The position numbers were made by a program, and so were the translations under genes. Positions 1-64,000 of a stretch of DNA of 64,000 nt are shown here, in pieces (the first letter of the stretch is position 1; each line of letters begins with the position of its first letter). The notes beneath the pieces were generated by a model that saw only the letters and a list, made by a program, of their open reading frames with translations, was not told where the DNA came from and made no database searches. Origin of the DNA: an uncultured Candidatus Cloacimonadota bacterium. Lineage in GTDB: Bacteria; Cloacimonadota; Cloacimonadia; Cloacimonadales; JAJBBL01. Location of the stretch: assembly GCA_964490765.1 (NCBI GenBank), contig CAZBDV010000010.1, forward strand, positions 2,451 to 66,450. The letters are read 5' to 3'.

Positions 1-273
1 CATTTTCACGATGTGGATGATAACGGGCATAGATACGGACCTTACAGCGAGCAGGTTCTGGAAGCGATCGAGAGAATCGGAAATTATGTAACTTCTCTGG
101 CCAACGAGTGGGAGGGGGAAATATTTATCTTTTCCGATCACGGTATGCATCAATATATTGACCGGGAGAGTGGAGAATATCACGGTACGCATTATACCGC
201 CAGCGCGGAAGATATAATCGGGATATTTGCCAGACTAACCGGCAAAGGAGAAGGAGGAATGAGTGAAGAGTAA
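1..273 (+). CDS. Alkaline-phosphatase / nucleotide-pyrophosphatase superfamily enzyme, C-terminal fragment (5' end outside window)
   Basis: Frame is open from nt 1 (HFHDVDDNGHRYGP...IFIFSDHGMH). DxxGHxxGP and SDHGM metal-site motifs typical of this superfamily. Stop at 271-273. Confidence 0.6.
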   Translation, partial: HFHDVDDNGHRYGPYSEQVLEAIERIGNYVTSLANEWEGEIFIFSDHGMHQYIDRESGEYHGTHYTASAEDIIGIFARLTGKGEGGMSEE

Positions 274-760
274 TTCCAGAAGAAAAACGAGTGTAACGGC
301 GAAGGGGAGAAAGCCCCGTTCCGGGCAGTGGATTTCTATCTTTATAATCCTGGCAGTCCTGATAGTTTTGCTGAGTATCCTTTTAGAGATGAGGCAGCAT
401 GAGATCGGGCGGGTTGAGGGATTGAGCATAATCGACGAAGAAGAGATGTATCAACCGACCGCTCTGGACCTTAATAATATTCCCAATACCATAATAAGGA
501 TGAATGACGGGACAGAACTGGAGGGGTATCTACTTACCGACATACTGGCATATTACGAAATAGATCGAGATTCGATTGAGAGTATTTATCTCTCCTCACT
601 GGATGGGAGCAGGATTATCGTCTCTTACGATGAGATCAGGGAAGAAGATGTTATGCTAATGGTCGTAGAGGGTCTGCATCGAACTTACAGGTTGGCTTTT
701 CCGCAAGATCCTTTTCGCAACCGCTGGTTGAAGGATATAGTCCTGATCGAGGTGAACTGA
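263..760 (+). CDS. Membrane-anchored hypothetical protein, possibly with a molybdopterin-oxidoreductase-fold-like domain
   Basis: 165-aa ORF with a basic N-terminus and one hydrophobic helix (WISIFIILAVLIVLLSILL). The C-terminal RLAFPQDPFRNRWLKDIVLIEV resembles, from memory, the C-terminal strand pattern of Oxidored_molyb domains. Overlaps the upstream ORF by 11 nt and sits 4 nt before the ABC ATPase. Confidence 0.5.
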   Translation: MKSNSRRKTSVTAKGRKPRSGQWISIFIILAVLIVLLSILLEMRQHEIGRVEGLSIIDEEEMYQPTALDLNNIPNTIIRMNDGTELEGYLLTDILAYYEIDRDSIESIYLSSLDGSRIIVSYDEIREEDVMLMVVEGLHRTYRLAFPQDPFRNRWLKDIVLIEVN

Positions 761-764
761 ACCT

Positions 765-1460
765 GTGTTGAACGTCAAAAACTTCACCTTTCGTTATACT
801 GCAGAGAGCGGCTTTCTCTGGAATCCCCTGAATTTCTCTGTCAGAGCGGGGGAGATAATCCTTCTGAGAGGAAAAAACGGGAGCGGGAAAACTACACTTC
901 TGCAATGTCTCTGCAGTATCATACCTCAGGCGATAGAAGGTGAACTCCGGGGAGAGATCAGTTTCAGGGGCAGCCCTGTTACCTCCAGGCCATTAAGGGA
1001 GATAGCACCCGAGATAAATATTCTCTTTCAGGAACCGGACAAACAGGTCTTTATGCCGACGGTAGAAGAGGAGATCGCCTTCGGCCCGGAAAATCTCTGT
1101 GTCGAAAGGGGAGAGATAGAGCGGAGGCTGAATGAAATACTTGAGCGTCTAAAGATCACTGAACTCCGCAGAAGGCTGACTGCAGAACTCTCATTCGGGC
1201 AGAAGAAACTGGTTGTTTTAGCCAGTATTCTGGCAATGACGCCAGCGATTATCCTTCTCGACGAGTTATCGGCCGGTATTGAAGAAGGGTTGATTGAGAG
1301 TATTGGATCATATCTGGTGGAACTGAAAGAAATTGGGAGATCATTCGTGCTGAGTGAACACCACCCAGCTTTCGCTGAGCTGGCGGATCAGATAATCGAC
1401 CTGGACGAGATGGCAACACCCGGTCGCTTAGCTGAACCCTGGAATAACCCGGGAGCTTGA
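765..1460 (+). CDS. ABC transporter ATP-binding protein, ECF/CbiO (EcfA-like) type
   Basis: Walker A GKNGSGKTT, signature LSFGQKK, Walker B IILLDE. GTG start. Followed by a second ATPase and a T component. Confidence 0.85.
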   Translation: MLNVKNFTFRYTAESGFLWNPLNFSVRAGEIILLRGKNGSGKTTLLQCLCSIIPQAIEGELRGEISFRGSPVTSRPLREIAPEINILFQEPDKQVFMPTVEEEIAFGPENLCVERGEIERRLNEILERLKITELRRRLTAELSFGQKKLVVLASILAMTPAIILLDELSAGIEEGLIESIGSYLVELKEIGRSFVLSEHHPAFAELADQIIDLDEMATPGRLAEPWNNPGA

Positions 1461-1461
1461 G

Positions 1462-2130
1462 TTGATGAAGGTTCTCTACAGGATTTCTGACCTCGAATTT
1501 GCCTATAAAGGCGAAGTGTCGGTTTTCAAAAGTCTCAATATGGTCATTACCCGGCTGGGTGTAACTCTCATTACCGGCAGTAACGGTGCGGGGAAAACAA
1601 CTCTCTGTCGGTTGCTGACCGGCCTGGCCAGTGGTTATCACGGTTCTATCCTGCTGCAGGAGAGGGAGCTTTCTGGATTGAACCGGGCTGCGATAATGGA
1701 TGATATTCTCTATATCAAGCAGGAATTACAGGGCAATCTGATGGGTATTACACCCGAAGAGGACCTGAAGATCTGGCAGAATCGGTTTGCCGAAGAGGAT
1801 ACAGAAGAGAAGAGAAGATTACGGGAAGCAGGACTGGCGAAACTCGGTATTGCAGAGCTTAAAGATAAGCCTCTCTGGGAGTTGAGTTACGGACAGAAGA
1901 GGAGAAGTATGCTCTCAGTATTACCACTCTTCCCGGATAAATACTGGATTATAGACGAACCTACAGCAAGTCTGGATGACAGAGGGATCGAGCTGCTGAC
2001 TACCCTAATCGAGAAGAAGAGAAAGAGGTCTGACGGCGTATTGATCCTTACCCACCGTCCAGGCTTATTCCGGACAATAACAGATTATACCTTTGCTATA
2101 ACTGATGGCAAAATTGCAGGAGAGAGCTGA
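1462..2130 (+). CDS. ABC transporter ATP-binding protein, second ECF-type ATPase (EcfA'-like)
   Basis: Walker A GSNGAGKTT, signature LSYGQKRR, Walker B YWIIDEPT. Starts 1 nt after the previous stop. Confidence 0.85.
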   Translation: MMKVLYRISDLEFAYKGEVSVFKSLNMVITRLGVTLITGSNGAGKTTLCRLLTGLASGYHGSILLQERELSGLNRAAIMDDILYIKQELQGNLMGITPEEDLKIWQNRFAEEDTEEKRRLREAGLAKLGIAELKDKPLWELSYGQKRRSMLSVLPLFPDKYWIIDEPTASLDDRGIELLTTLIEKKRKRSDGVLILTHRPGLFRTITDYTFAITDGKIAGES

Positions 2131-2134
2131 AAGG

Positions 2135-2866
2135 ATGAAGAGTACCCTGAATACCAGAACGATTATTGTTATCGCTCTCGCCCTCTCCAGTATAGTAGTC
2201 ATCAGGCAGAATATAACAACGCAACTTGGTGTGATCATAATGGCTCTGATCCTTCTCGTTCTCCAGGAAGAGCGAAGAGCTATCTTCAGCAGGCTGACAG
2301 GCAGACTGAAACACTTCTGGATCGCCTTTCTGGCTATAATGATCCTGCAGGTACTCTTCAGAAGAGATGGAGACGTTATCTTTCAGTTCCATATTCTGAA
2401 AATAACTCAGACAGGTATCTACTATGGGATAACAGTAGCTCTCCGATTAATAAACCTGATCCTCATAGCCGACCTCCTCTTCAGGATTTCATCTGCAGAG
2501 TATATGCTGGCCTTTAAAGCCTGGCACATTCCCTTTGAGATATCATTTCTTATTACTACTGTAATACGCTTCATTCCTGATTATTACCGGCTCTTTCTCG
2601 CTTACCGGGAGACTTTGTATCTCCGTAACATCGAAATCAGGAAACTGAGTATAAAAAATAAACTGTCTGTTCTGGTAGCTTTGCTTATACCGGTATTGAC
2701 AGCCAATCTTGCCGATGTAAAATCTCGTGCTGTAGCTCTTGATATGAAAGCATTCCGGCTCTATCCGCAGCGAACATATCTCCACGAGGCAAGACTTCGA
2801 GGCCAGGATTATTTGATACAATTCCTGAGCCTGATCATCTTTCTATTCGTCATCCTGGTGTTTTAG
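2135..2866 (+). CDS. ECF transporter transmembrane T component (EcfT/CbiQ family)
   Basis: Polytopic hydrophobic ORF directly after two ECF-type ATPases. SRAVALDMKAFR resembles the A-x-A-M-E-x-R-G coupling-helix motif. I prefer the ATG at 2135 (AAAGG just upstream, right after the upstream stop at 2128-2130) to the track start at 2105. Confidence 0.75.
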   Translation: MKSTLNTRTIIVIALALSSIVVIRQNITTQLGVIIMALILLVLQEERRAIFSRLTGRLKHFWIAFLAIMILQVLFRRDGDVIFQFHILKITQTGIYYGITVALRLINLILIADLLFRISSAEYMLAFKAWHIPFEISFLITTVIRFIPDYYRLFLAYRETLYLRNIEIRKLSIKNKLSVLVALLIPVLTANLADVKSRAVALDMKAFRLYPQRTYLHEARLRGQDYLIQFLSLIIFLFVILVF

Positions 2867-2962
2867 CAGGATTCGATTCTCTCCCTTAACAGAGCGATTG
2901 GAATGCTGGAGAATGACAATTTACTTGACGTTTTTACCCGACTCGAATTTTTCTGAACCAGT

Positions 2963-3050
2963 GCTGAAGTGGTGGAATTGGTAGACACGCTAGGTTCAGG
3001 ACCTAGTGGGCGAATAGCTCGTGGGGGTTCGAGTCCCCCCTTCAGCACCA
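2963..3050 (+). tRNA. tRNA-Leu: tRNA-Leu (anticodon CAG), class II with long variable arm, CCA encoded
   Basis: Acceptor GCTGAAG/CTTCAGC, discriminator A then CCA. Anticodon stem CTAGG/CCTAG with loop TTCAGGA. T-arm GGGGGTTCGAGTCCCCC. Confidence 0.93.
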
Positions 3051-3096
3051 TTTTTATAGTAGTAACCAATTCACTAATTACGGAGTGTAATTCCTC

Positions 3097-3810
3097 ATGA
3101 CCAGGCTGGAACAGACCATAATCGCAGAAATCGAGCGGGCTAACAGTATCTGGCAGCTCTTTACGGCAAATGAGAAGCTACTTGTAGCTGTATCCGGCGG
3201 AAAAGATTCTCTCGCACTCTATCATCTCCTGCGACAGTATCCCCTGCAGTTGGCTGCTGTCCATATCAGGCTCAGTAAAGGATTCAAGATCGATTTCTTA
3301 GAAAGGAACAACCTCCGTGATGAGATCGAGGTCATTGAAACCGACATCTACGATGAGATCAAAGCTAAGGAGAGTAACCTGAACACCTGTTATCTCTGCT
3401 CCCGTGAGAGAAGAAAGAGAATCCTTCAGTTTGCCGAAAAACAGAATATCAAGAAGATAGTCTTCGGACATCACCGGAACGATGTGGTGGAAACCCTGCT
3501 GCTTAACCTCATCTTCAGCAGAGAGGTCAGTACACTGCAGCCGAAGCAGGTACTTTTCGCCGGGAAGTTTCAGATCATCAGGCCTTTTTATACTCTTTCT
3601 GAAAAACTGCTCTATTCACTGCAGAAAGAGAAACAGTGGTATATTGAGCCTGATCGGTGTGCCGAAGCAAAAAGTTCGAAAAGAGAATATATCAGAGAGT
3701 TATTACGAAAACTGCAAAAAGATCATCCCGGAATTGATGTCAGCGATAATATCTTCTCTGCTCTGCAATCGGTGAAGAGCTCTTTTCTCCCCTTTCCTCC
3801 GAAAAGTTGA
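3097..3810 (+). CDS. PP-loop ATPase, tRNA thiolation enzyme of the TtcA/TilS-like family
   Basis: SGGKDS PP-loop motif (VAVSGGKDSLAL) and a CYLCSRERRKR CxxC motif as in TtcA-type enzymes. 237 aa. Confidence 0.7.
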   Translation: MTRLEQTIIAEIERANSIWQLFTANEKLLVAVSGGKDSLALYHLLRQYPLQLAAVHIRLSKGFKIDFLERNNLRDEIEVIETDIYDEIKAKESNLNTCYLCSRERRKRILQFAEKQNIKKIVFGHHRNDVVETLLLNLIFSREVSTLQPKQVLFAGKFQIIRPFYTLSEKLLYSLQKEKQWYIEPDRCAEAKSSKREYIRELLRKLQKDHPGIDVSDNIFSALQSVKSSFLPFPPKS

Positions 3811-3818
3811 TTCATCTG

Positions 3819-3843
3819 TTAATCCCTCAGAGTGAGGGGTTAA
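3819..3843 (+). terminator. Stem-loop after the PP-loop ATPase gene (no clear U-tract)
   Basis: TTAATCCCTCA gag TGAGGGGTTAA: 11-bp stem with one G-U pair, 9 nt after the stop. Confidence 0.35.
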
Positions 3844-3948
3844 GCTAACTTCTGGGAAATCATAGAGTTAATCTCATTGACAAAGATATTGACAGGGGAT
3901 TAGTAATTCTTCGAGAGTTAACATAAGCTTAAAACCGAGGGAGGAGTA

Positions 3949-4446
3949 ATGGAGAAGCAAGAATTGTTAGAGGCTATTCGTAAGGGTATTATGGCGGAGC
4001 GTGACAGTATTGAGCTCTATGAGAAGGGGTTGCATAGTGCTGAAGATGACGAAGTAAGGTCCTTCTTCCAGGAGAGAATCGATGAGGAGACGCGGCATTA
4101 CAGCTATCTTGTCCGCTATTATAAGGATATCGAGGATGACAGGGAATTGAAAGATCTGAGCGAAGGTCTACCGGGAACAGAAGGGGAGAAGATATTCAGT
4201 GAAGAATTTCTCCGCCGCATCGGTGAAAAACAGACCCTTTTCTCTGCTATTTCGACTGCTGTATTACTGGAGAAAGATTCGCTGCAACACTATAAGAACC
4301 TGGCTCAGGATGCTGAGCAACCGGAGTTGAGGAGCTTCTTCAGCCAGATGGGCCGCTGGGAGACCGAGCATTACATAGATGTTCTCAATATTCAGAAAGA
4401 GGCGGAGAAATTCTACTGGGAATTGAACGATTTTGAACCCTATTAA
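3949..4446 (+). CDS. Ferritin-like / rubrerythrin-like di-iron domain protein
   Basis: Two E...ExxH motifs (AEDDEV...DEETRHYSYL and EKDSLQ...WETEHYIDVL) in a 165-aa helical protein. GGAGG RBS. Confidence 0.7.
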   Translation: MEKQELLEAIRKGIMAERDSIELYEKGLHSAEDDEVRSFFQERIDEETRHYSYLVRYYKDIEDDRELKDLSEGLPGTEGEKIFSEEFLRRIGEKQTLFSAISTAVLLEKDSLQHYKNLAQDAEQPELRSFFSQMGRWETEHYIDVLNIQKEAEKFYWELNDFEPY

Positions 4447-4557
4447 AAATAAAAAGAAGCAGCCGGGACAGGAAAGAGTTCAGATGTGAGAGAAGCGACC
4501 TGTTTTCAACAGGAGATCTATTTCCTGATAGCTGAATAAGTATTTGTGATTACAGGC

Positions 4558-5298
4558 TCAAGAACTGCTCTTCTCTTTGTCAGTCATTTTCTGGCTGATC
4601 TTATCAAACAGATCAGGATTCTCCTCTATGAATTGATCTTTCAGCTTCCAGAAGGCATTATCTTTAATCATTCTCTTCTTACTGTACTTGTATCCGATTA
4701 CCGATACAATCAGGGCACCAATCGTATTAACGATGAAATCCCGCATCGTATCCAGCACCCCTAATCTGGTAGAGAAGTAACCGTAAACCTCTTCCAGATT
4801 TCTCGCTTTCTGCATATCGGCACCAAAGATACCATCGACCAGGAATTCGAAGATCTCCCAGAGAACACCAACAGTCATAGCAAAGCAGAAGGTGAAGAGA
4901 GCAATGAAAAAGGGGCTCAGTCTGATATGGATATTCCTGTCTTTGTTAAGGGTAAATATAAGCAGAAAACCTATGTAGCCTAGAAGAAAGGCGGAAATCG
5001 AATGTAACATACTGTCCCACCAGGGGAAGCGACGGAAATATTGCTGCACTTCACCGAGATACATTGAAGCGAAGATGAATAGCAGAATTATGATCTGCAT
5101 AGGTGCAGGAATCGATATTCTTGCCCGTTTAGCAAGAATCGTTGGTAAAAGGAACAGCAGGAGAGTCAAGACAGCACTGAGCAAAATCTCCCACTGAGCG
5201 TTCAAATAGTTGAATACAATTGCAGCTGCTGTCAGGATAATGAAGAAATACCTCATTATCGGTTCGATTCTTCTGGCGGACCATTTCCTTTCTTTCAT
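4558..5298 (-). CDS. Integral membrane protein (VanZ/YjdF-like, family uncertain)
   Basis: 246 aa with several hydrophobic helices. WWDSMLHSISAFLLGY and DTMRDFIVNTIGALI resemble D/H and D...N..GA motifs of VanZ-like proteins. Confidence 0.6.
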   Translation of the reverse strand: MKERKWSARRIEPIMRYFFIILTAAAIVFNYLNAQWEILLSAVLTLLLFLLPTILAKRARISIPAPMQIIILLFIFASMYLGEVQQYFRRFPWWDSMLHSISAFLLGYIGFLLIFTLNKDRNIHIRLSPFFIALFTFCFAMTVGVLWEIFEFLVDGIFGADMQKARNLEEVYGYFSTRLGVLDTMRDFIVNTIGALIVSVIGYKYSKKRMIKDNAFWKLKDQFIEENPDLFDKISQKMTDKEKSSS

Positions 5299-5708
5299 AG
5301 TTTATCTCCTGTAGCATCTAATACCGGTATCTATGGCTTATCAATGAACGATATACCATTGAATAATATCATATTATTGGTTGCATTAACCGGGCAGGCG
5401 GTGAGCCACTGAGAACGAGACTGAATTCTACAATCCTTTTCTATAGACTCATAACAGCACTGCATTATTATCTCTGATGATTTTAACCATTTCTGCAGAA
5501 CTTTTTCTTCTGTCAAACTGTTTTGTCTCAAGGGGAGATGTAACTGCTCAGCGATATTCTCTTTTCAGGACTATGCGATTTCTATTATGATATTTAAAGC
5601 CTGAAAACTCATAAACCAATTCACTGCATAAGCTGTTACAGAACGGTTAATTACTTTACAATAATCTGTGACTCTGATTTCTTGTTCTAAAAAAAGCGAG
5701 GTGAATCT

Positions 5709-6125
5709 TTGAGCGAGATTAGATACGAAATAGTAAAGAAAGCTAACAGGGAAGATGTAGCTAATCTATATCGTAAAGCCGGCTGGTGGAGTGAGAAAAA
5801 CGATAATATAGAGTTTCTCGATGACCTGATTGCCAACTCCTTTCTCTTTGTCTGTGCTTATGATGGGAAAGATCTGATCGGTATGGGTCGTTCCCTATCA
5901 GACGGCATCAGCGATGCTTATATTCAGGATGTAACAGTGCTGGCTGATTACAGGAGACGTGGTATCGGTGGATCGATAATCCGCATACTGGTAGATAATC
6001 TTTACTCCAGGGGTATTCGATGGGTCGGGTTGATAGGAGCACCTGGAACACAGCATTTCTATGAGGAGCTAGGTTTTAAGGTAATGAAAGATCACATACC
6101 AATGCAATATAAAGGAAAGGGTTAA
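5709..6125 (+). CDS. GNAT-family N-acetyltransferase
   Basis: Acetyl-CoA motif A YRRRGIGGSII and typical GNAT length (138 aa). TTG start preceded by GAGG. Confidence 0.8.
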   Translation: MSEIRYEIVKKANREDVANLYRKAGWWSEKNDNIEFLDDLIANSFLFVCAYDGKDLIGMGRSLSDGISDAYIQDVTVLADYRRRGIGGSIIRILVDNLYSRGIRWVGLIGAPGTQHFYEELGFKVMKDHIPMQYKGKG

Positions 6126-6227
6126 GAGCTAAGGGCTAAGAGCTAAGGGCTAAGAGCTAAGGGCTAAGAGCTAAGGGCTAAGGGCTGAGTAATGAAAGAC
6201 CATATACAAATGCAATCTAAAGGAAAG
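6081..6227. repeat. 39-bp imperfect direct repeat (6081-6119 and 6189-6227) flanking a minisatellite
   Basis: The two copies align with 35/39 identities. Copy A is the present 3' end of the GNAT gene. Copy B would encode VMKDHIQMQSKGKK* with its TGA overlapping the ATG at 6230. Confidence 0.9.
6122..6188. repeat. Tandem minisatellite: 14-bp unit AAGAGCTAAGGGCT (7-mer AAGRGCT), about 4.5 copies
   Basis: Read directly: ...aagagctaagggct repeated four times, then aagggctgag. TAA occurs in every unit. Confidence 0.95.
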
Positions 6228-6229
6228 AA

Positions 6230-7138
6230 ATGAGCAGGCCTGATCTAGGTAACTTACGTAAGGTACAGATAGACGATTACGAACTTTTATCGAAACTTCT
6301 TAGCCGTTATCAGACTCCCAGAAGCGCTTATAATATAGTCAATCTGATGATCTGGGGAACTCAGTTCAAGGCACAATGGATGGAGTTTGAGGGGAGGTTG
6401 ATCCTCTTCAATGAGACCTGGATGTGTGTCTTGATGCCGCTGGGTATATATTTTCCCCCGGATGAACTGGTAGAGATATCGGAAGCCTTCTGTGAGAGTA
6501 AGAAGTGCGGAGCAGTTTCACTGATCGATAATGAGTATATGGCACTCTACAGAACCAGTTATTCCGGTTATGATATAACTAAAGACTACAATACAGCAGA
6601 TTATATTTATCTTACAGAGAAGCTGGCCCGATTGAGCGGTAAGAAGTTACAGAAAAAGAAGAATCTGATCTCACAGTTTAGAAAGAGATATGGTGAATAT
6701 GCAGTATTACCTCTTCAGGGAGCAGATTCAGGTGATTGTCTCGATTTTGCAGATCAGTGGTATAAAGATCATCCGGAAGCCAGAGATGAGGGATATTATT
6801 ACGAGAGAAGGGCTTTACAGACGGCCTTCGAATATTTCGACCTTCTGAAGCTGGAAGGGCTGATAATCAGGCACGAGGGTAGAATGATAGCCTTCACCAT
6901 CTTCTCAGAACAGAGTGTTGATATGGCGAATGTCCATTTTGAGAAATTCGACCGTGAAATGAAGGGGGCTGCACAGCTTATAAACTGGGAAGCGGCCAGA
7001 CATCTGCAGGATAGATATCTCTATGTAAACAGAGAAGAGGATATGGGGGTACCCGGATTAAGGAAGTCGAAACTCTCTTATCAACCTTTGATGGTGCTGG
7101 ACAGTTACAGGATGCAGAAAAAGAAGCGAGAAAAATAA
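6230..7138 (+). CDS. DUF2156-like protein (GNAT-fold, related to the C-terminal domain of lysyl-phosphatidylglycerol synthase)
   Basis: 302 aa. N-terminal YNIVNLMIWG pattern and overall size and pattern recalled for standalone DUF2156 proteins. Assignment is from memory. Confidence 0.5.
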   Translation: MSRPDLGNLRKVQIDDYELLSKLLSRYQTPRSAYNIVNLMIWGTQFKAQWMEFEGRLILFNETWMCVLMPLGIYFPPDELVEISEAFCESKKCGAVSLIDNEYMALYRTSYSGYDITKDYNTADYIYLTEKLARLSGKKLQKKKNLISQFRKRYGEYAVLPLQGADSGDCLDFADQWYKDHPEARDEGYYYERRALQTAFEYFDLLKLEGLIIRHEGRMIAFTIFSEQSVDMANVHFEKFDREMKGAAQLINWEAARHLQDRYLYVNREEDMGVPGLRKSKLSYQPLMVLDSYRMQKKKREK

Positions 7139-7161
7139 AAAGAATAATATGAGGTAGAATA

Positions 7162-7530
7162 ATGTTCAAACTAAAAGTTACGTCGAGTTTTTCGGCAGCC
7201 CATAAATTGGACGGTTATGCTGGAGACTGTTGTAACCTGCACGGCCATAACTGGCGGGTTCAGGTAGTAATTCGGTGCAGGGAACAGGATAATATTGGCC
7301 TGACGATAGATTTCCGGGAGGTCAAGAAACGGCTTCAGGTTGTAGTATCAGAAGTTGACCATAAATATCTGAACGATCTCGACTGTTTCCGGGGTAAGAA
7401 TCCGACATCAGAGGAGCTGGCACGCCATCTGTTTAAGCGGCTTGTATCTGAATTCGACGACCTCGATTGTGAGATTGGCGAAGTCGAGATCTGGGAATCA
7501 GAAAACAGTTCTGTCGTCTATTCTGAATAG
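7162..7530 (+). CDS. queD: 6-carboxy-5,6,7,8-tetrahydropterin synthase
   Basis: SSFSAAHKL...CCNLHGHNW zinc/catalytic motif, 122 aa, typical QueD. Confidence 0.85.
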   Translation: MFKLKVTSSFSAAHKLDGYAGDCCNLHGHNWRVQVVIRCREQDNIGLTIDFREVKKRLQVVVSEVDHKYLNDLDCFRGKNPTSEELARHLFKRLVSEFDDLDCEIGEVEIWESENSSVVYSE

Positions 7531-7535
7531 CCGAT

Positions 7536-8159
7536 ATGTTACATATTGCGGAAGCCGAGTTCATCACCAGTGCTGTCAAACCAGTACAGTTTCCCCCCTC
7601 ACCCTATCTGGAGATTGCAGTTGCCGGACGGTCCAATGTCGGGAAGTCATCTCTTATCAATATCCTGCTCAACAGGAAGAAAATAGCGAAGACCAGCTCT
7701 ACTCCCGGTAAGACGAGACTGGTTAATTTTTTCCAGGTCAGGGTTATAAGGTATGATAACTCACGGGAGCGTATAGGAGAGGGGTTCTTCTCACTCGTAG
7801 ATCTGCCAGGATACGGATATGCCAGAGTCAGTAAGACAGAACGGGAAAGCTGGAAAACGATGATCAAGGGCTATCTGGAAGACAGGCCACAGTTGAGATT
7901 ACTCCTTCTTCTTGTTGATATCAGGCACAGTGCAGATCCAAAAGATCTGTTGATGCTCGAGATGCTCAACTCCTATCAGTTGCCCTATCTCATAATAGCC
8001 ACTAAAGCGGATAAGATCCCCAAAAATAGTGTCAGGAAGCAGGTTGATAGCCTGAGTCAGGAGTTGCATACAGAGAGGGGTAATATAGTTCCTGTTTCTG
8101 CTTTGACAAAAAGAGGGCTGGATATACTTATCAACAAACTCGAAGAGGTCCTCTTCTGA
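7536..8159 (+). CDS. engB: Ribosome-biogenesis GTPase EngB/YsxC
   Basis: G1 GRSNVGKSSLIN, TSSTPGKTR, G3 DLPGYGY, G4 TKADK. Confidence 0.9.
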   Translation: MLHIAEAEFITSAVKPVQFPPSPYLEIAVAGRSNVGKSSLINILLNRKKIAKTSSTPGKTRLVNFFQVRVIRYDNSRERIGEGFFSLVDLPGYGYARVSKTERESWKTMIKGYLEDRPQLRLLLLLVDIRHSADPKDLLMLEMLNSYQLPYLIIATKADKIPKNSVRKQVDSLSQELHTERGNIVPVSALTKRGLDILINKLEEVLF

Positions 8160-8202
8160 TAGTGGCCTGTGCTGTCATAGTTAATCAGATACCTGATTAT
8201 AA

Positions 8203-9048
8203 CTAATGGTTACTGCTGTTCTCCCGTTTGAGCATCTTGGCCAGTTTGTTTCCCACGTAAGAGACTTTCTTATCTTTCTCGCCACGCCAATCATAGATAA
8301 CGAATTTAGTAAGGGCCATGAAATCGGGTGACTTGTCTTTCAATCCTTTTTGGAGATAGATAGAGAGTATCTTTCTGAGCGACATCATAAGAGTTTTGAT
8401 CCTCTTATCGGAGCCGGTCATGATCCATTCTCTGATATAGGGGTAGGTCTCGGCAGGGCGAGTTCTGACTACCTGTAGCAGTATATGGGTTACTTTCTTC
8501 TGGACTTCCAGGCTCTCATCATCCAGCGCTTTGGTCAGAAAGTCGAGGACAAAGTGCGGGTCTCTTTCAGCGATCAGTTCCAGGCCATGAAAGGATACTA
8601 TTCGTTTTTTCTCGATATCTGAATTGAGCCATTCAGGCATCATCTCTTTCATAATATTAGGGTGTTTTTTCCACATCTCATAGATGATGCTCTCAACCTC
8701 CCAGGGAACAGTTTCGTAATGCTCTTCCAGAAGTGTTACGATCTTTTTCGGTTCGTTTACATTTAGATTATAGAAATAGAAGAAGGCGGTTGCCCTGATC
8801 CCGTACATCTTATGAGAGATCATATCTCTGGCAATCATTGTCATCTTCCGCCTGTTATTGTAGTTGGTCATCAGTTTTCCGACCAGTTCCCTGATGAAAT
8901 AGTTGGAGGTTTTGCTCAATTCTTCGAGTAAACTGCGAGCCTGGTCATCCTTTTTTGCATCGAGTAGAGTAAAGATCTTACTGACCTCCTCCTCGATTGT
9001 TTGTGTTTGCAGCGCATCAAGCCTGCCGACATCTTTGATTTCGATCAT
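8203..9048 (-). CDS. Helical-repeat (HEAT/armadillo-like) hypothetical protein
   Basis: 281-aa all-helical ORF with repeated amphipathic helices. Possible DNA-alkylation-repair-like fold, but this is not supportable by eye. Confidence 0.5.
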   Translation of the reverse strand: MIEIKDVGRLDALQTQTIEEEVSKIFTLLDAKKDDQARSLLEELSKTSNYFIRELVGKLMTNYNNRRKMTMIARDMISHKMYGIRATAFFYFYNLNVNEPKKIVTLLEEHYETVPWEVESIIYEMWKKHPNIMKEMMPEWLNSDIEKKRIVSFHGLELIAERDPHFVLDFLTKALDDESLEVQKKVTHILLQVVRTRPAETYPYIREWIMTGSDKRIKTLMMSLRKILSIYLQKGLKDKSPDFMALTKFVIYDWRGEKDKKVSYVGNKLAKMLKRENSSNH

Positions 9049-9413
9049 AACTTACCATCTTAGTATTATTTTTTTGATTACTGATAATACGTGCTGTCAG
9101 GCAGAAAACTTCTCTATAAATATCTAACCGGTATTACAAAGTCAGGCCAATACATAAGATTCATTTTATTTCCGATTGCAGTTTACTGAACTCACACATC
9201 ACGTAAATTGTTCATAACTCATACAAAGATATCTATTGTATAACAGCAGTCAATAGTTTTTTTCTTTATCTGTTATCCGTGAGGTTACAACTTAATAGCT
9301 GTTTGACCATTGCTGATTACCGGGGTTAGAGAATTTTTTCTTGATTATTACCCGGCTTGTATAGTAAGTGTATCCATTGATTTTAGGATACTGAGTAGTA
9401 TCAAGGAGAGAGT

Positions 9414-10472
9414 ATGGCAAAGAAGACGAGACGTTCTTTGAAGAGCGGCTTACCACCGGGTAGTCTGGTCTATATCGGTGAGGAAAAGACGAGTAAGATA
9501 AAAATCACCTCCATTCGTTATAACGAGTCAGAGGTGATTAGAGAGGAGTTCAGTAAGCCAGAACCGGAACTATTCAGTAAAGACTCTTATATCAGGTGGG
9601 TAAACCTTGATGGCTTACATAATGTCGAGCAGTTAAGAGAAATGGGGAATTTACTTAACATTCACATCCTGACCCTTGAGGATATTCTCAATACAGAGCA
9701 GAGGCCAAAATTAGAGGATTATGGTGACTATTATTTTATTGTTTTGAAGATGCTCTCTTATGATAGTAAAATCAGAGATATAGTAGAGGAGCAGGTCAGT
9801 ATCGTGATCAAAGACAACCTGATAGTTACTTTTCAGGAAAAGGAGGGTGATGTATTTCAGCCTGTCAGGGAGAGGATCAATACTGCCGGTACACGACTCA
9901 GGCGTATGGGGATTGACTTTCTGCTCTATGCTCTGATGGATGCGATCATCGATAACTATTTCATCATTCTGGAAAAGGTGGGTGATGAGATAGAGAATAT
10001 TGAAGAGTTGATTTTAGAGGATCCGGCAACAGAAGTCATGAAGCGTCTCTATATGTTGAAACGGAATGTCGTTCTGTTGAGAAGAACGATCTGGCCTATT
10101 AGGGAAGTGGTCGGCTTTCTGGAAAGGACCGATTCCAGACTGGTGAAGGAAGAGACGAAGATCTATTTCCGTGATCTCTATGATCATAGTATACAGGTTA
10201 TAGAGAACATCGAAAGCCTGCGAGACCTGATTGCCGGTATGGTCGATATCTATCTCTCGACTATCAGTAACCGGATGAATCAGGTAATGAAGGTCCTGAC
10301 TATCATAGCGACTATATTCATTCCGCTGACCTTTATAGCCGGGGTTTACGGAATGAACTTTCTTAATATGCCTGAACTGGAGTGGAAATTTGGTTATCCG
10401 TTAGTTTTGTTTCTGATGCTGATGATTGGAATTTTTATGTTATATCTGTTCAAACGGAAAAAGTGGTTGTAA
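9414..10472 (+). CDS. corA: Magnesium/cobalt transporter CorA
   Basis: C-terminal two TM helices with the YGMNF signature (GVYGMNFLNMPE). 352 aa. GGAGAG RBS. Confidence 0.9.
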   Translation: MAKKTRRSLKSGLPPGSLVYIGEEKTSKIKITSIRYNESEVIREEFSKPEPELFSKDSYIRWVNLDGLHNVEQLREMGNLLNIHILTLEDILNTEQRPKLEDYGDYYFIVLKMLSYDSKIRDIVEEQVSIVIKDNLIVTFQEKEGDVFQPVRERINTAGTRLRRMGIDFLLYALMDAIIDNYFIILEKVGDEIENIEELILEDPATEVMKRLYMLKRNVVLLRRTIWPIREVVGFLERTDSRLVKEETKIYFRDLYDHSIQVIENIESLRDLIAGMVDIYLSTISNRMNQVMKVLTIIATIFIPLTFIAGVYGMNFLNMPELEWKFGYPLVLFLMLMIGIFMLYLFKRKKWL

Positions 10473-10491
10473 CCAATAAAGAGAGGTAATT

Positions 10492-11283
10492 ATGAAGTAC
10501 TGGCAGCCCGTAAAAATCGAAGATGAGAAATATTACATAAGCAAGCTGGGACCTCTGGAAATCAGGCTCATCAAGATCGGTAATGAACTGAGACTAACGG
10601 AGAATTATCTGACAGAGGAGGTGAGAGCCGAAGAGGATTGGGAACAGATTGTTGTCCCTTTACAACCGGGAGAGAACACTTATTCAACAGCTTATAAACG
10701 GTGGGTAGTGCCGACAGGAGATTTATCACTCAGGATGGTTCCTGTTCTATCCGATCGCCCTATCCTGGTACAGCCTGAGAGTAAGATCCAGATCCTGCCT
10801 GACAGTAAAACGACGTTCTATGTTTCTCTGCCCGTCGTCTTAAGGATTACTACAGGGGAAGGGAGTATAATAACCGATATACCGACCCAGATTCTTTCCA
10901 ATACCTGGTTCGGAGAGCCTTTTGAAGGTGAACTCTGTTATGCAGTAAAATCGACAGCCAGAACCGAAATAGCAGACCGCACCGTCAAACCGTATGTCGC
11001 TATTTGCCCCATATTAGTAGAAAACCATTCACCCGCTAATTTCGCTTTTCAGCGTCTTTCGGTCCATACAGAGTATCTGGGTATCTATGTCGGAGTCAAG
11101 CATCTCTGGACAAACAGGATAGAGGTCAGGATAGAGGGTGAGGAGCAGGAGAGTCTGATAGATATCTCAGAATCTCCACCAGAGATCGAAGAGATTAAAG
11201 AACAGCTGTCCGCAGCCAGAGAGGTACCATCGAAGAAATTCCACAGGAAGATGTTCTCTGACTTCCCGTTTATCAAAGGTTAG
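10492..11283 (+). CDS. Hypothetical protein
   Basis: 263-aa ORF with RBS GAGAGG, 19 nt after corA and 9 nt before an MscS-family gene. No motif recognised. Confidence 0.6.
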   Translation: MKYWQPVKIEDEKYYISKLGPLEIRLIKIGNELRLTENYLTEEVRAEEDWEQIVVPLQPGENTYSTAYKRWVVPTGDLSLRMVPVLSDRPILVQPESKIQILPDSKTTFYVSLPVVLRITTGEGSIITDIPTQILSNTWFGEPFEGELCYAVKSTARTEIADRTVKPYVAICPILVENHSPANFAFQRLSVHTEYLGIYVGVKHLWTNRIEVRIEGEEQESLIDISESPPEIEEIKEQLSAAREVPSKKFHRKMFSDFPFIKG

Positions 11284-11292
11284 GAGTTTACT

Positions 11293-12159
11293 ATGTTGAC
11301 TACAATTTCAGAAACGATATCGAGATATCTCACACCGGAAGTCATCCGGACAGGAATCAGGGTAATAGTCATTATCTTTATCGGTCTTCCGCTGGTTAAG
11401 ATTTTATCCCGTTCTATCGGCAAAGCTATAGGTAAGAAGAAGGATTCACTTCAGACCGAAATGATCGTGACTAAGGGAATACTTTATACCGGGCTGGCAC
11501 TGATCTTCGTTGCATTGTTAAACGAATTCGGTTTTAAGATCTCGGTATTGCTGGGTGCTCTGGGTATATTCGGCCTGGCTCTCGGTTTTGCTTCTCAGAC
11601 GAGTGTATCCAATATTATCAGTGGACTGTTTCTCATAACAGAGAGACCGTGTGAGATCGGGGATATGGTCCAGATTGGTTCCACAACCGGAATAGTCCTC
11701 TCTATTGATATCCTCTCGACTAAACTCAGGACCTTCGATAACAGATATATCAGAATTCCGAACGAGACGATTCTCAAGACAGAGATGGTCAATATATCCA
11801 GATTTCCGATCCGGCGTATGGATCTCGATATCGGGGTAGCGTATAAAGAGGATATCCGGAGAGTTATCGCTGTCTTGAAGGATATAGCGGGAAAGAATCC
11901 CTACTGTCTGGAAGAACCGGCACCATTGATATTTCTCAACGGATTCGGTAGTTCTTCAATTAATATCAGATTTGCCATCTGGTTCGAGAAATCAGATTTC
12001 TTCAACCTGCGAACCAGTATCAATCTGGAGATCAAAGAGAGGTTCGATGCTGAAGGAATAGAGATCCCATTCCCGCATATCAGTGTATATACGGGTGAAG
12101 CAACAAAACCGCTGCCACTGAAGGTTACCGATTACAGTAAGAATTCAAAGCCGAGTTAG
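11293..12159 (+). CDS. Mechanosensitive ion channel, MscS family
   Basis: Pore-helix region GLALGFASQTSVSNIISGLFLITERPCEIGDMVQI followed by a beta domain. Confidence 0.85.
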   Translation: MLTTISETISRYLTPEVIRTGIRVIVIIFIGLPLVKILSRSIGKAIGKKKDSLQTEMIVTKGILYTGLALIFVALLNEFGFKISVLLGALGIFGLALGFASQTSVSNIISGLFLITERPCEIGDMVQIGSTTGIVLSIDILSTKLRTFDNRYIRIPNETILKTEMVNISRFPIRRMDLDIGVAYKEDIRRVIAVLKDIAGKNPYCLEEPAPLIFLNGFGSSSINIRFAIWFEKSDFFNLRTSINLEIKERFDAEGIEIPFPHISVYTGEATKPLPLKVTDYSKNSKPS

Positions 12160-12618
12160 AGTGCCACTCCCCTTATCTATCAGTATCAGATCAACATCTG
12201 CCTCTTCAAAGAGCTGTTGTGCAAGTTTGTCAGGGTAATCATCAAAGATGTATACTGTCTTGATTTCGGCATTGATAATTATCTTGGCACAAATACTGCA
12301 AGGGTGGTTCGTGCAGTAAAGCTCAGCACCTCTGGTTGAACTGCCGTTGATAGCGGCCTGGATAATAGCATTCTGCTCGGCATGGACACCACGACAGAGT
12401 TCATGCCGCTCTCCGGAAGGGACATTGTTGAGTTTTCGGATACATCCGGTATGTTCACAGTGAGCTATATGTTTCGGTGCTCCGTTGTATCCAGTTGAGA
12501 TAATCTGATTGTCTTTTACCAGAACGGCTCCGACCTTGCGTCTGAGACAGGTGGAACGTGATGAAACGAGAACTGCCATATCCATAAAATACTTTTGCCA
12601 GGTTGGGCGATTTTCCAT
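12145..12618 (-). CDS. dCMP deaminase (ComEB-type cytidine/deoxycytidylate deaminase)
   Basis: HAEQNAI and PCSICAK zinc-binding motifs. 157 aa. Confidence 0.85.
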   Translation of the reverse strand: MENRPTWQKYFMDMAVLVSSRSTCLRRKVGAVLVKDNQIISTGYNGAPKHIAHCEHTGCIRKLNNVPSGERHELCRGVHAEQNAIIQAAINGSSTRGAELYCTNHPCSICAKIIINAEIKTVYIFDDYPDKLAQQLFEEADVDLILIDKGSGTLTRL

Positions 12619-12838
12619 AGAGATTTCCTTTTTCCAGATTAAATAGAAATTCTCGCTCCGGCTCTCTGTGTCAAGTAATGTTTTGACCCGTGTTTATGGC
12701 TGGGAAAAGAAATTTGCTGGACTAATCCTCTCAGAAGTTGCAGGCAGGTTTCAGTAGTTAGTGAGCCAACAAATTACTTTACACGATTTCGTCTGGAAGT
12801 AAAGTTGAGAGAAGAAATAAAATGAGAAAGAAGTGTAG

Positions 12839-13459
12839 ATGAATATGATTAACAGAAGAGAGCAGATATTGATTCGCAGTATCCCGATGATAGTTTTGGG
12901 GCTCTCAGTCTTACTCTTCAATGCCTGCAGTAAAGGAACGGAAGAAGCAGAGATGTTCTTCAGGGTTAATGAAGAACTACTGGGAGAATATTATTCCGAT
13001 TCGCTATTAACGATCGATATGCGAATTCCAGTTGACTGGGTAGACATTACAGAAGAACTCAGGATGCTGGTTGATGAGATTTATGCCGAGAGTGGTGTTG
13101 ATTATGAGCAGGGGCTTAATTTCCTGAAGAGTTACGGAAACTTAGATGAGATTGTCTTTCTGTTATTGTTCGAGTTCGATCACAGCCTGATCAGCAATGA
13201 GCCTGAAGAGGCAATTCTGAGCTTTCTTGCCGACTTTTCTCAGACTACAGAAGTTCTGCAACAGGGGACTTATAGCCATAATGAGATCAGATTTCACCAG
13301 ATGACATCCCAGGATAACAATGGCCTGATCAATATCAAACTCTTCGGGTATAGTAACGAAACTACTCTGTTTGTTTTAGATTACTATATCCCCCGGGATA
13401 TATATGTTGATTATATTGAAACTATAGAGTCTTCCATCGGTTCACTTACAAAGCATTAA
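12839..13459 (+). CDS. Hypothetical lipoprotein
   Basis: Signal peptide with lipobox LLFNAC. No other motif. Confidence 0.6.
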   Translation: MNMINRREQILIRSIPMIVLGLSVLLFNACSKGTEEAEMFFRVNEELLGEYYSDSLLTIDMRIPVDWVDITEELRMLVDEIYAESGVDYEQGLNFLKSYGNLDEIVFLLLFEFDHSLISNEPEEAILSFLADFSQTTEVLQQGTYSHNEIRFHQMTSQDNNGLINIKLFGYSNETTLFVLDYYIPRDIYVDYIETIESSIGSLTKH

Positions 13460-13470
13460 AAGGAGGTTAT

Positions 13471-13767
13471 ATGTTGAAGAAAATCGTTACAATGCTAATA
13501 TTAGCTTTCCTCATGCTTGGTTTTGTAGCCTGTAGTACGCACATTCATACTGTAGGAAACGGACCTCAAACATATCAACAGAATGAAGCACGACAATGGT
13601 ATGTTTTGTGGGGTTTAGTACCTATTAACGATGTAGATACCAGCCAATTAGCTGAGGGTGCTACAGATTATGAGATAAAGACAGAACAGAGTTTTCTTGA
13701 TGTAGTGATAAACATATTTACAAGTGCTGTCACAGTATATTCCAGAACGGTGACAGTTACGAAATAG
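13471..13767 (+). CDS. Small lipoprotein, Bor/Iss-like
   Basis: Lipobox GFVAC, 98 aa. WYVLWGLVP...YEIKTEQSFLDVVINIFTSAVTVYSRTVTV parallels the Bor pattern (...KTETQQTF.NGLL.FIT.GIYTP...) recalled from memory. Confidence 0.55.
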   Translation: MLKKIVTMLILAFLMLGFVACSTHIHTVGNGPQTYQQNEARQWYVLWGLVPINDVDTSQLAEGATDYEIKTEQSFLDVVINIFTSAVTVYSRTVTVTK

Positions 13768-13822
13768 GACGGAATAAAGAGCCATGGAAGACTCTTTTTC
13801 CTATAACATTTGGAGAGTGATG

Positions 13823-16723
13823 ATGAAAAAAGGTTTATTAATATTCAGTATGATTATACTAATATCCGTTCTGCAGGCCGGACAGATCAGTTATCTGATA
13901 ACGCTCGACCGGTCAGAAGTCGCAGAAACCGATATTTTGCAGAGGCTCGATCTCTCGATCTATCATATCAGTGGTGATATTCTGATCACCGGTATCAATA
14001 GATTACAGGGATTGGATAGAGCGGGTATCAGTTACGAAGTAATCGATAATGATCCCTGGTCGGAGAAATACTACATAGTATCTGATAAAAGGGGTGAACA
14101 TATATCCATAGATCCTTCCTGGGGCAGAGTGATATACCGTGATGAAAAAATAGTCCTGATCAAAACTTCCCTCTTATCGGTAGAACAAATAACGAATATA
14201 CCCCACAGTATCACAGAGCTATATCCCAATCCGGTAAGATACAATTTCGAGAAGATCTATCCTTCACGTAATGCCAGGAAACCGATACAGAGAGATGATA
14301 TCGATACATTGCTCAACGAGATCAACCCGGACAGCCTTGGCTATTTCGTGCAGACGATGGAGAATTTCGTAACACGTTATTGCTTTGCCCCGAACAGGGA
14401 TGAAGTTGCTGACTGGATAAAGAATGAATTCTTAAGGTTCGGTTATACTGACGTCGTTGTTGATTCTTTCTATCAGAACAATGTCTGGCACAAGAATATC
14501 GTGACTACTATAGAGGGAACTGTTTCTCCCGATGAGATAGTCATCATTGGAGGACATCACGACTCTATAACCTCAGCATCTTACAGTAACCCGTCCAACC
14601 CCGCTCCCGGTGCCGATGATAACGCTACCGGGTCCGGAGCAGCAATGGAGATAGCCCGGGCAATGAAGGCAGTAAATTTTGAACCGGAGACTACGATCCG
14701 CTTTATCACATTCGCCGCTGAAGAGGTGGGACTCTGGGGTAGTCATCATTATGCCCAGCAGGCATACGATAACGGGATGAACATCAAGTTGATGATCAAT
14801 AACGACATGATAGGATATACCCCGTATGGCCCTGGAAACTGGACAATCAATCTCATAGAATACAGTGGTTTCGAAAATGAAGCCAATCTGGCCCGCCAGA
14901 TCATTGATCTCTATACTGATATTACTACTGTAACGAACGACTATAATTCTGCCTATTCAGACAGTTATCCCTTCTGGACAAGAGGATTTCCACCCATTTT
15001 CTTTATTGAAACCGATTTCAACCCTTATTATCATACCGTTAATGACCTATTTGTCCATATTGATATGGATTATGCTGTAGAGACCGTTAGAGGCTCCGCA
15101 GCGATAGCTGCTATGGTCAATGCCATCCCTTCTATACCGGAGGAATTCGTCGTTATCGATGCAGGTAATGGTTCAGAACTCAACCTGCAATGGGCTCCTG
15201 TTTCCTCCACCCCCATAGAGCATTATGAAATAGCGGTCGGACTGAGCAGTGGGAACTATACAGAGTATTATACTACAGAGGACACTCTTTATACTCTCTC
15301 TGGCCTTGATGAGGGGGTAACTTACTATATCGGGCTGAATGCAGTCAGTATAAACGGTTATGAGAGTGCCGTAATAGAGAAATTTGGAGTTCCCAGGACA
15401 GTTCCCCTGACTCCTGCAAATTTTGCCGATCTTCCACAGAGCGGTCATATAGAGCTGAGCTGGTCACCTAATCTGGAAGCAGATCTGGCTGGATATAACG
15501 TTTACAGATCTGAAAATCCGGAAGAGATCGGTTATCAACTCAATCAGGAACCGATAGTTACAGAATTCTATAACGATACCGAAGCAGAACCGGCAATGTA
15601 TTATTATTACAGCCTGACAGCGCTAGACGAAACCGGTAATGAGAGTGAAGCAACAGAGCAGGTCAGGTCAAGGCTGGTTACTATGGATCAGGGGGTTTTG
15701 ATTGTAGCCGACACTCCAGACGGTAACGGCAGCTTTCAGAATCCGTCCATAGAGAGTACAACCGAGTTCTACAATCAAATACTTAGTAATTATTCTCCCG
15801 ACATCTACCCCTTATGGGAAGAAGCTGAGGTAAAATTAGCCGATCTGGGGGCCTATTCGACAATTATCTGGCACAAGAACAACGGTTCGATGAATGTATA
15901 TGATAGCGGAACGATAAGTTCGATAAAGCAGTTTCTCGACCTTGGAGGGAATATCCTCTTTTCTCTCTATTTCCCCGGAAATCTTCTGGGGGGTGTTAAC
16001 CAGTATCCTTCGGAATTTGTCGATGGTGATTTTATATACGATTATCTGATGGTGGATCAGGTATATCGTAATAGTACAGCACGTTTCGATGCAGCCGAAC
16101 CACTCACCGATAGCTATCCGCTGATCTCAGTCGATGCAGAGAAAGCTCCTGAAGGGCTGGAATATCATATCATTAATATCGAAAGTATCAGACCCCGAAT
16201 ACCGGGAATAGCTATCTATGCCTACTCTTCATCGTTTCCTGAGGGAACTCCCGGAGCGGTAATGAATGACCTGCCCGTTGGTGTCGAATATATCGGTGAT
16301 GATTACAAATCTATCCTTTTGAGCTTTCCGCTCTATTACATGGAAGAAGATGATGCCCGTGATCTGATTAACTACATTATGGATGAGAAGTTCAACGAAA
16401 CAACCGGTGTAGAAGACGAGCAGGAACTCATCCTGCCCGGCAGCAGGAACTTCACCCTCTATCCGAATTATCCCAATCCCTTTAATCCAGAGACGGTTAT
16501 CAGGTATAGCTTGAGAGAGGAAACTGATATCGAACTAGCTATTTACAATATCAGGGGGCAGAAGATCAGGCTGCTTGATAGAGGTAAAAGAGAAGCGGGT
16601 GAACACAGTATAGTCTGGAACGGAAGGGATGACTCAGATAGAGAGGCCGCCAGCGGTATCTATTTTTTCAGATTGCATACCGACAGTGGTGATGAACTCA
16701 GGAAGATGTTACTGATAAAGTAA
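13823..16723 (+). CDS. Secreted M28-family aminopeptidase with Fn3-like domains and a T9SS C-terminal sorting domain
   Basis: M28 metal ligands GGHHDS, GADDNATGSGAAMEIAR, FAAEEVGLWGS, NNDMIG. GYNVYRS...YYYSLTALD Fn3-like modules. C-terminus YPNYPNPFNPETVIRYSL...SGIYFFRL...RKMLLIK. Start chosen at the ATG after GGAGAG (track start 13784). Confidence 0.85.
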   Translation: MKKGLLIFSMIILISVLQAGQISYLITLDRSEVAETDILQRLDLSIYHISGDILITGINRLQGLDRAGISYEVIDNDPWSEKYYIVSDKRGEHISIDPSWGRVIYRDEKIVLIKTSLLSVEQITNIPHSITELYPNPVRYNFEKIYPSRNARKPIQRDDIDTLLNEINPDSLGYFVQTMENFVTRYCFAPNRDEVADWIKNEFLRFGYTDVVVDSFYQNNVWHKNIVTTIEGTVSPDEIVIIGGHHDSITSASYSNPSNPAPGADDNATGSGAAMEIARAMKAVNFEPETTIRFITFAAEEVGLWGSHHYAQQAYDNGMNIKLMINNDMIGYTPYGPGNWTINLIEYSGFENEANLARQIIDLYTDITTVTNDYNSAYSDSYPFWTRGFPPIFFIETDFNPYYHTVNDLFVHIDMDYAVETVRGSAAIAAMVNAIPSIPEEFVVIDAGNGSELNLQWAPVSSTPIEHYEIAVGLSSGNYTEYYTTEDTLYTLSGLDEGVTYYIGLNAVSINGYESAVIEKFGVPRTVPLTPANFADLPQSGHIELSWSPNLEADLAGYNVYRSENPEEIGYQLNQEPIVTEFYNDTEAEPAMYYYYSLTALDETGNESEATEQVRSRLVTMDQGVLIVADTPDGNGSFQNPSIESTTEFYNQILSNYSPDIYPLWEEAEVKLADLGAYSTIIWHKNNGSMNVYDSGTISSIKQFLDLGGNILFSLYFPGNLLGGVNQYPSEFVDGDFIYDYLMVDQVYRNSTARFDAAEPLTDSYPLISVDAEKAPEGLEYHIINIESIRPRIPGIAIYAYSSSFPEGTPGAVMNDLPVGVEYIGDDYKSILLSFPLYYMEEDDARDLINYIMDEKFNETTGVEDEQELILPGSRNFTLYPNYPNPFNPETVIRYSLREETDIELAIYNIRGQKIRLLDRGKREAGEHSIVWNGRDDSDREAASGIYFFRLHTDSGDELRKMLLIK

Positions 16724-16748
16724 GGAAGATGTAAAGATTAATAGCTTA

Positions 16749-17906
16749 TTATGGCCCTTCGAGCGCCGAGGAAACGAGATCTTTGAGTTCTTCGTCGATT
16801 CTCCAGCTCCAGAGTGAGAGGGCAGATCTGCCATTATTATCGGTAAGCCCGGCATCACAGCCATGTTCAAGTAGTAGTTTGGTTATTTGATAATTTCCTG
16901 TAGCAAGGGCGTGAAAGAGGGAAGACCAACCGTTCTCATCAACAGCATTGACCTCGGCACCTTCTCTCAGTAAAATCCTTACTGGTTCTACTGCTCCCAG
17001 TTTAACACCCCTGATCAGGGGTGTTTCTTCAAACTGTAGTTCACGGATATCAGGATCAGCGCCTGCCTCAATAAGTTCAGCTACCAGTGCAGGATTATTC
17101 TCTTCTATTGCCAGGAAGATAGCAGGGAGATCATACCGCACGTCTCTAACATCGGGATCTGCACCCCCCTTCAGCAGGAGAGAGACTATCCGCTCATTAC
17201 GCTGATAGATCGCTTCGATAAGGGGATACTCACCTTTTGCTGTCTTCAACTCCGGATTGGCACCATACTGTATATGCAATTCAACCATCGAAATGTCGTT
17301 ATTGGCTACTGCAGATAACAAGGGAGTCCAGCGGTATCTGTCACTACGGTTGACCTGAGCACCTTTTGAGAGAAGCAGTTCTGCGACACGGCGATGTTGA
17401 AACAATTGAGCATATCTCAGAGGGGTCAGCCCATCTTCGTCCGGCCTGTCTATTTCTGCTCCGCTGTTAATCAATAATTCTACGGTCTCATAATGACCAT
17501 TTCTCGAACCGAGTAGCAGTGGGGTGAAAGAATCCCGGTCTATAAAATCGGGATCGGAACCGATAGCCAAAAGAAGTTCTGTTGTATGGACATATCCTTT
17601 ACCAGCTGCCCTGACCAGATCATCAGGCCGAAAATGGAGTTTTAATTCTATACGCCTGACTACCGGAATATCGTCTATGCCTGTAGTCAGGATCTTGCTC
17701 AATTCACTCTCCAGAACCTCCAGATCGGGAAATCTGCCCAGCTCGATTAAAAGCTCTATTATTTGCTCCATTGTTCTGTCCCTTTCCTCTATCTCGGGAA
17801 TTACTGCGTTGCCGGCTGTATCATCCGACGTATCTCCAGACAGCAGAGGAAGGATCACAATACAGGAGAGTATTGTCAGAAATAATAGTTTTGCAAAGAA
17901 ACTCAT
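16749..17906 (-). CDS. Secreted ankyrin-repeat protein
   Basis: N-terminal signal peptide (FFAKLLFLTILSCIVILPLLSG), then about 8 ANK repeats (e.g. TPLLLGSRNGHYETVELLINSGAEID, TPLLSAVANNDISMVELHIQYGANP). ATGA overlap with folA. Confidence 0.85.
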   Translation of the reverse strand: MSFFAKLLFLTILSCIVILPLLSGDTSDDTAGNAVIPEIEERDRTMEQIIELLIELGRFPDLEVLESELSKILTTGIDDIPVVRRIELKLHFRPDDLVRAAGKGYVHTTELLLAIGSDPDFIDRDSFTPLLLGSRNGHYETVELLINSGAEIDRPDEDGLTPLRYAQLFQHRRVAELLLSKGAQVNRSDRYRWTPLLSAVANNDISMVELHIQYGANPELKTAKGEYPLIEAIYQRNERIVSLLLKGGADPDVRDVRYDLPAIFLAIEENNPALVAELIEAGADPDIRELQFEETPLIRGVKLGAVEPVRILLREGAEVNAVDENGWSSLFHALATGNYQITKLLLEHGCDAGLTDNNGRSALSLWSWRIDEELKDLVSSALEGP

Positions 17907-18424
17907 CTATTCACGCTTCTCACATATATGAGGAAATCGTGCTCGTACTGGTTCTTTTCATCTCTAATCCCCTTTCTGGTAGATACCAGCTGCCATTCCC
18001 GTTCATCAAACTCCGGGAAGTGTGTATCACCGGGGAAATCTTTATGGATCCTCGTAATGTATAGCTTCTGTGCTTGAGGGAGAAAGAGTTTGAAGAGTTC
18101 AGCCCCACCTATAACGAATAACTCTTTATCTCTCCAGGAACCATTGCGAGATTTATTTTGCCAGAGTTGCTGAAACTCGGTGATATCGGCCACACGGCAG
18201 ACATCGTCATCTATCTCATTGCTGGAGAATATGACATTGATCCGGCCCGGTAGTGGTTTGCCTATCGATTCATAAGTCCGCCTGCCCATGATCACAATAT
18301 TATCCCAGGTCAAAGATTTAAAATATTGCAGGTCGGAAGGCAAATACCAGGGCATTCTGTTCCCTTCTCCAATTACACCATTTGCTGCTATGGCTACGAT
18401 GAGCGAGACATACGGTTTATTCAT
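17903..18424 (-). CDS. folA: Dihydrofolate reductase
   Basis: SLIVAIAANGVIGEGNRMPWYLPSDLQYFK...IVIMGRRTYESIGKPLPGRINVIFSS aligns with canonical DHFR. Confidence 0.9.
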   Translation of the reverse strand: MNKPYVSLIVAIAANGVIGEGNRMPWYLPSDLQYFKSLTWDNIVIMGRRTYESIGKPLPGRINVIFSSNEIDDDVCRVADITEFQQLWQNKSRNGSWRDKELFVIGGAELFKLFLPQAQKLYITRIHKDFPGDTHFPEFDEREWQLVSTRKGIRDEKNQYEHDFLIYVRSVNR

Positions 18425-19022
18425 CCAAAAACTTGATTACCTCTCCATCGGGGATGGGACGGACTTTTCCACCACTGTTCATATCCCTGACACCACCTGC
18501 GGTTATATGAGCTTCATCCGTATAACCTCTGTTTTCCCAATAACCGGATACATAGTCCTTAGAGAAAATAACTTCTACGACACTCTTGGCCGATTTATAA
18601 CCCCAGAGATAGGGGCAAAAGATCCTGACAGGGCCACCATAATCTTCATCAAGCAGTTCCCCGTCGAATTCGTAAGCGAGAAGAGTCTTCTCCTTCATAG
18701 CTATATCAAGGGGTATCGAAGTATCATACTTCTTGCCGACAGACCAGAAGCGAACGAAACCAGTCTCCGGTTTTATTCCTGCCAGTTCAGCGATATCGGA
18801 AAGCCTGACACCACCCCAGTGGCCGAATACCGAAAAACGGGTTACACTCGTCAATCTCCCCTCTACTACAGTTTTTGGTAGCTTGATTATCTCTTCCCAG
18901 CTCAAAATACCAGGCTTCTCACAGGTTCCTTTGATCTCGACCTGCCAGTTGTTACGGTCCAGTTTACCTGGATGTCCCTCTGCCCAGAATATAGGGGTAT
19001 CTAAATCTTTCAGTTTACTCAA
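18417..19022 (-). CDS. Small cytoplasmic sulfite-oxidase-fold (molybdopterin-binding oxidoreductase-like) protein
   Basis: 201 aa. LSWEEIIKLP...LTSVTRFS...LLAYEFDGELL...GGPVRIFCPYLWGYKSAKSVVEV matches the small SUOX-like family pattern (...HCVTRWS...LLAY..dGepL...G.PlRlvvP.lyfwKsakwl). TTG start, no signal peptide. Confidence 0.7.
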   Translation of the reverse strand: MSKLKDLDTPIFWAEGHPGKLDRNNWQVEIKGTCEKPGILSWEEIIKLPKTVVEGRLTSVTRFSVFGHWGGVRLSDIAELAGIKPETGFVRFWSVGKKYDTSIPLDIAMKEKTLLAYEFDGELLDEDYGGPVRIFCPYLWGYKSAKSVVEVIFSKDYVSGYWENRGYTDEAHITAGGVRDMNSGGKVRPIPDGEVIKFLDE

Positions 19023-19125
19023 AACTCCTCCTCGTCTCCTCTGACTCTATTTGCTGAGTGAAAAATCTCTCGATATATACTGTCAACTTTCTCGTAGATA
19101 TATCGTATCAAATTTTCAGCTATAA

Positions 19126-21612
19126 CTAATCTGACAGATTCGGGAAGACAATCTTTACGGTTGTTCTGATAAGAAAGGATGGATCATCCCTCATATCGAA
19201 CAAAAACCTCCTGCTCAAATCACTGTCAATATTCAACAGGCTCCGGGCTGTAACAAATCTTATATGTTCTGAAGGTGAATCGATGTAGGGGACGATCAGT
19301 GTGACTGCCTCATCGTCGGAGAACATTCCCAGAGCGGCAATGACGGTTGTGATATATTTTTTCTCTCTGAGAAAGCTGGAAAGATGGTCCAGATAGCTCT
19401 CAATTTGCAGGTCACCTATCAGATTGATAGCGTTTTTGACCTTCAGGGAATCTTCTGCTGTCAGGGCGTCTGCCAGATTATCCTGAAAGTATTCAGAACT
19501 AAGGGCAAATTCGTAAATTGCCCTATATTCCAAACCACTCTTCGTATCGAGTTTGTTCTCTATTATATGCTCTGTAACCGCTTCTTCGAACTCCAATATC
19601 CTTGCCCGGGCTCGTCTTACCCTGTCGACACTACTTCCAACTTCCCATTCGGCAGCAATGGAAAAAAGCTCTTCAACATCGGTCAGATCGTCGATAAAGG
19701 ATATATCTTCAGATACTATCTCTTCCTCATCCTCAACCTCTGTTTCATAATCTATTATCTCTGTATCGAGTCCGATACCATAAAGCCCTCTAACCCAAAA
19801 ACTATCGTTCTGCCAGATTGTATCCGGATAGATATCTACTCCTCCGAGATCCATGAAGATACCGATCCCGCCACTATCCCTCGCCTGATTGGCATAGCCG
19901 TAGTTGATATCGCGGTTGCGCTCGTAACGGTCATCTCCCGCAACATCCAGGAAGATGCCGACTGAATTGGTCAATCCAAGCCCGTTACCACCATCGATTG
20001 AATAATGATCGTCTCCCGACCTGTCGATCAGGAAACCGACGGCATAGTCGTGCCCTGCACCCTGGCCGGGCCCAAATCTCGAGTAGTAGGAATTATCTCC
20101 CGCCTCATTGAAAAGAAAGCCACCCGCCAGGTGAATTCCACTACCCTGGGCGTACTGCACTGCATTGAAAGTATCGTTACCACCACCGGAGATGAGAATA
20201 CCGAGAGCATACCAGTAACCAACGCCCTGGGCATAGATGCCTCCCTCGAAGCTGTCATTACCTCCTTTATCGTAAAGTATTCCCACACCACCACCCCAGT
20301 CGGGACGAACACCGAAGCCGAAACCCTGTGCCATCGAACGGTAGTCATCAGGCCTGAGTGGTTTGTGTTTGTACCTGGCTCCGGTGTAATAGAGGTCATT
20401 ACCGGCGAGGTCAATCAGAATACCTGCTCCAAGTGTACCACCAAAGCCCTGACTGTAACCTGTCGTATGATAGATGTCATTACCCTCGCTGTTAATATTT
20501 ATTGAAATCCCGAAGGTTGCAGCACCGAGAGTATAGCGGCCGAGACGGTAAATATCGTTACCCCCTCCATCGTAATGATACTGAATACCAGCAAAGGCAG
20601 AAAAAGCCAGATCGTCCCCGAAATAGCTGTCATCGCCAGTCCTGTCGATCGAATAGCCTATACCCCCAAGAACCCGGTTCAGGCCTCCCACTTTCCGGTT
20701 ACTCCAGAGATCGTCACCATCCATATCGATTACCAGATAGTAAGGGTGTTTGAAATCATTATAGAGTTCTCCATAATAGTTATCATTACCACCCGGTTCG
20801 ATTATCAGGGCAAACCGTTCATAATAGTTATCGTCTCCTCTCGTTCCAATGACAAAATCGCCCCACTCGGTTGTTTGTCTTAAGGGTGATTTATTGCTGA
20901 ATTCAAACCGGTTCAGGTTATCATTGAGAACTTCAGTGCCGTGACAGAAAACCTTACCTGCTTTTACAAGCATCGCCCAATCTATCTTATCGAGGATCTC
21001 TTTGATCTCAATCAGAGGGAGTTCGTCCAATTCCGAATCTGCCAGTTCCGGATAGAATTTCTCGTACCGCTCATCATCTCCTGTATCTGACCACATCTTA
21101 TAAGAGAGACGGGCAATGAGTTCCTTATCATTCTCTGTCATAGTTTCAAATGCCTGGCTACGGTATCTTTCAGCTGAAAGAAATAGCATCTCTACATAAT
21201 CGAAAAGGTCATACTCATTCTGAACATTGAGAGTCATATAATCCGAGAAATACTTTTTCGATTCAACCACATCGAGTTCTCCGGTCAGAATCTGATCGTC
21301 ATAAGAGAAGATTGTTCCGGCAATACCGGTTATCATCTTTTCCGAATCTCCCTTATTCATCATATCGCGCAGGTTATCGACGAAACCGGGGAATTCCATA
21401 GGACGGTTGATGATATCGACTATACGGTTGATCTTGTATTCTGTTGAGAGTGACCAGTCTTTGATAAAACCGAGAGAATTAGTTTCCTGACCTGCCCGCT
21501 GAAGAAGTGAATCTACGAGAGTGTACTCGTATTCTTCCATTACTGTTCCACTCAGTGTAACCTGTAGAGCAATAATGATTGCCATTAGTAACAGATATTT
21601 CCTGCATTCCAT
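19126..21612 (-). CDS. Large secreted repeat protein: N-terminal domain, beta-solenoid-like GGNDxY repeats, C-terminal HEAT-like repeats
   Basis: Signal peptide. At least 12 copies of G(G/D)(N/D)D-x-(Y/F) spaced about 22-28 aa apart (GGNDNYYG, GDDSYFG, GGGNDIYR, EGNDIYH, AGNDLYY, GGNDSFEG, GGNDTFNA, AGDNSYY, SGDDHYS, AGDDRYE...). The C-terminus has helical HEAT-like repeats. Confidence 0.7.
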   Translation of the reverse strand: MECRKYLLLMAIIIALQVTLSGTVMEEYEYTLVDSLLQRAGQETNSLGFIKDWSLSTEYKINRIVDIINRPMEFPGFVDNLRDMMNKGDSEKMITGIAGTIFSYDDQILTGELDVVESKKYFSDYMTLNVQNEYDLFDYVEMLFLSAERYRSQAFETMTENDKELIARLSYKMWSDTGDDERYEKFYPELADSELDELPLIEIKEILDKIDWAMLVKAGKVFCHGTEVLNDNLNRFEFSNKSPLRQTTEWGDFVIGTRGDDNYYERFALIIEPGGNDNYYGELYNDFKHPYYLVIDMDGDDLWSNRKVGGLNRVLGGIGYSIDRTGDDSYFGDDLAFSAFAGIQYHYDGGGNDIYRLGRYTLGAATFGISININSEGNDIYHTTGYSQGFGGTLGAGILIDLAGNDLYYTGARYKHKPLRPDDYRSMAQGFGFGVRPDWGGGVGILYDKGGNDSFEGGIYAQGVGYWYALGILISGGGNDTFNAVQYAQGSGIHLAGGFLFNEAGDNSYYSRFGPGQGAGHDYAVGFLIDRSGDDHYSIDGGNGLGLTNSVGIFLDVAGDDRYERNRDINYGYANQARDSGGIGIFMDLGGVDIYPDTIWQNDSFWVRGLYGIGLDTEIIDYETEVEDEEEIVSEDISFIDDLTDVEELFSIAAEWEVGSSVDRVRRARARILEFEEAVTEHIIENKLDTKSGLEYRAIYEFALSSEYFQDNLADALTAEDSLKVKNAINLIGDLQIESYLDHLSSFLREKKYITTVIAALGMFSDDEAVTLIVPYIDSPSEHIRFVTARSLLNIDSDLSRRFLFDMRDDPSFLIRTTVKIVFPNLSD

Positions 21613-21863
21613 TTCCTGTCCTCATTTCTTACTTATAACTGACATCTTCTCTGTCCGGCCAATGGGTGTAAAGTTATTTCCGAAGGCCGGAACGTCCAGA
21701 GAAGCAACAGTTTTCAGAGGGATACAGTAACAAAACCATAGGAACCGAAGGAACAAACTATATCCCGCTTGCAGGCTTCCTGTTGTTATGTAAGTATTTA
21801 TGTTGCCACTCCAGCACTGAGAATCAGATGTATCTGGTTTTGCTTAACAGTTTGTTTCTCTCT

Positions 21864-24800
21864 TTACTTAAGGAGAGTCATCTTTTTTATCTCCCGGTAC
21901 CCTCTATCCGTTTGCAGGTAGTAGAAATAGATTCCAGAAGAACAGTTATCACCCTTTTCATCCTTTCCATTCCAGTCAATCTGATGATATCCGGGCAGGT
22001 ACAGATCATCAATGATCAGGGTCCGAACTTTCCGTCCTGCTATGTTGTAGATAGTCAGTGTAACCCTGCTCTCTTCAGCAAGCGAGAATTTTATAAGCGT
22101 ATCGGGATTGAAGGGATTGGGTATGGCATTATGCAGCTTTGTCTCCAGAGGTTCGACAGGATCATCGATACTGCTCACTATCTCATATTCTGCGACAGCT
22201 ATATCGCTCGGAAGCCATTCAGCCTTATAGGCTCGGGCTTTTAGAGTAGTATCCTGGTTCAGCAAAACAGGTTCGCTGTATAAATAGGAATTCTGAGTGG
22301 GATCACTCCCGTTCAGAGTATAATAGATGTGAGTATCTTCGATAGTGCAGCTAATGGTAACGAGAATCTGTTCTTCATAAGTTCCTGCTTCTGGTGAGAA
22401 TGCTGGAGTAGATATCTTTGGCGGGACAATAATCGTTACTGATTCCGAAGGATCTGATTCCGCTATATCATAGAGGGCAGTAACGTAATATGTATAGGTT
22501 GAATCAAACTCGATATCATTGTCCAGATAGTTGAACTCTGTTATCAATTCCTCATTGATCATCTCCTCATTTCTGTAAACATTGAAACCGAGAAACTCCA
22601 GGTTTCGCCGATTCTCTGCCCTTTTCATCAGGGGTGGTTCATCAATTAAGGGCAGCCTGGAAGCATAAAAATCGGGTGAGAGGTACCATACGAGATAGAT
22701 CGACTCATAGTTGTTCTGTGGTGTAGCATTCAGGTATTGCGGGATTGGAGGGGAGACGAATTGCAGTTCGAAATCAACTCCACCTGTCGTAGTGTTAGGT
22801 TCTACAAGTACCTCTTCTATTATGAGTGTCTGGTAGTACTCCAGAGAAGCTCTGACTGCGTAAACACCCGGAATGAGTGGCAGGGAATAATAACCTTCAT
22901 TATCGGGATTGACACTGAAACCGGAAGCGGAAACCTCAACCTCAGATACTTCGCCATATTCTCCTGCAAGGGTGACAATCCCCTCAATTGAACCGGCAGA
23001 AGTAGCATCAGCAATGATAACATCGTCAATACACCAATTTCTGTCATTTTCGGCAGTATAGTTCCATTTGAGTCTGACATCGGAATGACTAGCAATCTGG
23101 GGAACGGAGAGATAACAATAAGCCGGATTGTCTGTTGTCTCTGACCAGCTCTCCAGAGTAACCCAGTTAAGACCATTATCGATACTGTAGGAGAGGGTAC
23201 CTGTTGCAGTGCCGGAACCTCTTCTGAAGTAATGAGTGAAAGAGATAACGGGTTCGACACAGCTGGTCAGATCGATCCTGGGTGTTATGAGATCTGCATT
23301 CTGAGCATTACCAGTCCCATAATAATTGCTGTTGATATATGCATAATTACCAGTTGTTCCTATCAGGCCACTATAAGTCATGGATCCGAACTCCCAGGTC
23401 TGTCCCATTCCATTATAGTCGATACTCTGCCAGAGGTCAGGTATATCGAACGATTCGTTAAAATATTCGCCAAACGGAAGGTTTAGAGAAGAATAATCCG
23501 TTCTCCCAACGGCTCTTCTTCCGGAGGAGTATTCATAGGCTGCTGTATAAGAGAAGGCTTTGTAATAGTATTTAGTATTCTCCTGCAGACCTGTATGACT
23601 GAAGGAGTTGGTACTGCCAATATAGAGAACAGTTCCCCCACCCGGTATCTCTTCCCCGACATCATAGGAAGAACCGGTATCCGGAGAGCCCAGAACATCA
23701 TTCTCCGACCAGATAATCATCACGTTATCGTTATTGCTGTTTTGCTCCCAATCCAGCTCTATCTCAGTCAATCCAGCTGTTGTTGCGGTGAAAAGAGAGG
23801 GGTTCATAACATCACCGAGATAAGTCTGGGTTAAGAGTAGAGCTTCGTTTGCATTGAGTCTCCCACTACCAAGTAGCCCTAAATAATTGGGATTAACAGA
23901 ATAATGATCGTCAGCACTGTCACTCAAGATATCAAGGACTGTATCATTATCGAGTATGACATCATAACGGTAAGCGAGTGAGATAACAAGTGCTGCAACC
24001 CCCGAGACATGTGGACAGGCAACTGAAGTTCCCTGGGCATATTCATATCCATTATTCATTACTGTACTCAAAATTCCTCTGGCAGAGATTATATCGGTTT
24101 CTCCTCCAGGTGCAGAAATATCGATCCAGCTGCCGTAATTAGAATAATAGGCCTTCTGGTCCTGGTTCGTGGTGGCTGCTACAGCATAAGTCCCGGAATA
24201 AAAGGCGGGATACCAGTCACCGGAAGAATCACTGTTACCGGCCGCAAAGATTACTATCCCACCATCCATAACATCCCCGCCACCATTAGTGTTGAAATAA
24301 TCAATAGCATCAAGAACAATCTGCTCATATACACCTGCCGGGGTATAAGTCCAGCTGTTCTGTGATATTGCCGCCCCAATATCTGCTGCTCCTATCATTG
24401 CTAGATGTATATTATTGAAACTATTCTCACTGACAATCTGGGCACTCATCAATCTTATGCCGTCAGAACTGCCGGAACCTCCCGCTATACCGGCAATACC
24501 GGTACTATTGTTGGTAGCGGCTGCAATTATTCCGGCAACGAATGTCCCATGATCTCCAGGAGTTACCGTCATACTGTTACTGTGATAATTGTAACCTGTA
24601 TATGGCCACATATTCGGTGCCAGATCTGCATGATCGTAATCTATACCCTGGTCAAGAACTGCTACAATGACATCGGAATGCCCTTTTTCGATATTCCAGG
24701 CGTTCACCATAGATATATCTGCTCCGGGAGTTCCCCCAACCTGACCAGTATTATTCAGATTCCACTGACTGGTAAACTGGGGGTCATTAGGTGTCCAGCG

Positions 24801-25298
24801 GGGAGTGTCATCTGCAGCGTTTCGCTTAACTTCATAGTTAAGCAGTTTCTTCTTGTACTCCGGTTCAGCGATACTAATTTCCGGTAACTTCTCATAGGCA
24901 GAGACAACTTCAGGAATAGCAAAATCGGTGGAAAAATGCAGTTCATACCAGAGATGGAAACCCCATTCACAATGCCTGGCAGAATTCTTCTCATCCAGTA
25001 ACTCGGAATCGTATAACCAGCGAATATCCCTGACAGCATAGATGCTGTTCAACTCATCAATCGCTGCTATCCCGAATCGGATAATACTTACACCATCAAC
25101 CACTGCGGGTTGCAGGTTAAGCTTAGAAGAATATTCGGGGTTGATCTTTATTCTTATATGTCCGTTATAATAAGCAGATTCTTCCAGAGCAGCCAGGTCA
25201 ATGGGTGGAAGTTCTCCCCTCTGTAAAGGTATCGCGTTGAGAAGCCCACACAGAGCAATGGTGACTGTTAGGATGGTGATCATTCTTCTTAGTATCAT
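21864..25298 (-). CDS. Secreted subtilisin-like serine peptidase (S8) with accessory beta domains and a T9SS C-terminal sorting domain
   Basis: Catalytic triad contexts VAVLDQGIDYDH (D), HGTFVAGIIAA (H), GTSVACPHVSGVAAL (S). Signal peptide. Fn3-like and IYYTLNGSDPT (chitobiase-C-like) modules. C-terminus IPNPFNPDTLIKFSL...SGIYFYYL...KKMTLLK. Confidence 0.9.
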   Translation of the reverse strand: MILRRMITILTVTIALCGLLNAIPLQRGELPPIDLAALEESAYYNGHIRIKINPEYSSKLNLQPAVVDGVSIIRFGIAAIDELNSIYAVRDIRWLYDSELLDEKNSARHCEWGFHLWYELHFSTDFAIPEVVSAYEKLPEISIAEPEYKKKLLNYEVKRNAADDTPRWTPNDPQFTSQWNLNNTGQVGGTPGADISMVNAWNIEKGHSDVIVAVLDQGIDYDHADLAPNMWPYTGYNYHSNSMTVTPGDHGTFVAGIIAAATNNSTGIAGIAGGSGSSDGIRLMSAQIVSENSFNNIHLAMIGAADIGAAISQNSWTYTPAGVYEQIVLDAIDYFNTNGGGDVMDGGIVIFAAGNSDSSGDWYPAFYSGTYAVAATTNQDQKAYYSNYGSWIDISAPGGETDIISARGILSTVMNNGYEYAQGTSVACPHVSGVAALVISLAYRYDVILDNDTVLDILSDSADDHYSVNPNYLGLLGSGRLNANEALLLTQTYLGDVMNPSLFTATTAGLTEIELDWEQNSNNDNVMIIWSENDVLGSPDTGSSYDVGEEIPGGGTVLYIGSTNSFSHTGLQENTKYYYKAFSYTAAYEYSSGRRAVGRTDYSSLNLPFGEYFNESFDIPDLWQSIDYNGMGQTWEFGSMTYSGLIGTTGNYAYINSNYYGTGNAQNADLITPRIDLTSCVEPVISFTHYFRRGSGTATGTLSYSIDNGLNWVTLESWSETTDNPAYCYLSVPQIASHSDVRLKWNYTAENDRNWCIDDVIIADATSAGSIEGIVTLAGEYGEVSEVEVSASGFSVNPDNEGYYSLPLIPGVYAVRASLEYYQTLIIEEVLVEPNTTTGGVDFELQFVSPPIPQYLNATPQNNYESIYLVWYLSPDFYASRLPLIDEPPLMKRAENRRNLEFLGFNVYRNEEMINEELITEFNYLDNDIEFDSTYTYYVTALYDIAESDPSESVTIIVPPKISTPAFSPEAGTYEEQILVTISCTIEDTHIYYTLNGSDPTQNSYLYSEPVLLNQDTTLKARAYKAEWLPSDIAVAEYEIVSSIDDPVEPLETKLHNAIPNPFNPDTLIKFSLAEESRVTLTIYNIAGRKVRTLIIDDLYLPGYHQIDWNGKDEKGDNCSSGIYFYYLQTDRGYREIKKMTLLK

Positions 25299-25525
25299 GG
25301 AATATCAATCTCCCTGTATTTAATTTATAACAGTAACTATCATATATTTCTGATGTCAATAATTATCTGACATCTAACAAGACTATGGAAGGAGAGTTCA
25401 GGCAAATCATTTATCAATTATTCTCATCTCTAACCGAGAAAATGGATTTTTTTTTTGCGCTGGAGTAGAAAGTCGTTAGATTGGTTAGTAAATGATAACA
25501 TAAAGTGGTTGGCAAGGAGTTACTT

Positions 25526-26347
25526 ATGTTAAGAAAAATTATCGAAATCGACGAAGAGAAGTGTACTGGATGCGGGCTCTGTATACCCGACTGTCCGGAG
25601 GGAGCATTACAGATTATTGATGGTAAGGCTAGACTTATCAGCGACCTTTTTTGTGACGGTCTGGGAGCTTGTGTAGGGGCCTGCCCCGAGGGGGCTATGC
25701 ATGTCGTAGAGCGAGAGGCACCACCCTATAATGAAGAGATCGTAATGGAGAATATAATCAAAGCGGGTCCGAATACGATTAAGGCTCATCTGGAACATCT
25801 ACTCGATCATGGTGAGCACGATCTTTATGCAGAGGCAGTAGCAGTCTTAAAGAAGAAGAATCTTCCTGTTCCCGAGATATCCGAGAATGTAGGGAAGATG
25901 GCTTGTGGTTGCCCCGGTTCTCATACGAGAGCGATATCTCGGGAAAATCCAGAGGAACCTTTATCTTCTGTGAAACAGAAATCGGAGCTGAGGCAGTGGC
26001 CTGTGCAGCTACATCTGATCAATCCTCAGGCACGGTATCTCGACAATGCTGATATTTTGCTTGCTGCTGATTGCACACCCTTTGCGTATGCTAATTTCCA
26101 TCAACGATTCATCAAAGGTAAGATAGCAATCACTCTCTGTCCAAAGTTAGACCAGGGAATGGAAGATTATCTGGACAAACTGCTAACGATCTTCAAGACT
26201 CACGATATCAAATCTGTTACGGTAGTACATATGGAGGTTCCCTGTTGTACCGGTATAGTTCTTCTTGCAGAGCGAGCGATCAGGGAATCAGGCAAAAACA
26301 TTATTTTGAAAGAATACACCATCTCGGTAGACGGCGAGATTATCTGA
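25526..26347 (+). CDS. 4Fe-4S dicluster domain protein with a Cys-rich C-terminal domain
   Basis: CTGCGLCIPDCP and CDGLGACVGACP ferredoxin motifs, then further CGCP / CC motifs. ATG at 25526 follows AAGGAG (track start 25505 is a GTG). Confidence 0.75.
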   Translation: MLRKIIEIDEEKCTGCGLCIPDCPEGALQIIDGKARLISDLFCDGLGACVGACPEGAMHVVEREAPPYNEEIVMENIIKAGPNTIKAHLEHLLDHGEHDLYAEAVAVLKKKNLPVPEISENVGKMACGCPGSHTRAISRENPEEPLSSVKQKSELRQWPVQLHLINPQARYLDNADILLAADCTPFAYANFHQRFIKGKIAITLCPKLDQGMEDYLDKLLTIFKTHDIKSVTVVHMEVPCCTGIVLLAERAIRESGKNIILKEYTISVDGEII

Positions 26348-26366
26348 ACCGGGAGGATCAGGAATT

Positions 26367-26966
26367 ATGATACAGAAGAGAATGACGCAATCAGAGCGTC
26401 AGAAACAGATAGTTGGCGAGGCGATGAAGATCATCAACAGGGAGGGATATGCCGCCTTTACGACACGAAGGCTTGCCCGCCAGATCGGTATAAGTGAACC
26501 GGCTATATACCGTCATTTCGCCAGTAAAGATGAGATTATCATCAGCATCATATCGAAGATGGATGATCTCTGGTTAGAACTCGATCTGCTACTGCAGGAT
26601 ATCGACGATATTGAAGAGAAGTTCTGTACTTTTATTATGATGCACTTCCGCTATATCGAGAATAATCCTGATATTCTGGCAGTTCTCTTTGCCGATGAGT
26701 ATATCAGATTGAACAAGGCTGTCAGAGAGCATCTCTACAGGGTAACCGATAAACGATTCAATTTTCTTAACGAACTTATCGAGAAGATCATAGAGTCGAA
26801 TATGACTAAGGGTATCAATCCTAAAGCACTGGCAATAATAATAGTTGGTGCAATAAGAACTACGGCACTTAACTGGCGGAATGCAAATTATTCCTATTCC
26901 CTGGTCGAGATGGGAGAGGATATCTGTATAAATTTAGCGAATATGATATTATGCAACAAAAAATAA
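26367..26966 (+). CDS. TetR/AcrR-family transcriptional regulator
   Basis: N-terminal HTH FTTRRLARQIGISEPAIYRHFASKDEII. 199 aa. Confidence 0.85.
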   Translation: MIQKRMTQSERQKQIVGEAMKIINREGYAAFTTRRLARQIGISEPAIYRHFASKDEIIISIISKMDDLWLELDLLLQDIDDIEEKFCTFIMMHFRYIENNPDILAVLFADEYIRLNKAVREHLYRVTDKRFNFLNELIEKIIESNMTKGINPKALAIIIVGAIRTTALNWRNANYSYSLVEMGEDICINLANMILCNKK

Positions 26967-26986
26967 AAGATTGGAGGTAATTAACG

Positions 26987-28600
26987 ATGTTCTGTTATCA
27001 ATGTCAGGAAGCACTCAATAACAAAGGATGCGAGAGAGTAGGGGTTTGCGGTAAGAAGCCGGAAACAGCAGAATTACAGGATTTACTGATCTATGTCAGT
27101 AAGAAACTATCAGAAACGGCCCTTGAAGCTACAGGGAAGGGCATTTCTACCGATACAGCAGGTGAATTGGTTATCAAAGGGCTCTTCTATACGATTACCA
27201 ATACGAACTTCGATAACGAATCTCTGAAGCAGATGATTCATTCCCTGTGTGACGAGAAACGGCGACTTATGAAGCAGGTTGATCCTGAAAGGGCTGCGAG
27301 AATCCCGACAGATGAGGAGATACTACAGAAGGCCGGAGAGGTTGGTGTGCTGGCAACCAGTGATGAGGATATTCGTTCTCTCAGCGAGCTTTTAATCTAC
27401 GGTCTGAAAGGGATGGCAGCCTATGCAGAACATGCCCTAGTATTGGGTAAGAGAAGCCTGGAAGTAGAGAAGTTCATGTTCAGAGCTCTGGCTACAACTC
27501 TTGATGAAAATCGTGATAAGGACACAATGCTCAATCTCGTAATGGAATGTGGCGAGAAGGGAGTCCAGATAATGTCACTGCTTGATGAAGCTAATACCGG
27601 GACTTACGGTAAAACAGAGCCCACAGAGGTCAACATAGGTGCAGGAAAGAATCCTGGGATTCTCATCAGTGGTCACGACTTGCGTGATCTGGCAGATCTG
27701 CTTGAGCAGACGAAAGATAGTGGAGTAGATGTCTATACTCATGGAGAAATGTTACCTGCTCACGGTTATCCTTTTTTCAAGAAGTATCCACACCTTGTGG
27801 GAAACTATGGAGGCTCCTGGTGGCAGCAGCCCAAAGAATTTGAGTCATTTAACGGCCCGATCCTTATGACGACCAATTGTATCGTTCCACCACGTGAATC
27901 CTATAAATCGAGAATCTTCACCACTGGTGTAACAGGTTATCCGGGATGTGAGCATATCCCCGACAGAAAAGGGGAGGAGATGAAAGATTTCGCGAAACTG
28001 ATTGAGCTGGCCAAAAAGAGTGCCCCACCAGAGCAGTTGGAAGAGGGAAGTGTGTTTACCGGGTTCGGTAAAGATACCCTGCTGGCTAACAAAGAGAAGA
28101 TAATCGATGCAGTCAGCCAGGGTTTAATTAAGAGATTTGTCGTAATGGCAGGTTGTGATGGCAGAATGCCGAGCCGTAATTACTATACCGATGTTGCTGA
28201 CAAATTACCAGATGATACGATCATCCTCACTGCCGGCTGTGCCAAGTATCGTTATAACAAACTCCCATTGGGCAATATTGGTGATTTCCCCAGGGTTCTT
28301 GATGCAGGACAGTGTAATGACTCTTATTCTCTGGCGGTACTGGCTCTCAAGCTCAAGGAAACTCTCGATCTCGACGATATAAATAAACTGCCTATCTCTC
28401 TCGATATTGCCTGGTATGAACAGAAAGCTGTTCTGGTTCTTCTGGCTTTACTATATCTCGGGTTCAAGAATATCAGATTGGGACCAACTCTCCCCGCATT
28501 CCTCTCATTGAATATTGCAACCTTCCTTGTAGAAAACTTCGATATTAAACCGATTGATAACCCGGAGTCCGATATCAATGCTATGATGCATGGACAATGA
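26987..28600 (+). CDS. hcp: Hybrid-cluster protein / hydroxylamine reductase
   Basis: N-terminal MFCYQCQE...C...GVCGK cysteine cluster, 537 aa, conserved CNDS / GCDG regions. Confidence 0.9.
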   Translation: MFCYQCQEALNNKGCERVGVCGKKPETAELQDLLIYVSKKLSETALEATGKGISTDTAGELVIKGLFYTITNTNFDNESLKQMIHSLCDEKRRLMKQVDPERAARIPTDEEILQKAGEVGVLATSDEDIRSLSELLIYGLKGMAAYAEHALVLGKRSLEVEKFMFRALATTLDENRDKDTMLNLVMECGEKGVQIMSLLDEANTGTYGKTEPTEVNIGAGKNPGILISGHDLRDLADLLEQTKDSGVDVYTHGEMLPAHGYPFFKKYPHLVGNYGGSWWQQPKEFESFNGPILMTTNCIVPPRESYKSRIFTTGVTGYPGCEHIPDRKGEEMKDFAKLIELAKKSAPPEQLEEGSVFTGFGKDTLLANKEKIIDAVSQGLIKRFVVMAGCDGRMPSRNYYTDVADKLPDDTIILTAGCAKYRYNKLPLGNIGDFPRVLDAGQCNDSYSLAVLALKLKETLDLDDINKLPISLDIAWYEQKAVLVLLALLYLGFKNIRLGPTLPAFLSLNIATFLVENFDIKPIDNPESDINAMMHGQ

Positions 28601-28711
28601 ACCTGTAGAAAATAGGTGATTCAGTAGTTATATATAACCTTGTGAACTTAATGTCGTAAAGCATCAATTAAATCAAATAACTAACCGATAAAATGAGGGA
28701 AGGAGATTGCT

Positions 28712-29902
28712 ATGAAGATAAAGATCAAGAATAACATTTACTGGGTAGGTAAGACAGACTGGGAGTTGAGGACTTTCCATGGTTATGAGTATTCTACCCA
28801 TCGTGGTTCGAGTTACAACTCTTATCTCATTAAAGAAGATAAGATTGCTCTGATCGATACTGTCTGGAAACCATTCAGTAAAGAGTTCGTAGAAAATCTG
28901 GCCAGTGAGATCGATCTTAATAAAATCGACTATGTTATCGCCAATCATGCTGAGATTGATCATAGTGGCGCCCTGCCGGAATTAATGGAACTCATCCCCG
29001 ATAAACCTGTCTACTGCACAGAGAACGGGATAAGATCACTCAAAGGGCATTATCACAAAGACTGGAATTTTAAACCGATCAAAACAGGGATGAGACTAAG
29101 TCTAGGATCAAAGGAGTTGGTCTTCATCGAAGCACCGATGCTCCATTGGCCTGACAGTATGTTCGTCTATCTGACCGGAGATAATGTTCTTTTCAGTAAT
29201 GATGCCTTCGGCCAGCATTATGCTAACGAATATCTCTTCAATGATAAGGTTGACCAGTGTGAACTCTTTCAGGAGGCGATAAAATACTATGCTAATATCC
29301 TGACACCTTTTAGTCCTCTGGTTAAGAAGAAGATAGAGGAGTTCATCTCGCTCAACCTGCCACTCGATATTATCTGCACCAGTCACGGAGTTATCTGGCG
29401 TGATAACCCGATTCAGATAGTAGAAAAGTATATGAAATGGGCTGATAATTATGCCGAGAACCAGATCACACTCATTTACGATACGATGTGGGACGGAACG
29501 AAAAGGATGGCAGAACATATCGCGAAAGGAATAAAACAGGCAGATAGAGACGTTACTGTCAAACTCTACAATGTCTCTCTGTCCGATAAGAACGATATTG
29601 TTACCGAGATATTCAAGTCAAAGGGTATACTTATAGGATCACCTACAATAAACAGAGGAATACTCTCTGCTATTGCCGGGCTGCAGGAAGAAATCAGAGG
29701 ACTCGGCTTCAAAAAGAAGAAAACAGCAGCATTTGGAACCTATGGCTGGAGCGGTGAATCAGTCAAGATGCTTACAGAAGGGTTGAAGTCTGCAGGCTTC
29801 GAAGTAGTTAACGATGGAATCAAAGCTCTATGGAATCCCGATAATAAGAGTCTCGAGGAGTGTATCACATTCGGAAAGAGCTTTGTTGAGTTATGTAAGT
29901 AG
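28712..29902 (+). CDS. Flavodiiron protein (FprA-type, metallo-beta-lactamase-like plus flavodoxin-like domains)
   Basis: HAEIDHSG di-iron motif. C-terminal flavodoxin-like segment (ILIGSPTINRG...AAFGTYGWSGE). 396 aa. Confidence 0.85.
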   Translation: MKIKIKNNIYWVGKTDWELRTFHGYEYSTHRGSSYNSYLIKEDKIALIDTVWKPFSKEFVENLASEIDLNKIDYVIANHAEIDHSGALPELMELIPDKPVYCTENGIRSLKGHYHKDWNFKPIKTGMRLSLGSKELVFIEAPMLHWPDSMFVYLTGDNVLFSNDAFGQHYANEYLFNDKVDQCELFQEAIKYYANILTPFSPLVKKKIEEFISLNLPLDIICTSHGVIWRDNPIQIVEKYMKWADNYAENQITLIYDTMWDGTKRMAEHIAKGIKQADRDVTVKLYNVSLSDKNDIVTEIFKSKGILIGSPTINRGILSAIAGLQEEIRGLGFKKKKTAAFGTYGWSGESVKMLTEGLKSAGFEVVNDGIKALWNPDNKSLEECITFGKSFVELCK

Positions 29903-29957
29903 ATGATAACGTAATCCTGAAGGGGTTATCCCAGGATTCAAATCAAAAAAAGATAGC

Positions 29958-29989
29958 AAAGAGCAGCTATCAAGCTGCTCTTTCTTTTT
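29958..29989 (+). terminator. Rho-independent terminator after the flavodiiron gene
   Basis: AAGAGCAGC tatcaa GCTGCTCTT followed by TCTTTTT. Confidence 0.75.
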
Positions 29990-30182
29990 GTAAATCTGCA
30001 ATATCTTGCAGTGACCAGGAACACATCCTTTATAATTATCAGACTACACAAATTTATTGCTTGACATATTATCCCTGTTTTCAGATGCAGTTATGTGAAT
30101 CAATTCTATGATCGCGGGGGTATTATCTCTGTATAGTACCGAAGGGTCGCCAATTCAGTAAGATAAGTTAGAGGAGAATGCT

Positions 30183-31136
30183 ATGAGAAGTAGTGTGATC
30201 AGTATCGGAGTTGTATTGTTGCTCATCTTTGCAGGATGTGCAACGGTTCCGCAACCTAATGTGGTCAATGTATCGACTGATACACCTGCGGTCAGTCCTG
30301 TACTTGCAGACAATCAGCCAAGATCATTGAAACGTGTAGTGGCCATAGCTCGGTTCAGTAATGAGACAAACTATGGTAAAGGGTTATACTTGGGTAACGC
30401 ATATGATGCTGGGAAGCAGGCGATGGATATAATGAATACAAAATTGACTCAATCGGGTAAATTTATACTCCTCGAGAGGTCTGACCTGGAATTTCTGGAG
30501 AGAGAGAAGGTTTTTGATCATTCAGCAATGGATCAGATACCGGCTGACTATTTGATAATCGGTTCTATAACCGATTTCGGCAGACGAGCAACAGGGAAGG
30601 TGGGGATTTTCAGCCGCACTCAGAAACAGACTGCTTACGCTAAAGTAAATGTCCGGCTAGTTGATGTGAGAACAGGTCAAATAATATATGGAGAGACAGG
30701 TGAGGGAGAGGCTTTTAGTGAAGCTGGAACTGTTTTGGGAGCCGGGTCTCAGGCTGGTTACGATTCTACATTGAACGATAAGGCGATTGATGCAGCCATC
30801 AGTAAACTAGTTGTCAATATCTCCAATAACTTGCTCAACAATCCCTGGAGGTCATACATACTTTCCCAGCAGGACGGGATCTGGATGCTTGCTGGTGGGA
30901 AAACTCAAGGTATCAAGGTCGGTGATGTATTTACTGTAAAGTTAAGGGGAGATACGGTTATCAATCCGCAGACGAAACTTCCCATAGAGCTACCGGGAAC
31001 CAACGTAGCCAGGTTACGGGTGATACAATTGACAGGAGAAGATCTACAGAGTGAAATCTCTTTCTGTGAGTTACTCGATGGGGAAATTGACTCCGGACAA
31101 TTGACCCGATACTTCGTCACCGAAGACGAACAATAA
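30183..31136 (+). CDS. CsgG/HfaB-family lipoprotein with an extra C-terminal beta domain
   Basis: Lipobox IFAGC. KRVVAIARFSNETNY...LERSDLEFLEREK...IIGSITDFG matches the CsgG-family core. About 95 extra C-terminal residues. Confidence 0.75.
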   Translation: MRSSVISIGVVLLLIFAGCATVPQPNVVNVSTDTPAVSPVLADNQPRSLKRVVAIARFSNETNYGKGLYLGNAYDAGKQAMDIMNTKLTQSGKFILLERSDLEFLEREKVFDHSAMDQIPADYLIIGSITDFGRRATGKVGIFSRTQKQTAYAKVNVRLVDVRTGQIIYGETGEGEAFSEAGTVLGAGSQAGYDSTLNDKAIDAAISKLVVNISNNLLNNPWRSYILSQQDGIWMLAGGKTQGIKVGDVFTVKLRGDTVINPQTKLPIELPGTNVARLRVIQLTGEDLQSEISFCELLDGEIDSGQLTRYFVTEDEQ

Positions 31137-31146
31137 GGGGGGGGTA

Positions 31147-31461
31147 ATGTATAAGAGCATGTTATCTTTGTTGATAGTAGTTACTCTATTGCTTGTTTTA
31201 ATTGGTTGTTCTCAAAACGAAGGGATTGTAATGACTGAAAAGCATGCTTATCTACAGTTTCTGGGAGATGCCACCAATATTGAGATCTCCATCGACGACA
31301 AAGAATTGGATATCGAAAAATATCGAAAAAACATCGTTAAGAACCATTTTCAATATGACCCCGGTTACCATCAGGTTGAAATATTTCGGCAAGGTCAGCT
31401 GATTTTAAAGCAAACAGTATTACTGGAAAGGGGTAAAATTACACAGGTGAACATACCATGA
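31147..31461 (+). CDS. Small lipoprotein (possibly PEGA-like beta domain)
   Basis: Lipobox VLIGC, 104 aa. GYHQVEIFRQGQLILKQTVLLERGKITQVNI resembles the end of a PEGA domain (weak). Confidence 0.6.
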   Translation: MYKSMLSLLIVVTLLLVLIGCSQNEGIVMTEKHAYLQFLGDATNIEISIDDKELDIEKYRKNIVKNHFQYDPGYHQVEIFRQGQLILKQTVLLERGKITQVNIP

Positions 31462-31835
31462 AGAAAAGACTATTATGGATTATTCCGTTATTCGTTATCA
31501 CAATTACCGCCTGTTCTCAGAACCAGACCGGATCTTATTACTGGGACAAATATTCCCATACGCAATATGCCTATCTAAAGAACCCTTCGCTCGAGACTCT
31601 GGACAGACATATAACAACTCTGGAGAAGATCATTTCGGTATCCAGACAGAGAGGATTAAAGGTTCCACCTGGTGTCTATTCCGAACTGGCTATGATGAAA
31701 TGGCTGAAACATCCGGAAGGTGACGTTAGCGAATATCTTCTGAAAGAAGTTAATGCCTATCCTGAATCGCAGGAATTTATCAACTTCTTGATCCTTAATC
31801 TCTTTGCTGGAAGTGAGGTGCATGATGAGGAGTAG
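31458..31835 (+). CDS. DUF4810-family lipoprotein
   Basis: Lipobox ITAC. YYWDKYSHTQYAYLK...LEKII...GLKVPPGVYSELAMM matches the recalled DUF4810 pattern (YYWG.Y....Y.YLK...LE....G..VPPG). 4-nt overlap with the upstream ORF. Confidence 0.7.
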   Translation: MKKRLLWIIPLFVITITACSQNQTGSYYWDKYSHTQYAYLKNPSLETLDRHITTLEKIISVSRQRGLKVPPGVYSELAMMKWLKHPEGDVSEYLLKEVNAYPESQEFINFLILNLFAGSEVHDEE

Positions 31836-31836
31836 T

Positions 31837-32517
31837 ATGACAGACAGTGTAGTGGTTCTCCTTATCATTATGACTTTTTGCCTGTTGTTCACATCCGGCT
31901 GTTCACAGAGTCTGACAAAGGGACAGGTATTTCCCAGAATGTATGAGGAACGACCAGTGACAATACTTGCCCTGCCACCAGTCAATAAAACAACCTCACC
32001 TGTTGCCAAAGAGTATGTGATCTGTACGATAACAGAACCATTGGGAAATACCGGTTATAATCTTTTACCGATTGTTATTACCAACGAGATATTGAAGATA
32101 GAAGGGCTGTATGATACCGAAGTTATCAATCCCACACTCTACCCCCAATTCCGGGATTTATTCAATGTCGACGCTCTTCTCTTAACGGAAATCTTCAGTT
32201 GGGATACGAGTTATTACGTGATTGGTGGTGAAGTGACTGTCGGGTTGAACTATAAACTGGTTTCAACTCATACTGGAGAGGAACTCTGGAAATATTCTGG
32301 AGCGAAAACAGTTGATACGACTAAAAAATCAGAAGGTGGAGGTTTATTTGGCCTGGCAGTTGCCCTGGTAGAAACAGCGGTAACTACTGCGGCAACAGAT
32401 TATATACCGATAGCTCGTGAGATTAATCAATCGATCTTCCAAAATCTGCCTAAAGGGAAGTATTCTCCAGAACACGGACTTGACCGGGACGACCCGGTAG
32501 TAATCGAAAAGCAATAA
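31837..32517 (+). CDS. DUF799-family lipoprotein (GNA1162-like)
   Basis: Lipobox FTSGC. ILALPPVNKTT...GYNLLPI...VDALLLTEIFSWDTSY...YKLVSTHTGEELWK aligns with the recalled GNA1162/DUF799 pattern. ATG at 31837 follows GAGGAG (track start 31804). Confidence 0.7.
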   Translation: MTDSVVVLLIIMTFCLLFTSGCSQSLTKGQVFPRMYEERPVTILALPPVNKTTSPVAKEYVICTITEPLGNTGYNLLPIVITNEILKIEGLYDTEVINPTLYPQFRDLFNVDALLLTEIFSWDTSYYVIGGEVTVGLNYKLVSTHTGEELWKYSGAKTVDTTKKSEGGGLFGLAVALVETAVTTAATDYIPIAREINQSIFQNLPKGKYSPEHGLDRDDPVVIEKQ

Positions 32518-32526
32518 CCAGGCGGA

Positions 32527-33321
32527 TTATTTCAGTAACTCGTAGCGGATTTGCTCTCTGTTGTTGAAAACACCTTTTTCTACAAGGTAAACGAGCATAA
32601 AGAGTGCTATGGCTGCTGCGGAAGAGATCATATACATTATCAGTAATTGATATTTTACCGATTCGATAGGAGCTACGCCACCGAGTATCTGACCGGTCAT
32701 CATACCGGGAAGTTTTACGATACCTAAAACCATCAAGGCGTTGATAGTAGGAATCAGGCCAGCTTTCATCGCGCTCTTTCTGATAGCATCCAGAGCCAGG
32801 CTTTTAGGAGCACCCAGAGAGAGTTTGGCTTCCACTTCATAACGGCGTAATCTCAGTTCGCTTCCGAAGGTATTGAGGCATATGGAGATAGCGGTCATCG
32901 TGTTGGAAATAACCATTGCACTGATAGGGATGACATACTGGGGATCATACCAGGGCATGATCTGCAATACCACATAGAACATAAAGGCAAGTGGCAAAGC
33001 ATTTCCAACGAGCATGGCACTGAGACAGCAGAAAAAGGTTTTTCCAGGCCGAAAATCTATCCGCTTGTAACTGTCGTAAGTAGCAAAAGCTATCATGACT
33101 ATCAGCATCAGCACTGTAAAGTACCAGAGTTGCATGTCGAAGATCCAGCTGAGGATGTAACCCATGATAGTTAGCTGGGCAAAAGACCTTATTGTTCCAA
33201 TAATCACATTTCCTGTGATCCCGAGTTTGTTGATCAGCCCTATAATGGCTACAATCAGCATCAAACCGAGTGATATCAGCACTGAGGTGTTAGATATTAC
33301 AATATAATCACTCATATTCAC
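32527..33321 (-). CDS. fetB: ABC-type iron-export permease FetB/YbbM (UPF0014) family
   Basis: Polytopic protein. GIVKLPGMMTGQILGG motif characteristic of the UPF0014/FetB family. Overlaps the upstream ATPase gene. Confidence 0.75.
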   Translation of the reverse strand: MNMSDYIVISNTSVLISLGLMLIVAIIGLINKLGITGNVIIGTIRSFAQLTIMGYILSWIFDMQLWYFTVLMLIVMIAFATYDSYKRIDFRPGKTFFCCLSAMLVGNALPLAFMFYVVLQIMPWYDPQYVIPISAMVISNTMTAISICLNTFGSELRLRRYEVEAKLSLGAPKSLALDAIRKSAMKAGLIPTINALMVLGIVKLPGMMTGQILGGVAPIESVKYQLLIMYMISSAAAIALFMLVYLVEKGVFNNREQIRYELLK

Positions 33322-34021
33322 CTGCCATGAATTTTCTGATTATCTCATTATTGTTCTCTTTAATTGTAGCAGGACTACCCTCCAGTAGTATGTTACCCTG
33401 CCAGATAAAGAATATCCTGTCTGATATCTGCATCGCATCATTCATATTATGACTGACCATTATGACCGTCTTTTCAAAATCTGTTTTCAAGCTCCTGGTG
33501 AGTTTCAGGACACGATTAGCCCGTTGTGGGTCGAGGGCAGAGACCGGTTCGTCTAAGAGAATAACCTGTGGGTCGAGCAGTAGCGATCTGATGATACAAA
33601 TGCGCTGCTGTTCACCAAGAGAGAGTTCATTACCGGTTTTTTCCAGATACTCTACCGGGATATCGACACTCTTCAAGACTTCAGTGATCTCTTCCCGATC
33701 TAACTTCTGCTTTCTCAATTTGAGGCCGAAAGTTAGGTTATCGTAAACCGTCCCTTCAAAGAGGGTAGGCTTCTGAAAGATCATCCCGACCTTATCCCGG
33801 ATCTCTCGCGGGTGCAGTTCGGTGTGAGAACGATCATCATAGTAGATCTTACCGGCTCGAGGGTCTTCCAGAGCGGCAATTAACCTGAGAAGGGTTGACT
33901 TGCCACTACCGGAAGGACCTATCACCGTATTTATCGAATTGGTGGGAAAACTGACATCGAAATCACTTAGCACAGTGTTCTCTCCGTAAGCAGCTTCCAG
34001 TTTTTCACATCTTATCTTCAT
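33308..34021 (-). CDS. fetA: ABC transporter ATP-binding protein partnered with the FetB-like permease (FetA/YbbL-like)
   Basis: Walker A GPSGSGKST, signature LSLGEQQR, Walker B VILLDEP. Start moved to the ATG at 34021 (GGAG 8 nt upstream). Confidence 0.75.
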   Translation of the reverse strand: MKIRCEKLEAAYGENTVLSDFDVSFPTNSINTVIGPSGSGKSTLLRLIAALEDPRAGKIYYDDRSHTELHPREIRDKVGMIFQKPTLFEGTVYDNLTFGLKLRKQKLDREEITEVLKSVDIPVEYLEKTGNELSLGEQQRICIIRSLLLDPQVILLDEPVSALDPQRANRVLKLTRSLKTDFEKTVIMVSHNMNDAMQISDRIFFIWQGNILLEGSPATIKENNNEIIRKFMAGEYE

Positions 34022-34117
34022 TAACATAACTCCTGAACACAACTCAATCTATTCGGCTCAGAGTAATCTCTGATGGCTCTTTTCTTGTCGGCTATAGCAG
34101 AGTGAAATTAAATAGTG

Positions 34118-35875
34118 CTATCTCGCCTGATAATGCTCCTGGATGAAATGATGATATTCAGGATAATCCTGCATTATCTTTTTATGGTCACCCTTGGCAA
34201 TCATATAGCCACTGTCAAGAAAGATAACATTATCGACATATCTCAGGGTTGATAGTCGATGAGAGACTATGAAGCATGTTATATCACCAAATCTGTTTGA
34301 TATGTCATTCCAGAGATTTTCTTCATTGTCAGCATCGAGGCTGGCTGTTATATCATCGAAGATCAAGATTTCCGGTTCTCTAATCAGAGCTCTGGCGATA
34401 GCGAGCCGCTGTTTCTGCCCACCGGACAGGGTCAGACCCCTCTGTCCAACCATGGTATCATCCCGTTCCGTGAAACTTGCGATCTCCTTATCCATCTGAA
34501 CAATATCGAGAACAGAACGGTAGAATTCCTCCGAAACACTTTCTCTGCCGAAATGGACATTATCCTTAATACTACCTGAGAATAGTATCGGTTCTTGCGG
34601 TACATATCCGATCTTATCCCTGAATCGTGGGAGATCTATATCCTCCAGCGGAATACCGTTGATCTTAATATTACCGCTCTGTGGTTTGAGGAAACCGGTA
34701 AGAAGACCCAGGATTGTACTCTTTCCGGATCCTACAGGGCCGATAATGATTACCCGTTCTCCTCTGTTGATGTGGAAGGAGACATTATTCAGTATATTCA
34801 ATTCCTGTTTTATGTATGAGAAGCAGACATTCACAAAAGTAATCGATTCAACACGATCAATGATCTGCTTATCTTTTTTCGTCTCCTTCGGTTCCGGGAA
34901 TTCTCTAATCTCTTCCAGACGATCTATATTGACAAATGCCTGTTTCCCGGAAACAAACAACTGCGGTAGATCAAGGATAGGAAAGATGATCATTGCCAGA
35001 TAGGTATAGAAGGCAAAGAACGTTCCGATGGTTATCTGGTGACGGACGACCATTAGGCCACCGAATACTATCACTGCAATTTGCCCAAAATAATCTACAT
35101 ATTCATATATCATTCTGAGTCTCGTATTGAGTGTAACGAGACGCATTTCTGTCTGATACCTGTTACCTAAAGCCCTGTCGAAGAACCTTCTGTACTTATC
35201 TTCACAAACAAAGGCCTTGATAATCTTTATTCCCGAAAAGCTCATCTCCAGCTGGTTATTTATCTCACTTACAGCCTCCTGGTTATTCTTGAATGAGCTG
35301 TGGAGCTTATTGGCCGTAAAGTAGAAGATAACCATCATAACGGGCAGTGGTGCGAGAGTCAGTAGTGTCAATTGCGGATTGAGAAGAAACATGGCAATGA
35401 CACAGAACAGTATCTTACTGAATGACTCTACTGCTCTGAATATACCCGAACACATAAACCAGGCTATCTTGGGCCAGTCGGTAATATCGCTGGTTAATCT
35501 CGTTACCAGGTCTCCGGTTCTGAATTTGTTGAAGAACTTATAATCCTTCTTCAGAATGAAGGAGAAATACTTGTTACGCAATGTATACTCAAATGTCAGA
35601 TTCATCAAAGCCCGGAAACCGGGATAGGTGGCTGCCATAAGTCTGACCAGTCCGATAATTACAAATATCCAGATGATTTTCTGCATCTCGGGTGTAATAC
35701 CGGTTAACTCGGCAGGGTCAGCCAGATTGCTCTGAAGTGTATCGAGCAATTGTTTGATTATATAGGGATAGATCACCGTTACAGCTGCTGACAGCAGTGT
35801 TAGAAACAACAGCAGAACTATGAAGAACGGGTGTTGTTTCCATTCCCTGGCTAACCACTTGATATGTTTAGACAT
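34118..35875 (-). CDS. ABC exporter, fused permease/ATPase half-transporter (MdlB/MsbA-like)
   Basis: Six-TM N-terminal domain plus Walker A GPVGSGKST, LSGGQKQR, ILIFDD. Confidence 0.85.
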   Translation of the reverse strand: MSKHIKWLAREWKQHPFFIVLLLFLTLLSAAVTVIYPYIIKQLLDTLQSNLADPAELTGITPEMQKIIWIFVIIGLVRLMAATYPGFRALMNLTFEYTLRNKYFSFILKKDYKFFNKFRTGDLVTRLTSDITDWPKIAWFMCSGIFRAVESFSKILFCVIAMFLLNPQLTLLTLAPLPVMMVIFYFTANKLHSSFKNNQEAVSEINNQLEMSFSGIKIIKAFVCEDKYRRFFDRALGNRYQTEMRLVTLNTRLRMIYEYVDYFGQIAVIVFGGLMVVRHQITIGTFFAFYTYLAMIIFPILDLPQLFVSGKQAFVNIDRLEEIREFPEPKETKKDKQIIDRVESITFVNVCFSYIKQELNILNNVSFHINRGERVIIIGPVGSGKSTILGLLTGFLKPQSGNIKINGIPLEDIDLPRFRDKIGYVPQEPILFSGSIKDNVHFGRESVSEEFYRSVLDIVQMDKEIASFTERDDTMVGQRGLTLSGGQKQRLAIARALIREPEILIFDDITASLDADNEENLWNDISNRFGDITCFIVSHRLSTLRYVDNVIFLDSGYMIAKGDHKKIMQDYPEYHHFIQEHYQAR

Positions 35876-35955
35876 TTTCTCCTCTTTTCGATTTCATACT
35901 ACAGGGTTAAGTTATAGATAATTCACAATTTTCTACTAACGAATTCTTCTCTTGC

Positions 35956-37728
35956 TTATCCTGCTTCTTCCTGATGCAGGAATTGTAACTCTACCAGTTT
36001 CTTGTATTCAGGTGAACTTTTGAGCAACTCATTATGAGTTCCCTGGCCTATTATCCTTCCATTCTGAAAGAGTAGTATCTTGTCTGCATTGATAACAGAT
36101 GAGAGTCGATGTGCTACTATCAGAGCCGTCTTATCCTGCAGGACAGTCTCTATTGCCTGCTGTATCCTCGCCTCGGTTCGAATATCTATTGAGGCTGTTG
36201 CTTCATCGAGAATAACAAGTTCGGGTGAAAAGACGATCGCTCTGGCAAAGCTGAGCAGTTGTTTCTCTCCAACCGAGATGTTCTGGCCTCGCTCCTGAAT
36301 CTCGGCATCGAGTCCAGACTCCTGCCGGTTGAGGAAATCCCTGGCTTCAACGAGCTGTAATGCTCTTTCTATAGATTCCTCCGAGATATCGTCATTGTAG
36401 ATTCGAATGTTCTCTTTAATATCTCCAGGGAAGAGGTAGATATCCTGTAAAACAAGCCCGATCTTCTTACGCCAGCTCTTTGTATTGACCTCATTCAGGT
36501 TCACTCCGTCTATGTAGATACCACCTCTTGTAACCCGGTAGAAATCACAGAGCAGACTGACAGTAGTGGTCTTTCCACTTCCGGAGGAACCGACGAGTGC
36601 TACCTTCTCACCTTTCCTGATACTGAAATTTATGCCCTTCAGTACCCATTCATCTTCTTTATACTGGAACCAGACATCACGAAAATCTATCCGATCAAGG
36701 AATGAGGCCTGTTTTGTTTTCTGCAGTCCGTATGTCTCATGTTTCAAAGCGAGGATCCCGAAAATCCTCTGTAATGAAGCAAAAGCACGCTGGATCTGGT
36801 TGATGTTTTCTGATATCATTAGAAGTGGCCAGAAGATACGCTGGGAGTACTGTATAAAGACTATCAGAGTTCCTATAGTAACTACTCCGACTAGTATCTG
36901 CGGAACCATCAGGTAAATCAGGAGAACAACTATCACAGTCTCGAGCAGGAAACCGTAGAAACCCCAGAAACCGTACTCCATGAACATAGCCCGGGAATCT
37001 ACATTACGCTTCTCCTTACCCTTGTCATCGAGCATTCTCATTACCTTCTCATGCCTGTTAAAGAGCTGTACTATAGATATTCCCTGTATGTATTCAGTCA
37101 GAATTCCTGTTATATCGGCATTCAGTTCCCTTACTCTTCTGAAGAATCTGCTCAGATAGCGGGCCACGAAAAAGACGCTGACAACTATAACTGTGATAGG
37201 TATGAGTAGTATCAGAGTCACATTCCAGTGACGGATGAACATCACAACTACCATACCGGAGAAGAAGAGCAGATTACCAAGAATCATTACAGACAGGTCG
37301 GAAAATAACTGTCTGACATTCTCACAGTCACTCTCAACCCGGGCAATGAGTTCTCCTACCGGATTATTATCGAAATAACCTACCGGTAGTTGCAGAAAAT
37401 GGTCAAAGACCTGATACTTGAGCCCGGTAATGATCTTGATACCCATTTTAGCTAACAGAATAACCTGGAAATATGTCAGAATACCGGAAGTGAAGATTAC
37501 TCCAACAAAAAGTCCGGCATATAAATAGAGCTGTGATACATCCATTGCCGGAACTATATAGTCGAGGATATGAGCTATTATCAAGGGATCAAGCAAGCGG
37601 AGTATGGAGGTCACGACCATCATCGATAACCCTGATATAAAGAGCCACTTCTCTTTCCAGATATAGGGAAACAATAGTTTCACCAGCTTTAAATCAAATT
37701 TTTTTGTTCTTCTCTTCACTCTCATCAT
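35956..37728 (-). CDS. ABC exporter, fused permease/ATPase half-transporter (MdlA-like partner)
   Basis: TM domain plus GSSGSGKTT, ISVGEKQL (degenerate signature), LVILDEATA. Tandem with the previous gene, which suggests a heterodimer. Confidence 0.85.
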   Translation of the reverse strand: MMRVKRRTKKFDLKLVKLLFPYIWKEKWLFISGLSMMVVTSILRLLDPLIIAHILDYIVPAMDVSQLYLYAGLFVGVIFTSGILTYFQVILLAKMGIKIITGLKYQVFDHFLQLPVGYFDNNPVGELIARVESDCENVRQLFSDLSVMILGNLLFFSGMVVVMFIRHWNVTLILLIPITVIVVSVFFVARYLSRFFRRVRELNADITGILTEYIQGISIVQLFNRHEKVMRMLDDKGKEKRNVDSRAMFMEYGFWGFYGFLLETVIVVLLIYLMVPQILVGVVTIGTLIVFIQYSQRIFWPLLMISENINQIQRAFASLQRIFGILALKHETYGLQKTKQASFLDRIDFRDVWFQYKEDEWVLKGINFSIRKGEKVALVGSSGSGKTTTVSLLCDFYRVTRGGIYIDGVNLNEVNTKSWRKKIGLVLQDIYLFPGDIKENIRIYNDDISEESIERALQLVEARDFLNRQESGLDAEIQERGQNISVGEKQLLSFARAIVFSPELVILDEATASIDIRTEARIQQAIETVLQDKTALIVAHRLSSVINADKILLFQNGRIIGQGTHNELLKSSPEYKKLVELQFLHQEEAG

Positions 37729-37752
37729 TTCTCTCTATTCCAATAATTGTGC

Positions 37753-37787
37753 AAAAAAAAACGCCGCAGGATAGTTCCCGCGGCGTT
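37753..37787 (-). terminator. Rho-independent terminator downstream of mscS
   Basis: Minus-strand reading AACGCCGCGGG aactat CCTGCGGCGTT followed by T9. Confidence 0.8.
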
Positions 37788-37973
37788 ATGTTAAGCTCTA
37801 TTATTTGAGTCAATTTGCGATGGGACACCTATCACTGTAATCTAGTTTGCTGCTGCTATTCACCAGTAGCATTAACATTATCATCCTTAACATCGCTCGT
37901 AACTCCTTTGTAAATATACTTGATGACAGAAAAAATTTCCCCGTTTGATTTGTCAAACTTTTTCTACTAGTTA

Positions 37974-38780
37974 TTATTTATTCTGTAAATGAACATCCAT
38001 TTGTGGGAAGGGAATACTGATTCCGTTCTTGTCGAATTCCTCTTTCACCTGCTCGGTAACATCAAAGAAAACAGTCCAGTAATTCGGTGTATCTGTCCAG
38101 CATCTGGACGTAAAGTTGATAGAGCTGTCAGCCAGTTCTCCTAAACGGATAAAAGGTTCGGGATCTTTATGGACCATTTCGTGTTTATCCATCACTCCTC
38201 TTATGATCTCTTTAACCTTCTTGATGTCAGAATCGTAACTAACACCGAATTTGAAATCCACCCTCCTCTTTCCTTCTGTTGTGTAATTTGTTATTACACC
38301 ACTCATAATCTGAGAGTTCGGTACAATTATTGTCTTATTATCGAATGATTTGAATGTAGTTGTAAACATGGTAATATTATTAACTGCACCCATTATTCCT
38401 GCAGCTTCGACGGCATCACCTACCCTGAACGGTTTGAAAAGTATCAGTAGAAGGCCGGCTGCAAAGTTCGATAATGTTCCCTGTAGAGCAAAGCCGATAG
38501 CCAGCCCGGCAGCACCAATAATAGCAATGAATGACGTTGTCTCTATTCCGATCTGCGATAGTGCAGCCATGATAACGAAGATCCATAAGACCGCATTTAT
38601 CAAAGACGCTGTAAAAGAGATTATAGCCTTCTCAATAAGCCGTTTACCCATTATCTTTACGATGATATTTCTGACTATTTTTATAACGAACCGACCAATA
38701 ATGATTATCGCAATTGCGGCAATAATCCTGATTCCGAAAGTAGCACCCCACTCATAAAATTTCGGTAATAGTTCTTCCAT
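37974..38780 (-). CDS. mscS: Small-conductance mechanosensitive channel
   Basis: GAAGLAIGFALQGTLSNFAAGLLLILFKPFRVGDAVE pore-helix signature. 268 aa. Confidence 0.9.
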   Translation of the reverse strand: MEELLPKFYEWGATFGIRIIAAIAIIIIGRFVIKIVRNIIVKIMGKRLIEKAIISFTASLINAVLWIFVIMAALSQIGIETTSFIAIIGAAGLAIGFALQGTLSNFAAGLLLILFKPFRVGDAVEAAGIMGAVNNITMFTTTFKSFDNKTIIVPNSQIMSGVITNYTTEGKRRVDFKFGVSYDSDIKKVKEIIRGVMDKHEMVHKDPEPFIRLGELADSSINFTSRCWTDTPNYWTVFFDVTEQVKEEFDKNGISIPFPQMDVHLQNK

Positions 38781-39030
38781 GTCAAACTCCTCAATATTAT
38801 TAGTTACAAAATAACTGTCTTCCTTTTATTAGTTTCTGACATTACTGTCAAGAAATTAAGCAAACATTACGGTTTATAAGTATCGTTAGAATTGTTGCTT
38901 ACACCGAAAGAAGCAACTCTATATCACCACAATTAGGAAAAACGATTACAGACAACTGCTCAAAGCTATTTTTCTTGACTCGGAATCATAGAGTTACTAT
39001 GTTATAGATACGAAAAAAAGAGGAGGAGTT

Positions 39031-39909
39031 ATGAAATCCTTATTTGCAATTGTTTTAGTCACACTGATAACCCTGTCTGGCTCGCTGATGGCAGAGCCCT
39101 GGAAGATCACCTCAGATGCCAGTTTATCTTTTAATCAGAGTTCGTACAGTGATAACTGGGCTGGAACTGAATTGGGAACAATATCCTGGACTGCCAAATC
39201 CAATACAACAGCTGAGAAGCAGTTATCAGAAATTTTACGTAATACGACATCTTTGAAATTATCTTATGGTCAGACCCATCAACAGAAGACGAGAATAGAT
39301 TCCGAGACAGGTGAAGAGGAGAAGCACTGGGGTAAACCGGAAAAATCAACCGATAAGATAGATCTGGAATCGCTGTTCAGGTTTACACTTCACGGTTATG
39401 TTGACCCCTTCTTTGCTGCTCGTTGGGAGAGTCAATTTCTAGATTTACGCTATGAGGACGAGACATATATCATTAACCCCCATCGTTTTACGGAATCTGC
39501 CGGTATTATGAGAAATTTCATAATGGAACCGAATCACACGTTAACAGCCAGATTGGGTGCTGCCTTCAGACAGTATATGGACCGTAATGAAGAGGTTCGT
39601 CTCGTAGAGACCATGTATGACGGTGGTATTGAATTCATCGCAGAGTATATGAAGAGATTCCTACCACAGGATATTTTTTATAACAGCAGATTACAGGTGT
39701 ATCAGGCATTATTCAACTCTGAGGAGGATGAACTTGTAGAAGATCACTGGAAACGTGTGGATGTAAAATGGGAAAATACTCTATCTACTCGAATCTGGTC
39801 AATAATCAATGCCTCACTCTTTTTTGAGACAGTATATGAAAGAGAAGAACATAAGAATCCACAATTTCGCCAGACACTTGGTCTGGGTATATTCTTTCAA
39901 CTATATTAA
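39031..39909 (+). CDS. Putative outer-membrane beta-barrel protein (DUF3078-like)
   Basis: Signal peptide, alternating amphipathic strands, SYSDNWAGTELGTISW motif, C-terminal GLGIFFQLY ending in an aromatic residue. Confidence 0.6.
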   Translation: MKSLFAIVLVTLITLSGSLMAEPWKITSDASLSFNQSSYSDNWAGTELGTISWTAKSNTTAEKQLSEILRNTTSLKLSYGQTHQQKTRIDSETGEEEKHWGKPEKSTDKIDLESLFRFTLHGYVDPFFAARWESQFLDLRYEDETYIINPHRFTESAGIMRNFIMEPNHTLTARLGAAFRQYMDRNEEVRLVETMYDGGIEFIAEYMKRFLPQDIFYNSRLQVYQALFNSEEDELVEDHWKRVDVKWENTLSTRIWSIINASLFFETVYEREEHKNPQFRQTLGLGIFFQLY

Positions 39910-39940
39910 TAGTTCTGTGATAACAGAGTGATAAAGAGAG

Positions 39941-39969
39941 CGGCGGATTGTTATCCGCCGTTTTTTTTT
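39941..39969 (+). terminator. Rho-independent terminator
   Basis: CGGCGGAT tgtt ATCCGCCG followed by T9. Confidence 0.85.
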
Positions 39970-40140
39970 AACAAGAATTTCCAACAGGTTCCACTCTATA
40001 TTTTATTGACAAAGAGTTAAAGACATATAGCATTGCATAACAACAGTGAAAGTGAAAGCGGTTACAGAGAAAGCAGCTAACAGGGTTGTCTGAAGTACTT
40101 GGAATAAGCACTTGGAATAACAATAAGAGGAGGTAACAAT

Positions 40141-42405
40141 ATGTCAGGTATAAGAGGTATCTTTACCGGTTTGTTAGTCTTAGGATTTTTCGCCATGGTC
40201 TCTCCAATCTTTTCTCAGAGTCTGGAGATAGAGGGCTGGGGGAGAGATAATTATGGCCAGATTACAGATATACCAGATGGGTCCGATTTTGTTTCGATAG
40301 CCTCGGGAGGAGATCATAGTGTGGCTATCAGACAGGACGGCAGCCTGGTGGCCTGGGGGTATAATGTCTATGGTGAATGTAATGTACCTGCAGGTTTCGA
40401 TTATGTAAAGGTCTCGGTAGGAAGAAACCACAGCATAGCGTTAAAAGAGGATAACACTATAGTTGCCTGGGGTAGAGATTGGAATGACGTACTGGCAGTG
40501 CCTGCCGGCAATGACTTTGTTGATATTTCGGCCGGTTATCAGCACAATCTTGCTCTGAGAGATGACGGTAGTATCGTGGGCTGGGGCAATAACAATTATG
40601 GCCAGGTCACTGTTCCTTTCGGGAATGATTATGTAGCGGTAGAGGCTGGTGGATATCACAGTGTAGCACTCCGTGAGAATGGGACTATTACCGCCTGGGG
40701 AAGGAACTGGCATAATGTTTTGAATGTTCCTGCCGGTAATGATTTTGTCGCTATCAGTGCCGGTTATTATCAGAGCATGGCTTTGAGGGAGAATGGTACA
40801 GTAGTAGTCTGGGGAAGTGACGAAGATGACCAGGTAAGTCATACACCAACAACTTCCGATTTTGTTGCTGTATCTGCTACAGGTAATGCTCACTGTATAG
40901 CATTAAGAGAGGATGGCAGTGTTATAGCCTGGGGTGCAGGAGAAGAGGGTGAAGATGGCTTATGGGATCATGGACAGAGTATCTATCCCGATGGGAATGA
41001 TTTTGTTGCCATTGCTGCTGGCAGATTACACAGCCTTGCACTCGTAATGACCGAGCCCCCTTCCGAATACACCCTTACTATTGGAGTTGAGGGAAACGGA
41101 ACAACCGATCCTGAACCGGGAGAGTATGACTATGATGTCGGTACTGAAGTTTTAATCACAGCATACGCTCAAGAAGGATGGGAGTTTGACAGATGGGTGA
41201 TCAATGGCGACGATGTTTTTGAAAATCCCCATACTTTGATAATGAATTCCAACATAACAGCAATAGCCCACTTTGTTCCTGCTGAATATAGCCTTGTAAT
41301 CGAGGTTGAAGGTGAGGGCACAACAGATCCGGAACCGGGTGAATACTTCTACATGGCGGGAGAAGAGGTTGAAGTAACAGCAATCGCTGATGAGTACTGG
41401 TATTTCTGGATGTGGGTTATCGATGATGATTCTTTCTTCGAAAATCCTCATACAGTGCTAATAGATGATGATGTTACTATAGTAGCGCACTTTTTACCTT
41501 TACCACCTCCACAGAATCTCTTTGCACTGGCAGGAGATGGCGTTGTCTGGTTGGAATGGGAATATCCCGACCTACCTGTCGATTTGCACTGTAATTCCAC
41601 GCCTATCGCAGTGGAGCAAACATACAAACGGGAGTTAGCAGAAAGGCAAGATTTTCAGGGCTTCAATCTCTACCGGGATGGTGTGCAGTTGAATACGGAA
41701 CTTTTGACAGAAAACGAATACGAAGATTCTGGTCTCGAGAATGGAGTTACTTATCTCTATTATGTAACAGCAGTTTATGCAGAGGGTGAGTCAGCCCAGT
41801 CCAATGAAGTGGAAGCCACTCCGGAAGAGTTGCTTCTTCCTCCTCCGACAGGTTTGGAAGTGGAAATGTTAGAAGATACTGTGACCCTGTCCTGGATAGA
41901 ACCTGATCATGGTGATCTAATCTTGACCGGGTATAATGCCTATCGTGACGATGTCATGATCAACTCTGAACTGATTGAGGAGACAAATTTCCCGGATACA
42001 AATTTCATTCCGGAACCAGGTGTTATCTATGAATACTATGTAACAGCCGTTTATCTCGATGGAGAGTCTGATCCTTCTGAGGTAGTGGAGTTTATGATAA
42101 CCGGTTTGGAAGATGATCTGGTTTCTGCAAGAACAGCCCTTCTGGGAAATTATCCCAATCCCTTCAATCCCCGGACAGCTATCTCTTTCAGTCTTGCTGA
42201 ACCTGGACCTGTCAGGATAGAGATCTTCAACAGCAGAGGTCAAAAGTTAAGAGAGCTGGTAGATAGTTATTACGATAGTGGTGAGTACAGTATAATCTGG
42301 GATGGGACAGGCGATAACAACCAGCAGGTTGGTAGTGGCATCTATATCTACAGAATGATCAGTAATAATTATCAGGAAACCCGTAAAATGATAATGTTGA
42401 AATAG
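40141..42405 (+). CDS. Secreted RCC1-repeat beta-propeller protein with InlB-B-repeat-like and Fn3-like modules and a T9SS C-terminal sorting domain
   Basis: About 7 repeats of the type DFV.I.AG..HS.AL..DG..V.WG.N.YGQ. Two YTLTI/YSLVIEVEG.GTTDPEPGEY...W.F..WVI modules. C-terminus YPNPFNPRTAISFSL...SGIYIYRM...TRKMIMLK. Confidence 0.85.
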   Translation: MSGIRGIFTGLLVLGFFAMVSPIFSQSLEIEGWGRDNYGQITDIPDGSDFVSIASGGDHSVAIRQDGSLVAWGYNVYGECNVPAGFDYVKVSVGRNHSIALKEDNTIVAWGRDWNDVLAVPAGNDFVDISAGYQHNLALRDDGSIVGWGNNNYGQVTVPFGNDYVAVEAGGYHSVALRENGTITAWGRNWHNVLNVPAGNDFVAISAGYYQSMALRENGTVVVWGSDEDDQVSHTPTTSDFVAVSATGNAHCIALREDGSVIAWGAGEEGEDGLWDHGQSIYPDGNDFVAIAAGRLHSLALVMTEPPSEYTLTIGVEGNGTTDPEPGEYDYDVGTEVLITAYAQEGWEFDRWVINGDDVFENPHTLIMNSNITAIAHFVPAEYSLVIEVEGEGTTDPEPGEYFYMAGEEVEVTAIADEYWYFWMWVIDDDSFFENPHTVLIDDDVTIVAHFLPLPPPQNLFALAGDGVVWLEWEYPDLPVDLHCNSTPIAVEQTYKRELAERQDFQGFNLYRDGVQLNTELLTENEYEDSGLENGVTYLYYVTAVYAEGESAQSNEVEATPEELLLPPPTGLEVEMLEDTVTLSWIEPDHGDLILTGYNAYRDDVMINSELIEETNFPDTNFIPEPGVIYEYYVTAVYLDGESDPSEVVEFMITGLEDDLVSARTALLGNYPNPFNPRTAISFSLAEPGPVRIEIFNSRGQKLRELVDSYYDSGEYSIIWDGTGDNNQQVGSGIYIYRMISNNYQETRKMIMLK

Positions 42406-42417
42406 AATTGTAATCAA

Positions 42418-42449
42418 GGTCCCGGAGCTAATTCAATAGCTCCGGGACC
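42418..42449. terminator. Strong hairpin between convergent genes (no U-tract)
   Basis: GGTCCCGGAGCTA attcaa TAGCTCCGGGACC, a 13-bp perfect stem. Confidence 0.5.
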
Positions 42450-42467
42450 TATAGATTAGCAAGTTGA

Positions 42468-42970
42468 TTATTTTATCGGAACATATATATCTATAATCCG
42501 CATCTCTCTATCCAGACAGTAGGGTTCATCATACCACTCCATTTCGAATCCCTTTTCCTGATCGTATTCTAGGCCTGCTTTACCCATCTCCCTGAAAGTA
42601 AGGTCGTGAGCCTGCGTAAATATGTCCGGTTCTTTACCTTCGATGGTGGCAACCGCAAATCTGGAAGCAGGGATATGGACTTCAGTTAAATCCCCGGGTA
42701 CTTCAGTATCAGTTGTTGCAATGATTGCAATGAGATATCGAAAAGAGTTGTCCTGCGGATTGAAATCGCCACACCAGCCAATCATTACGTTGGGCTCAGT
42801 TCTTCCCGGAAGTTTTTCCAGTCTTTCGATCGTTCCGTCAGAAAAGCATTTATCCCAGAACGGAGGGATGGGATTATCGGCCCCATCAAAAATAGCCGCC
42901 TAATATCTTTACCGATTAATTTGCATTCACTCAGTTCTCTGGTTTTAAACTCTGTCAATTTAGCCATCAC
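42468..42970 (-). pseudogene. GyrI-like small-molecule-binding domain protein, split by a 1-nt frameshift
   Basis: The N-terminal ORF (MAKLTEFKTRELSECKLIGKDIR...) and the C-terminal ORF (...IGWCGDFNPQDNSFRYLIAI...WYDEPY...IDIYVPIK) are in different frames. The C-terminal frame reads AAIFDGADNPIPPFWDKCFSDGTIERLEKL back to a TAG at 42900-42902. Joined, they form one typical GyrI-like protein of about 165 aa. Confidence 0.7.
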
Positions 42971-42992
42971 CTCTTACAACTCCATGATATTT

Positions 42993-43313
42993 TCATAGTA
43001 TTGTTTTTGCTATTGCCGGGATAGGAATCTCTGGTTCCGGGTACCACTTTTGCAGAGCGATATTAATCCATTCCTTCGATGTCTCTAGCTCTCTGATTAT
43101 CAGATAGTTCTGATCTTCTGTTTTCTGCACTTCATACTTCAGAATCCGGACCGTCAGAGGAGTGGCTTCTCCCACCAGTTGAATATTGAGGGTGATGTAA
43201 CGGTTGGCTGAATCGAGTTTCAGGTCGATTATTTTTCCCAGATCTGAGAGATAAGAATTGATGACAGGCTTGAGAATGCTTGTAACTAAATTGTCCTTCA
43301 ATTTCTGCAACAT
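42993..43313 (-). CDS. Hypothetical protein
   Basis: 106-aa ORF, tightly packed with neighbours. No motif recognised. Confidence 0.5.
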   Translation of the reverse strand: MLQKLKDNLVTSILKPVINSYLSDLGKIIDLKLDSANRYITLNIQLVGEATPLTVRILKYEVQKTEDQNYLIIRELETSKEWINIALQKWYPEPEIPIPAIAKTIL

Positions 43314-43357
43314 AACCCCTCCTGCCCCCTAAAGGCTGAATAATAAGCTGCTCTTAT

Positions 43358-43627
43358 TTACTCTACTGCCATCTGTACAATAGTGAAGAGAGTTACTAAG
43401 AGTCCGATAGACAGAAACATCAATGGTGTATCCAGTATATTGAAGTATGCTGAAATAAATGTCCAGATTCCAAGCAGTGCCACAATATAACCGGGCCATT
43501 TCCTGTATAACAGCCCGAGTAAAAAAAATAGCACCCCGAAGACCACAGGATATGCAGGTATTGTCATCCCGGGAATTCCGGAAAGGAATAGCCACAGGCC
43601 AAGAAAAATGTTAAACCAGGTCCACAT
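43358..43627 (-). CDS. Small hydrophobic membrane protein
   Basis: 89 aa with three hydrophobic helices. Preferred over the overlapping 43329..43595 ORF, which has no membrane or fold logic. Confidence 0.5.
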   Translation of the reverse strand: MWTWFNIFLGLWLFLSGIPGMTIPAYPVVFGVLFFLLGLLYRKWPGYIVALLGIWTFISAYFNILDTPLMFLSIGLLVTLFTIVQMAVE

Positions 43628-43784
43628 ATTGCCTCCATAACACCCGATTTTCGGGTTGGTTTCTGTCTATTCCGGGATCCATCAAGTTTCGACTCACTTT
43701 AATACTTAAGTATAGACATTTTATAGATAACAATTGGAGATTTACTGTCAAGAAAAAAAGGATTTACACGACTGAAGTTATTCC

Positions 43785-43820
43785 AAAAAATAAAAAGGGT
43801 AACCGATCGGTTACCCTTTT
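43785..43820 (-). terminator. Rho-independent terminator after the 674-aa cargo gene
   Basis: Palindrome AAGGGTAACCG at CGGTTACCCTT followed on the minus strand by TTTTTATTTTTT. Confidence 0.7.
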
Positions 43821-43837
43821 CAATTTTCTTATGATGC

Positions 43838-45862
43838 TTATTTGAGAAGCATCATCTTACTATATAAGTCTCTTTCGGAGGTTTGCATACGAGAGAAATA
43901 GAGTCCTGAGGGGAGAAGATTGCCCTCCTGATCTTTCCCATCCCAGAGAACTTCGTATCTACCGGCTTCTTTATATTCATTGACCAGTATTTTCACCCTC
44001 TGTCCGCGGATATTATAGATAGTAATATTGACCGGAGTGTTCTCTTTAAGATCGTAAGAGATAACCGTTTCCGGGTTAAACGGGTTCGGTCTGGCCGAGT
44101 AAAGACGGGTATCCGAAATGAGGTGCTGATCATCATCTACTCCGGTAGTAATGATAGTATATTCTACTTCTGTGGTCGGACTTGCCTGCCAATCTTCATG
44201 GAAAGTTTTCGCCCTCAGTAGAACAGTCTCATCAATCAAGATCGGTATCTCATACAGAGTTGAGTTCTCTGTCGGTTCCTCTCCATTTAAGGTATAGTGG
44301 ATATTCCCGATCCCGTTCGGTGAAGTAAGATTAACATAGACAAAATTCTCATACTCGCCACCCGGTGGGTCAACTTCCGGAGCCGGTAACTGATCAAGGA
44401 CCGTAACATTGATTAAATTTGAAGATCCGGATTCTCCCAGATCCTGGTATACGGCAGTTACGTAGTATGAGTAGTCACCCGGGAAGAGATTGATATCCAT
44501 GTAATCGTTCGTATCCAGTAGTTCATCGTTGATAATCTCATAAGGTCCGGTTCCAAAAGTCTGTCTCCAGACATTAAAACCTTCCAGGACAATATCCTCA
44601 AGTTCAGGGGGGATAATGGGACTATCCCAGTTCAGGACTGCATTGAAGCCTTCGATGTTAACCTCTAGATTTAAGGGAACAGGAAGAACAATCTGATATG
44701 GTGCACCTCTGTGAACTATTCCATACTGGATACCACCGTCAAATGAAACGTTTTTTTTCAGGAGTTGAAAGCCACCTGAGTGATCGAGAAGCAGGGTAGG
44801 ATTTTCCCATATGTCTGTTCCGAAAGGATTACTTAATTCCCAGGTATCATTTGCATTATGGCTGTAGTAGATCAAACCAGTAGCAAAATTACCATCCACC
44901 TCTACCATTACTATATGAACATTTCCTTCCGGATCGACCACGATTGTTGGGTCAACCAGGGACAATGTCCCACTAACGAGTTCTGGAGCAGTCCAGATCA
45001 GGCTGTTTATATGACGTCTGCTGTAGTATGTCCTCCAGGGAAAGCCAAAGCCATCCTGGCCGGAATGGGCAAGATGTATTGTATTATCTATGATTTGGAT
45101 CGCAGAGGCGAGGTCATTAGCATTGGGTGTGTTGATTATCTCATAATTCCAGTCGAATTCTCCAGCCTCTTCATTCTGAGCGATATGGATATGATATTCA
45201 CCATACGTTCCTCCTCGATAGGCGATAGCTGTTATGCCACTCGTATCCACAGCGATAACAGGTTCCGCTCCCAGGCCAAATTCTCCCAGCCAGCTTTCCA
45301 TCAGGACATCGTGAGACCAGTTGCCGTTATAATCGGTTATATAAATCAATTTAGGTTCATCTGCCATATTTGATGTAATACCAACTATATGAACCTTACC
45401 CTGAGTGTCGATTGTAGCATCTATATAAGCGATATTACTCGTTCCAGTAGATATACTCTCTGTTGTCCAGTCTCCCGTTTCTTCCCGACTGACTTCATAG
45501 AGGGAGCCTCCACTGGCAGCGTAGAATTTGATTTCATTCTGATATGGATCCAGGATCAGAGCCATATCAATTGTATATCCAAAATCGGTTGTTATCAGTT
45601 CCGGGACTGACCATTCATCAGCGGTATTACGGTTAATATAATAGAGATTGAAGTTGTCTCCATCTTCCTGCCCGAATATAATGTGTATAGTGTTATCAGA
45701 ACTGATCTGTATAGACCGCTTTGCGATAGATTTGTTTACACTGTTACCACTAATCTCTGTCGTAATTGTATTATCCCAATCCGGTACCTGCGCCATCAGG
45801 ATATTGGCGAGAGCAACTAATATAGTTGCTGTTATAACTATAAGATACTTTCTTCCAGTCAT
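43838..45862 (-). CDS. Secreted beta-propeller-like protein with Fn3-like and chitobiase-C-like modules and a T9SS C-terminal sorting domain
   Basis: Signal peptide. Recurrent ...G..HI(V/A).. blade-like repeats. IHYTLNGEEPTENS module. C-terminus RPNPFNPETVISYDL...SGLYFSRM...YSKMMLLK. Confidence 0.8.
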   Translation of the reverse strand: MTGRKYLIVITATILVALANILMAQVPDWDNTITTEISGNSVNKSIAKRSIQISSDNTIHIIFGQEDGDNFNLYYINRNTADEWSVPELITTDFGYTIDMALILDPYQNEIKFYAASGGSLYEVSREETGDWTTESISTGTSNIAYIDATIDTQGKVHIVGITSNMADEPKLIYITDYNGNWSHDVLMESWLGEFGLGAEPVIAVDTSGITAIAYRGGTYGEYHIHIAQNEEAGEFDWNYEIINTPNANDLASAIQIIDNTIHLAHSGQDGFGFPWRTYYSRRHINSLIWTAPELVSGTLSLVDPTIVVDPEGNVHIVMVEVDGNFATGLIYYSHNANDTWELSNPFGTDIWENPTLLLDHSGGFQLLKKNVSFDGGIQYGIVHRGAPYQIVLPVPLNLEVNIEGFNAVLNWDSPIIPPELEDIVLEGFNVWRQTFGTGPYEIINDELLDTNDYMDINLFPGDYSYYVTAVYQDLGESGSSNLINVTVLDQLPAPEVDPPGGEYENFVYVNLTSPNGIGNIHYTLNGEEPTENSTLYEIPILIDETVLLRAKTFHEDWQASPTTEVEYTIITTGVDDDQHLISDTRLYSARPNPFNPETVISYDLKENTPVNITIYNIRGQRVKILVNEYKEAGRYEVLWDGKDQEGNLLPSGLYFSRMQTSERDLYSKMMLLK

Positions 45863-45920
45863 GTTTATAACCTCCTCTGGTTACAATTGATTTTTTACAT
45901 TGATGAGTATCTATGACAAT

Positions 45921-45936
45921 TGCAATAATCATTCCA
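45921..45936 (-). promoter_or_regulatory. Candidate sigma-54 (-24/-12) promoter for the 674-aa cargo gene
   Basis: Minus strand reads TGGAATgattaTTGCA. GG and GC are at the exact consensus spacing and the TTGCA -12 box is complete. It lies 59 nt upstream of the ATG at 45862. Confidence 0.4.
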
Positions 45937-46399
45937 AAAGTATGCATAAGCTCTATCTGAAATAGAACACGTAGATATCGTACTTTACTGTTACATCAAT
46001 AGCGTGCAAGCTAATAGAATATAACTACCATATATTATACTTGTTCACTTAACATGAGGCACCCAATAATGGTAAAAAACTAACCGGAGGATGTTTATTA
46101 GCCGGGCATTTATCAACCGGTGAGCAACATACACGCTAAAACATTGCTTTTGGTGGGAGGCATGAACCGCTTGATCTGCTTCTGGCTGTATCCTGTCGAA
46201 GAGACAAAGAAACGTAAGAGGGAGTAATGATTAATTAACGGGGTAGAAATAGATCGCTGAAAAAAAGAATCTGATCAGGTAGAGAAAAAGCTTTACTTAA
46301 GAATCATACTTCAGTTTATGGTAAAAAATAATAAGAAGGGATATTTTCCAGAGATATTTCAGTTATAGTAAGGAAGAGGAATATAACGGAGGCTAATCA

Positions 46400-48655
46400 A
46401 TGTTTAGATCTTCCCAGATATTAGTCCTGCTGGGGCTTCTACTACTTACAGGGAATTTAATGTCTCAAGCTGCATCAGGTAGTGATCTGATACTTGAGAT
46501 ACGTGTTACAGGAAATGTAAATATCGAATCGGAGTTAATAATAGCTACTTCGAACATCTCTATTGGCCAGACGGCAACTGAAGATCGTGTAGCGGGAGCG
46601 ATCAGAAATCTTAACCAACTGGGAGTCTTTCACGATATTCAGATTCGCAGAGAACGGTTATCTGGTGGTATAAGACTGCTCATAGAGGTGGATGAGTATC
46701 CGATAATAGAATCATTGGAGTATGATGGTAACAGGCGAATCCGTAACAGCAAGCTCGATGAGATCTTGACTATCAGGGAAGGGAACTATATGGCCCCCTT
46801 CTTGTTATCAGAGAATCGGAAGCGTATTTTGAATGAATATAAAAGTGTGGGGTATAATTTTGCTGCTATCGATTATGAGATAAAAGAGTTAACAGGAAAC
46901 AGGGTAGAATTGATTATCCTGATCGATGAAGGTGAGAAGGTAGCGGTTAGAAAGATAAATTTTTATGGCAACAGAGAGATGACAGATCGGCAGCTTCTAA
47001 GAAGAATGAAGACAAAACGGGCAAGTCTTCTTCGTTCTGGACGTTTCGAGCAAGAGAAATTCGATGAGGACTTGAAATCGATTATCAGTCATTACAATGA
47101 TAATGGTTTCATCGATGCCAGGATAGTATCCTGGGAGACGAGAGTTCCCGAAAGCCGTGATATGCATATTGACATCTATCTCTATGAGGGGCGACGGTTC
47201 TACTTTGGTGATGTTATGGTACGGGGAAATGATCGTTTTACAGATGATGTTTTACTGGAGAAATTCGATTTTGATGATGAGGAGAGCTTCAATCTGGATA
47301 AATTCAACTCTCAGGTCGGACAGGTTGCTTCTATGTATTATGAGGAAGGTTATATCTATGCCGGCTTTGATCATGAGTTGATCAGGGATGGTAACCGTAT
47401 CAATATCGAACTCGAGGTCAATGAAAATACCCGGGCAAAGATAAGAAAGATCTTTATTGCCGGAAACAGAAGAACTAAAGAAAAAATTATCCGCAGGCAG
47501 CTTGCCATTAATCCCGGCGATTATTTCCGCCAGTCTCGTGTGATAAGGACTCAGCAGAATATTTATAATATGGGTTTCTTTGAACCCAATATAAGACTGG
47601 ATTATCAACCGATTAACAGTAATGGTGATATAGACCTGCTTATAGAACTGGAAGACAGGTATTCTGGTTCAGCTAATGCTGGTGTAGGTTATAACAGTCA
47701 GGACGGCTTTATCGGGCAATTGAGCCTTTCACACAACAATCTCTTTGGTAATGCCTGGCAGGGTGCCTTTTCCTGGGAGTTTGGCGGTTCAACACAGAAC
47801 TTTTCCTTAGATTTCACCGACCCCTATTTCCTCGACAGCTATACTCTGGTTGGTTTCAATCTCTATCATGCCAGAAGAGACTGGTCCTCATTCAACTATA
47901 AAGTCTTCACCACAGGTGGTAGCCTACGTGCCGGCAGGTCACTGTTTTTTATCGACCATTCTAGGCTGGTAGGAAGATATTCCTATAACAGAAAGAAATA
48001 TGAGATCATTAATCATGACGATCCTACAACTTCCTCCTACCTGAAAGAACTCGACAGTCTCGGGTGGAGAGACACGAGTTCCTTCTCTCTCACTTTCAGC
48101 AGAGATAGCAGAGATAACATATACTATCCAACGACCGGATCGCATCTGATACTATTCTCCGAACTTGCAGGTGGCCCGTTTGGTGGTGATTTCGATTATT
48201 TTAAACAGATTCTGCAATCTACCTGGTATACCAGGACTTTCTGGAAACTGGTTCTTCGCTCCAAGTGGCGGTTTGGTTACGTAACACCTTACGGCAGATC
48301 TGATGAGGTACCACCGGACGAAAGATTCTATCTCGGTGGAACGGGACCCGACGGTCTGAGAGGTTGGGTAGAACGTTCCATTCCCGCCAGATCAGCAGAA
48401 GGGGGCTTAAGAGCTATTATCCATTCCACAGAATTTACCGTCCCCATCGCCGGTGACCAGATTATCGGACTGTTGTTCTTCGATGCCGGCAACAGTTTCA
48501 ATAAATTGGAAGATTTCAACTTCTACGATTTCAAGAAAGGTGCCGGACTCGGAATTAGGATTCATAGCCCTCTCGGCCTGATTGGTTTTGATTACGGTTA
48601 TAACATAGACCAGAAAGAGTGGGAACCTCATTTCCAGTTCGGAGCGACTTTTTAA
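46400..48655 (+). CDS. bamA: Outer-membrane protein assembly factor BamA (Omp85 family)
   Basis: Signal peptide, five POTRA-like repeats (e.g. IEVDEYPIIESLEYDGN, KINFYGNREM, DVMVRGNDRF, KIFIAGNRRT), C-terminal barrel ending HFQFGATF. Confidence 0.9.
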   Translation: MFRSSQILVLLGLLLLTGNLMSQAASGSDLILEIRVTGNVNIESELIIATSNISIGQTATEDRVAGAIRNLNQLGVFHDIQIRRERLSGGIRLLIEVDEYPIIESLEYDGNRRIRNSKLDEILTIREGNYMAPFLLSENRKRILNEYKSVGYNFAAIDYEIKELTGNRVELIILIDEGEKVAVRKINFYGNREMTDRQLLRRMKTKRASLLRSGRFEQEKFDEDLKSIISHYNDNGFIDARIVSWETRVPESRDMHIDIYLYEGRRFYFGDVMVRGNDRFTDDVLLEKFDFDDEESFNLDKFNSQVGQVASMYYEEGYIYAGFDHELIRDGNRINIELEVNENTRAKIRKIFIAGNRRTKEKIIRRQLAINPGDYFRQSRVIRTQQNIYNMGFFEPNIRLDYQPINSNGDIDLLIELEDRYSGSANAGVGYNSQDGFIGQLSLSHNNLFGNAWQGAFSWEFGGSTQNFSLDFTDPYFLDSYTLVGFNLYHARRDWSSFNYKVFTTGGSLRAGRSLFFIDHSRLVGRYSYNRKKYEIINHDDPTTSSYLKELDSLGWRDTSSFSLTFSRDSRDNIYYPTTGSHLILFSELAGGPFGGDFDYFKQILQSTWYTRTFWKLVLRSKWRFGYVTPYGRSDEVPPDERFYLGGTGPDGLRGWVERSIPARSAEGGLRAIIHSTEFTVPIAGDQIIGLLFFDAGNSFNKLEDFNFYDFKKGAGLGIRIHSPLGLIGFDYGYNIDQKEWEPHFQFGATF

Positions 48656-48773
48656 AGAGACATACAAGTCGACAAAACCTCTTCAGTAGAAGGATTTACC
48701 TCACCGGCCGATAAAAATAGTGAAAAAGTCTTGACCGAAAGAGGAGGATTTAAAAGATTACCTTCGACTGTGA

Positions 48774-48852
48774 CGGGGTGTAGCGCAGCTCGGTTTAGCG
48801 CGCTTGATTTGGGATCAAGAAGTCGGAGGTTCAAATCCTCTCACCCCGACCA
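48774..48852 (+). tRNA. tRNA-Pro: tRNA-Pro (anticodon UGG), CCA encoded
   Basis: Acceptor CGGGGTG/CACCCCG. Anticodon stem CTTGA/TCAAG with loop TTTGGGA. T-arm GGAGGTTCAAATCCTC. Confidence 0.92.
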
Positions 48853-48868
48853 TGAAAACCGGAAATGC

Positions 48869-48944
48869 GGGCGTTTAGCTCAGTTGGGAGAGCGCTTGCC
48901 TTACAAGCAAGATGTCGGCGGTTCAAGTCCGTCAACGCCCACCA
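48869..48944 (+). tRNA. tRNA-Val: tRNA-Val (anticodon UAC), CCA encoded
   Basis: Acceptor GGGCGTT/AACGCCC. Anticodon stem CTTGC/GCAAG with loop CTTACAA. T-arm GGCGGTTCAAGTCCGTC. Confidence 0.92.
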
Positions 48945-49385
48945 TTTTCCCTGCTTCACCTTCCTCTGGTTTTTCCTGATCTCCGATCCCGGATCTCTGT
49001 TCACCCTTTTTTTCTTCCTGCTTCACCTTCCTCTGGTTTATACCTCATCACTTCATTACTCCATCACATCATCCCTCCTTGCTTTACCTTCTAATGGCAA
49101 AACCATGTCACTTTATTACCTCGTTACTCCGTCAACACGTTACCACTTTTCTTCTTGCTTCACCTTCCTCTGGTTTTTCCTGATCTCCGATCCCGGATCT
49201 CCCTTCACCCTTTTTTTCTTCCTGCTTCACCTTCCTCTGGTTTTTACCTCATCACTTCATTACTCCATCACATCATCCCTCCTTGCTTTACCTTCTAACT
49301 AATGGCAAAACCCTGTCACTTTGTTACCTTGTTACTTTGTCACCCCGTAACCTCTTTTCTCCTTGCTTTTCTACCGCTGGATCTA
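48928..49385 (+). repeat. Pyrimidine-rich higher-order tandem repeat (2 units of about 200-208 bp plus a partial third) that starts within the tRNA-Val 3' end
   Basis: Unit boundaries: TCCGTCAAC at 48928 and 49128, TTTGTCACC at 49336. Each unit holds three sub-repeats carrying CTTGCTTYACCTTC(C)TCTGG (seven occurrences: 48951, 49018, 49078, 49154, 49222, 49282, 49362). Confidence 0.9.
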
Positions 49386-49648
49386 TCTATTCTCTCCCCT
49401 CTACTATATATGCTTCACAAAATTTTTCCATATTTCTCTGAACTTCTCTTAAAACCCCTCCAGTAAACTCATCCAATCATTTTGATTTTTTTTAAACTTA
49501 TTTCAGTTTTTTCCCCCTCTCAGTTAATGATTATCATAGCACAACTTAGCTAAACTCTGGCAATAGAACAGAAATTATACTTTACAATTTGAGCTATCTC
49601 TGCTCATAGATAAGGAAGATTACAGGCAACAACGGAGGTTTGCCAACC

Positions 49649-51163
49649 ATGCCGAAAGCAAAAAACAAAGTAAAGCTTGATAAAATGGTGTTTCCCGACC
49701 CAGCAGAGAAGATCGCTATCGTCGAGAAGGTAGAGAGCAGCGATGAAATTCTCACCGGGCAAAGGATCGATTCCACCAGCAGTATAAATGAGTTGATAAT
49801 GCAAGACCTGGAACTACCTTTTCATCAGAGAGTACTCAGATTGAATCAATACACCAGGAATTACACCGTTGACAGAGATGGTCCGAACGTTCTCTTTCTC
49901 TCCTCGACCGAAGGTGGTTTTCCCAGAAAGGGATTGAGAATGCTCGGTAAAGAAGGAGAGGTCACAGGGTATTATCCCGCTCTGAACTTCGTCGATCTTG
50001 TCTTGAATGAGGATTCCGTCAGAGAGGGTGCACTGCATATCTTCTCTCATGAATTGGGTCACGTAATGATGAACAACATCATCCCCTCTTTCGCCAGGGT
50101 TCCAGAAGAAAAGACCAGTTCTATCCAGCACGTCAGTATGGGGGTAACCGATTATTTCACGGCCTTCTTTGAAGGCTGGGGCAATCATTTCCAGTATTTT
50201 GCCCATAGTATACCGAAATACAGGGAAGCTCTGGACTTTCTCTACCAGCCGCAAAATATACCGAAAACCCTCTGGCACTGTACCATTGAACGCGAATTAC
50301 GTCAGAGTGGAGTACTGCGCAACGCCTATATCTATGAAAAGCCTCTCTTTCCCGAACTCTACTCTCCGGACATATCACTGATAGATAAGGTACTTCTGGA
50401 ACACACCTATCCGCAATTCAACCCGTTGAAACTGCGTAATGCCCAGCAGATGCTGAGTTGTGAAGGCGTTATATCCACCATATTCCACAGGATAGTGAGC
50501 AGTCCGGTAATCCAGCGTAATTATCAGGTCGCTGCATTCTATACCCCTTTTTGCCTTGAGCCGTTAGAAGGGGAGATCAAAGAGCTAATTTCTCCTTACG
50601 AAAACGTAATGCTCAAGAACTTCCACGTCTGGGCTCAACTTGAAAAGTCACAGAACTACCTCTATTCTCCGGTCTTTATCGAATACCTTATGGAATGGTG
50701 CCGCGCCTTCCCGGAAGATAGCAGGGAACTGCTCTCTATCTTTATCAATATGACTGCCGGATCCACGATTTCGTCTACAGCTCCCGGGCTTTATGAAAAG
50801 GCTGCCTTCTATGGGATCAAGGGTGACATGGATAATTTCGTTGCAGCGCTGAAAGAATACATTTGCGAGATAGACAAGCTTATCAGCGCGGCCTGTGACG
50901 ACCCTGCTAACTTAGCTCAGAACATCGGTCCCGAATTATGGATAGAAAACAAACACTTCCGGATAAGGAAATACCTCTGGCTCCCGGAACCCTTGACAAC
51001 CTTCCGCCTGAATATCAATACCGCCTCTCCAATAGAACTCTCTACCCTGCCCGGAATGGATCTCCCGCAAGCTCTGCAGGTTTCTGAAAAACGCCGGGAA
51101 AGAGGTTTCTTCCAATCCTTCGCAGAGGCTGAAGAATGCGGTCTTGTCCTGCCCAAAAACTGA
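49649..51163 (+). CDS. Cytoplasmic HExxH metallopeptidase-like protein with a C-terminal helix-hairpin-helix (ComEA-like) motif
   Basis: IFSHELGHVMM zinc motif with a downstream FFEGWGNHF (possible third ligand). The C-terminal LNINTASPIELSTLPGMDLPQALQVSEKRRERGFF resembles ComEA-type HhH. No signal peptide. ATG at 49649 follows GGAGG. Confidence 0.6.
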   Translation: MPKAKNKVKLDKMVFPDPAEKIAIVEKVESSDEILTGQRIDSTSSINELIMQDLELPFHQRVLRLNQYTRNYTVDRDGPNVLFLSSTEGGFPRKGLRMLGKEGEVTGYYPALNFVDLVLNEDSVREGALHIFSHELGHVMMNNIIPSFARVPEEKTSSIQHVSMGVTDYFTAFFEGWGNHFQYFAHSIPKYREALDFLYQPQNIPKTLWHCTIERELRQSGVLRNAYIYEKPLFPELYSPDISLIDKVLLEHTYPQFNPLKLRNAQQMLSCEGVISTIFHRIVSSPVIQRNYQVAAFYTPFCLEPLEGEIKELISPYENVMLKNFHVWAQLEKSQNYLYSPVFIEYLMEWCRAFPEDSRELLSIFINMTAGSTISSTAPGLYEKAAFYGIKGDMDNFVAALKEYICEIDKLISAACDDPANLAQNIGPELWIENKHFRIRKYLWLPEPLTTFRLNINTASPIELSTLPGMDLPQALQVSEKRRERGFFQSFAEAEECGLVLPKN

Positions 51164-51329
51164 AAAGATGCTCAGCAGACCGTAAGGCTTCTACGAACTC
51201 AAGAGCTCGAAACAGAATGAATTTTTCTTCTGTTTGCGGGCAGAATTATCATTTTGATATAGCAGTCAGCAGTCTATCGTTCGAAATGGCCTGTCCATAA
51301 TGGATATGTTGCCTGCAGGTTTTGATCAG

Positions 51330-52766
51330 TTAACCCTTACCGGTGATCCTTTTCAATCTGTTAAGCGATATCTTTAGATAGCGGGCAGCCTGGGTCTTAT
51401 TTCCGTCGAACAGTTCGAGTGCTTTCTTCACGATCTCCTGTTGGGCAAGGTCGAAATCGAGTTCATCTTCCGGATATTGCAGGCAGAGGGTCCGGTCAAG
51501 ACCTGCCTGCTTGATTTTAGCTCCATCTATCAGGTAGGCGAAATCGGCAGCCGTCAATTCACCTTTTTCCGTCAGGAAAGCGGTACGTTCCACCGCGCTT
51601 TTCAGTTGCCGGACATTTCCCGGCCAGGAATAGCTGTTGAGAAACTCGATACAATCACTGCTAAGTGTTTTCAGTCTCACGTTGTTAGTTTCAGCCCATT
51701 TTTTCAGGAAAAGTTCCGTCAGGGGGATGATCTCCTCTTTTCTCTCTCTTAAAGGTGGTATAAAGATATGCGCCGAATTGATCCTGTAGTAGAGGTCTTC
51801 CCGGAAACTATTATTCTTGATCTTCTTTTTCAGATCTTTATTAGTAGCACAAATCAATCTCACATCGATCTTTTTACTGGCTATCCCGCCCACTCTGTAT
51901 ATCTCCCGCTCCTCGAGAGCCCTGAGCAGTTTCGATTGCTGCGTAATGGGTATTTCTCCGATCTCATCGAGCAGCAGTGTACCACCCTGAGCCAGTTCGA
52001 ATTTACCCTTCTTCCCCTTGCGGTCGGCACCGGTAAAGGCACCCGCTTCGTAGCCGAACAATTCACTTTCGAACAGGTTTTCCGGGATGGCGGCACAGTT
52101 GACCGTGATATACGGCTTTTCATTGTATTCTTCTCCGTAATGGATGAGCCGGGCAATGATCTCCTTACCGGTTCCGGTCTCACCTTCGATCAAAACGGGA
52201 ATGTTCCTGTTCTGATTAAGTTTTCTGGCCAGTTCCACGATTTCATTCATCTTGGTGGAGAAGAACCCGATCGTACCCAGTCCGAGACTATAGAAGTATT
52301 TTTCGTGCAACTGCTTGAATTTCGTCAGGATATCGGAACATTCTTCCTGTAGCCGCTCTTCGAATTGTGTTGATAAGATCCGGTTCTCTGAGAGGAGAGA
52401 CTGATGTTCTGCCACCCGGTCCAGTACTTTCATCAATAACCCGATATCTATCGGTTTTGTCAAAAAATCATAAGCACCGAGCCTCAATGCTCTGATGACG
52501 AAATCCATCTGCTGCTGGCCGGTGATGAGTACTATATCGATATCCTTCGCTGATGGGATCCGCTTCAACTGCTCCAGCAGATCGAATCCCGACATATCGG
52601 GCATCACGATATCGGAAACAATAAGATGAAAATTCTCCTTCTTCAAGATCTTCAGAGCTTCCATAACACTGCTGCAGTCGCGTACTTCGTGCCCGAGTTT
52701 ATTGCTTATATACACCTTGAGGCTTTTTCTCAGTTCGGCGTCATCATCTATCAGGAGTATCTTCAT
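51330..52766 (-). CDS. Sigma-54-dependent response regulator (NtrC/AtoC family: REC, AAA+, Fis-type HTH)
   Basis: REC domain (KILLIDDD...VSDIVMPDMSG), Walker A GETGTGKE, GAFTGA loop (YEAGAFTGADRKG), C-terminal HTH NKTQAARYLKISLNRLKR. Confidence 0.9.
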   Translation of the reverse strand: MKILLIDDDAELRKSLKVYISNKLGHEVRDCSSVMEALKILKKENFHLIVSDIVMPDMSGFDLLEQLKRIPSAKDIDIVLITGQQQMDFVIRALRLGAYDFLTKPIDIGLLMKVLDRVAEHQSLLSENRILSTQFEERLQEECSDILTKFKQLHEKYFYSLGLGTIGFFSTKMNEIVELARKLNQNRNIPVLIEGETGTGKEIIARLIHYGEEYNEKPYITVNCAAIPENLFESELFGYEAGAFTGADRKGKKGKFELAQGGTLLLDEIGEIPITQQSKLLRALEEREIYRVGGIASKKIDVRLICATNKDLKKKIKNNSFREDLYYRINSAHIFIPPLRERKEEIIPLTELFLKKWAETNNVRLKTLSSDCIEFLNSYSWPGNVRQLKSAVERTAFLTEKGELTAADFAYLIDGAKIKQAGLDRTLCLQYPEDELDFDLAQQEIVKKALELFDGNKTQAARYLKISLNRLKRITGKG

Positions 52767-54451
52767 TCCTTTTCCCTGTCCTGTTTTTTAAATGTCAGCA
52801 CGAATTTCGCACCGTGAGGTTCTAAATTACTGACCTCGATACTTCCATCATACCGCTCGACAAACGTCTTGACGATCGTCAGACCAAGGCCGGTACCCTG
52901 CTCCTGGGTCAGCGGCTTGGTAGAATAAAAAGGTTCGAATATCCTGGCTAAATTATCCTCCGGAATCCCCGGCCCGTTATCCTGCACAGTGAGATGTACT
53001 CTGTCGAAACTCTCCTGCAGGCCGATCTCGATGCTTTTCCTGTTATCCTGCATAGTGCTGAGTGCCTGCAGGGCATTGATGATCAGGATGATGATGATCT
53101 GCTCCAGATATGTCGGTACGAAGTCGATGAAGATATCCTCTTCCGGCAGGTTGAGATCACAGATAACCCCGGCAGAATAGATCTTGTGTCTTACACACTG
53201 AATACACTTGTTGATAGCCGCTTTGATATCTACCCTTTCACTCTGTCTCGATTCCTGCGAGCGGTAAAAATTCTTCATCTGGGTAATGATCTCGTTTATA
53301 TGCTGGACGGAGTTCTTGATGGAATGAAGAAATTCAACGGCATCATCGTGACTCGTTCCGTTAGTTCTATTCATACAGAACAGTGAATTCTCGACATTGA
53401 GGGCTATTGCCGAGAGTGGTTGATAGATCTCGTGCACGATACCGCTGGTAATGGCCGTTATGGAAGTGAGCCGGGCGGTCTTTTCCAGCAAACCTTCGTA
53501 TTTGATATTTTCCACCTCATTTTTATGCTCCAGAAGCAGCTTTGCCATCCTGTCCATCATCCTGTCGTTTAGCAGTTTCTCTTTCAGCTCTACGTATTTA
53601 TTCAAATATTCATTAGATTCTTTATAGGCACCTTTCTGCTGATAATAATCAGCCAGAGAGGCAAAAACTCCCAGCTTGTGCTCGGTATTTTCGCTCTTCT
53701 CCGCATAATCGAGTGCTCTCTTAAGATGTTCATAGGCTTCGTCGATATTATGCTCGATCAGAAAACTACCCAGTTTCTGATGAGCAAGATAGACGGTATC
53801 ATCGTTTCTTCTATCGGCGACCTCTACAGCCTTTTTTAGATAGTTCAAAGCCTGCCTGTGATCTTCCAGATTCATGTAAGCTACCGCTATATTGAGCAGG
53901 GATATTACCTTGCTGCGACCTTTGATAGCTCTATCGTCTGCCGGAGCATACTCGTAAGCCTTGAGGGAGTATTCTAAGGCTTTATCATACTCCTCTCTGG
54001 CTGTATAGACAGCAGATATGTTATTACAGACCCTGGCCGGATTAACTTCATACTGCAAAGCCTGCTGAAAATATGACAGAGCACTGTCATAATCCTGCAT
54101 CGTTACGTAAACTGTTCCAATATTATTCAGACAATCACCTAAAATACTGCTATTATCGATCTCTCTGCACAGTTTCAGGCATTCCAGATAATGATCCAGT
54201 GATTTACCGTATTCGTTGAGGTAATTATAATTCAGGCCCAGATAATAATGAGCATCTGCCAGTTGCTCCGGATCATCGATGCTCTCTGCAAGAGATCTTG
54301 CCAGCTCGGCATATTTCAAACCCTCCCGGTAATTACCTTCAGACCATTGCTGGCTCGCTATCTTAGATAAAAGCTGTAACCGGTCATTGATATCACGAGA
54401 ATTGTCGAGTCTGTATAGCAACTCTTTTACATTGCTTTGTTGTTCAGACAC
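52763..54451 (-). CDS. Cytoplasmic TPR-repeat sensor histidine kinase
   Basis: Multiple TPR-like repeats (e.g. AHYYLGLNYNYLNEYGKSLDHYLECLKL). H-box VHEIYQPLSAI, N-box LIINALQAL, G-boxes QDNGPGIP and GTGLGL. No hydrophobic segment. GTG start after GGGAGG. ATGA overlap with the regulator gene. Confidence 0.85.
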   Translation of the reverse strand: MSEQQSNVKELLYRLDNSRDINDRLQLLSKIASQQWSEGNYREGLKYAELARSLAESIDDPEQLADAHYYLGLNYNYLNEYGKSLDHYLECLKLCREIDNSSILGDCLNNIGTVYVTMQDYDSALSYFQQALQYEVNPARVCNNISAVYTAREEYDKALEYSLKAYEYAPADDRAIKGRSKVISLLNIAVAYMNLEDHRQALNYLKKAVEVADRRNDDTVYLAHQKLGSFLIEHNIDEAYEHLKRALDYAEKSENTEHKLGVFASLADYYQQKGAYKESNEYLNKYVELKEKLLNDRMMDRMAKLLLEHKNEVENIKYEGLLEKTARLTSITAITSGIVHEIYQPLSAIALNVENSLFCMNRTNGTSHDDAVEFLHSIKNSVQHINEIITQMKNFYRSQESRQSERVDIKAAINKCIQCVRHKIYSAGVICDLNLPEEDIFIDFVPTYLEQIIIILIINALQALSTMQDNRKSIEIGLQESFDRVHLTVQDNGPGIPEDNLARIFEPFYSTKPLTQEQGTGLGLTIVKTFVERYDGSIEVSNLEPHGAKFVLTFKKQDREKE

Positions 54452-54767
54452 GGTTCTGACCTCCCATTTAAAACAATGAAATGCCAGCTACCCGCCTTAA
54501 TATGTCAAGTAATTTGAAAATTTATCTCTCCGATCGGTTCCCGTAAAACACCTCAGGTTCTAACCACCTGCTTACCCGGAAATAGCCGGTTGATACTATC
54601 ACAGAGGATTTGCCAAATATTATATCATTTTTATATGGAAAGAGTGTTGACCATCCATATCGCCTGTTCATTTTGGATAACTAAAAGTGGAGAAATTAGC
54701 TTATCACAGGTCTGCTATAAGCCATAAAACAATATCCACTAATATCTTATGGTCGTCTTACCCCCTT

Positions 54768-54783
54768 TGGCACCTTTCTTGCA
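54768..54783 (+). promoter_or_regulatory. Sigma-54 (-24/-12) promoter
   Basis: TGGCACctttcTTGCA is a full match to the TGGCAC-N5-TTGCW consensus. It lies 106 nt upstream of the ATG at 54890, in the divergent intergenic region next to a GAFTGA activator gene. Confidence 0.75.
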
Positions 54784-54889
54784 ATTAAGAGGACCAAGAG
54801 GGATTAGATAAAGAAAACCAGCAGCAACGAAACAGCTGCTAACATTAATTAAGCGTAAAAGATTAGTAAACGATAGGAGGTTAACTAAT

Positions 54890-57298
54890 ATGAAGACTCA
54901 GAACTTGATTTTGATAGTTGGTATAATCCTTGCCCTGAGTTCCCTGTATGGTAACTGGGAAGGTTATTTACCTACTTATGTGGTACATACTTTGTACGAA
55001 GATGGTGATTATTTGTGGCTCGGTACAACAGGCGGTATTATTCATTATAATATCCATACCGAGGAGAAGACCTACTACAATACTCTGAATACCGGTCTCC
55101 ACACGGTAAAGATAACTGCTCTGACCAAAGACCAGCAGGGGAATTTATGGGTTGCTTCTACCTTTGATAACTACCGGGTGACAGGTTATGACTTCGATTT
55201 TGAGGCTCCGACGCTACAAAGAGAATATTGGGCGGGGCTCTACAAATTCGCTACCGATGGTGCGTGGCATTTTTACAATTTCGAGAACACTCCGCTGGAA
55301 TTCGATGTGATCCATGCCCTGGCCGTAGATAATGATAACAAACTCTGGATAGGAACGATTCACTATGGTATCTTTGTACATGACCTGAATGATGGAAGTT
55401 GGACAAACTATACCAAAGAAAACGCCGATATCGGGTCCAATCATATCAGATCGTTCTACGTCAGGGATAATGGCGAGGTCTGGGTTGGGCACTGGCCAGA
55501 TGAAATCCTGGAGCCCAGGTATATTACTGAAGATCGCGACCCGGGAGAGATCCTCGAACCAATGCAGGATCGCTTCGATAAGCAATATAAATGGGAAGAA
55601 CTTGTTTCTGATGGCGGGGGGATCTCCAGATATCATAACGGAGTCTGGACAAACTTTTTTGATCAGCTTCCCAAAGAACATCCCGAGTCCAGTACGGTAC
55701 ATGATATAACTGAAGATGCAAATGGTATACTCTGGTTTGCAGCCACGCTTGACGGTTTTCTCAGCTATGACGGTTATGAGTTCGAGCAGTATCTACTCCC
55801 TTATGAGCCTTATTTTGAGATGTCGGGAATGCCATTTGGGATCGATTTTGATCATGACGGCAATATCTGGCTGGGTACCAATATCGGCATTTATACCTAT
55901 GATGGTGATGAACTGATCAGATATCATTCCGGTAACGGACTGAATCACGAGTACGCCATTACCATCATCCATACTGACTCTTTCAACAATGTCTGGATGG
56001 GTAGCGACTTTAAAGGGCTTTTCAAATATCACAACGGAACAATTACCGAAGCGGAGATCGATTCTGAAATAGCCTGCTATCCGATCAGATCTATTGAGGT
56101 TGATGCTTCCGGTAGGCTCTGGATCGGTGCCGGTGAAAATGTGCTCAATATGGGAACCGGTGGACTGTACAGCTTTGACGGAGATCAGTGGGATTTCTAC
56201 GGTTGGGATCTCATCGATACCTGGCGTGTAAACGATATCTTTACCAGAGACGGTTACATCTATCTGGCAACCGGAGAGAACGGAGATGAAGGTGGTGCTG
56301 CCGTTTATGACGGGACTTCCTGGACGATACATAATTTTTCCACCAGTGATTATGTCCTATGGGCCGGTCATTCCATCACTGCCTGTGAAAACAGGATCTG
56401 GGTCGGTGTTGACGATACCAATGGCGGGCTATCCAGATATGAGAACGGGCAATGGACACTTTACACTTCGGCTAACAGCGGGTTGGCTACAAACAATGTC
56501 ACTACTGTTGCTGTTGATCCACTGGACAATTCCGTCTGGGTAGGTTCCAGATTCGGACTCTACAACTTTGACGGCTCTAACTGGACTTACTATTTCTCTT
56601 TCATGTATCCTGAGTTGACCTATGATTATATCAACGATCTCTATTTTGACGACCAGAACACTCTCTGGGTCGCAATGGAGATGGGTCTGGCCAGTTATGA
56701 CGGTGAGGTATGGCAGAACTACGATCACCTCTTACCGTATTTTGATGGATGGGGTACTGCACCGGTCTGGTCGGTTACCAAAGACGAGTATGACAGGGTC
56801 TGGATAGCATTTTTCGGTGGGGTGATGATGCTCGATCTCGATAACAACGAAGTAGAAACTTTTGATATGGCGAATTCACCGCTTCCGACTAACTTTATCC
56901 CCCAGGTTCGTTCGGACAGGAATGGTAAATTATGGATCAGGACCTGGTCCGATGGTCTCTATGCCTACGAATACGGACAGCATCTCTCCGTTCCGGATGA
57001 CATTGTTGCTGATAACCAGTTACGTGCTTATAATTACCCGAATCCTTTCAATCCCACGACAAGCATTGTCTTTGATAACCCCCACCCCTCCAATATCTCG
57101 CTTGATATCTATAACGTCAGGGGACAGAAAGTCAAGACCCTCCTGGATCGAGAATACCTGGGCAAGGGTGTCCTGAACGTTATCTGGGATGGTTCCGACA
57201 GCAGGGGTAATTCTGTTTCTTCTGGGATCTACTTCTATACGATCTCCGATGATGAAGGGAGATATCGCATTATAAATAAAATGATGATGATTAAATAG
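54890..57298 (+). CDS. Secreted beta-propeller protein built of two-component-regulator-propeller-like repeats, with a T9SS C-terminal sorting domain
   Basis: Signal peptide. Many repeats of the type (N/D)..LW(V/I)GT..G(L/I)..Y(D/N). C-terminus YPNPFNPTTSIVFDN...SGIYFYTI...INKMMMIK. AGGAGG RBS. Confidence 0.8.
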   Translation: MKTQNLILIVGIILALSSLYGNWEGYLPTYVVHTLYEDGDYLWLGTTGGIIHYNIHTEEKTYYNTLNTGLHTVKITALTKDQQGNLWVASTFDNYRVTGYDFDFEAPTLQREYWAGLYKFATDGAWHFYNFENTPLEFDVIHALAVDNDNKLWIGTIHYGIFVHDLNDGSWTNYTKENADIGSNHIRSFYVRDNGEVWVGHWPDEILEPRYITEDRDPGEILEPMQDRFDKQYKWEELVSDGGGISRYHNGVWTNFFDQLPKEHPESSTVHDITEDANGILWFAATLDGFLSYDGYEFEQYLLPYEPYFEMSGMPFGIDFDHDGNIWLGTNIGIYTYDGDELIRYHSGNGLNHEYAITIIHTDSFNNVWMGSDFKGLFKYHNGTITEAEIDSEIACYPIRSIEVDASGRLWIGAGENVLNMGTGGLYSFDGDQWDFYGWDLIDTWRVNDIFTRDGYIYLATGENGDEGGAAVYDGTSWTIHNFSTSDYVLWAGHSITACENRIWVGVDDTNGGLSRYENGQWTLYTSANSGLATNNVTTVAVDPLDNSVWVGSRFGLYNFDGSNWTYYFSFMYPELTYDYINDLYFDDQNTLWVAMEMGLASYDGEVWQNYDHLLPYFDGWGTAPVWSVTKDEYDRVWIAFFGGVMMLDLDNNEVETFDMANSPLPTNFIPQVRSDRNGKLWIRTWSDGLYAYEYGQHLSVPDDIVADNQLRAYNYPNPFNPTTSIVFDNPHPSNISLDIYNVRGQKVKTLLDREYLGKGVLNVIWDGSDSRGNSVSSGIYFYTISDDEGRYRIINKMMMIK

Positions 57299-57307
57299 GA
57301 GTTAAAA

Positions 57308-59080
57308 ATGAAGAATATAAGGTTTAATCAGTTATTGTTAAGTATTGTTTTACTGCTTGCTGCTGCTTTCTGTTACTCGCTGACAGATCTGCAGCCGGAA
57401 TTTGGAAACGCTTCCGGATACAGGAATTCCGTTCCGGAAATAGAACAGGTAAATTTGTCATATGATGTGGATGGCTGTTACATCTATATGAGTTGGCTTC
57501 CTTATGAAGAGGAGGATAACATCGGTTTCAATCTCTATCGTAATAATGAATTTCTCGACTATATCGAAAGGGAAACATATGCATGGGGCTACTATTACGC
57601 CGATTATGATGTTATTAATATGAACCAATACAGTTATTACCTGACTTTCGTCTATGATGACGGAGAGTCCGACCCTTCCGAGACTGTGGCAGTATGGGTT
57701 CTCTACCCACCCTATCCGATCACTGCCCTTCCCTATGGGGATCATGTAGTGATAACATGGGAAGCACCGGAAGAAGATACACGCCTGATCAACGGATACA
57801 ATATCTATAAAAACTTCGAACTACTCAATCCCGAACCGGTCACTGAACTTGCATACATTGATTATGATGTAAACCAGGGGATGCTCTATAACTATTTAGT
57901 GACTGCCGTCTATGAAGATATGGGAGAATCTGCTGAATCTAACTGTTTCTATGTCATCGTAGAAGACAAAGTCGATCCACCTCAGAACATACTACATACA
58001 GTTGATATCGACGAAGTTATGCTCTCCTGGGAGCGTCCTGCAAATAACGGAAACTGGTATCGTTTTGACGATGATACTGTCGGAGGTGCCTACGTATCTG
58101 ACAGCGGAGATTTTACAGCAGTGATCCATTATGATCTCATGGACCTCTTCAACTACAATAACTGGAGACTTGAGAGAATCAGTTTTGTTCCTCTATCAGA
58201 TGAAGGGACATATACTTTTGAGTTATGGGAAAAATCTCCCTGGAGTCCTGATACATATGAGTTATGGACCCAGATAGAACTGGAAGATATAGTTCCGAAT
58301 GAATGGAACACCGTTCCTGTTTCGGAATGGGATGGTCCTGTGATCGCAGGCGGTTATACTCAGTTCAGGATAGCTATCAGATGTGAAGGTGTTAATGCCG
58401 GCATTGCTTATGACGATAGCCCTAATATGCACGAACGTTCTGACTTGCTGATCATAGACGGTAATGAAACAAACCTCTCTGAACAGGGGATAGATGCAAA
58501 CTGGAAGATCAGGGGATACATGTCTCCGCCACAACCTTTTGTGCCCGGAAATGGAATCGAGTTATTGGGATATAATCTTTATCGTGATGATGTGCTGATC
58601 ACTCAGCTGGCTGAAATCAATGAACACTTCATTGAAACAGGTCTTGCCGATGGCGTGTATCAATATCATATGACTGCAGTTTACGAGATCGAGATCGGTT
58701 TTGATGTATATTACATTGAATTTGAATCGATGGAATCGGAGCTCGTAACGGTCTCGGTCGGCATCACAGGAGTAGAAAAGGATCCCGTACAGGAGATCGT
58801 CACCAATGATGTCATTCTCCATAACTATCCCAACCCCTTCAATCCTGATACGACGATTACTTTCAGCCTGAACAACCCTTCCAGAGTGCAGATCGATATC
58901 TATAACATTCAAGGCAGGAAAGTACGCTCTCTGGTAGCCGAAGAATTCTCTTCCGGTCTGCATCAGATCGTCTGGGATGGTACTGATGATTACAGAAAAC
59001 CTGTCGGCAGTGGTGTTTACTTTTCCCGCATGACCACCAAAAAGAGCACCAGTACCAATAAGATGCTGCTACTTAAATAA
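57308..59080 (+). CDS. Secreted Fn3-repeat protein with an unassigned central domain and a T9SS C-terminal sorting domain
   Basis: Signal peptide. Repeated GFNLYRN/GYNIYKN/GYNLYRD...Y.VTAVY modules. C-terminus YPNPFNPDTTITFSL...SGVYFSRM...TNKMLLLK. Starts 9 nt after the upstream gene. Confidence 0.8.
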   Translation: MKNIRFNQLLLSIVLLLAAAFCYSLTDLQPEFGNASGYRNSVPEIEQVNLSYDVDGCYIYMSWLPYEEEDNIGFNLYRNNEFLDYIERETYAWGYYYADYDVINMNQYSYYLTFVYDDGESDPSETVAVWVLYPPYPITALPYGDHVVITWEAPEEDTRLINGYNIYKNFELLNPEPVTELAYIDYDVNQGMLYNYLVTAVYEDMGESAESNCFYVIVEDKVDPPQNILHTVDIDEVMLSWERPANNGNWYRFDDDTVGGAYVSDSGDFTAVIHYDLMDLFNYNNWRLERISFVPLSDEGTYTFELWEKSPWSPDTYELWTQIELEDIVPNEWNTVPVSEWDGPVIAGGYTQFRIAIRCEGVNAGIAYDDSPNMHERSDLLIIDGNETNLSEQGIDANWKIRGYMSPPQPFVPGNGIELLGYNLYRDDVLITQLAEINEHFIETGLADGVYQYHMTAVYEIEIGFDVYYIEFESMESELVTVSVGITGVEKDPVQEIVTNDVILHNYPNPFNPDTTITFSLNNPSRVQIDIYNIQGRKVRSLVAEEFSSGLHQIVWDGTDDYRKPVGSGVYFSRMTTKKSTSTNKMLLLK

Positions 59081-59140
59081 CGCAGTAAGAAGATAAATCT
59101 TGTTCTCATAAAATCCTCATGCAACGAGGTAAATGACCAT

Positions 59141-59174
59141 CAGGGGGTTGGATTGTTCAACCCCTGTTTTTTTT
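59141..59174 (+). terminator. Rho-independent terminator of the two-gene cargo operon
   Basis: GGGGTTG gattgtt CAACCCC followed by T8. Confidence 0.8.
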
Positions 59175-59189
59175 AGAAGTAAGAATAAT

Positions 59190-59535
59190 GTTGTGGAGTT
59201 GTGAAGTCCTGAAGTTGTGAAGTCCTGAAGTTTTGGAGTGCTGACGGTTAATGGAGTAATGGAGTGATGGGGTGATGAAGTGATGGGGTAATGAAGTAAT
59301 GGGGTCACGATGTAATGAATAATGAATATCTGTCAAATTGGTAAAGTAAGGTGTTTGGTTACTTTGCTCCCAATGGACTTGCTTCGACTTCCTTCCGGTT
59401 TTTTTTCAGGGGTGGCAAGCTCCCGCTTGCCACAACCCTTGCTTTGCCCCGGCAGCTTGCTAATCCTCCCTCTGGTTTTTCACCTCAAAACTCCACAACG
59501 CTTTCCGGCACACCTCCTTTTCCGGCCTATTGTTT
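59190..59535. repeat. Diverged second copy of the tRNA-Val-associated repeat family: an inverted purine-rich arm followed by a forward pyrimidine-rich arm
   Basis: 59199-59230 is a perfect 16-bp x2 tandem (GTTGTGAAGTCCTGAA). The reverse complement of about 59262-59290 matches CATCACTTCATTACTCCATCAC of the 49.0-kb unit at about 20/22 positions. 59379-59476 carries CTTGCTTCGACTTCCTTCCGG and CTTGCTAATCCTCCCTCTGG in forward orientation. Confidence 0.75.
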
Positions 59536-59549
59536 TCAGAATACTTAAG

Positions 59550-59633
59550 ACACCGTCACCTCGGGAATATACTTCTACAGAATGACAACATCTGCTTTAG
59601 ATAGAAACGAAAAGATGATCATGATGAAGAAGG
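59550..59633 (+). pseudogene. Remnant 3' end of a T9SS-cargo gene (last ~25 codons of the sorting domain only)
   Basis: This frame reads (stop)DTVTSGIYFYRMTTSALDRNEKMIMMKK, which parallels SGIYFYTI...INKMMMIK, SGVYFSRMTT...KMLLLK and the other cargo C-termini. A TAA lies immediately upstream at 59547-59549 and no upstream coding body exists. Confidence 0.7.
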
Positions 59634-59874
59634 TTAGTAAAGCAGTAATTAACAAAAGGGGCGGATTCAAGGTTCACTCTCCTTTGTTAATATACAAAGA
59701 AAATAATTAGATCTTGAATAGAAGTGATATTGCGTTAGCAACGCCAATTTCACAGTCTTCCTTGCCTTAAAAGCTGTCAACAATTCTGGCTCACCAATTT
59801 CAGTACACCTCAATATGAACATAGTATATCTTCCAATTTTCAAGTCAAAAAGACAGGAATCTTAGCTAATTAAT

Positions 59875-60300
59875 TTAGTGATCTCGATACCTTGCCATCC
59901 AATTTGTTTGATCATGCCCAGTGTTAGGATTTCGTATTATGCTAACAAGATAATGTTTGAAATATAGCTCTTCCGGATAATCGAGACTACCAAAATTTTG
60001 CCATACAGTACGAGAATCGAAAATATGAATTACAATGTGTCCACGATCTCGATTCTTATATATTGAGTGAAGATTCTCTGCAAGCTCTAATACTTCTTCT
60101 TTCGTAGATTCTTCTGATACAAGTATTTCCATACCATTACCTCCAGCTGGGATTTTCCAACTTCTAAGTACTTGATATTCAATTATATCAGATTCATCTA
60201 TTTCAAGAACCTCCGTATCTTCTGATTGACCTTGATTTATAATATAGCCAATCAAAAGCAAAAAGAGAACGATAACTGCGATAATTAAAATGATTTTCAT
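59875..60300 (-). CDS. Membrane-anchored hypothetical protein in an AT-rich islet
   Basis: 141 aa, N-terminal hydrophobic anchor (IILIIAVIVLFLLLIGYII), GGAGG RBS. No motif recognised. Confidence 0.55.
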   Translation of the reverse strand: MKIILIIAVIVLFLLLIGYIINQGQSEDTEVLEIDESDIIEYQVLRSWKIPAGGNGMEILVSEESTKEEVLELAENLHSIYKNRDRGHIVIHIFDSRTVWQNFGSLDYPEELYFKHYLVSIIRNPNTGHDQTNWMARYRDH

Positions 60301-60608
60301 AATTTCCTCCTTAGAATTTAGTTTATAAGATTAATTATTGCGGCAAGATGTCAACGGAATTTAAAATTACGTAGACATCTAATGTGATTTTTAATAAAAG
60401 GGATACATAATATATAGCACCTGACTTACAAGTTATAATATCAGTGTATCGAATGGTTTCTCGCAATCCCAAGCGGTAAGTAGTTTCTCTTCGAGTTCCA
60501 GTTAATCCTTGACTGTCAGAGGAGAAGTATTTCATTCAGGTCAGGGGTTGTTTGAACCCTATCATTGAAGTTGTTAAGAAGTTATAGAAAAAGGGAAAAG
60601 AGTGGGAT

Positions 60609-62255
60609 ATGATTGTTAAGAGCCGGGTGAGAGGTTCTATTAGCAGTACTGTTAGTTTGTTGCTGCTGGTGGTTTTGCTGCAGATGATGCCGTTGGCATT
60701 GGGAGCGACGGAACTGTTTTGCCACCTGCATGAAGAGAGGGGAGAGGCTGCTGAGGAAGCACCTACTTTTATCAGAGAGTTTCTCAGTTTTAGCGAATCG
60801 GGGGATTCTGTGATCCGGATCAGCAGGGTTGATCTTAATCGACTCTTTCAGCAGCGGGAAGGTTTTAGAGCTGGTCATGCTGTCTATTTTGAACTACCTG
60901 CGGGGGAGAGGCTGACCGGTTTCGTGGAGAGTTTCGTAGAAGATATCAACGGGACACTTACCCTGCGAGCGAGAATCGAAGGTTCGGAGTTCGGTTATAT
61001 TCTGATCTCCCATTCAGAGGGGAGATATCTCGGAAGGATCAGTATTCCCGAAAGAGGGGAGTATTATCAATTGATGAGTTCCCGTGACCGTGAGCACTAC
61101 CTTCTGCAGATAGACAAATCAAGGAAGGGGCATATCCAGCGGAGCGGGCCGATAATTCCACCGGCAGATACTAGTCCGCAACGAATGTCAGGCCGGAGAG
61201 AAGCAGGGCCGGATGACCTGGCAGTAATCGACCTGATGATCGTCTATACCCCTACAGCATACTCCTGGGCAGAAGTAAATTCCGGCGGGATAAATAACAC
61301 TATAGCCCAGGCGATGAACATGGCTCAGATAACCCTCGATAACAGCCGGACCTCGATAATATTGAGACTCGTGCTCTCGCGGCAGGTTAATCATGGAGAA
61401 TCACCAAACGGTTCGGTAGAACTTTTCAGGATAAGGTCTTCACCGGAAAGCCCCTGGCCGGAGCAGCATCAGGGTTACCAGGTGGCCGGGTATATGGACG
61501 AGATCCATCTCTGGCGTGACCAGTACGGAGCCGATCTCGTGGCTTACTTTGCCTTCGTCACGGATTGCAGCGGGATGGCCTTCCTGCTCCAGGATGTTAA
61601 CGGACAGCCGGATTATGGTTTCTCCCTGACCAACATTCAGGCTGCAGCCTCATCCTACACCCATATCCACGAAATAGGGCATAACATGGGTGCCCATCAC
61701 CACATAGAGCAGAATTTCCAACCGGGCTCGGGGATTTTTTACTATTCGTCCGGCTGGCGCTGGACCGGTTCTGACGGGAATCATTACTGCAGTGTAATGA
61801 CCTACGAATCAAGCCAGTATTTCTCTGATAATATCGACCACGTAAACGTGCCCTATTTTTCCAATCCCGATGTCCTGCATTTCGGAGTGGAAACCGGTCA
61901 TCCTGTCTATGCCGATAATGCCAGAACCCTGAGGGAGACGAAACACGTCGTGGCCTCATACAGAGGTATTGAAGATCAGTATGCCCCCCTGATCAGGAAC
62001 TATCCCAACCCCTTCAACGAGACGACGACCATCTCCTTTCTGGTGAGCGAACAGGGTAGGGTGAAGATCGATATCTTTAATATAAAAGGCCAGTTAGTAA
62101 CGACCTTGCTAAACGAAGAGATCGATGCGGGAATGCATACAGCCAGCTGGGACGGCAGAGACGCAGGGGGGAGAATACAGGCGAGCGGGCTCTATATCTA
62201 CCGGGTGAAAGATCCGGAGAATATCAGAACCCGTAAGATGATGCTGTTGAAGTGA
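60609..62255 (+). CDS. Secreted reprolysin-like (M12B-type) zinc metallopeptidase with a T9SS C-terminal sorting domain
   Basis: HEIGHNMGAHH (HExxHxxGxxH). Signal-like N-terminus. C-terminus YPNPFNETTTISFLV...SGLYIYRV...TRKMMLLK. Confidence 0.8.
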   Translation: MIVKSRVRGSISSTVSLLLLVVLLQMMPLALGATELFCHLHEERGEAAEEAPTFIREFLSFSESGDSVIRISRVDLNRLFQQREGFRAGHAVYFELPAGERLTGFVESFVEDINGTLTLRARIEGSEFGYILISHSEGRYLGRISIPERGEYYQLMSSRDREHYLLQIDKSRKGHIQRSGPIIPPADTSPQRMSGRREAGPDDLAVIDLMIVYTPTAYSWAEVNSGGINNTIAQAMNMAQITLDNSRTSIILRLVLSRQVNHGESPNGSVELFRIRSSPESPWPEQHQGYQVAGYMDEIHLWRDQYGADLVAYFAFVTDCSGMAFLLQDVNGQPDYGFSLTNIQAAASSYTHIHEIGHNMGAHHHIEQNFQPGSGIFYYSSGWRWTGSDGNHYCSVMTYESSQYFSDNIDHVNVPYFSNPDVLHFGVETGHPVYADNARTLRETKHVVASYRGIEDQYAPLIRNYPNPFNETTTISFLVSEQGRVKIDIFNIKGQLVTTLLNEEIDAGMHTASWDGRDAGGRIQASGLYIYRVKDPENIRTRKMMLLK

Positions 62256-62319
62256 AAAGTTGCTCTATTTATGGGTATAATCTTCAAGAGGGGAAACCGA
62301 TTTGTAATCATTTTGTCAG

Positions 62320-62335
62320 GGGCTATGCTATTGCA
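62320..62335 (+). promoter_or_regulatory. Candidate sigma-54-like (-24/-12) box upstream of the glycosyltransferase gene
   Basis: gGGCtatgctaTTGCA has GG and GC at consensus spacing with a complete TTGCA. It lies 54 nt upstream of the ATG at 62389. Confidence 0.3.
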
Positions 62336-62388
62336 GATCTAGTGATCATTAAAAATGAAGAGGCTCTTACGCCTATCAGAGGAGAATT

Positions 62389-64000
62389 ATGAGAAAGATT
62401 GCATATATTGGAACTTATCCCCCGCGGCAATGCGGGATCGGCACGTTCACTAACAATTTGCTGATGGCAATCGGTAAGAATATTGATAGTGAAAAACCAA
62501 CCGATCATTCTTTAGTAGTCGCTATTAATGACTATGATATTGATTATGATTACCCTCCTGAAGTTAAATATACTGTCCGACAGGGCCATCAACGCGATTA
62601 TGTCGAAGCAGCCGAGTTCATTAATTATAACAAGACGGAATTGTGCATACTGCAGCACGAATTTGGCATCTTCGGTGGTGAAATGGGTGTTTACATCTTA
62701 CCACTTATACGTAAGCTGGAAGTACCGCTTATGGTGACTTTCCACACCATTCTCAAAGATCCCAGTACTACGCAAAAATCAATTGTACAGCAGATATCCG
62801 AAAAAGCCTCAAAGGTTATTGTTATGAGCAATAAAGCCATAGAATTATTGCAATCCGTGTATGGCATCAAAGAAGAGAAATTGATCTTAATACCACACGG
62901 TGTCCCAGTTTATAGGATACCGCCCACTGACATTATCAGAAAGAAATTGAAGTTTGAAGATCGCAAAGTGCTCTTCACTTTCGGATTGATCAGCCGTAAC
63001 AAAGGTATTGAAACAGTTATTAAGGCACTTCCGGAAGTCGTGGAAAAACATCCTGAATTACTATATCTAGTAGTTGGTAATACGCATCCTAATGTCTTAA
63101 AGGATCAGGGTGAAGAGTATCGCAATTATCTGATCCAATTGATCAGGGAATATGATCTAGGTAATCATGTCTCCCTACAGAGACAATTTCTGGATGAGCA
63201 GACTCTCTTTGAATATCTTACCGCTACCGATGTCTATGTAACACCTTATCATAATGAAGAGCAAATCACTAGCGGTACCCTCTCTTACGCCGTTGGAGCT
63301 GGAACAGCTATTGTTTCCACCCCTTATTGGCATGCTCAGGAGCTTTTAGCCGAAGGAAGGGGTATTTTATTCGGTTTCAAAAATTCAGAGCAATTAGCGG
63401 ATATATTAACAGATCTTTTCAATCATCCTGAACAGCTTCAAAAACTGAGGCAGAAAACATATAATTACGGCAGAAAGTTGAGTTGGCCTCTTGTAGGTAA
63501 TCAATATCTCAAATTAGCGAAAAAGATCCAGCGTTCTTTCATCAAAGAAGAGATAGAACATTTTATCATAGAACCCACCCTGCTACCCGATTTCAGTTTA
63601 CAGCATATCAAACGTTTGACTGACGATACAGGGATACTCCAGCATTCTCTGTTTGGTGTACCGAATTTAAAAGAGGGTTATTGTCTTGATGATAATGCCC
63701 GTGCTTTGATTTTAGCGGTTATGGCATATCAAGTGAAATTTAATCCGATTACACAGGAATTAATATTGATATATCTCAGTTTTGTCCATTATATGCAAAA
63801 CGATGACGGGACTTTCAGAAATTTTCTGTCTTATAACCGGCAATATCTCGATAAGAAAGGTTCCGAAGATTCATTCGGACGTGCTATGTGGGCTTTAGGT
63901 TACCTGATAGATCGCTCACCTAACAATTCTTACAGGCAGTTTGCCCAGGATATTTTCAGGAAAGCGAAACCAAATTTTACCACTCTGAAATATCAGCGGG
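62389..64000 (+). CDS. Family-4-like glycosyltransferase fused to a C-terminal (alpha/alpha)-barrel-like domain, 3' end outside window
   Basis: Absent from the supplied ORF track because it has no stop in the window. I translated it by eye with no stop for 537 codons (MRKIAYIGTYPPRQCGIGTF...). GT4-type E-x7-E region (EEQITSGTLSYAVGAG). The downstream DDNARALIL...GRAMWALGYL resembles glycoside-hydrolase-like barrels. AGAGGAG RBS. Confidence 0.8.
   Translation, partial: MRKIAYIGTYPPRQCGIGTFTNNLLMAIGKNIDSEKPTDHSLVVAINDYDIDYDYPPEVKYTVRQGHQRDYVEAAEFINYNKTELCILQHEFGIFGGEMGVYILPLIRKLEVPLMVTFHTILKDPSTTQKSIVQQISEKASKVIVMSNKAIELLQSVYGIKEEKLILIPHGVPVYRIPPTDIIRKKLKFEDRKVLFTFGLISRNKGIETVIKALPEVVEKHPELLYLVVGNTHPNVLKDQGEEYRNYLIQLIREYDLGNHVSLQRQFLDEQTLFEYLTATDVYVTPYHNEEQITSGTLSYAVGAGTAIVSTPYWHAQELLAEGRGILFGFKNSEQLADILTDLFNHPEQLQKLRQKTYNYGRKLSWPLVGNQYLKLAKKIQRSFIKEEIEHFIIEPTLLPDFSLQHIKRLTDDTGILQHSLFGVPNLKEGYCLDDNARALILAVMAYQVKFNPITQELILIYLSFVHYMQNDDGTFRNFLSYNRQYLDKKGSEDSFGRAMWALGYLIDRSPNNSYRQFAQDIFRKAKPNFTTLKYQR

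What the first reader, a model, noticed from the sequence alone, without database searches (positions are those of the whole stretch)
16749..19022. Translationally coupled operon: SUOX-fold protein with apparent Cys->Ser at the Mo ligand, DHFR, secreted ankyrin-repeat protein
- The three minus-strand genes overlap: ATGAATAA at 18417-18424 and ATGA at 17903-17906. They are almost certainly co-translated.
- The first is a 201-aa cytoplasmic member of the small sulfite-oxidase-like family. The family motif, as I recall it, reads ...HCVTRWS..., with the Cys that ligates molybdenum. This protein reads LTSVTRFS, a Ser at that position. That suggests loss or alteration of Mo catalysis.
- It is fused in expression to dihydrofolate reductase, another pterin-handling enzyme.
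- It is also coupled to a 385-aa protein with a signal peptide and about 8 ankyrin repeats. This eukaryote-like interaction module is uncommon in free-living bacteria.
Inference (speculative): the SUOX-fold protein may act as a pterin- or folate-binding partner of DHFR rather than as a Mo enzyme. I have no explanation for the ankyrin coupling.
Basis: partly seen in the sequence, partly recalled or inferred. Interest (0 to 1): 0.55.

Follow-up and report, generated by a model that had tools for sequence, protein, structure and literature searches.

The report
Serine-type YedY-like protein beside folA
The three overlapping genes are real; the first belongs to a large, apparently unstudied branch of the sulfite-oxidase-fold family in which the molybdenum-binding cysteine is always serine, but its link to dihydrofolate reductase is gene order in one Cloacimonadota lineage, not a family trait.

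Summary
Three minus-strand genes encode a 201-aa PF00174 protein, a 173-aa FolA-type DHFR and a 385-aa protein with 8 ankyrin repeats and a Sec-like signal. They overlap by 8 and 4 nt.

Ser59 of the 201-aa protein aligns without gaps to the Mo ligand Cys102 of E. coli YedY/MsrP. An AlphaFold model (pLDDT 96.5) superposes on YedY over its full length (TM 0.80).

The Ser is not a one-off. It is present in 120/120 close homologues and 118/118 members of a sister group, about 3,000 clusters in total. These come from strict anaerobes: Cloacimonadota, Syntrophorhabdia, Syntrophales, Desulfobacterales, Deferribacterales. Among other small SUOX proteins, 122 of 124 aligned stretches have Cys.

Every other family-wide conserved position is kept, including the equivalents of chicken sulfite oxidase Lys301 and Tyr322. 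I therefore favour a protein that still binds a pyranopterin cofactor, with an O-donor ligand or none.

The DHFR-partner idea is not supported. folA is adjacent in only 5 related Cloacimonadota loci out of about 90, and neighbours elsewhere are unrelated housekeeping genes.

The operon is ordinary. The Ser clade is a moderately interesting new variant, and it has not been tested biochemically.

The parts
19126..21612 (-). 828-aa protein with an N-terminal signal-like segment, at least 8 'GGNDxY'-type repeats and a C-terminal HEAT-like region. It is the upstream member of the conserved four-gene block and may belong to the same transcript.
   Evidence: ORF. HEAT_2 hit E 1.4e-05, below the Pfam cut-off. 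Repeats counted. Orthologues at 53-68% identity lie directly upstream of the Ser-type gene in L001, L002, L018 and L083.
19025..19033 (-). Shine-Dalgarno-like GAGGAGGAG, 2 nt upstream of the TTG start of the first gene.
   Evidence: Read directly from the sequence. The sigma-70 consensus scan found no promoter or terminator in the 103-nt gap 19023-19125.
18417..19022 (-). 201-aa cytoplasmic, single-domain YedY/MsrP-like SUOX-fold protein of the Ser-type clade.
   Evidence: PF00174 E 2.5e-29. AlphaFold pLDDT 96.5. YedY 1xdy TMq 0.80, rmsd 2.0 A over about 204 columns. Identical protein P0001 found in metagenomes.
18846..18848 (-). AGT codon of Ser59, the position that corresponds to the Mo-ligand Cys (YedY Cys102).
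   Evidence: Profile alignment to 1xdq. Ser in 238/238 clade members listed, against Cys in 122/124 aligned stretches of other small SUOX proteins. Codons in related loci: 83 AGY, 3 TCY.
18417..18424 (-). 8-nt overlap ATGAATAA: the folA start lies inside the end of the SUOX-fold gene.
   Evidence: The same geometry occurs in L001, L002 and L083.
17903..18424 (-). 173-aa dihydrofolate reductase (FolA type).
   Evidence: PF00186 E 1e-55, covering the full-length profile. Best NCBIfam hit is type 3 DHFR, 139 bits against a cut-off of 168. LPSDLQYF (Asp31), MGRRTYESIGKPLPGR, VIGGA and GDTHFP read directly.
17903..17906 (-). 4-nt overlap ATGA: the ankyrin gene start overlaps the folA stop.
   Evidence: L083 has the same 4-nt overlap. 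L018 instead has a gap of about 345 nt.
16749..17906 (-). 385-aa exported protein: a Sec-like signal peptide, a linker of about 70 residues, then 8 ankyrin repeats.
   Evidence: Ank families. Repeat register. Signal-like N-termini in all four orthologues. No T9SS sorting tail, unlike many neighbouring genes.

Best explanation
**What it is.** The 201-aa protein is a cytoplasmic, single-domain relative of the periplasmic methionine-sulfoxide reductase YedY/MsrP. It belongs to a large, uncharacterised clade of the sulfite-oxidase (SUOX) fold in which the cysteine that ligates molybdenum is always serine.

**How it most likely works (inferred).** The protein still holds a pyranopterin (Mo or W) cofactor in the canonical cleft. 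The metal either takes the Ser59 oxygen as its protein ligand, as in the Dor/Tor-type DMSO-reductase family, or has no protein ligand. Either way the chemistry would differ from Cys-type enzymes. The substrate is unknown.

**Relation to its neighbours.** The gene behaves as a stand-alone housekeeping gene. In one Cloacimonadota lineage it is the first cistron of a tightly packed string: Ser-type SUOX, folA, then an exported ankyrin protein, preceded by an 828-aa exported repeat protein. There it has its own strong ribosome-binding site, and the two downstream genes overlap it head to tail. Co-expression with DHFR is a matter of gene order in that lineage, not a shared pterin function.

**Shown versus inferred.**
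- Shown: the gene structure, the fold, the Ser at the Cys position, its invariance, the retention of the other conserved residues, and the distribution of gene neighbours.
- Inferred: cofactor binding, Ser-metal ligation, catalysis and co-translation.
For: **Identity of the Ser position**
- Ser59 pairs with YedY Cys102 in an alignment with no gap around the site.

**Fold**
- The model has pLDDT 96.5.
- It matches YedY 1xdy/1xdq at TMq 0.78-0.80 and rmsd about 2.1 A over about 204 columns, which includes both termini.
- It matches the degenerate pterin-binder PruR only at TMq 0.50-0.55 over about 140 columns.

**Invariance of Ser**
- Ser occurs in 120/120 close homologues and 118/118 sister-group proteins. 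Cys occurs in 122/124 aligned stretches of other small SUOX representatives.
- Both AGY and TCY Ser codons occur.

**Retention of the cofactor cleft**
- Every column conserved at 90% or more in the Cys-type proteins is kept in both Ser subclades: G32, V60, W69, G71, Y99, G129, P131, R133, P137, K143, K146, G160, W162, G166. So are Y142 (87%) and Y167 (89%). Only Cys itself and its flank change, DFH to RLT.
- K146 aligns with chicken sulfite oxidase Lys301 and Y167 with Tyr322 (alignment). PMC10673323 describes both as part of the hydrogen-bond network of the pterin and the equatorial oxygen.

**Ser is compatible with a bound cofactor**
- Human sulfite oxidase C207S keeps the enedithiolate Raman bands (PMC9370002).
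- Chicken C185S structures exist (3hbg and 3hbp).

**Nearest relatives**
- The nearest Cys-type relatives (P0140, P0144, P0145) share the clade's C-terminal extension.
- Two of them carry TAT-type signals, typical of cofactor-loaded export.

**Cofactor supply**
- Cloacimonadota carry the formate dehydrogenase gene fdoG, so the phylum should make molybdopterin (PMC12590816).

**Independence from folA**
- folA is adjacent in 3 of 80 genome loci, plus the window and L083.
- No neighbour is conserved across the loci.
Against: - No direct evidence exists for any bound cofactor or metal.
- In characterised SUOX enzymes, Cys-to-Ser variants are essentially inactive. For YedY, the title of Brokx et al. 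2005 (reference list seen) says the Cys is needed for assembly and function; I could not read that paper. A Ser site might therefore be non-catalytic.
- No Moco riboswitch lies upstream of the gene in the window or in 24 related loci.
- No Moco biosynthesis or Mo/W transport gene lies nearby in the window or in the contexts examined: 8 contigs with Pfam-annotated genes, and the recurrent neighbours of the 80 loci.
- PruR shows that Cys-less SUOX folds can bind ordinary pterins (PMC11194511).
- The four-gene block with folA has persisted through considerable divergence (DHFR 46-59% identity). Some selective link in that lineage cannot be excluded.
Confidence: 0.5

Rival explanations
1. The protein binds a pterin other than Moco, in the manner of PruR. 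The Cys-less SUOX fold would hold a reduced simple pterin or folate-type molecule and act as a sensor, carrier or buffer, with no metal and no catalysis. A link to folate or pterin metabolism is possible but not required.
For: - PruR is a solved SUOX-fold protein without the Cys. It binds neopterin or tetrahydromonapterin and depends on a pteridine reductase (PMC11194511).
- The query's model does match PruR structures significantly (E about 1e-6).
- Tyr99 is conserved. It may correspond to the pterin-stacking Tyr that PMC11194511 says PruR shares with YedY, but I did not check that alignment.
- In one lineage the gene is coupled to folA. In one sister-group contig it overlaps chorismate synthase.
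Against: - PruR has Trp at the Cys position, a truncated hairpin, a shortened cleft and a secretion signal, and it sits beside dcpA. None of these applies here.
- The hairpin aligns to YedY 91-137 without gaps.
- The match to YedY is far better than the match to PruR: TMq 0.80 against about 0.53.
- All conserved residues of Moco-type relatives are retained, including the Lys301 and Tyr322 equivalents.
- The profile search of PDB sequences did not find PruR at E <= 0.01.
Confidence: 0.2
2. The protein is a non-catalytic Moco/Wco-binding protein. It would bind the finished or metal-free pyranopterin cofactor as a carrier, store or insertion helper for the many Mo/W enzymes of these anaerobes. 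Ser would replace Cys so that the cofactor is held but released easily.
For: - The cleft residues are retained but the covalent-type ligand is missing.
- The clade is restricted to strict anaerobes such as Syntrophorhabdus, Syntrophus relatives, Cloacimonadota and Desulfobacterales. My own knowledge, not tested here, is that these groups are rich in W/Mo enzymes.
- Sequence conservation across phyla is very high, about 65% identity between Cloacimonadota and Syntrophorhabdia. That would fit a protein with many interaction constraints.
- The gene is single-domain with no fusions and no conserved redox partner.
Against: - Active-site-type residues are also invariant: the Tyr322 equivalent Y167, and the N-terminal P-[VI]-F-x-A-[EG]-G motif that aligns with the YedY segment containing residues 45-47. 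A mere carrier would not need them.
- The gene is never found next to moa, moe or mog genes or Mo/W transporters in the contexts examined.
- No SUOX-fold carrier is known.
Confidence: 0.15
3. The Ser-type protein would be a dedicated partner of DHFR, binding or channelling dihydro- or tetrahydrofolate or a related pterin. That would be why the two genes are translationally coupled.
For: - The junction overlaps by 8 nt, and this is conserved in the window, L001, L002 and L083. folA also follows the gene in L018.
- Both proteins belong to pterin-handling superfamilies.
- The PruA/PruR pair is a precedent for a reductase working with a SUOX-fold binder.
Against: - Only 5 of about 90 examined loci have folA nearby, and all 5 are related Cloacimonadota. 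Four of them form one exclusive branch of the protein tree.
- Other Cloacimonadota couple the same gene, sometimes with the same kind of overlap, to a PP2C phosphatase, MtnA or a glycerate-kinase-like gene.
- The clade is highly conserved regardless of neighbour, so its function cannot depend on an adjacent folA.
- Overlapping junctions are frequent in this genome, 5 of 27 co-directional pairs.
- The same operon also holds two exported repeat proteins, so it is functionally mixed.
Confidence: 0.07

Closest known systems
E. coli YedY/MsrP (PDB 1xdq, 1xdy), group 1 of the sulfite oxidase family
   Same: - It is the best structural match, over the whole length: TMq 0.80, rmsd about 2 A.
- The N-terminal F-x-x-x-G motif, the hairpin R-[ML]-x-[CS]-V-x-x-[WF]-S and the C-terminal motifs are shared.
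- The best NCBIfam hit is MsrP.
- The nearest Cys-type relatives carry the MsrP-like motif RM[KR]CVE.WS.
   Different: - Ser replaces Cys102.
- There is no TAT signal, so the protein is cytoplasmic.
- It is about 60 residues shorter.
- No MsrQ-type haem partner gene lies nearby.
- The MsrP model scores 65 bits against a cut-off of 207.
- Sequence identity is 22%.
Group 3 'uncharacterised single-subunit cytoplasmic' SO-family proteins of environmental bacteria and archaea (Kappler 2008, as summarised in PMC7759655); these are the about 200-aa DFHCVTGWS / DFHCVTRWS proteins
   Same: - The size, the single domain and the cytoplasmic location are the same, and function is unknown in both.
- The G.P.R...P..Y.KS.KW and GYWE.RGY motifs are shared.
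   Different: - Those proteins have the canonical Cys, in the motif DFHC.
- They lack the clade-specific N-terminal motifs (P10, F12, G16, P18) and C-terminal motifs (I173, G176, D180, N182, R188, I190, G193, E194, F198).
- Against the clade profile they score about 100-120 bits, against 170-350 bits within the Ser clade.
PruR, the periplasmic pterin-binding SUOX-fold protein (PDB 7kou, 7kos, 7kom, 7rkb, 7kp2; PMC11194511)
   Same: - It has a SUOX fold without the Mo-ligand Cys.
- It is a small single-domain protein.
- It is the precedent for a non-enzymatic, pterin-binding role.
   Different: - PruR has Trp at the Cys position, a truncated hairpin, a shortened cleft and a secretion signal, and it forms an operon with dcpA.
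- Here the residue is Ser, the hairpin and cleft signature are full length, the protein is cytoplasmic, and no DGC/PDE gene is adjacent.
- The structural match is weak: TMq about 0.53.
Engineered Cys-to-Ser sulfite oxidases (human C207S; chicken C185S, PDB 3hbg and 3hbp)
   Same: - The same residue change sits at the same position.
- These variants show the fold can keep the pyranopterin dithiolene cofactor with Ser (PMC9370002; PDB entries).
   Different: - Those are laboratory mutants of a Cys-type enzyme and are catalytically crippled (my own knowledge).
- Here Ser is natural and invariant, and it comes with co-varying flanks (RLT-S-V) and extra conserved termini.
Dor/Tor-type (type III) DMSO-reductase-family S-/N-oxide reductases
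   Same: They offer a possible functional analogy only: a Ser oxygen as the protein ligand of a pyranopterin-bound Mo or W (PMC7759655).
   Different: The fold is unrelated, the cofactor is bis-PGD, and the proteins are much larger. No homology exists.

Membership tests
SUOX fold / Oxidored_molyb (PF00174) | Significant match to the family profile above the curated cut-off | tested here: met
   102.5 bits against a cut-off of 24, E 2.5e-29.
SUOX fold / Oxidored_molyb (PF00174) | Three-dimensional SUOX fold | tested here: met
   The pLDDT 96.5 model matches YedY, SorA, SoxC, chicken and plant sulfite oxidase and nitrate reductase, all with probability 1.00.
Sulfite oxidase family of Mo enzymes (as defined in PMC7759655) | A cysteine ligand to Mo | tested here: not met
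   Ser59 occupies the position of YedY Cys102. Ser occurs in 238/238 clade members listed, and no Cys is conserved across the clade.
Sulfite oxidase family of Mo enzymes (as defined in PMC7759655) | Conserved cofactor-cleft residues (Lys301 and Tyr322 of chicken sulfite oxidase, the G.P.R...P motif, the conserved Tyr and Trp) | tested here: met
   K146, Y167, G129-P131-R133-P137, Y99 and W69 are all invariant or nearly so in both Ser subclades.
Sulfite oxidase family of Mo enzymes (as defined in PMC7759655) | Bound Mo-pyranopterin cofactor and oxotransferase activity | not testable with these tools
   This needs purified protein: ICP-MS, Form A assay, EPR and activity assays.
MsrP/YedY (NF003767) | Equivalog-level profile score | tested here: not met
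   65.5 bits against a cut-off of 207.
MsrP/YedY (NF003767) | TAT signal peptide and periplasmic location | tested here: not met
   The N-terminus MSKLKDLDTPIFWAEGHPG has no twin-arginine motif and no hydrophobic segment. The family N-terminus is conserved from residue 1.
MsrP/YedY (NF003767) | Adjacent msrQ (haem b membrane partner) | tested here: not met
   The Pfam-annotated genes within 6-10 kb in 8 contigs include no ferric-reductase-type gene. None appears among the recurrent neighbour clusters that I inspected in the 80 loci.
PruR-type pterin-binding proteins | Pro-Trp at the former Cys position, truncated hairpin, secretion signal and downstream dcpA-type gene (PMC11194511) | tested here: not met
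   The residue is Ser, not Trp. The hairpin aligns to YedY without gaps. There is no signal. No GGDEF or EAL gene is adjacent. TMq is only about 0.53.
Dihydrofolate reductase FolA (PF00186) | Full-length profile match and catalytic/NADPH motifs | tested here: met
   188 bits, profile positions 2-159 of 159. Asp31 in LPSDL, GRRTYESIG..LPGR and VIGGA are read directly. The protein falls below every trimethoprim-resistance model cut-off.
Ankyrin-repeat proteins | Tandem 33-residue ANK repeats | tested here: met
   Ank_2 E 8.6e-42. Eight repeats with a 33-35 residue spacing.
Translationally coupled operon | Start codon overlapping the upstream stop; demonstrated dependence of downstream translation on upstream translation | tested here: inconclusive
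   The overlaps are present. The SUOX-folA overlap is conserved in three relatives and the folA-ank overlap in L083. Coupling itself needs reporter or ribosome-profiling experiments.

The most novel reading that the evidence does not exclude
The Ser-type clade comprises about 3,000 protein clusters at 90% identity, spread over several phyla of strict anaerobes. It could be a natural class of SUOX-fold Mo or W enzymes whose metal is held by a serine oxygen instead of the cysteine sulfur. The Cys ligand is treated as defining for the sulfite oxidase family, so this would be the first exception. The clade would have its own, still unknown, cytoplasmic substrate.
Probability: 0.3. Interest if true: 0.7.

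Novelty: new variant of a known kind. Interest (0 to 1): 0.45.

Why it matters
- The sulfite oxidase family is defined by one pyranopterin plus a cysteine ligand on Mo (PMC7759655). The amino-acid ligand is a major tuning element of Mo/W enzymes.
- A widespread, strongly conserved natural Ser variant would either widen the coordination chemistry known for this fold, or reveal a second Cys-less, non-catalytic use of it besides PruR.
- Either outcome is directly testable with one recombinant protein.
- For genome annotation, these proteins should not be labelled 'YedY / MsrP / DMSO-TMAO reductase catalytic subunit', as they are now.
- The link to folA should not be used to infer function.
- The operon itself (folA, an ankyrin protein, overlapping junctions) is ordinary.

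Tried and rejected
1. **A substitute Cys ligand.** Cys34 and Cys136 are conserved only in the close family. They are Val and Ile in the sister group and in the Cys-type proteins. Rejected as a clade-wide ligand.
2. **A conserved genomic partner.** I clustered all ORFs from 80 genome loci. No neighbour occurs in more than 20 loci. The recurrent ones look like RlmI-type methyltransferase, BamD/LptC-like, RsmG, histidine kinase, NAD(P)HX repair, PNPOx-like, PaaI thioesterase and cysteine synthase, as I read their sequences; Pfam was not run on them. The tightly coupled downstream genes, again read by eye, look like PP2C, MtnA, a glycerate-kinase-like gene, LMW-PTP/ArsC and an ArnT-like gene.
3. 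**Sister-group contexts.** These hold CrcB/AroC, YhdP with a hydrolase, RpiB with Map, and a DcuC-like gene. No common theme.
4. **Moco riboswitch.** None in the window or in 24 loci with long upstream regions.
5. **A fluoride link.** I saw one fluoride riboswitch in L045 and one adjacent crcB in L084. tblastn found no further crcB. Judged coincidence.
6. **Domain fusions.** The longer clade members are frameshifted or have mis-called starts.
7. **Moco biosynthesis genes in the window.** None among the 42 proteins scanned.
8. **Horizontal-transfer signal.** GC content is 0.44-0.46 across the operon, like its flanks.
9. **HMMER alignment to plant sulfite oxidase.** It placed the Cys in an insertion. 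I discounted it because SO-type enzymes carry a long insert there, and used the alignment to YedY, which has no gap around the site.
10. **Literature.** No paper in the searchable library describes a Ser-type SUOX clade. Workun 2008 and Pelletier 2008 could not be read, and Brokx 2005 and Kappler 2008 were not consulted.
12. **First structure model.** The 32-sequence alignment gave pLDDT 71. It was replaced by the 108-sequence model.


Full report
**1. Observation**

The region holds three minus-strand ORFs:
- 18417-19022, 201 aa. It starts at TTG, with GAGGAGGAG 2 nt upstream.
- 17903-18424, 173 aa.
- 16749-17906, 385 aa.

The stop and start codons overlap as ATGAATAA (18417-18424) and ATGA (17903-17906).

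Pfam assigns the three proteins to Oxidored_molyb PF00174 (E 2.5e-29), DHFR_1 PF00186 (E 1e-55) and ankyrin families (Ank_2, E 8.6e-42). NCBIfam's best hit for the first protein is MsrP, far below its cut-off. For the second it is type 3 DHFR.

The TTG start reproduces the conserved family N-terminus. The first protein has no export signal.

The ankyrin protein has 8 repeats in a 33-residue register. Its N-terminal segment looks like a Sec signal, and its orthologues in L001, L018 and L083 have one too.

Overlapping junctions are common in this genome. Five of 27 co-directional pairs in the window overlap.

**2. The Ser at the Mo-ligand position**

I searched a profile of 32 close homologues against PDB sequences. 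It aligns residues 18-94 to YedY residues 60-137 with no gap around the site. That puts Ser59 opposite Cys102, the Mo ligand of YedY: ARLTSVTRFSV against YRMRCVEAWSM.

HMMER's alignment to plant sulfite oxidase places the Cys in an insertion. SO-type enzymes carry a long insert at that point, so I regard that alignment as unreliable.

A first AlphaFold model from the shallow alignment was mediocre (pLDDT 71). A 108-sequence alignment spanning both Ser subclades gave pLDDT 96.5 and pTM 0.92.

Foldseek against the PDB gives these results:
- YedY (1xdy, 1xdq) ranks first: TMq 0.78-0.80, rmsd about 2.1 A, about 204 aligned columns. That is the entire protein, including both terminal extensions.
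- SorA, SoxC, animal and plant sulfite oxidases and nitrate reductase follow, at TMq 0.61-0.71.
- The Cys-less pterin binder PruR ranks lower still: TMq 0.50-0.55 over about 140 columns.

**3. The Ser is a clade character**

The protein search found 1,219 relatives at E <= 0.001. The best 120 are 62-100% identical to the query and almost all 200-202 aa long. They come from Cloacimonadota, Syntrophorhabdus, Syntrophus and other 'Deltaproteobacteria' MAGs.

An exhaustive HMMER search of 1.84 billion representatives shows three tiers:
- The close family collapses to one 50%-identity cluster, at 352 bits.
- A handful of sister representatives, 194-197 aa long, follow at 154-182 bits.
- The bulk of small SUOX proteins score about 100-120 bits.

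Searching with the sister group returned 1,785 more proteins. Named sources are Coatesbacteria, Desulfobacterales, Deferribacterales and Pseudomonadota MAGs.

I aligned all 388 retrieved sequences to one HMM:
- The ligand column is Ser in 120/120 close homologues and 118/118 sister proteins.
- It is Cys in 122 of 124 aligned stretches from other representatives that cover the column.

Cys34 and Cys136 are conserved only in the close family, so they cannot be clade-wide substitute ligands. In 86 orthologous loci the Ser codon is AGY 83 times and TCY 3 times. The single Cys hit is a distant paralogue in L053.

**4. What else is conserved**

I compared alignment columns between the Cys-type proteins and both Ser subclades.
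- Every position conserved at 90% or more in 122 Cys-type proteins is retained in both Ser subclades: G32, V60, W69, G71, Y99, G129, P131, R133, P137, K143, K146, G160, W162, G166. Y142 (87%) and Y167 (89%) are retained too.
- The changes are confined to the ligand itself and its upstream flank, DFH-C to RLT-S.
- The clade adds its own invariant N-terminal residues (P10, F12, G16, P18). These align with the YedY segment that contains residues 45-47.
- It also adds a C-terminal extension (I173, G176, D180, N182, R188, I190, G193, E194, F198).

Counting along the chicken sulfite oxidase alignment, K146 corresponds to Lys301 and Y167 to Tyr322. PMC10673323 places both residues in the hydrogen-bond network of the pterin and the equatorial oxygen.

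The nearest Cys-type relatives (P0140, P0144, P0145) share the C-terminal extension and the MsrP-like R-M-x-C-V-E motif. Two of them carry TAT-type signals. This suggests the Ser clade is a cytoplasmic offshoot of MsrP-like enzymes that carry the cofactor.

A Ser at this position is compatible with a bound cofactor. Human sulfite oxidase C207S keeps the enedithiolate Raman bands (PMC9370002), and chicken C185S structures exist (3hbg and 3hbp).

I therefore favour retention of a pyranopterin cofactor with an altered metal site. This is inference. Nothing here measures a cofactor.

**5. Is the folA link functional?**

- Of 80 genome loci that encode a close family member, only L001, L002 and L018 have a DHFR within 6 kb.
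- Adding the window's own metagenome contigs and the 353-kb Cloacimonetes contig L083 gives five lineages. All five share the block: 828-aa exported repeat protein, Ser-type gene, folA. The ankyrin gene follows in every one whose contig extends that far; L002 ends within folA.
- Across these lineages the identities are 68-79% for the SUOX protein, 46-59% for DHFR and 53-68% for the 828-aa protein.
- In a neighbour-joining tree the window, L001, L002 and L083 form an exclusive branch. L018 groups with other Cloacimonadota.

Everywhere else the neighbours differ.
- The recurrent ones, as I read their sequences, look like an RlmI-type methyltransferase, BamD/LptC-like proteins, RsmG, a histidine kinase, NAD(P)HX epimerase/dehydratase, a PNPOx-like protein, a PaaI thioesterase and cysteine synthase.
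- Other Cloacimonadota couple the gene, sometimes with the same 8-nt overlap, to what look like a PP2C phosphatase, MtnA or a glycerate-kinase-like gene.
- Sister-group genes sit beside crcB/aroC, a YhdP-like gene with a hydrolase, rpiB with map, or a DcuC-like gene.

No pterin, folate, Moco or redox-partner theme emerges. There are no true domain fusions. No Moco riboswitch precedes the gene in the window or in 24 loci.

The operon also mixes two cytoplasmic housekeeping enzymes with two exported repeat proteins. The DHFR-partner hypothesis is therefore not supported. The adjacency is a lineage-restricted gene order, probably hard to break because the genes overlap.

**6. Comparison with known systems**

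PMC7759655 defines sulfite-oxidase-family enzymes by a Mo-pyranopterin on a SUOX fold with a Cys ligand. It recognises three groups:
- YedY-like enzymes.
- The sulfite oxidising enzymes and nitrate reductases.
- Uncharacterised single-subunit cytoplasmic proteins.

The present protein resembles group 3 in size and location and group 1 in sequence and structure. It fails the Cys criterion and the MsrP criteria (score, TAT signal, msrQ).

PruR is the only characterised Cys-less SUOX fold I found (PMC11194511). It has Trp at the position, a truncated hairpin and cleft and a secretion signal, and it sits beside dcpA. None of these applies here.

I found no paper describing a Ser-type clade. However, Workun 2008 could not be read and Kappler 2008 was not consulted, so prior mention cannot be excluded.

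**7. Verdict**

- The gene arrangement is real but ordinary.
- The Ser substitution is real and turns out to mark a large, conserved, multi-phylum clade. This is the interesting part.
- The proposed functional tie to DHFR is not supported.
- Best explanation (confidence 0.5): a cytoplasmic YedY-like pyranopterin protein with a Ser or ligand-free metal site and an unknown substrate.
- Rivals: a PruR-like binder of simple pterins (0.2), a non-catalytic cofactor carrier (0.15), and a dedicated DHFR partner (0.07).
- Novelty: a new variant of a known kind. Interest: 0.45.

Noticed in passing
window 19126-21612 (-): An 828-aa protein has a signal-like N-terminus, at least 8 'GGNDxY'-type repeats and a weak C-terminal HEAT match. 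It is always found directly upstream of the Ser-type gene in the folA-linked lineage. Only 31-103 nt separate the two genes, and the scan found no promoter or terminator between them, so it may head the same transcript. Function unknown.
   Followed up: partly
loci L003-L007 compared with L018 and L040-L079 (Ser-type proteins): The window protein is about as close to Syntrophorhabdaceae and Syntrophus homologues (BLOSUM distance 0.285, about 67% identity) as to most other Cloacimonadota (0.277 or more). This means either extreme constraint or gene exchange between syntrophs that share a habitat. A 200-aa neighbour-joining tree cannot decide between the two.
   Followed up: partly
window 12145-12618 (-): A dCMP/cytidine deaminase gene lies about 5 kb from folA. 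The same synteny (MscS, deaminase, M28 peptidase, then the operon) is kept in L083. This is a possible loose thymidylate-pathway neighbourhood.
   Followed up: no
window 25505-29902 (+): A cluster typical of anaerobic stress defence: a ferredoxin-like 4Fe-4S protein, a TetR regulator, hybrid-cluster protein (Prismane, E 5e-163) and a flavodiiron-type protein (ODP + flavodoxin). The same cluster occurs near the operon in L083.
   Followed up: no
window 13784-16723, 21864-25298, 40141-42405, 43838-45862, 54890-59080, 60609-62255: Many large secreted proteins carry FlgD_ig / Por_Secre_tail (T9SS-type) C-terminal sorting domains. They include M28, S8 and M12 peptidases and a protein with 6 RCC1 repeats (40141-42405), another 'eukaryote-like' repeat module. 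The ankyrin protein lacks this tail.
   Followed up: no
L084 7623-9664; L045 8299-8363: In one sister-group contig the Ser-type gene abuts crcB (fluoride channel) upstream and overlaps chorismate synthase downstream. Another locus has a fluoride riboswitch 1.7 kb downstream. tblastn found no further crcB in 91 loci, so this is probably coincidence.
   Followed up: yes
L053 1383-1778: A distant Cys-type SUOX paralogue (31% identity) lies about 4 kb upstream of the Ser-type gene in the same Deltaproteobacteria contig. The two types therefore coexist in one genome.
   Followed up: no
window 18920-18922 and 18614-18616 (codons 34 and 136 of the 201-aa protein): Cys34 is invariant and Cys136 nearly so in the close family, but both are Val/Ile in the sister group and in Cys-type relatives. 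This looks like a family-specific Cys pair of unknown role. Their distance in the model could not be measured with the tools.
   Followed up: partly
proteins P0011, P0013, P0018 and many others: Public annotations call these Ser-type proteins 'DMSO/TMAO reductase YedYZ catalytic subunit', 'sulfoxide reductase YedY' or 'methionine sulfoxide reductase catalytic subunit'. They lack the Cys ligand, a TAT signal and an msrQ partner, so these names are probably over-annotation.
   Followed up: partly

Follow-up and report, generated by a model that had tools for sequence, protein, structure and literature searches.

A Cloacimonadota operon of four lipoproteins belongs to the longer of two subtypes of a widespread CsgG-like/DUF4810/DUF799 module

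Introduction

Gene clusters that encode CsgG-like, DUF4810 and DUF799 proteins are common in diderm bacteria, and include the gene for GNA1162, a meningococcal vaccine-candidate antigen. Acinetobacter baumannii depends on the cluster for PNAG production, pili and biofilm. Deletion of either the csgG-like gene or Ab12600 of this three-gene cluster abolishes PNAG and Congo-red binding, Cup pili and matrix are lost in the csgG mutant, and disruption of CsgG reportedly reduces biofilm, in a cluster that hosts no curli genes (bioRxiv 10.1101/2021.05.19.444899). These phenotypes are pleiotropic and were obtained with the three-gene subtype. The Neisseria protein GNA1162 has been reported to be surface-exposed, on the basis of FACS (PMC6497663).

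A second system of interest here is the H-ring of the Vibrio flagellum. This is anchored in the inner leaflet via the lipoproteins FlgP and FlgO, and the motor has no membrane pore (10.64898/2025.12.02.691832).

In this work, we analyse an operon from an uncultured Candidatus Cloacimonadota bacterium. It is located in a stretch of 64,000 nucleotides, which we refer to as the window. We find that the operon is a typical representative of a widespread, functionally uncharacterised module, of which there are two clean subtypes.

Results

The four ORFs are tightly packed on the + strand at 30183-32517, each with a lipobox, and the operon is intact (Table 1). Reading the junctions from the sequence, there is a gap of 10 nt between ORF1 and ORF2 (TAA, GGGGGGGGTA, ATG), a 4-nt overlap between ORF2 and ORF3 (CCATGA) and a gap of 1 nt between ORF3 and ORF4 (GAGGAG TAG T ATG). 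This confirms the layout that an earlier note on this DNA had described, including its coordinates. The ORF2/ORF3 overlap is retained in 61 of 75 loci. With the ATG at 31837 as its start, ORF4 is as long as its counterpart predicted on the contigs of relatives. The lipobox cysteine is invariant in the alignments of all four families, which bears out the proposal that all four proteins are lipoproteins.

The operon is a self-contained unit, since a terminator-like hairpin lies upstream and the gene downstream is convergent. The genes around the module, up to a distance of about 6-8 kb, are redox and ABC-transporter genes. Both BamA and T9SS cargo are encoded in the window, therefore the host has an outer membrane, in agreement with the earlier view of a T9SS-type genome.

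Table 1. Features of the operon and its 5' boundary, with coordinates in the window
Feature	Coordinates	Strand	Evidence
Terminator-like hairpin at the 3' end of the upstream flavodiiron gene; operon 5' boundary	29958..29983	+	11-bp stem (5 G-C pairs), then a run of T
Shine-Dalgarno-like AGAGGAG, 6 nt upstream of the ORF1 ATG	30170..30176	+	Sequence reading
ORF1, 317-aa lipoprotein, CsgG/HfaB-family N-domain and C-terminal beta-domain	30183..31136	+	Pfam CsgG 1.2e-31; AF2 model matches FlgT and CsgG
ORF1 signal peptide and lipobox FAGC (Cys19)	30183..30239	+	Cys19 invariant in 21- and 72-sequence alignments
ORF1 CsgG/TolB_N-type alpha/beta domain (aa 48-225)	30324..30857	+	Pfam; hhalign vs E. 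coli CsgG, 94.7%
ORF1 C-terminal beta-domain (aa 222-317), FlgT_C/TsaP-like, invariant NPQT...ELPG motif	30846..31133	+	TsaP profile match, FlgT alignment
ORF2, 104-aa lipoprotein, lipobox LIGC (Cys21), small beta-sandwich	31147..31461	+	AF2 pLDDT 85; in 82/82 long-ORF1 loci
ORF3, 125-aa DUF4810 lipoprotein, lipobox ITAC (Cys19)	31458..31835	+	Pfam DUF4810 2.4e-20
Single TPR-like motif in ORF3 (aa ~70-104)	31665-31769	+	Family profile matches TPR proteins
ORF4, 226-aa GNA1162-like/DUF799 lipoprotein, lipobox TSGC (Cys22)	31837..32517	+	Pfam 1.1e-28

Three of the four proteins have Pfam scores far above chance expectation. ORF1 scores 110.1 bits against CsgG (PF03783, cut-off 20.8), with residues 48-225 matched to model positions 7-205 of 210 and 92 C-terminal residues outside the match. 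The scores are 73.3 bits for ORF3 against DUF4810 (PF16068, cut-off 34.7; positions 2-85 of 85) and 100.5 bits for ORF4 against the GNA1162-like family (PF05643, cut-off 25.9). The CsgG/HfaB assignment of ORF1 with its extra C-terminal residues, and those of ORF3 and ORF4 to DUF4810 and DUF799, had been proposed from the sequence and are upheld by these profiles.

The CsgG-like/DUF4810/DUF799 cluster comes in two clean subtypes, one with four genes and one with three. The C-terminal domain of ORF1 and the ORF2 gene go together: all 82 loci that have a long ORF1 contain both, and none of the 83 loci of the short three-gene subtype contains either. The short subtype occurs in Ralstonia, Neisseria, Proteus, Aeromonas and Cupriavidus; an alignment of three-gene CsgG-like proteins served as the query when metagenomes were scanned for such forms. 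The 104-aa ORF2 had been regarded as an extra gene inserted into a conserved trio, for which co-occurrence elsewhere was the proposed check. It does co-occur with the trio, in every long-ORF1 locus and no three-gene locus, yet it is no insertion: a homologue sits between the CsgG-like and DUF4810 genes in all 78 genome loci whose sequence continues downstream, and at the same position in Prevotella, Polaromonas, Novosphingobium and Paraburkholderia. Nor is the C-terminal domain of ORF1, earlier described as extra residues, a lineage-specific addition, since it is conserved in a large subfamily (3629 relatives at E <= 0.001, the best 120 of which are 302-343 aa long).

The gene order ORF1-2-3-4 is kept in all complete loci. 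The operon in the window matches all four profiles, which were built from 78 or more loci, and so belongs to the four-gene subtype. At its closest genome locus (L010) ORF1 is 70% identical and the order is unchanged. The four-gene form is found in Cloacimonadota, Ignavibacteriota, Bacteroidota, Nitrospirota, Desulfobacterota, Calditrichota, Spirochaetota, Verrucomicrobiota, Chlamydiota, Campylobacterota, Bdellovibrionota and the alpha-, beta- and gamma-Proteobacteria. The subtype thus spans at least 12 phyla, Proteobacteria among them, so the module can no longer be seen as a proteobacterial speciality and its presence in a host of another phylum is nothing unusual.

Neighbour-joining trees of ORF1 and ORF4 place the three-gene forms in a separate, monophyletic clade. 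The association between the C-terminal domain and ORF2 may therefore reflect one gain or loss event with co-retention, and not many independent ones.

There are no conserved neighbour genes besides ORF1-4 in 80 loci. For the curli genes csgA, csgB, csgE and csgF, no association was seen at the operon or as conserved neighbours in these loci; together with the boundaries of the operon this supports the earlier observation that no curli partners are attached. A sigma-54 promoter motif is present in just 1 of 79 loci. Two candidates were rejected. A response regulator near 16 of the 80 loci reflects mere linkage of REC domains, with no orthologue recovered at E <= 1e-20, and Cj0089-0091 of Campylobacter, considered as the same module, is an LpoB/TPR operon and not a DUF799/DUF4810 one.

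The AF2 model of ORF1 has a pLDDT of 76-86 in the C-terminal domain. In Foldseek searches it matches FlgT (3w1e) with an E-value of 4.8e-15 and CsgG (4uv2) with 6e-9, and it aligns to FlgT in the LPHT ring (8z5n) with a TM-score of 0.62. Further matched structures are PelC, GNA1162, CT253 and HpaA. Judged by this model, ORF1 is closer to FlgT than to CsgG, over both domains. The 'CsgG' component of the module looks no less like a non-pore ring protein than like a channel. There is no Pfam match to FlgT_N, FlgT_M or FlgT_C in ORF1 at E <= 1, and the alpha/beta domain is preceded by a linker of only about 30 aa. The C-terminal-domain profile matches the secretin-associated protein TsaP (3jc8) with an E-value of 1.8e-4.

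ORF1 has shortened counterparts of both CsgG hairpins. The counterpart of TM1 (aa ~134-155) falls short of the CsgG hairpin by 6-7 residues and that of TM2 (aa ~176-196) by about 8; both are nearly invariant and rich in charge, and the pLDDT of the model falls to 50-65 there. ORF1 scores 16.8 bits against the NCBIfam curli-CsgG equivalog (NF011731, cut-off 505) and 14.1 bits against the LpoB equivalog (TIGR02722, cut-off 110.55). The more general Pfam models for LpoB and TolB_N give 22.2 bits (cut-off 22.3) and 25.1 bits (cut-off 22.4), respectively.

ORF2 has no match above cut-off in Pfam or NCBIfam. It belongs to a family of roughly 100-aa lipoproteins for which neither library has a model. 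An exhaustive HMMER search retrieves 743 representatives at 50% identity, and nearly all of the best 150 of these are 94-133 aa in length. The fold is a generic transthyretin/PEGA-like beta-sandwich. The PEGA domain (PF08308) is not matched by ORF2 of the window, and weakly by only 5 of 32 family members (best E-value 0.0035). Word-indexed searches gave just 2 relatives with the single sequence and 23 with a profile, suggesting a lineage-restricted protein. This was a sensitivity artefact, because phmmer on the ORFs of the loci found the homologue in 78 of 78 and HMMER found the 743 representatives. Two other leads were spurious: matches of the ORF2 profile in the PDB, which were only to designed 'Pizza' propellers, and P0184, a CE2_N/PKD repeat protein of 2126 aa with 14 'ORF2-like' stretches.

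ORF3 is a lipoprotein with one TPR repeat. Its Cys19 is invariant in the family, and the family profile matches consensus TPR proteins (2.9e-6) and CpoB (1.4e-4). Eight family members match BamD weakly, via the TPR motif. An identity with BamJ (NCBIfam E-value 0.034) was dismissed, because the weak match is present in only 1 of 31 family members.

ORF4 has an alpha/beta domain of the TolB_N/PelC type (aa 37-200), and its C-terminus carries a hydrophobic, Gly-rich helix segment. It matches the GNA1162 structure (PDB 4hrv) with an E-value of 6.4e-16 as a single sequence (residues 32-187) and 6.4e-58 as a family profile. Matches of the profile to PelC are weak (E 0.13-1.5), and we found no sequence link from ORF4 to the H-ring proteins FlgO and FlgP. 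Identity to the three-gene forms is only about 28%.

Discussion

We consider the most likely reading, with moderate confidence, to be a ring-like assembly of the lipoproteins beneath the outer membrane, with a supporting role in the export or anchoring of surface polymers. The best explanation as a whole, including one translationally coupled operon for the four genes, is about evenly balanced. The four lipoproteins would be located at the outer membrane, on its periplasmic side, and most likely form one complex. ORF1 would assemble into an oligomeric ring, of a stoichiometry that we can only infer, through its lipid-anchored alpha/beta domain with the CsgG/TolB_N fold; solved proteins of related alpha/beta fold include the ring formers CsgG, PelC, PA3214 and FlgT. 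The C-terminal beta-domain may project into the periplasm, where a putative contact with ORF2 would build an accessory layer. ORF3 and ORF4 would be the universal core partners, common to the three-gene subtype. By analogy with the genetics of the A. baumannii relative, the complex probably supports surface-polymer export or anchoring, or the organisation of the outer membrane. It probably does not secrete amyloid subunits.

Some observations count against this explanation. In sequence ORF1 is nearer to the true channel CsgG than to FlgT, and its short hairpins are amphipathic.

It is possible, though we are doubtful, that ORF1 is instead a CsgG-type channel, i.e. a roughly nonameric lipoprotein in which two hairpins from each subunit make an outer-membrane beta-barrel pore. 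ORF2-4 would then be gating, substrate-delivery or capping factors in the periplasm or at the surface, CsgE/CsgF-like in function, and the substrate some secreted protein, a polymer or the partner lipoproteins themselves. The 110-bit Pfam match covers positions 7-205 of the 210 in the CsgG model, the hhalign alignment to E. coli CsgG (94.7%) runs through TM1, and both proteins have a GY(D/T)S motif where TM2 ends. Hairpin 1 has an apolar face (T136, G138, V140, V142 / Q149, A151, A153, V155), the other face being polar. Furthermore, a surface-exposed GNA1162 (PMC6497663) would need an export route, and is a poor fit with a purely periplasmic complex. However, the arms of the TM1 and TM2 counterparts are shortened to roughly 5-8 residues and, unlike lipid-facing strands, the hairpins are near-invariant and charged (R134, K135, D139, R145, K147, K148, E176, E180, D194). 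The score against the curli-CsgG equivalog is 16.8 bits where 505 are required, no conserved candidate substrate gene adjoins the operon in 80 loci, and FlgT, whose ring has no pore, is the best structural match over the full length. The secretion-pore role that the earlier note had offered is therefore not established.

A more ambitious proposal is that the module would be an ancient envelope machine in its own right, with its four lipoproteins arranged as a multi-layered ring under or partly through the outer membrane. The architecture of ORF1, CsgG-type plus FlgT_C-type, would be the stock of both CsgG and FlgT, ORF2 would be the obligate partner of the C-terminal domain, and the task would be a general one in at least 12 phyla that no machine has so far been credited with, e.g. 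the anchoring or export of surface polymers or the surface exposure of lipoproteins. It is unlikely that all of these parts hold together.

A role in cell-wall regulation or tethering is improbable. Here, LpoB/TolB_N-like lipoproteins would reach out to peptidoglycan synthases or hydrolases or to Tol-Pal, with a CpoB-like TPR protein. The Pfam scores of ORF1 for LpoB, just short of the cut-off, and for TolB_N, just above it, point this way, as does the match between the ORF3 family profile and CpoB. There is also an analogous operon in Campylobacter and Helicobacter (Cj0089-0091, HP0018/HP1457), which is linked to envelope maintenance and pairs a TPR lipoprotein with an LpoB homologue, with Cj0090 in the same operon (PMC11394524). 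Against this, ORF1 reaches just 14.1 of the 110.55 bits of the LpoB equivalog, Pfam and NCBIfam find no peptidoglycan-binding domain (LysM, OmpA_C, SPOR) in the four proteins, and no conserved peptidoglycan-synthesis gene lies nearby in 80 loci. In ORF2-4 the linker that follows the lipobox cysteine is short, with roughly 7-15 residues before a Pfam domain, conserved motif or predicted strand begins, so these proteins cannot reach far from the membrane.

Despite the FlgT match of the ORF1 model and the TsaP match of its C-terminal-domain profile, an accessory ring of a flagellar or pilus basal body, like the H-ring or TsaP, is highly improbable, as no conserved flagellar or pilus gene adjoins the module in 80 loci, ORF1 has neither FlgT_N nor any Pfam FlgT match, and it is lipidated, a property not described for FlgT, the anchors of the H-ring being FlgP and FlgO.

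What is new in this work is the division of the cluster into two clean subtypes, the finding that the four-gene one couples a FlgT_C-like domain to lipoproteins of a family without a name in any library, and the likeness of the 'CsgG' component to a non-pore ring protein. This turns a vague 'curli secretion channel' annotation into specific, testable hypotheses about a complex and a pore. It also advises caution when annotating metagenomes, where curli or amyloid secretion should not be inferred from such an annotation.

Comparison with known systems

The three-gene cluster, e.g. A. baumannii UPAB1 D1G37_12595-12605 and the Neisseria GNA1162 locus (PDB 4HRV), has the same three families in the same order as the operon in the window. 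In both, all the products are lipoproteins and there are no curli genes, and the FGR, AYAKV and YDSTLN loop motifs are common to ORF1 and the three-gene CsgG-like proteins. The latter are about 223-248 aa in length and end exactly where the C-terminal domain of ORF1 begins. The three-gene cluster also lacks ORF2; with ORF2 and a ~95-aa C-terminal domain on ORF1, the operon in the window is not of this form.

The curli CsgG of E. coli (PDB 4UV3, 4UV2, 6SI7) is a lipidated alpha/beta protein from the same Pfam family as ORF1, and its TM1 and TM2 hairpins build a 36-stranded barrel in the outer membrane. It differs from ORF1 in its hairpins, which in ORF1 are 6-8 residues shorter and highly conserved, and in the extra C-terminal beta-domain of ORF1. 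The three co-operonic lipoproteins of ORF1 are unrelated to CsgE or CsgF.

Other lipoproteins of related alpha/beta fold also form rings. The outer-membrane lipoprotein PelC (PDB 5T10, 5T11, 9H80) is a 12-subunit ring that sits under a separate porin and the PqiC-like PA3214 is a ring of 8 subunits; the CsgG ring has 9. Unlike the PelC and PqiC systems, the operon in the window has neither a PelB-like nor an MCE partner gene. The repeated beta-domains of TsaP from type IV pili (PDB 3JC8) align with the C-terminal domain of ORF1. TsaP, however, has LysM and no CsgG-like domain, and there are no secretin or pilus genes near the operon in the window.

The best full-length match to the ORF1 model is FlgT of the Vibrio H-ring (PDB 3W1E, 8Z5N), with TM-scores of 0.57-0.62 over 279-287 columns. 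Identity is only 11%, with no sequence-level match, and ORF1 differs from FlgT in being lipidated, in lacking FlgT_N and in its non-flagellar context. In both FlgT and the ORF1 model an alpha/beta domain (the M-domain of FlgT) precedes a C-terminal beta-domain. With this same fold, FlgT forms a ring of 26 subunits, for which no lipid anchor is described, within the H-ring, under the outer membrane and beside lipoprotein partners.

Operon structure and family assignments

The four lipoprotein genes ORF1–ORF4 form a real operon, an ordinary member of a large and phylogenetically broad subtype. All four ORFs lie exactly where the earlier note placed them, and direct reading of the sequence gives a 10-nt gap between ORF1 and ORF2 (TAA-GGGGGGGGTA-ATG), a 4-nt overlap between ORF2 and ORF3 (CCATGA) and a 1-nt gap between ORF3 and ORF4 (GAGGAG-TAG-T-ATG). 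An AGAGGAG ribosome-binding site lies 5′ of ORF1. A strong terminator-like hairpin (29958–29983) ends the gene upstream and the gene downstream of ORF4 is convergent, therefore the four ORFs are a self-contained operon. Their lipoboxes are, in order, FAGC, LIGC, ITAC and TSGC.

Coordinates of the features discussed (window positions)
Feature	Position	Strand	Length or score
ORF1	30183-31136	+	317 aa
ORF2	31147-31461	+	104 aa
ORF3	31458-31835	+	125 aa
ORF4	31837-32517	+	226 aa
Hybrid-cluster protein	26987-28600		
Flavodiiron protein	28712-29902		
BamA	46400-48655		486 bits
PorZ-like protein / large proteins with T9SS type-A sorting domains (with BamA)	54890-57298; 13784-16723; 21864-25298; 40141-42405; 43838-45862		

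The HMM searches that the earlier note suggested confirm every family it had named: Pfam assigns ORF1 to CsgG (1.2e-31, residues 48–225), ORF3 to DUF4810 (2.4e-20) and ORF4 to GNA1162-like/DUF799 (1.1e-28). ORF2 has no match in Pfam, and an NCBIfam search of the four ORFs gave no further match above cut-off. ORF3 contains one TPR motif, and its family profile matches consensus TPR proteins (2.9e-6) and CpoB (1.4e-4). ORF4 is an alpha/beta lipoprotein of the TolB_N/PelC type, matching the solved GNA1162 structure 4HRV (6.4e-16).

Two subtypes of the cluster

A protein search with ORF1 gave 3629 matches at E <= 0.001. The 120 best of these are 302–343 aa long, nearly all covering 93–100% of the query, with 51–83% identity among the non-identical full-length matches. 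The C-terminal domain is conserved as well as the rest of the protein (NPQT...ELPG is invariant). A genome scan, with one genome per species, found 428 relatives, and the best 80 were examined as loci. These include Cloacimonadota, Ignavibacteriota, Bacteroidota, Nitrospirota, Desulfobacterota, Calditrichota, Spirochaetota, Verrucomicrobiota, Chlamydiota, Campylobacterota, Bdellovibrionota and Gammaproteobacteria. ORFs were called in each locus and searched with the window proteins; single-sequence phmmer with ORF2 sufficed to recover a homologue between the CsgG-like and DUF4810 genes in all 78 loci with downstream sequence. The 4-nt ORF2/ORF3 overlap is kept in 61 of 75 loci, and no other gene or element is conserved around the operon in the 80 neighbourhoods.

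ORF2 had initially seemed rare, because a word-indexed search returned only 2 matches; an exhaustive HMMER search contradicts this, with 743 representatives at 50% identity, the 150 best being nearly all 94–133 aa and matching essentially the whole profile.

To sample from the DUF799 side, we searched PLSDB, a collection that also holds chromids and some mislabelled chromosomes, by tblastn with ORF4 and with GNA1162. A three-gene form was found in Ralstonia, Proteus, Cupriavidus, Neisseria gonorrhoeae (the GNA1162 locus itself) and Aeromonas. Here the CsgG-like protein (223–248 aa) stops exactly at the C-terminal-domain boundary and is followed directly by the DUF4810 gene. The four-gene form was found in Prevotella, Polaromonas pPNAP04, Novosphingobium pLA5 and Paraburkholderia; RefSeq annotates their ORF2 homologues as 'hypothetical protein'. 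Using the short CsgG-like protein as the seed of a metagenome scan added 78 loci, none with the C-terminal domain or ORF2.

The C-terminal domain and ORF2 are thus both present in 82/82 loci and both absent in 83/83; across at least 12 phyla neither is lost without the other. In neighbour-joining trees of the ORF1 N-domain and of ORF4 the three-gene forms group together as one clade, so the association may go back to a single event. The earlier note was right about the families, the lipoproteins and the host, but what it took for an odd extension and an extra, inserted lipoprotein is the rule of the subtype.

Several individual loci deserve mention. The pLA5 module adjoins glycosyltransferase, kdsA and KpsF genes, and that of pPNAP04 adjoins IS5 transposases and a TerD/VWA cluster; the plasmid location hints at horizontal mobility of the four-gene module. 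Three PLSDB 'plasmids' are evidently whole chromosomes: NZ_OL790812.1 (Proteus, 4.09 Mb), NZ_CP119142.1 (N. gonorrhoeae, 2.17 Mb) and NZ_AP026896.1 (Aeromonas, 4.94 Mb). In the gonococcal GNA1162 locus (L097) the DUF4810 gene (locus positions 3557–3926) appears as two overlapping ORFs (3557–3847 and 3738–3926), probably split by a frameshift in this strain. A Syntrophaceae locus (L064, 2723–4167) shows a local duplication of its fourth component, with two tandem DUF799 genes (240 and 231 aa) 3′ of the DUF4810 gene. One short contig binned as 'archaeon' (DAOVNB010000181.1, 2659 bp) carries a complete bacterial four-gene module and is most likely mis-binned.

Host and surroundings

The closest genome locus is from an uncultured Candidatus Cloacimonadota MAG (ORF1 identity 70%). 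The window encodes BamA and a PorZ-like protein, together with five or more proteins with T9SS type-A sorting domains above the TIGR04183 cut-off, including an S8 peptidase and an aminopeptidase-like protein. The description of the host as diderm, T9SS-type and non-proteobacterial is therefore correct.

Just upstream of the operon, 25505–29902 encodes a 4Fe-4S protein, a TetR regulator, a hybrid-cluster protein and a flavodiiron protein, and resembles a cluster for nitrosative or oxidative stress. It is syntenic in one relative (L006, ORF2 65% identical) and is not kept beside the module in the other lineages compared. An NCBIfam search with a 292-aa ORF at 39031–39909 gave no match at E <= 0.001.

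Pore or ring

The predicted ORF1 model (pLDDT 72 overall, 76–86 in the C-terminal domain) has FlgT as its best PDB match (3w1e, E 4.8e-15), with both domains aligned, as they also are to FlgT in the Vibrio LPHT ring (8z5n, TM 0.62). CsgG ranks below (6e-9, N-domain only), followed by GNA1162, PelC, CT253 and HpaA. By sequence CsgG is nearer (profile E 1.9e-4, hhalign 94.7%), while a profile search found no match between FlgT and ORF1. The C-terminal-domain profile matches the beta-domains of secretin-associated TsaP (1.8e-4). ORF2 is modelled (pLDDT 85) as a beta-sandwich of seven strands, which weakly matches domains of the transthyretin/carboxypeptidase-regulatory type; at sequence level only PEGA and RodZ_C appear, both sub-threshold.

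We put at about even chances that ORF1 forms a non-pore ring beneath the outer membrane, in the style of FlgT or PelC. That it is a genuine channel seems rather unlikely. Counterparts of both hairpins that form the CsgG barrel exist, and hairpin 1 still alternates apolar and polar residues, which makes a short barrel conceivable. However, the hairpins are shorter than those of CsgG by 6–7 (TM1) and ~8 (TM2) residues, and belong to the protein's most strongly conserved and most highly charged stretches (G141, R145, Q149, G186, G188 and D194 are invariant).

Proposed function

Four findings are new relative to the searchable literature: the division into two subtypes, the coupled presence of the ORF1 C-terminal domain and ORF2, an ORF1 architecture resembling FlgT, and the lack of any Pfam or NCBIfam model for the ORF2 family. 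The genetics behind our proposal concern the three-gene form only. In Acinetobacter baumannii UPAB1, deletion of the CsgG-like gene or of its neighbour Ab12600 abolishes both the production of PNAG and the binding of Congo red, the csgG mutant loses Cup pili and matrix, and CsgG disruption reportedly reduces biofilm; the authors describe the cluster as widespread, with extra genes in some species (bioRxiv 10.1101/2021.05.19.444899). GNA1162 is an OMV antigen reported to be surface-exposed (PMC6497663). On the basis of these results and of a Vibrio precedent, we propose that the four lipoproteins would assemble into an outer-membrane ring complex, which may serve surface-polymer export or anchoring, or envelope organisation. 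The precedent is the Vibrio H-ring, in which concentric lipid-anchored rings surround a FlgT ring in a motor without a membrane pore (10.64898/2025.12.02.691832), and that FlgT ring has the fold of ORF1.

Follow-up and report, generated by a model that had tools for sequence, protein, structure and literature searches.

In flexible or replacement genomic islands, also referred to as plasticity zones, differing cassettes occupy one slot between conserved flanks, and in E. coli repeated 178-bp units with a Rho-dependent terminator are found downstream of tyrT. The locus described here, which is contained in a stretch of 64 kb of an uncultured Cloacimonadota species (the window), shares features with both. 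With plasticity zones it has in common conserved flanks, unrelated DNA between them and a cargo of surface or secreted proteins, but it differs in that its variable DNA harbours a short non-coding module, which is conserved and has breakpoints on either side. With tyrT it shares tandem repeats after a tRNA gene. Like a classical integrase-dependent tRNA island, whose canonical form is displayed at the same tRNA-Val in a related genome (L008), the locus is found downstream of a tRNA, varies in gene content, contains direct repeats around its first cassette and is mosaic in composition. Unlike such islands, it carries no integrase, its repeat does not correspond to the 3’ end of the tRNA, its repeats are multi-copy and under purifying selection, and the conserved unit flanked by them is a single gene with the variable DNA beside it. 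REP/BIME-like elements and MITEs are similar as short non-coding repeats mediating rearrangement, with one of the two repeat zones also showing a terminal inverted repeat, whereas the presence of only two loci in 72 kb, a unique hairpin and the absence of a target-site duplication set the locus apart.

Two related repeat zones downstream of tRNA-Val

The variable zone is anchored by tRNA-Pro(TGG) (48774-48852) and tRNA-Val(TAC) (48869-48944), both residing on the plus strand and identified with ARAGORN and Rfam. The left repeat zone (48945-49393, plus strand) begins 1 nt past tRNA-Val, a tRNA-adjacent location as found in genomic islands, and was characterized by motif counts, base composition, folding and comparison with a sister species (L086) and a second strain of the same species (L110). 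It consists of seven CYTGCT-initiated ‘A’ motifs, which alternate with a small hairpin/T-run unit and pyrimidine arrays of 8-nt periodicity, and it is poor in G (6-8%, with 28-35% C) and unstructured. The motif CYTGCTTCACCTTCCTCTGGTTTTT occurs four times after tRNA-Val (at 48950, 49017, 49154 and 49221, with 0-2 mismatches), where shuffled sequences lead us to expect none, and diverged forward copies are located at 59378 (73%) and 59456 (85%). CYTGCT-initiated variants are found seven times in 48950-49393 and three times in 59378-59481, compared to about 0.33 expected per 450 nt. The zone holds a 204-nt tandem duplication (48939-49094 and 49143-49298, 95% identical), while the sister species contains a single unit (9609-9730) and strain L110 is short of one 67-nt unit. 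With 3 (in one core-bearing unit), 6 and 7 A-type motifs in the three genomes, the copy number of the left zone is shown to shift by unequal exchange between motifs.

The sequence shared by both zones is a core of about 31 nt, CTTGCTnnACCTTCCTCTGGTTTTT(T)ACCTC, present as direct copies. The initial annotation had suggested searching for further copies of the repeat, but none is detected in 72 kb of this genome, where the core is confined to the two repeat loci. Similarly, the exact 21-mer was found at no other locus in JGI metagenomes, including the sample holding this organism (Ga0334896), and the core is without extended match in 2.9 million viral contigs. Arrays of 8-nt periodicity composed of other sequences are observed at other Cloacimonadota loci.

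The right repeat zone (59190-59499) comprises two arms. Its left arm is a purine-rich array of 8-nt periodicity (59190-59329, plus strand), defined by periodicity and alignments, which is restricted to the lineage of the window and has no counterpart in the sister species. The first 18 nt of this array are an inverted copy of 59482-59499, the stretch 59249-59317 is related to the left-zone array in inverted orientation, and its 18 stop codons cover all three frames of the plus strand. As had been noticed initially, the arm matches the reverse complement of the sub-repeat at 49.04 and 49.25 kb (37-39 nt at 82-84%), with a local alignment of 28/32 positions scoring 44 compared to 17.7 ± 2.0 in shuffles, and the right arm aligns in forward orientation (27/31, score 35 compared to 18.8 ± 2.5). 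Across the two zones, alignments score 6-13 standard deviations above shuffles. The complementary arm ends equally hold up as a terminal inverted repeat (59190-59207 and 59482-59499), which spans 310 bp, is complementary at 16/18 positions and is reached in 0/200 shuffles, and the perfect 9-bp hairpin described in the ‘spacer’ is located at 59412-59433 and unique in the window. In general, all sequence features listed in the initial annotation were recovered with coordinate shifts of no more than 1 nt. In contrast, the proposed folding of the right zone into a long imperfect palindrome was not confirmed (z = –2.3 as DNA and –0.7 as RNA).

Downstream of the purine-rich array lies a conserved repeat module (59364-59500, plus strand), which is orthologous to positions 11744-11862 of the sister species (87/110 identical). 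It is composed of TTTGCTCCCAATGGA, an A motif at 59378, the hairpin and A variants at 59438 and 59456, followed in its 3’ part by a short 8-nt array ending in CTCCACAAC. As had been claimed, the 10.6-kb stretch is thus bracketed by two related non-coding repeat zones, and their resemblance is beyond chance.

The DNA between and beyond the repeats

Downstream of the left zone, the plus-strand gene at 49640-51163 (ATG at 49649) encodes a metallopeptidase-like protein with an HExxH motif (HELGH) and a C-terminal helix-hairpin-helix, assigned from its translation and a Pfam HHH_3 match that scores below the family cut-off. No solved relative of its N-terminal part was found. Its homologues are 80% identical in the lineage of the sister species and at most 47% in other lineages. 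The gene is flanked by repeat copies in both sister species, and a homologue in L082 is without flanking repeats.

The adjacent 8.2 kb (51178-59363) differ from the sister species and contain a two-component system, a sigma-54 promoter, two cargo genes of the type IX secretion system (T9SS) and the purine-rich array. The two-component system (51330-54451, minus strand) was assigned by Pfam and comprises a sigma-54-dependent response regulator (51330-52766) and a TPR-containing histidine kinase (52763-54451). Besides the kinase itself, no homologue with E ≤ 1e-60 was present among the scored candidates from 5.8 billion proteins. On the plus strand, the consensus sigma-54 promoter TGGCACCTTTCTTGCA (54768-54783), the sole match to TGGYAYN5TTGCW without mismatch in the window, lies 107 nt upstream of an operon of two T9SS cargo genes (54890-59080; Pfam, NCBIfam). 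The first codes for an 802-aa beta-propeller (Reg_prop, PorZ-like, scoring below cut-off) and the second for a protein of 590 aa that contains an RGI-lyase-like domain, and FlgD_ig/Por_Secre_tail C-terminal domains (CTDs) are found in both. An intrinsic terminator with a 10-bp stem followed by T8 (59143-59175, plus strand) ends the operon already upstream of the right zone. The perfect promoter and the domain content suggest that the inserted segment would be functionally unified. No relic of it is found in the sister species, and in the comparison of two species and three genomes the difference is either a gain here or a loss there.

To the right of the module, the 3’ end of a T9SS cargo gene is found as an orphan fragment (59546-59629, plus strand), which is preceded by an in-frame TAA at 59546, continues into DTVTSGIYFYRMTTSALDRNEKMIMMK and has lost its own stop codon. 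Its 25 residues (59555-59629, read in frame with 59549) can be aligned over their full length to the C-terminal 25 residues of six CTDs of the window at 39-52% identity, whereas for a seventh, that of the 802-aa protein, the alignment is limited to 13 residues. Upstream of it, no CTD-like sequence was found. The fragment is not a complete T9SS type A CTD, which would comprise about 75 aa in an intact reading frame, and the gene relic abutting the right zone that had been proposed initially is thus present. It is followed by lineage-specific DNA (59660-62275), delineated from ORFs, GC content, Pfam and alignment to L083, which includes the anticipated AT-rich islet (59700-60600, GC 0.33) with two ORFs of 141 aa (59875-60300, minus strand) and 66 aa, and a GC-rich T9SS cargo gene encoding an M12 metallopeptidase (60609-62255; Pfam, GC).

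Breakpoints and conservation in relatives

The order BamA, tRNA-Pro, tRNA-Val is common to L008-L011 and the sister species. In L008, homology breaks off exactly after tRNA-Val, in line with the assumed variable zone anchored at this gene. The sister species is collinear with 38.8-51.18 kb of the window at 76-84% nucleotide identity, including one left-zone unit, and shares the order BamA, tRNA-Pro, tRNA-Val, left repeat, HExxH-HhH gene, and the latter two are therefore ancestral. Its homologue of the right repeat is located about 235-350 nt past the HExxH gene, and 31-nt direct repeats at 9621 and 11822 (29/31 identical) surround this gene, which implies that the repeats ancestrally flank that one gene. 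The sister species thus keeps the left repeat and the HExxH gene after tRNA-Val, contrary to the idea that in relatives this tRNA would be followed directly by the region at 60.6 kb, and the sharing of the gene and both repeats argues against a fresh insertion between the two ends.

The variable DNA starts at a left junction (51137-51178) located at the 3’ terminus of the HExxH gene, where homology ends at 51178 for the sister species and at 51137 for strain L110, with the latter being 99.6% identical across BamA and 97.4% across the HExxH gene. This junction is hence polymorphic within the species. On the other side, homology of the right module to the sister species ends at both of its edges and the flanking DNA is unrelated, confirming that the right zone resides at true rearrangement junctions. 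Breakpoints are thus shown at the HExxH gene terminus (3’) and at either edge of the right module. Between the conserved BamA, tRNA and HExxH genes on the left and an equally conserved right flank, formed by a 565-aa T9SS gene together with Fer2/FAD genes, the DNA is unrelated among the window, the sister species and L110. Homology to L083 begins only at 62275, and compared to the sister species the lineage-specific DNA runs to about 68.8 kb, well past the right repeat. The variable part does therefore not coincide with a block extending from repeat to repeat. The initial proposal of a block inserted or rearranged through the repeats holds for the variable zone and its junctions at the right module but not for a single unit bounded by both repeats, since only 51178-59363 and the DNA right of 59500 differ from the sister species. 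The interval would instead form the tRNA-proximal part of a gene-turnover zone of about 20 kb, anchored at tRNA-Val and reaching from 48.9 to about 68.8 kb, beyond the end of the window. In seven contigs of the same strain, no alternative junctions were seen.

Compared to the sister species, identity at fourfold-degenerate sites is 51% in BamA and 63% in the HExxH gene, whereas it reaches 93% (28/30) in the trailer and core, 79% in the right module and 80% in the 280-nt region upstream of the HExxH gene. With a conservation far above fourfold sites, the repeats behave as constrained elements and not as decaying or passive scars of an insertion. At the level of sequence comparison, the modules are shown to be ancestral and constrained.

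Features of islands and mobile elements

In agreement with the initial annotation, Pfam searches did not identify any recombinase, integrase or transposase domain in the ORFs scanned, which comprised selected non-overlapping ORFs of at least 110 aa up to 46 kb, with the exception of one long T9SS ORF (21867-25304), as well as the main ORFs between 46.4 and 62.3 kb. No significant distal copy of the tRNA 3’ end was detected downstream in the window plus 8 kb, and alignments of the tRNA to both zones remain at the level of shuffles, so that the tRNA-like core of about 8 nt noted at the right end does not exceed chance. In contrast, 53 nt of the 3’ half of tRNA-Val recur without mismatch in L008 (20466-20518), along with a decayed copy (14307-14346), and these two repeats bracket cargo genes, the ORFs of at least 100 aa between them being three cargo genes. 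Composition is mosaic across the zone in gene-level and GC profiles. Over 47-54 kb, the tetranucleotide deviation reaches its maximum of z = 2-3, to which the repeats themselves contribute. At the level of single genes, r amounts to 0.70 in the case of the HExxH gene and the regulator and to 0.78-0.83 in that of the kinase and cargo genes. Composition is only mildly atypical, with a GC3 of 0.54-0.58 in the HExxH, regulator and M12 genes. A MITE- or IS-like nature of the right zone was rejected, as the hexamers on its two sides (AATAAT and GCTTTC) do not form a target-site duplication, further copies were not detected, and its right half is orthologous to DNA of the sister species that is without the left arm. 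An inverton was equally dismissed, since 8/8 contigs of the same species (seven of the strain’s population and JGI L081) are collinear with the window and no recombinase is present.

A possible role in transcription termination

No terminator-like site is found within 48600-49700, leaving tRNA-Pro and tRNA-Val without an intrinsic terminator, and in the window as well as in the sister species none follows tRNA-Val or the HExxH gene on the plus strand. Hairpin terminators are present in relatives lacking the module, with a hairpin and T-run 3’ of tRNA-Val in L018, L058, L068 and L074, whereas the tRNA operon and the HExxH gene here are without them. The repeat zones contain the longest G-poor tracts of the window, with a C/G ratio of about 4-5 over 48986-49535 and a weak predicted fold (minimum free energy of –41 kcal/mol for 456 nt). 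Published Rho utilization (rut) sites are unstructured, contain more C than G over at least 70-80 nt and have regularly spaced C (PMC6407284; PMC12360218). The tracts resemble such sites as C-rich, G-poor and unstructured stretches of the sense strand of more than 80 nt, which carry no credible ORF and are located 3’ of hairpin-less transcription units, in this case the tRNA operon. They differ in their period of 8 nt, compared to 9-10 nt per Rho subunit in cryo-EM (PMC12360218) and 11-13 nt in RhoTermPredict (PMC6407284), and in a specific conserved 31-nt core that a rut site leaves unexplained. On these circumstantial grounds, the pyrimidine-rich element may be a Rho-loading terminator or insulator, which would act on the transcript at the 3’ ends of the tRNA operon and of the HExxH gene. 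A general-purpose terminator is disfavoured by the absence of the core elsewhere in 72 kb, and the intrinsic terminator of the cargo operon, located upstream of the right zone, also speaks against the Rho idea.

Discussion

We consider it about an even bet (probability of about 0.5) that the locus is a plasticity zone anchored at tRNA-Val, in which cassettes turn over beside a conserved pyrimidine-rich element. Both zones would then be paralogous copies of one lineage-specific and selectively conserved non-coding module, consisting of the core followed by a G-poor array of 8-nt periodicity, which in the common ancestor of both species immediately flanked the HExxH-HhH gene, the first copy following tRNA-Val and the second the gene itself. 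In the present strain, a self-contained regulon of 8.2 kb, comprising kinase, regulator, promoter, two cargo genes and terminator, with inverted 8-nt arrays at its end, would have its place between the HExxH gene and the right module, whereas the T9SS gene relic, the AT-rich islet and the M12 peptidase would represent cassettes on its right. Such cassettes were probably gained and lost by illegitimate or short-homology recombination at the repeats, with slippage or fold-back copying as further candidates, a scenario in which no integrase would have inserted the block as a whole. The orphan tail would be debris of a displaced cargo cassette.

Alternatively, the cores could be the attL and attR sites of an integrative element that entered just 3’ of tRNA-Val and carried the HExxH gene with or without the regulon, its integrase being lost or supplied in trans and later elements accreting at the right att copy. 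We view this as possible but clearly less probable. It would account for sharply bounded 31-nt direct repeats with unrelated flanks, conserved at 29/31 positions in the sister species, for the co-occurrence of module and HExxH gene, both absent from L008-L011, and for a right module with differing DNA on both sides in two species. The drop of HExxH homologues from 80% to 47% identity with a scattering over several phyla, the elevated GC3 shared by this gene and the regulator, and the integration hotspot of the clade, exemplified by the exact 53-nt tRNA-Val repeat and decayed copy of L008, point in the same direction. However, the ORFs scanned across the 64 kb include no integrase, transposase or other recombinase, the repeat is not derived from the tRNA, its motif is found 7 and 3 times instead of once per end, and long after any integration event the core still exceeds neutral sites by far in its conservation. 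The viral contigs without extended match, the seven same-strain contigs without alternative junctions and the L082 homologue without flanking repeats likewise argue against it.

It appears improbable that the repeats are gene-specific regulatory elements of the HExxH-HhH gene, such as operators or UTR elements bound by protein or RNA, whose proximity to junctions would be coincidental. The occurrence of the core exclusively around this gene, as seen over 72 kb of the present genome and 21.5 kb of the sister species, and the strong conservation, which extends to the 280-nt upstream region, are what such elements would predict, but the right copy was kept although it is 8 kb away from the gene in the window, three independent breakpoints coincide with module edges or the gene end, and an amplified, polymorphic left zone is unusual for an operator. 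We give hardly any credence to a resemblance of the zones by low complexity or chance: despite their extreme composition and the 8-nt arrays of other sequences elsewhere in Cloacimonadota, no motif copies are expected from shuffled sequences, alignments exceed shuffles by 6-13 standard deviations, the inverted repeat is found in 0/200 shuffles, and the orthologous copies at both positions in the sister species refute this explanation.

Going beyond the turnover of cassettes at a conserved element, and as a rather doubtful proposition, the 31-nt core and 8-nt arrays might constitute an undescribed Cloacimonadota cis-element with two linked roles. As a factor-dependent terminator or insulator, it would expose from either side a stop array covering all frames and then a G-poor loading tract, and it would at the same time serve as preferred junction for the exchange of T9SS-cargo cassettes without dedicated recombinase. 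The looser 8-nt arrays of other Cloacimonadota genera would then belong to the same class.

Our findings leave established ideas unchallenged. They illustrate that repeats bracketing a gene block beside a tRNA do not suffice to call an island, and the shift of both ‘ends’ of the block by a single sister genome advises caution in such assignments. If the preferred reading of a plasticity zone is correct, genes of secreted proteins in an uncultured phylum would turn over at a tRNA slot without resident recombinase, beside a small non-coding element that is kept by selection. Latter would provide a useful marker for variable cargo loci in metagenome-assembled genomes of Cloacimonadota and a candidate for an unusual terminator.

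Results

In this uncultured Cloacimonadota bacterium, the locus begins on its left with a BamA gene (46400-48655), whose product shares 78-84% protein identity with BamA of Cloacimonadota MAGs, followed in order by tRNA-Pro and tRNA-Val. To the right of tRNA-Val, a stretch of about 450 nt of G-poor repeats (left zone, 48945-49393) precedes a gene encoding a metallopeptidase-like protein of 507 aa with HExxH and helix-hairpin-helix features (HExxH gene, 49640-51163, plus strand), minus-strand genes of a sigma-54 response regulator and a TPR histidine kinase, and two T9SS cargo genes (802 and 590 aa) ending in an intrinsic terminator. After this terminator come about 350 nt of repeats (right zone, 59190-59535), a gene fragment, an AT-rich islet with a 141-aa ORF and an M12 metallopeptidase T9SS cargo gene. 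The cargo operon, whose 802-aa gene is PorZ-like, has 107 nt upstream of it a perfect sigma-54 promoter (TGGCACCTTTCTTGCA, 54768-54783), divergent from the genes of the sigma-54 activator and the kinase. The operon appears to be under the control of its own two-component system, and the segment 51178-59363 is a coherent regulon containing the kinase, the sigma-54 activator, the promoter, two cargo genes and the terminator. For the kinase (52763-54451, minus strand), the candidates scored out of 5.8 billion clustered proteins included no homologue at E <= 1e-60 apart from itself, and Pfam scans of nearly all long ORFs in the 64-kb window did not reveal any recombinase.

The main variable content of the neighbourhood is T9SS cargo genes. 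Two of them, with RCC1 repeats (40108-42402) and CHB_HEX_C/Fn3_assoc domains (43838-45862), are located between conserved genes as additions relative to the distant relative L008, and both are also found in the sister species L086. Elsewhere in the window, housekeeping genes are interspersed with a Lambda Bor-like lipoprotein gene (13420-13764) and a gene for a 385-aa ankyrin-repeat protein (16752-17906), and a 7-nt unit is repeated ten times in tandem at 6117-6186 (AAGGGCT and AAGAGCT alternating, 14-nt period, 96% matches), overlapping the last 6 nt of a GNAT ORF and positioned upstream of an LPG_synthase_C-like gene.

The initial annotation had described related repeats bracketing a block of about 10.6 kb (48928-59633), inserted or rearranged next to tRNA-Val with destruction of a cargo gene. 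The described repeats, among them CTTGCTnnACCTTCCTCTGGTTTTT and 8-nt arrays, were all recovered, whereas the block is not a single island bounded by its own ends. A 25-nt motif occurs in four copies after tRNA-Val, where none is expected by chance, and in diverged forward copies at 59378 and 59456; with CYTGCT-initiated variants included, there are seven copies in the left and three in the right zone, compared to 0.33 expected per 450 nt. The left zone also contains a 204-nt tandem duplication with 95% identity. In the right zone, the purine-rich arm (59190-59329), which shows 8-nt periodicity, matches the left-zone array as reverse complement at 28/32 positions (13 sd above shuffles), the right arm matches in forward orientation (27/31), the terminal inverted repeat reaches 16/18, a level attained in none of 200 shuffles, and the 9-bp hairpin is perfect and unique. 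Two proposed features did not hold, namely a long imperfect palindrome or cruciform, since folding is no better than for shuffles (z = -2.3 as DNA, -0.7 as RNA), and a tRNA-like core CACCGTCACCTCGG at the right end, which a search with tRNA-Val does not support. A tRNA origin of the repeats was likewise rejected, as local alignments of tRNA-Val and tRNA-Pro to both zones remain at shuffle level. The candidate sigma-54 promoter TGCCACAACCCTTGCT within the right zone lacks the GG, and inspection by eye gave no consistent match for a dif/KOPS-like terminus, a Chi-like array, a DnaA-box cluster, a CsrA-sponge RNA or coding potential of the arrays.

The 25 residues of the orphan T9SS tail at the right edge align over their full length with the final 25 residues of six C-terminal sorting domains (CTDs) of the window; the tail is located directly 3' of an in-frame stop, with nothing CTD-like upstream. 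On this alignment, the case for a genuine gene remnant is convincing. Its orthology to the T9SS gene beside the glycosyltransferase (GT) cluster of the relative L083 was dismissed, since the two share only an 18-nt identity encoding KMIMMK.

Comparison of synteny with relatives bears out one part of the proposed interpretation and contradicts another: the variable zone starts at tRNA-Val in distant relatives, but the left repeat and the HExxH gene are common to the sister species. In L008, L009, L010 and L011 (BamA identity 68-84%), BamA, tRNA-Pro and tRNA-Val are retained and followed by unrelated genes, with neither the repeat nor the HExxH gene found after tRNA-Val; L008 is collinear with 32.5-48.9 kb of the window and its homology ends exactly at tRNA-Val. 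On the right side, L083 (glycosyltransferase with 92% protein and 89% DNA identity) can be aligned only from 62275 onwards. Its GT/GH130 cluster (L083 16499-17749) has entirely different neighbours on both sides, with a Transposase_mut gene on its right, and may itself be a movable module.

L086, which was reached via a 90%-cluster member of the 80% HExxH homologue, is collinear with 38.8-51.18 kb of the window at 76-84% nucleotide identity, a stretch including the upstream T9SS genes, BamA, both tRNAs, one left-zone unit (L086 9609-9730) and the HExxH gene. Homology ends at 51178 and resumes at a 565-aa T9SS gene at about 68.8 kb in window coordinates, past the window end, where the sequence was read via the same-strain contig L003. 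Between these points, the window lineage contains 17.6 kb, compared to 5.5 kb of other genes in L086, which encode a 165-aa protein, a 1285-aa AAA_16-TPR protein and RidA. The right half of the right zone has a homologue at L086 11744-11862, starting about 235 nt past the HExxH stop codon and sharing TTTGCTCCCAATGRACTTGCT and GCTTGCTnnnCCTyCCTCTGGTTTTTyACCTC...CCACAAC. Within L086, the 31-nt pyrimidine-rich cores at 9621 and 11822 are identical at 29 of 31 positions amid unrelated flanks, and direct copies of one core therefore flank the HExxH gene in both species. As judged from these alignments, the right zone is ancestral, like the left repeat and the HExxH gene. The distance from gene to module is 8.19 kb in the window (51178-59363) and 0.21 kb in L086, where the purine-rich arrays ending the 8.2-kb segment have no counterpart and no relic of the two-component or cargo genes was found in the spacer. 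Homology also ends at the right edge (59500, L086 11862), and with homology stopping at both edges, the 137-nt module (59364-59500) is an island of conservation amid non-homologous DNA.

Within the species, the strain L110 shares 99.6% identity with the window in BamA and 97.4% in the HExxH gene, with identity falling towards the variable zone. Its left zone (L110 3881-4240, window 48945-49370) lacks one 67-nt unit by unequal exchange between motif copies. Further on (L110 6007-6187), similarity is lost from 51137, nine codons before the HExxH stop, and the next 180 nt have no match among the sequences compared, which makes L110 a third arrangement besides those of the window and L086; the junction at this 3' gene end therefore varies between strains. 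Strict collinearity with the window holds for seven other same-strain contigs, and assembly breaks near 59.4-59.7 and 48.9-49.8 kb were thus discarded as signs of alternative structures. The contigs L006, L004 and L005 start at 59411 (inside the hairpin), 59726 and 59727, with the starts at 59726/59727 falling within 1 nt of each other in two independent assemblies (ENA, JGI); all three contigs are collinear, and their starts may reflect either reduced coverage or, to their left, population variation that the assemblies did not resolve.

An exact 21-mer of the repeat was found in JGI metagenomes at this locus only, besides one unrelated coding match, and no further copy of the repeat was detected in the window or the loci of 72 relatives, which argues against a dispersed repeat family. 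The core has no additional copy in 72 kb of this genome or 21.5 kb of L086, a distant HExxH homologue in L082 has no flanking repeats, and homology between the repeat and the tRNA trailers of L008, L009 and L011 is not significant. In Rfam, only the three tRNAs reached the gathering score, with nothing but noise at E <= 5 and no family for the repeats.

In other genera, 8-nt-periodic intergenic arrays were observed in L064 (20440-20820, 21414-21494), L043 (7205-7337), L050 (8320-8400, 9340-9460, 9780-9890), L015 (4303-4386) and L052 (9795-9845), with quite different units (among them ACTTCATT ten times, GTTTTGAG thirteen times, GTCGTGAG, TTAAGGCA); we found no description of such arrays in the searchable literature. 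In L064 and L050, a G-rich array is located left of G-poor arrays across the intergenic zone. On the G-rich strand, all three frames contain stop codons, 1.5-2 times as many as expected from shuffling. In their intergenic zones, these two distant genera also share repeated hairpins of the types CGACATCTTGTCG and CGTCAGGATGACG (L064 20575-20670, L050 9110-9290), with a loop CAGGATGA resembling a CsrA-type GGA hairpin, which suggests a conserved structured repeat or small RNA.

Discussion

Between the window and L086, 51% (BamA) and 63% (HExxH gene) of fourfold-degenerate sites are identical, compared to 28/30 positions in the tRNA trailer with the first core, 87/110 in the right module and 80% in the region upstream of the HExxH gene. 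The repeat modules, with identity above that of fourfold sites, are therefore under constraint. A chance resemblance of the two zones is excluded by the orthologous copies in the sister species.

With respect to function, the module always follows a rightward transcription unit, at its 3' end and in sense orientation; these units are the tRNA operon, the cargo operon in the window and, in L086, the HExxH gene. Neither tRNA-Val nor the HExxH gene is followed by a plus-strand hairpin terminator in the window or L086, whereas relatives without the module have clear hairpin and T-run terminators after tRNA-Val. Of the G-poor tracts in the window, the left zone is the longest, with a C/G ratio of about 4-5 over about 550 nt, and is essentially unstructured; G-poor, C-rich, unstructured tracts are published hallmarks of Rho-loading sites (PMC6407284; PMC12360218). 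On the opposite strand, the arrays have stop codons in every frame, 1.5-2 times as many as shuffling predicts. Whichever side it came from, a transcript crossing the right zone would encounter stops before a G-poor tract. On these sequence features, we assign a probability of roughly one in three to the module being a Rho-loading-type element, against which stand the array period of 8 nt as opposed to 9-13, the conserved 31-nt core, which a rut site does not need, and the absence of the core from other gene ends. That the repeats constitute an att-type site is rather unlikely but still a serious alternative, since they have sharp boundaries and flank a gene of patchy distribution next to a tRNA hotspot. 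It is weakened in that no recombinase was found in the scanned ORFs, conservation exceeds neutrality, the motifs are multi-copy and evidence for excision or an empty site is missing. An att site of a phage or integrative element was also rejected from searches of viral contigs, where none of the 18 matches of the core 17-mer reaches into the flanks and the 3' 26-mer of tRNA-Val has no match. A purely gene-specific regulatory role of the repeats is improbable, as it would leave unexplained why three breakpoints coincide with module and gene ends.

We read the region as a plasticity zone anchored at tRNA-Val, whose role as a hotspot in the clade L008 demonstrates independently. In L008 (78% BamA identity, tRNA-Val at 11398-11473), the 3' half of tRNA-Val, from the anticodon loop to CCA plus 7 nt, is repeated exactly over 53 nt as a direct repeat 9 kb downstream (20466-20518), with a decayed copy at 14307-14346; the copies bracket T9SS cargo genes (252 and 421 aa; 1773 aa), with no other ORF of at least 100 aa between them. 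These repeats match the classical att arrangement, whereas in the window lineage no distal repeat derived from tRNA-Val was found. Here, the first 18 nt of the purine-rich arrays are an inverted copy of the module's own end and the remainder an inverted relative of the left-zone array, a pattern suggesting local fold-back copying followed by 8/16-nt slippage. Unequal exchange among 26-nt motifs, inverted array copying, truncation of a cargo gene and breakpoints at module edges are the changes observed, and integrase-mediated insertion of the entire 10.6-kb block accounts for them less well than illegitimate or short-homology recombination and replication slippage. The 8.2-kb regulon may be either a gain in this lineage or a loss in L086; L086 retains no relic, the kinase has no close homologue and composition is ambiguous.

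The locus is thus an old repeat-flanked gene combined with a strain- or species-variable sigma-54 cargo regulon in a larger mosaic. In type, it is a variant of the well-known variable regions linked to tRNA genes; what is less well known in it is the conserved non-coding element at a junction.
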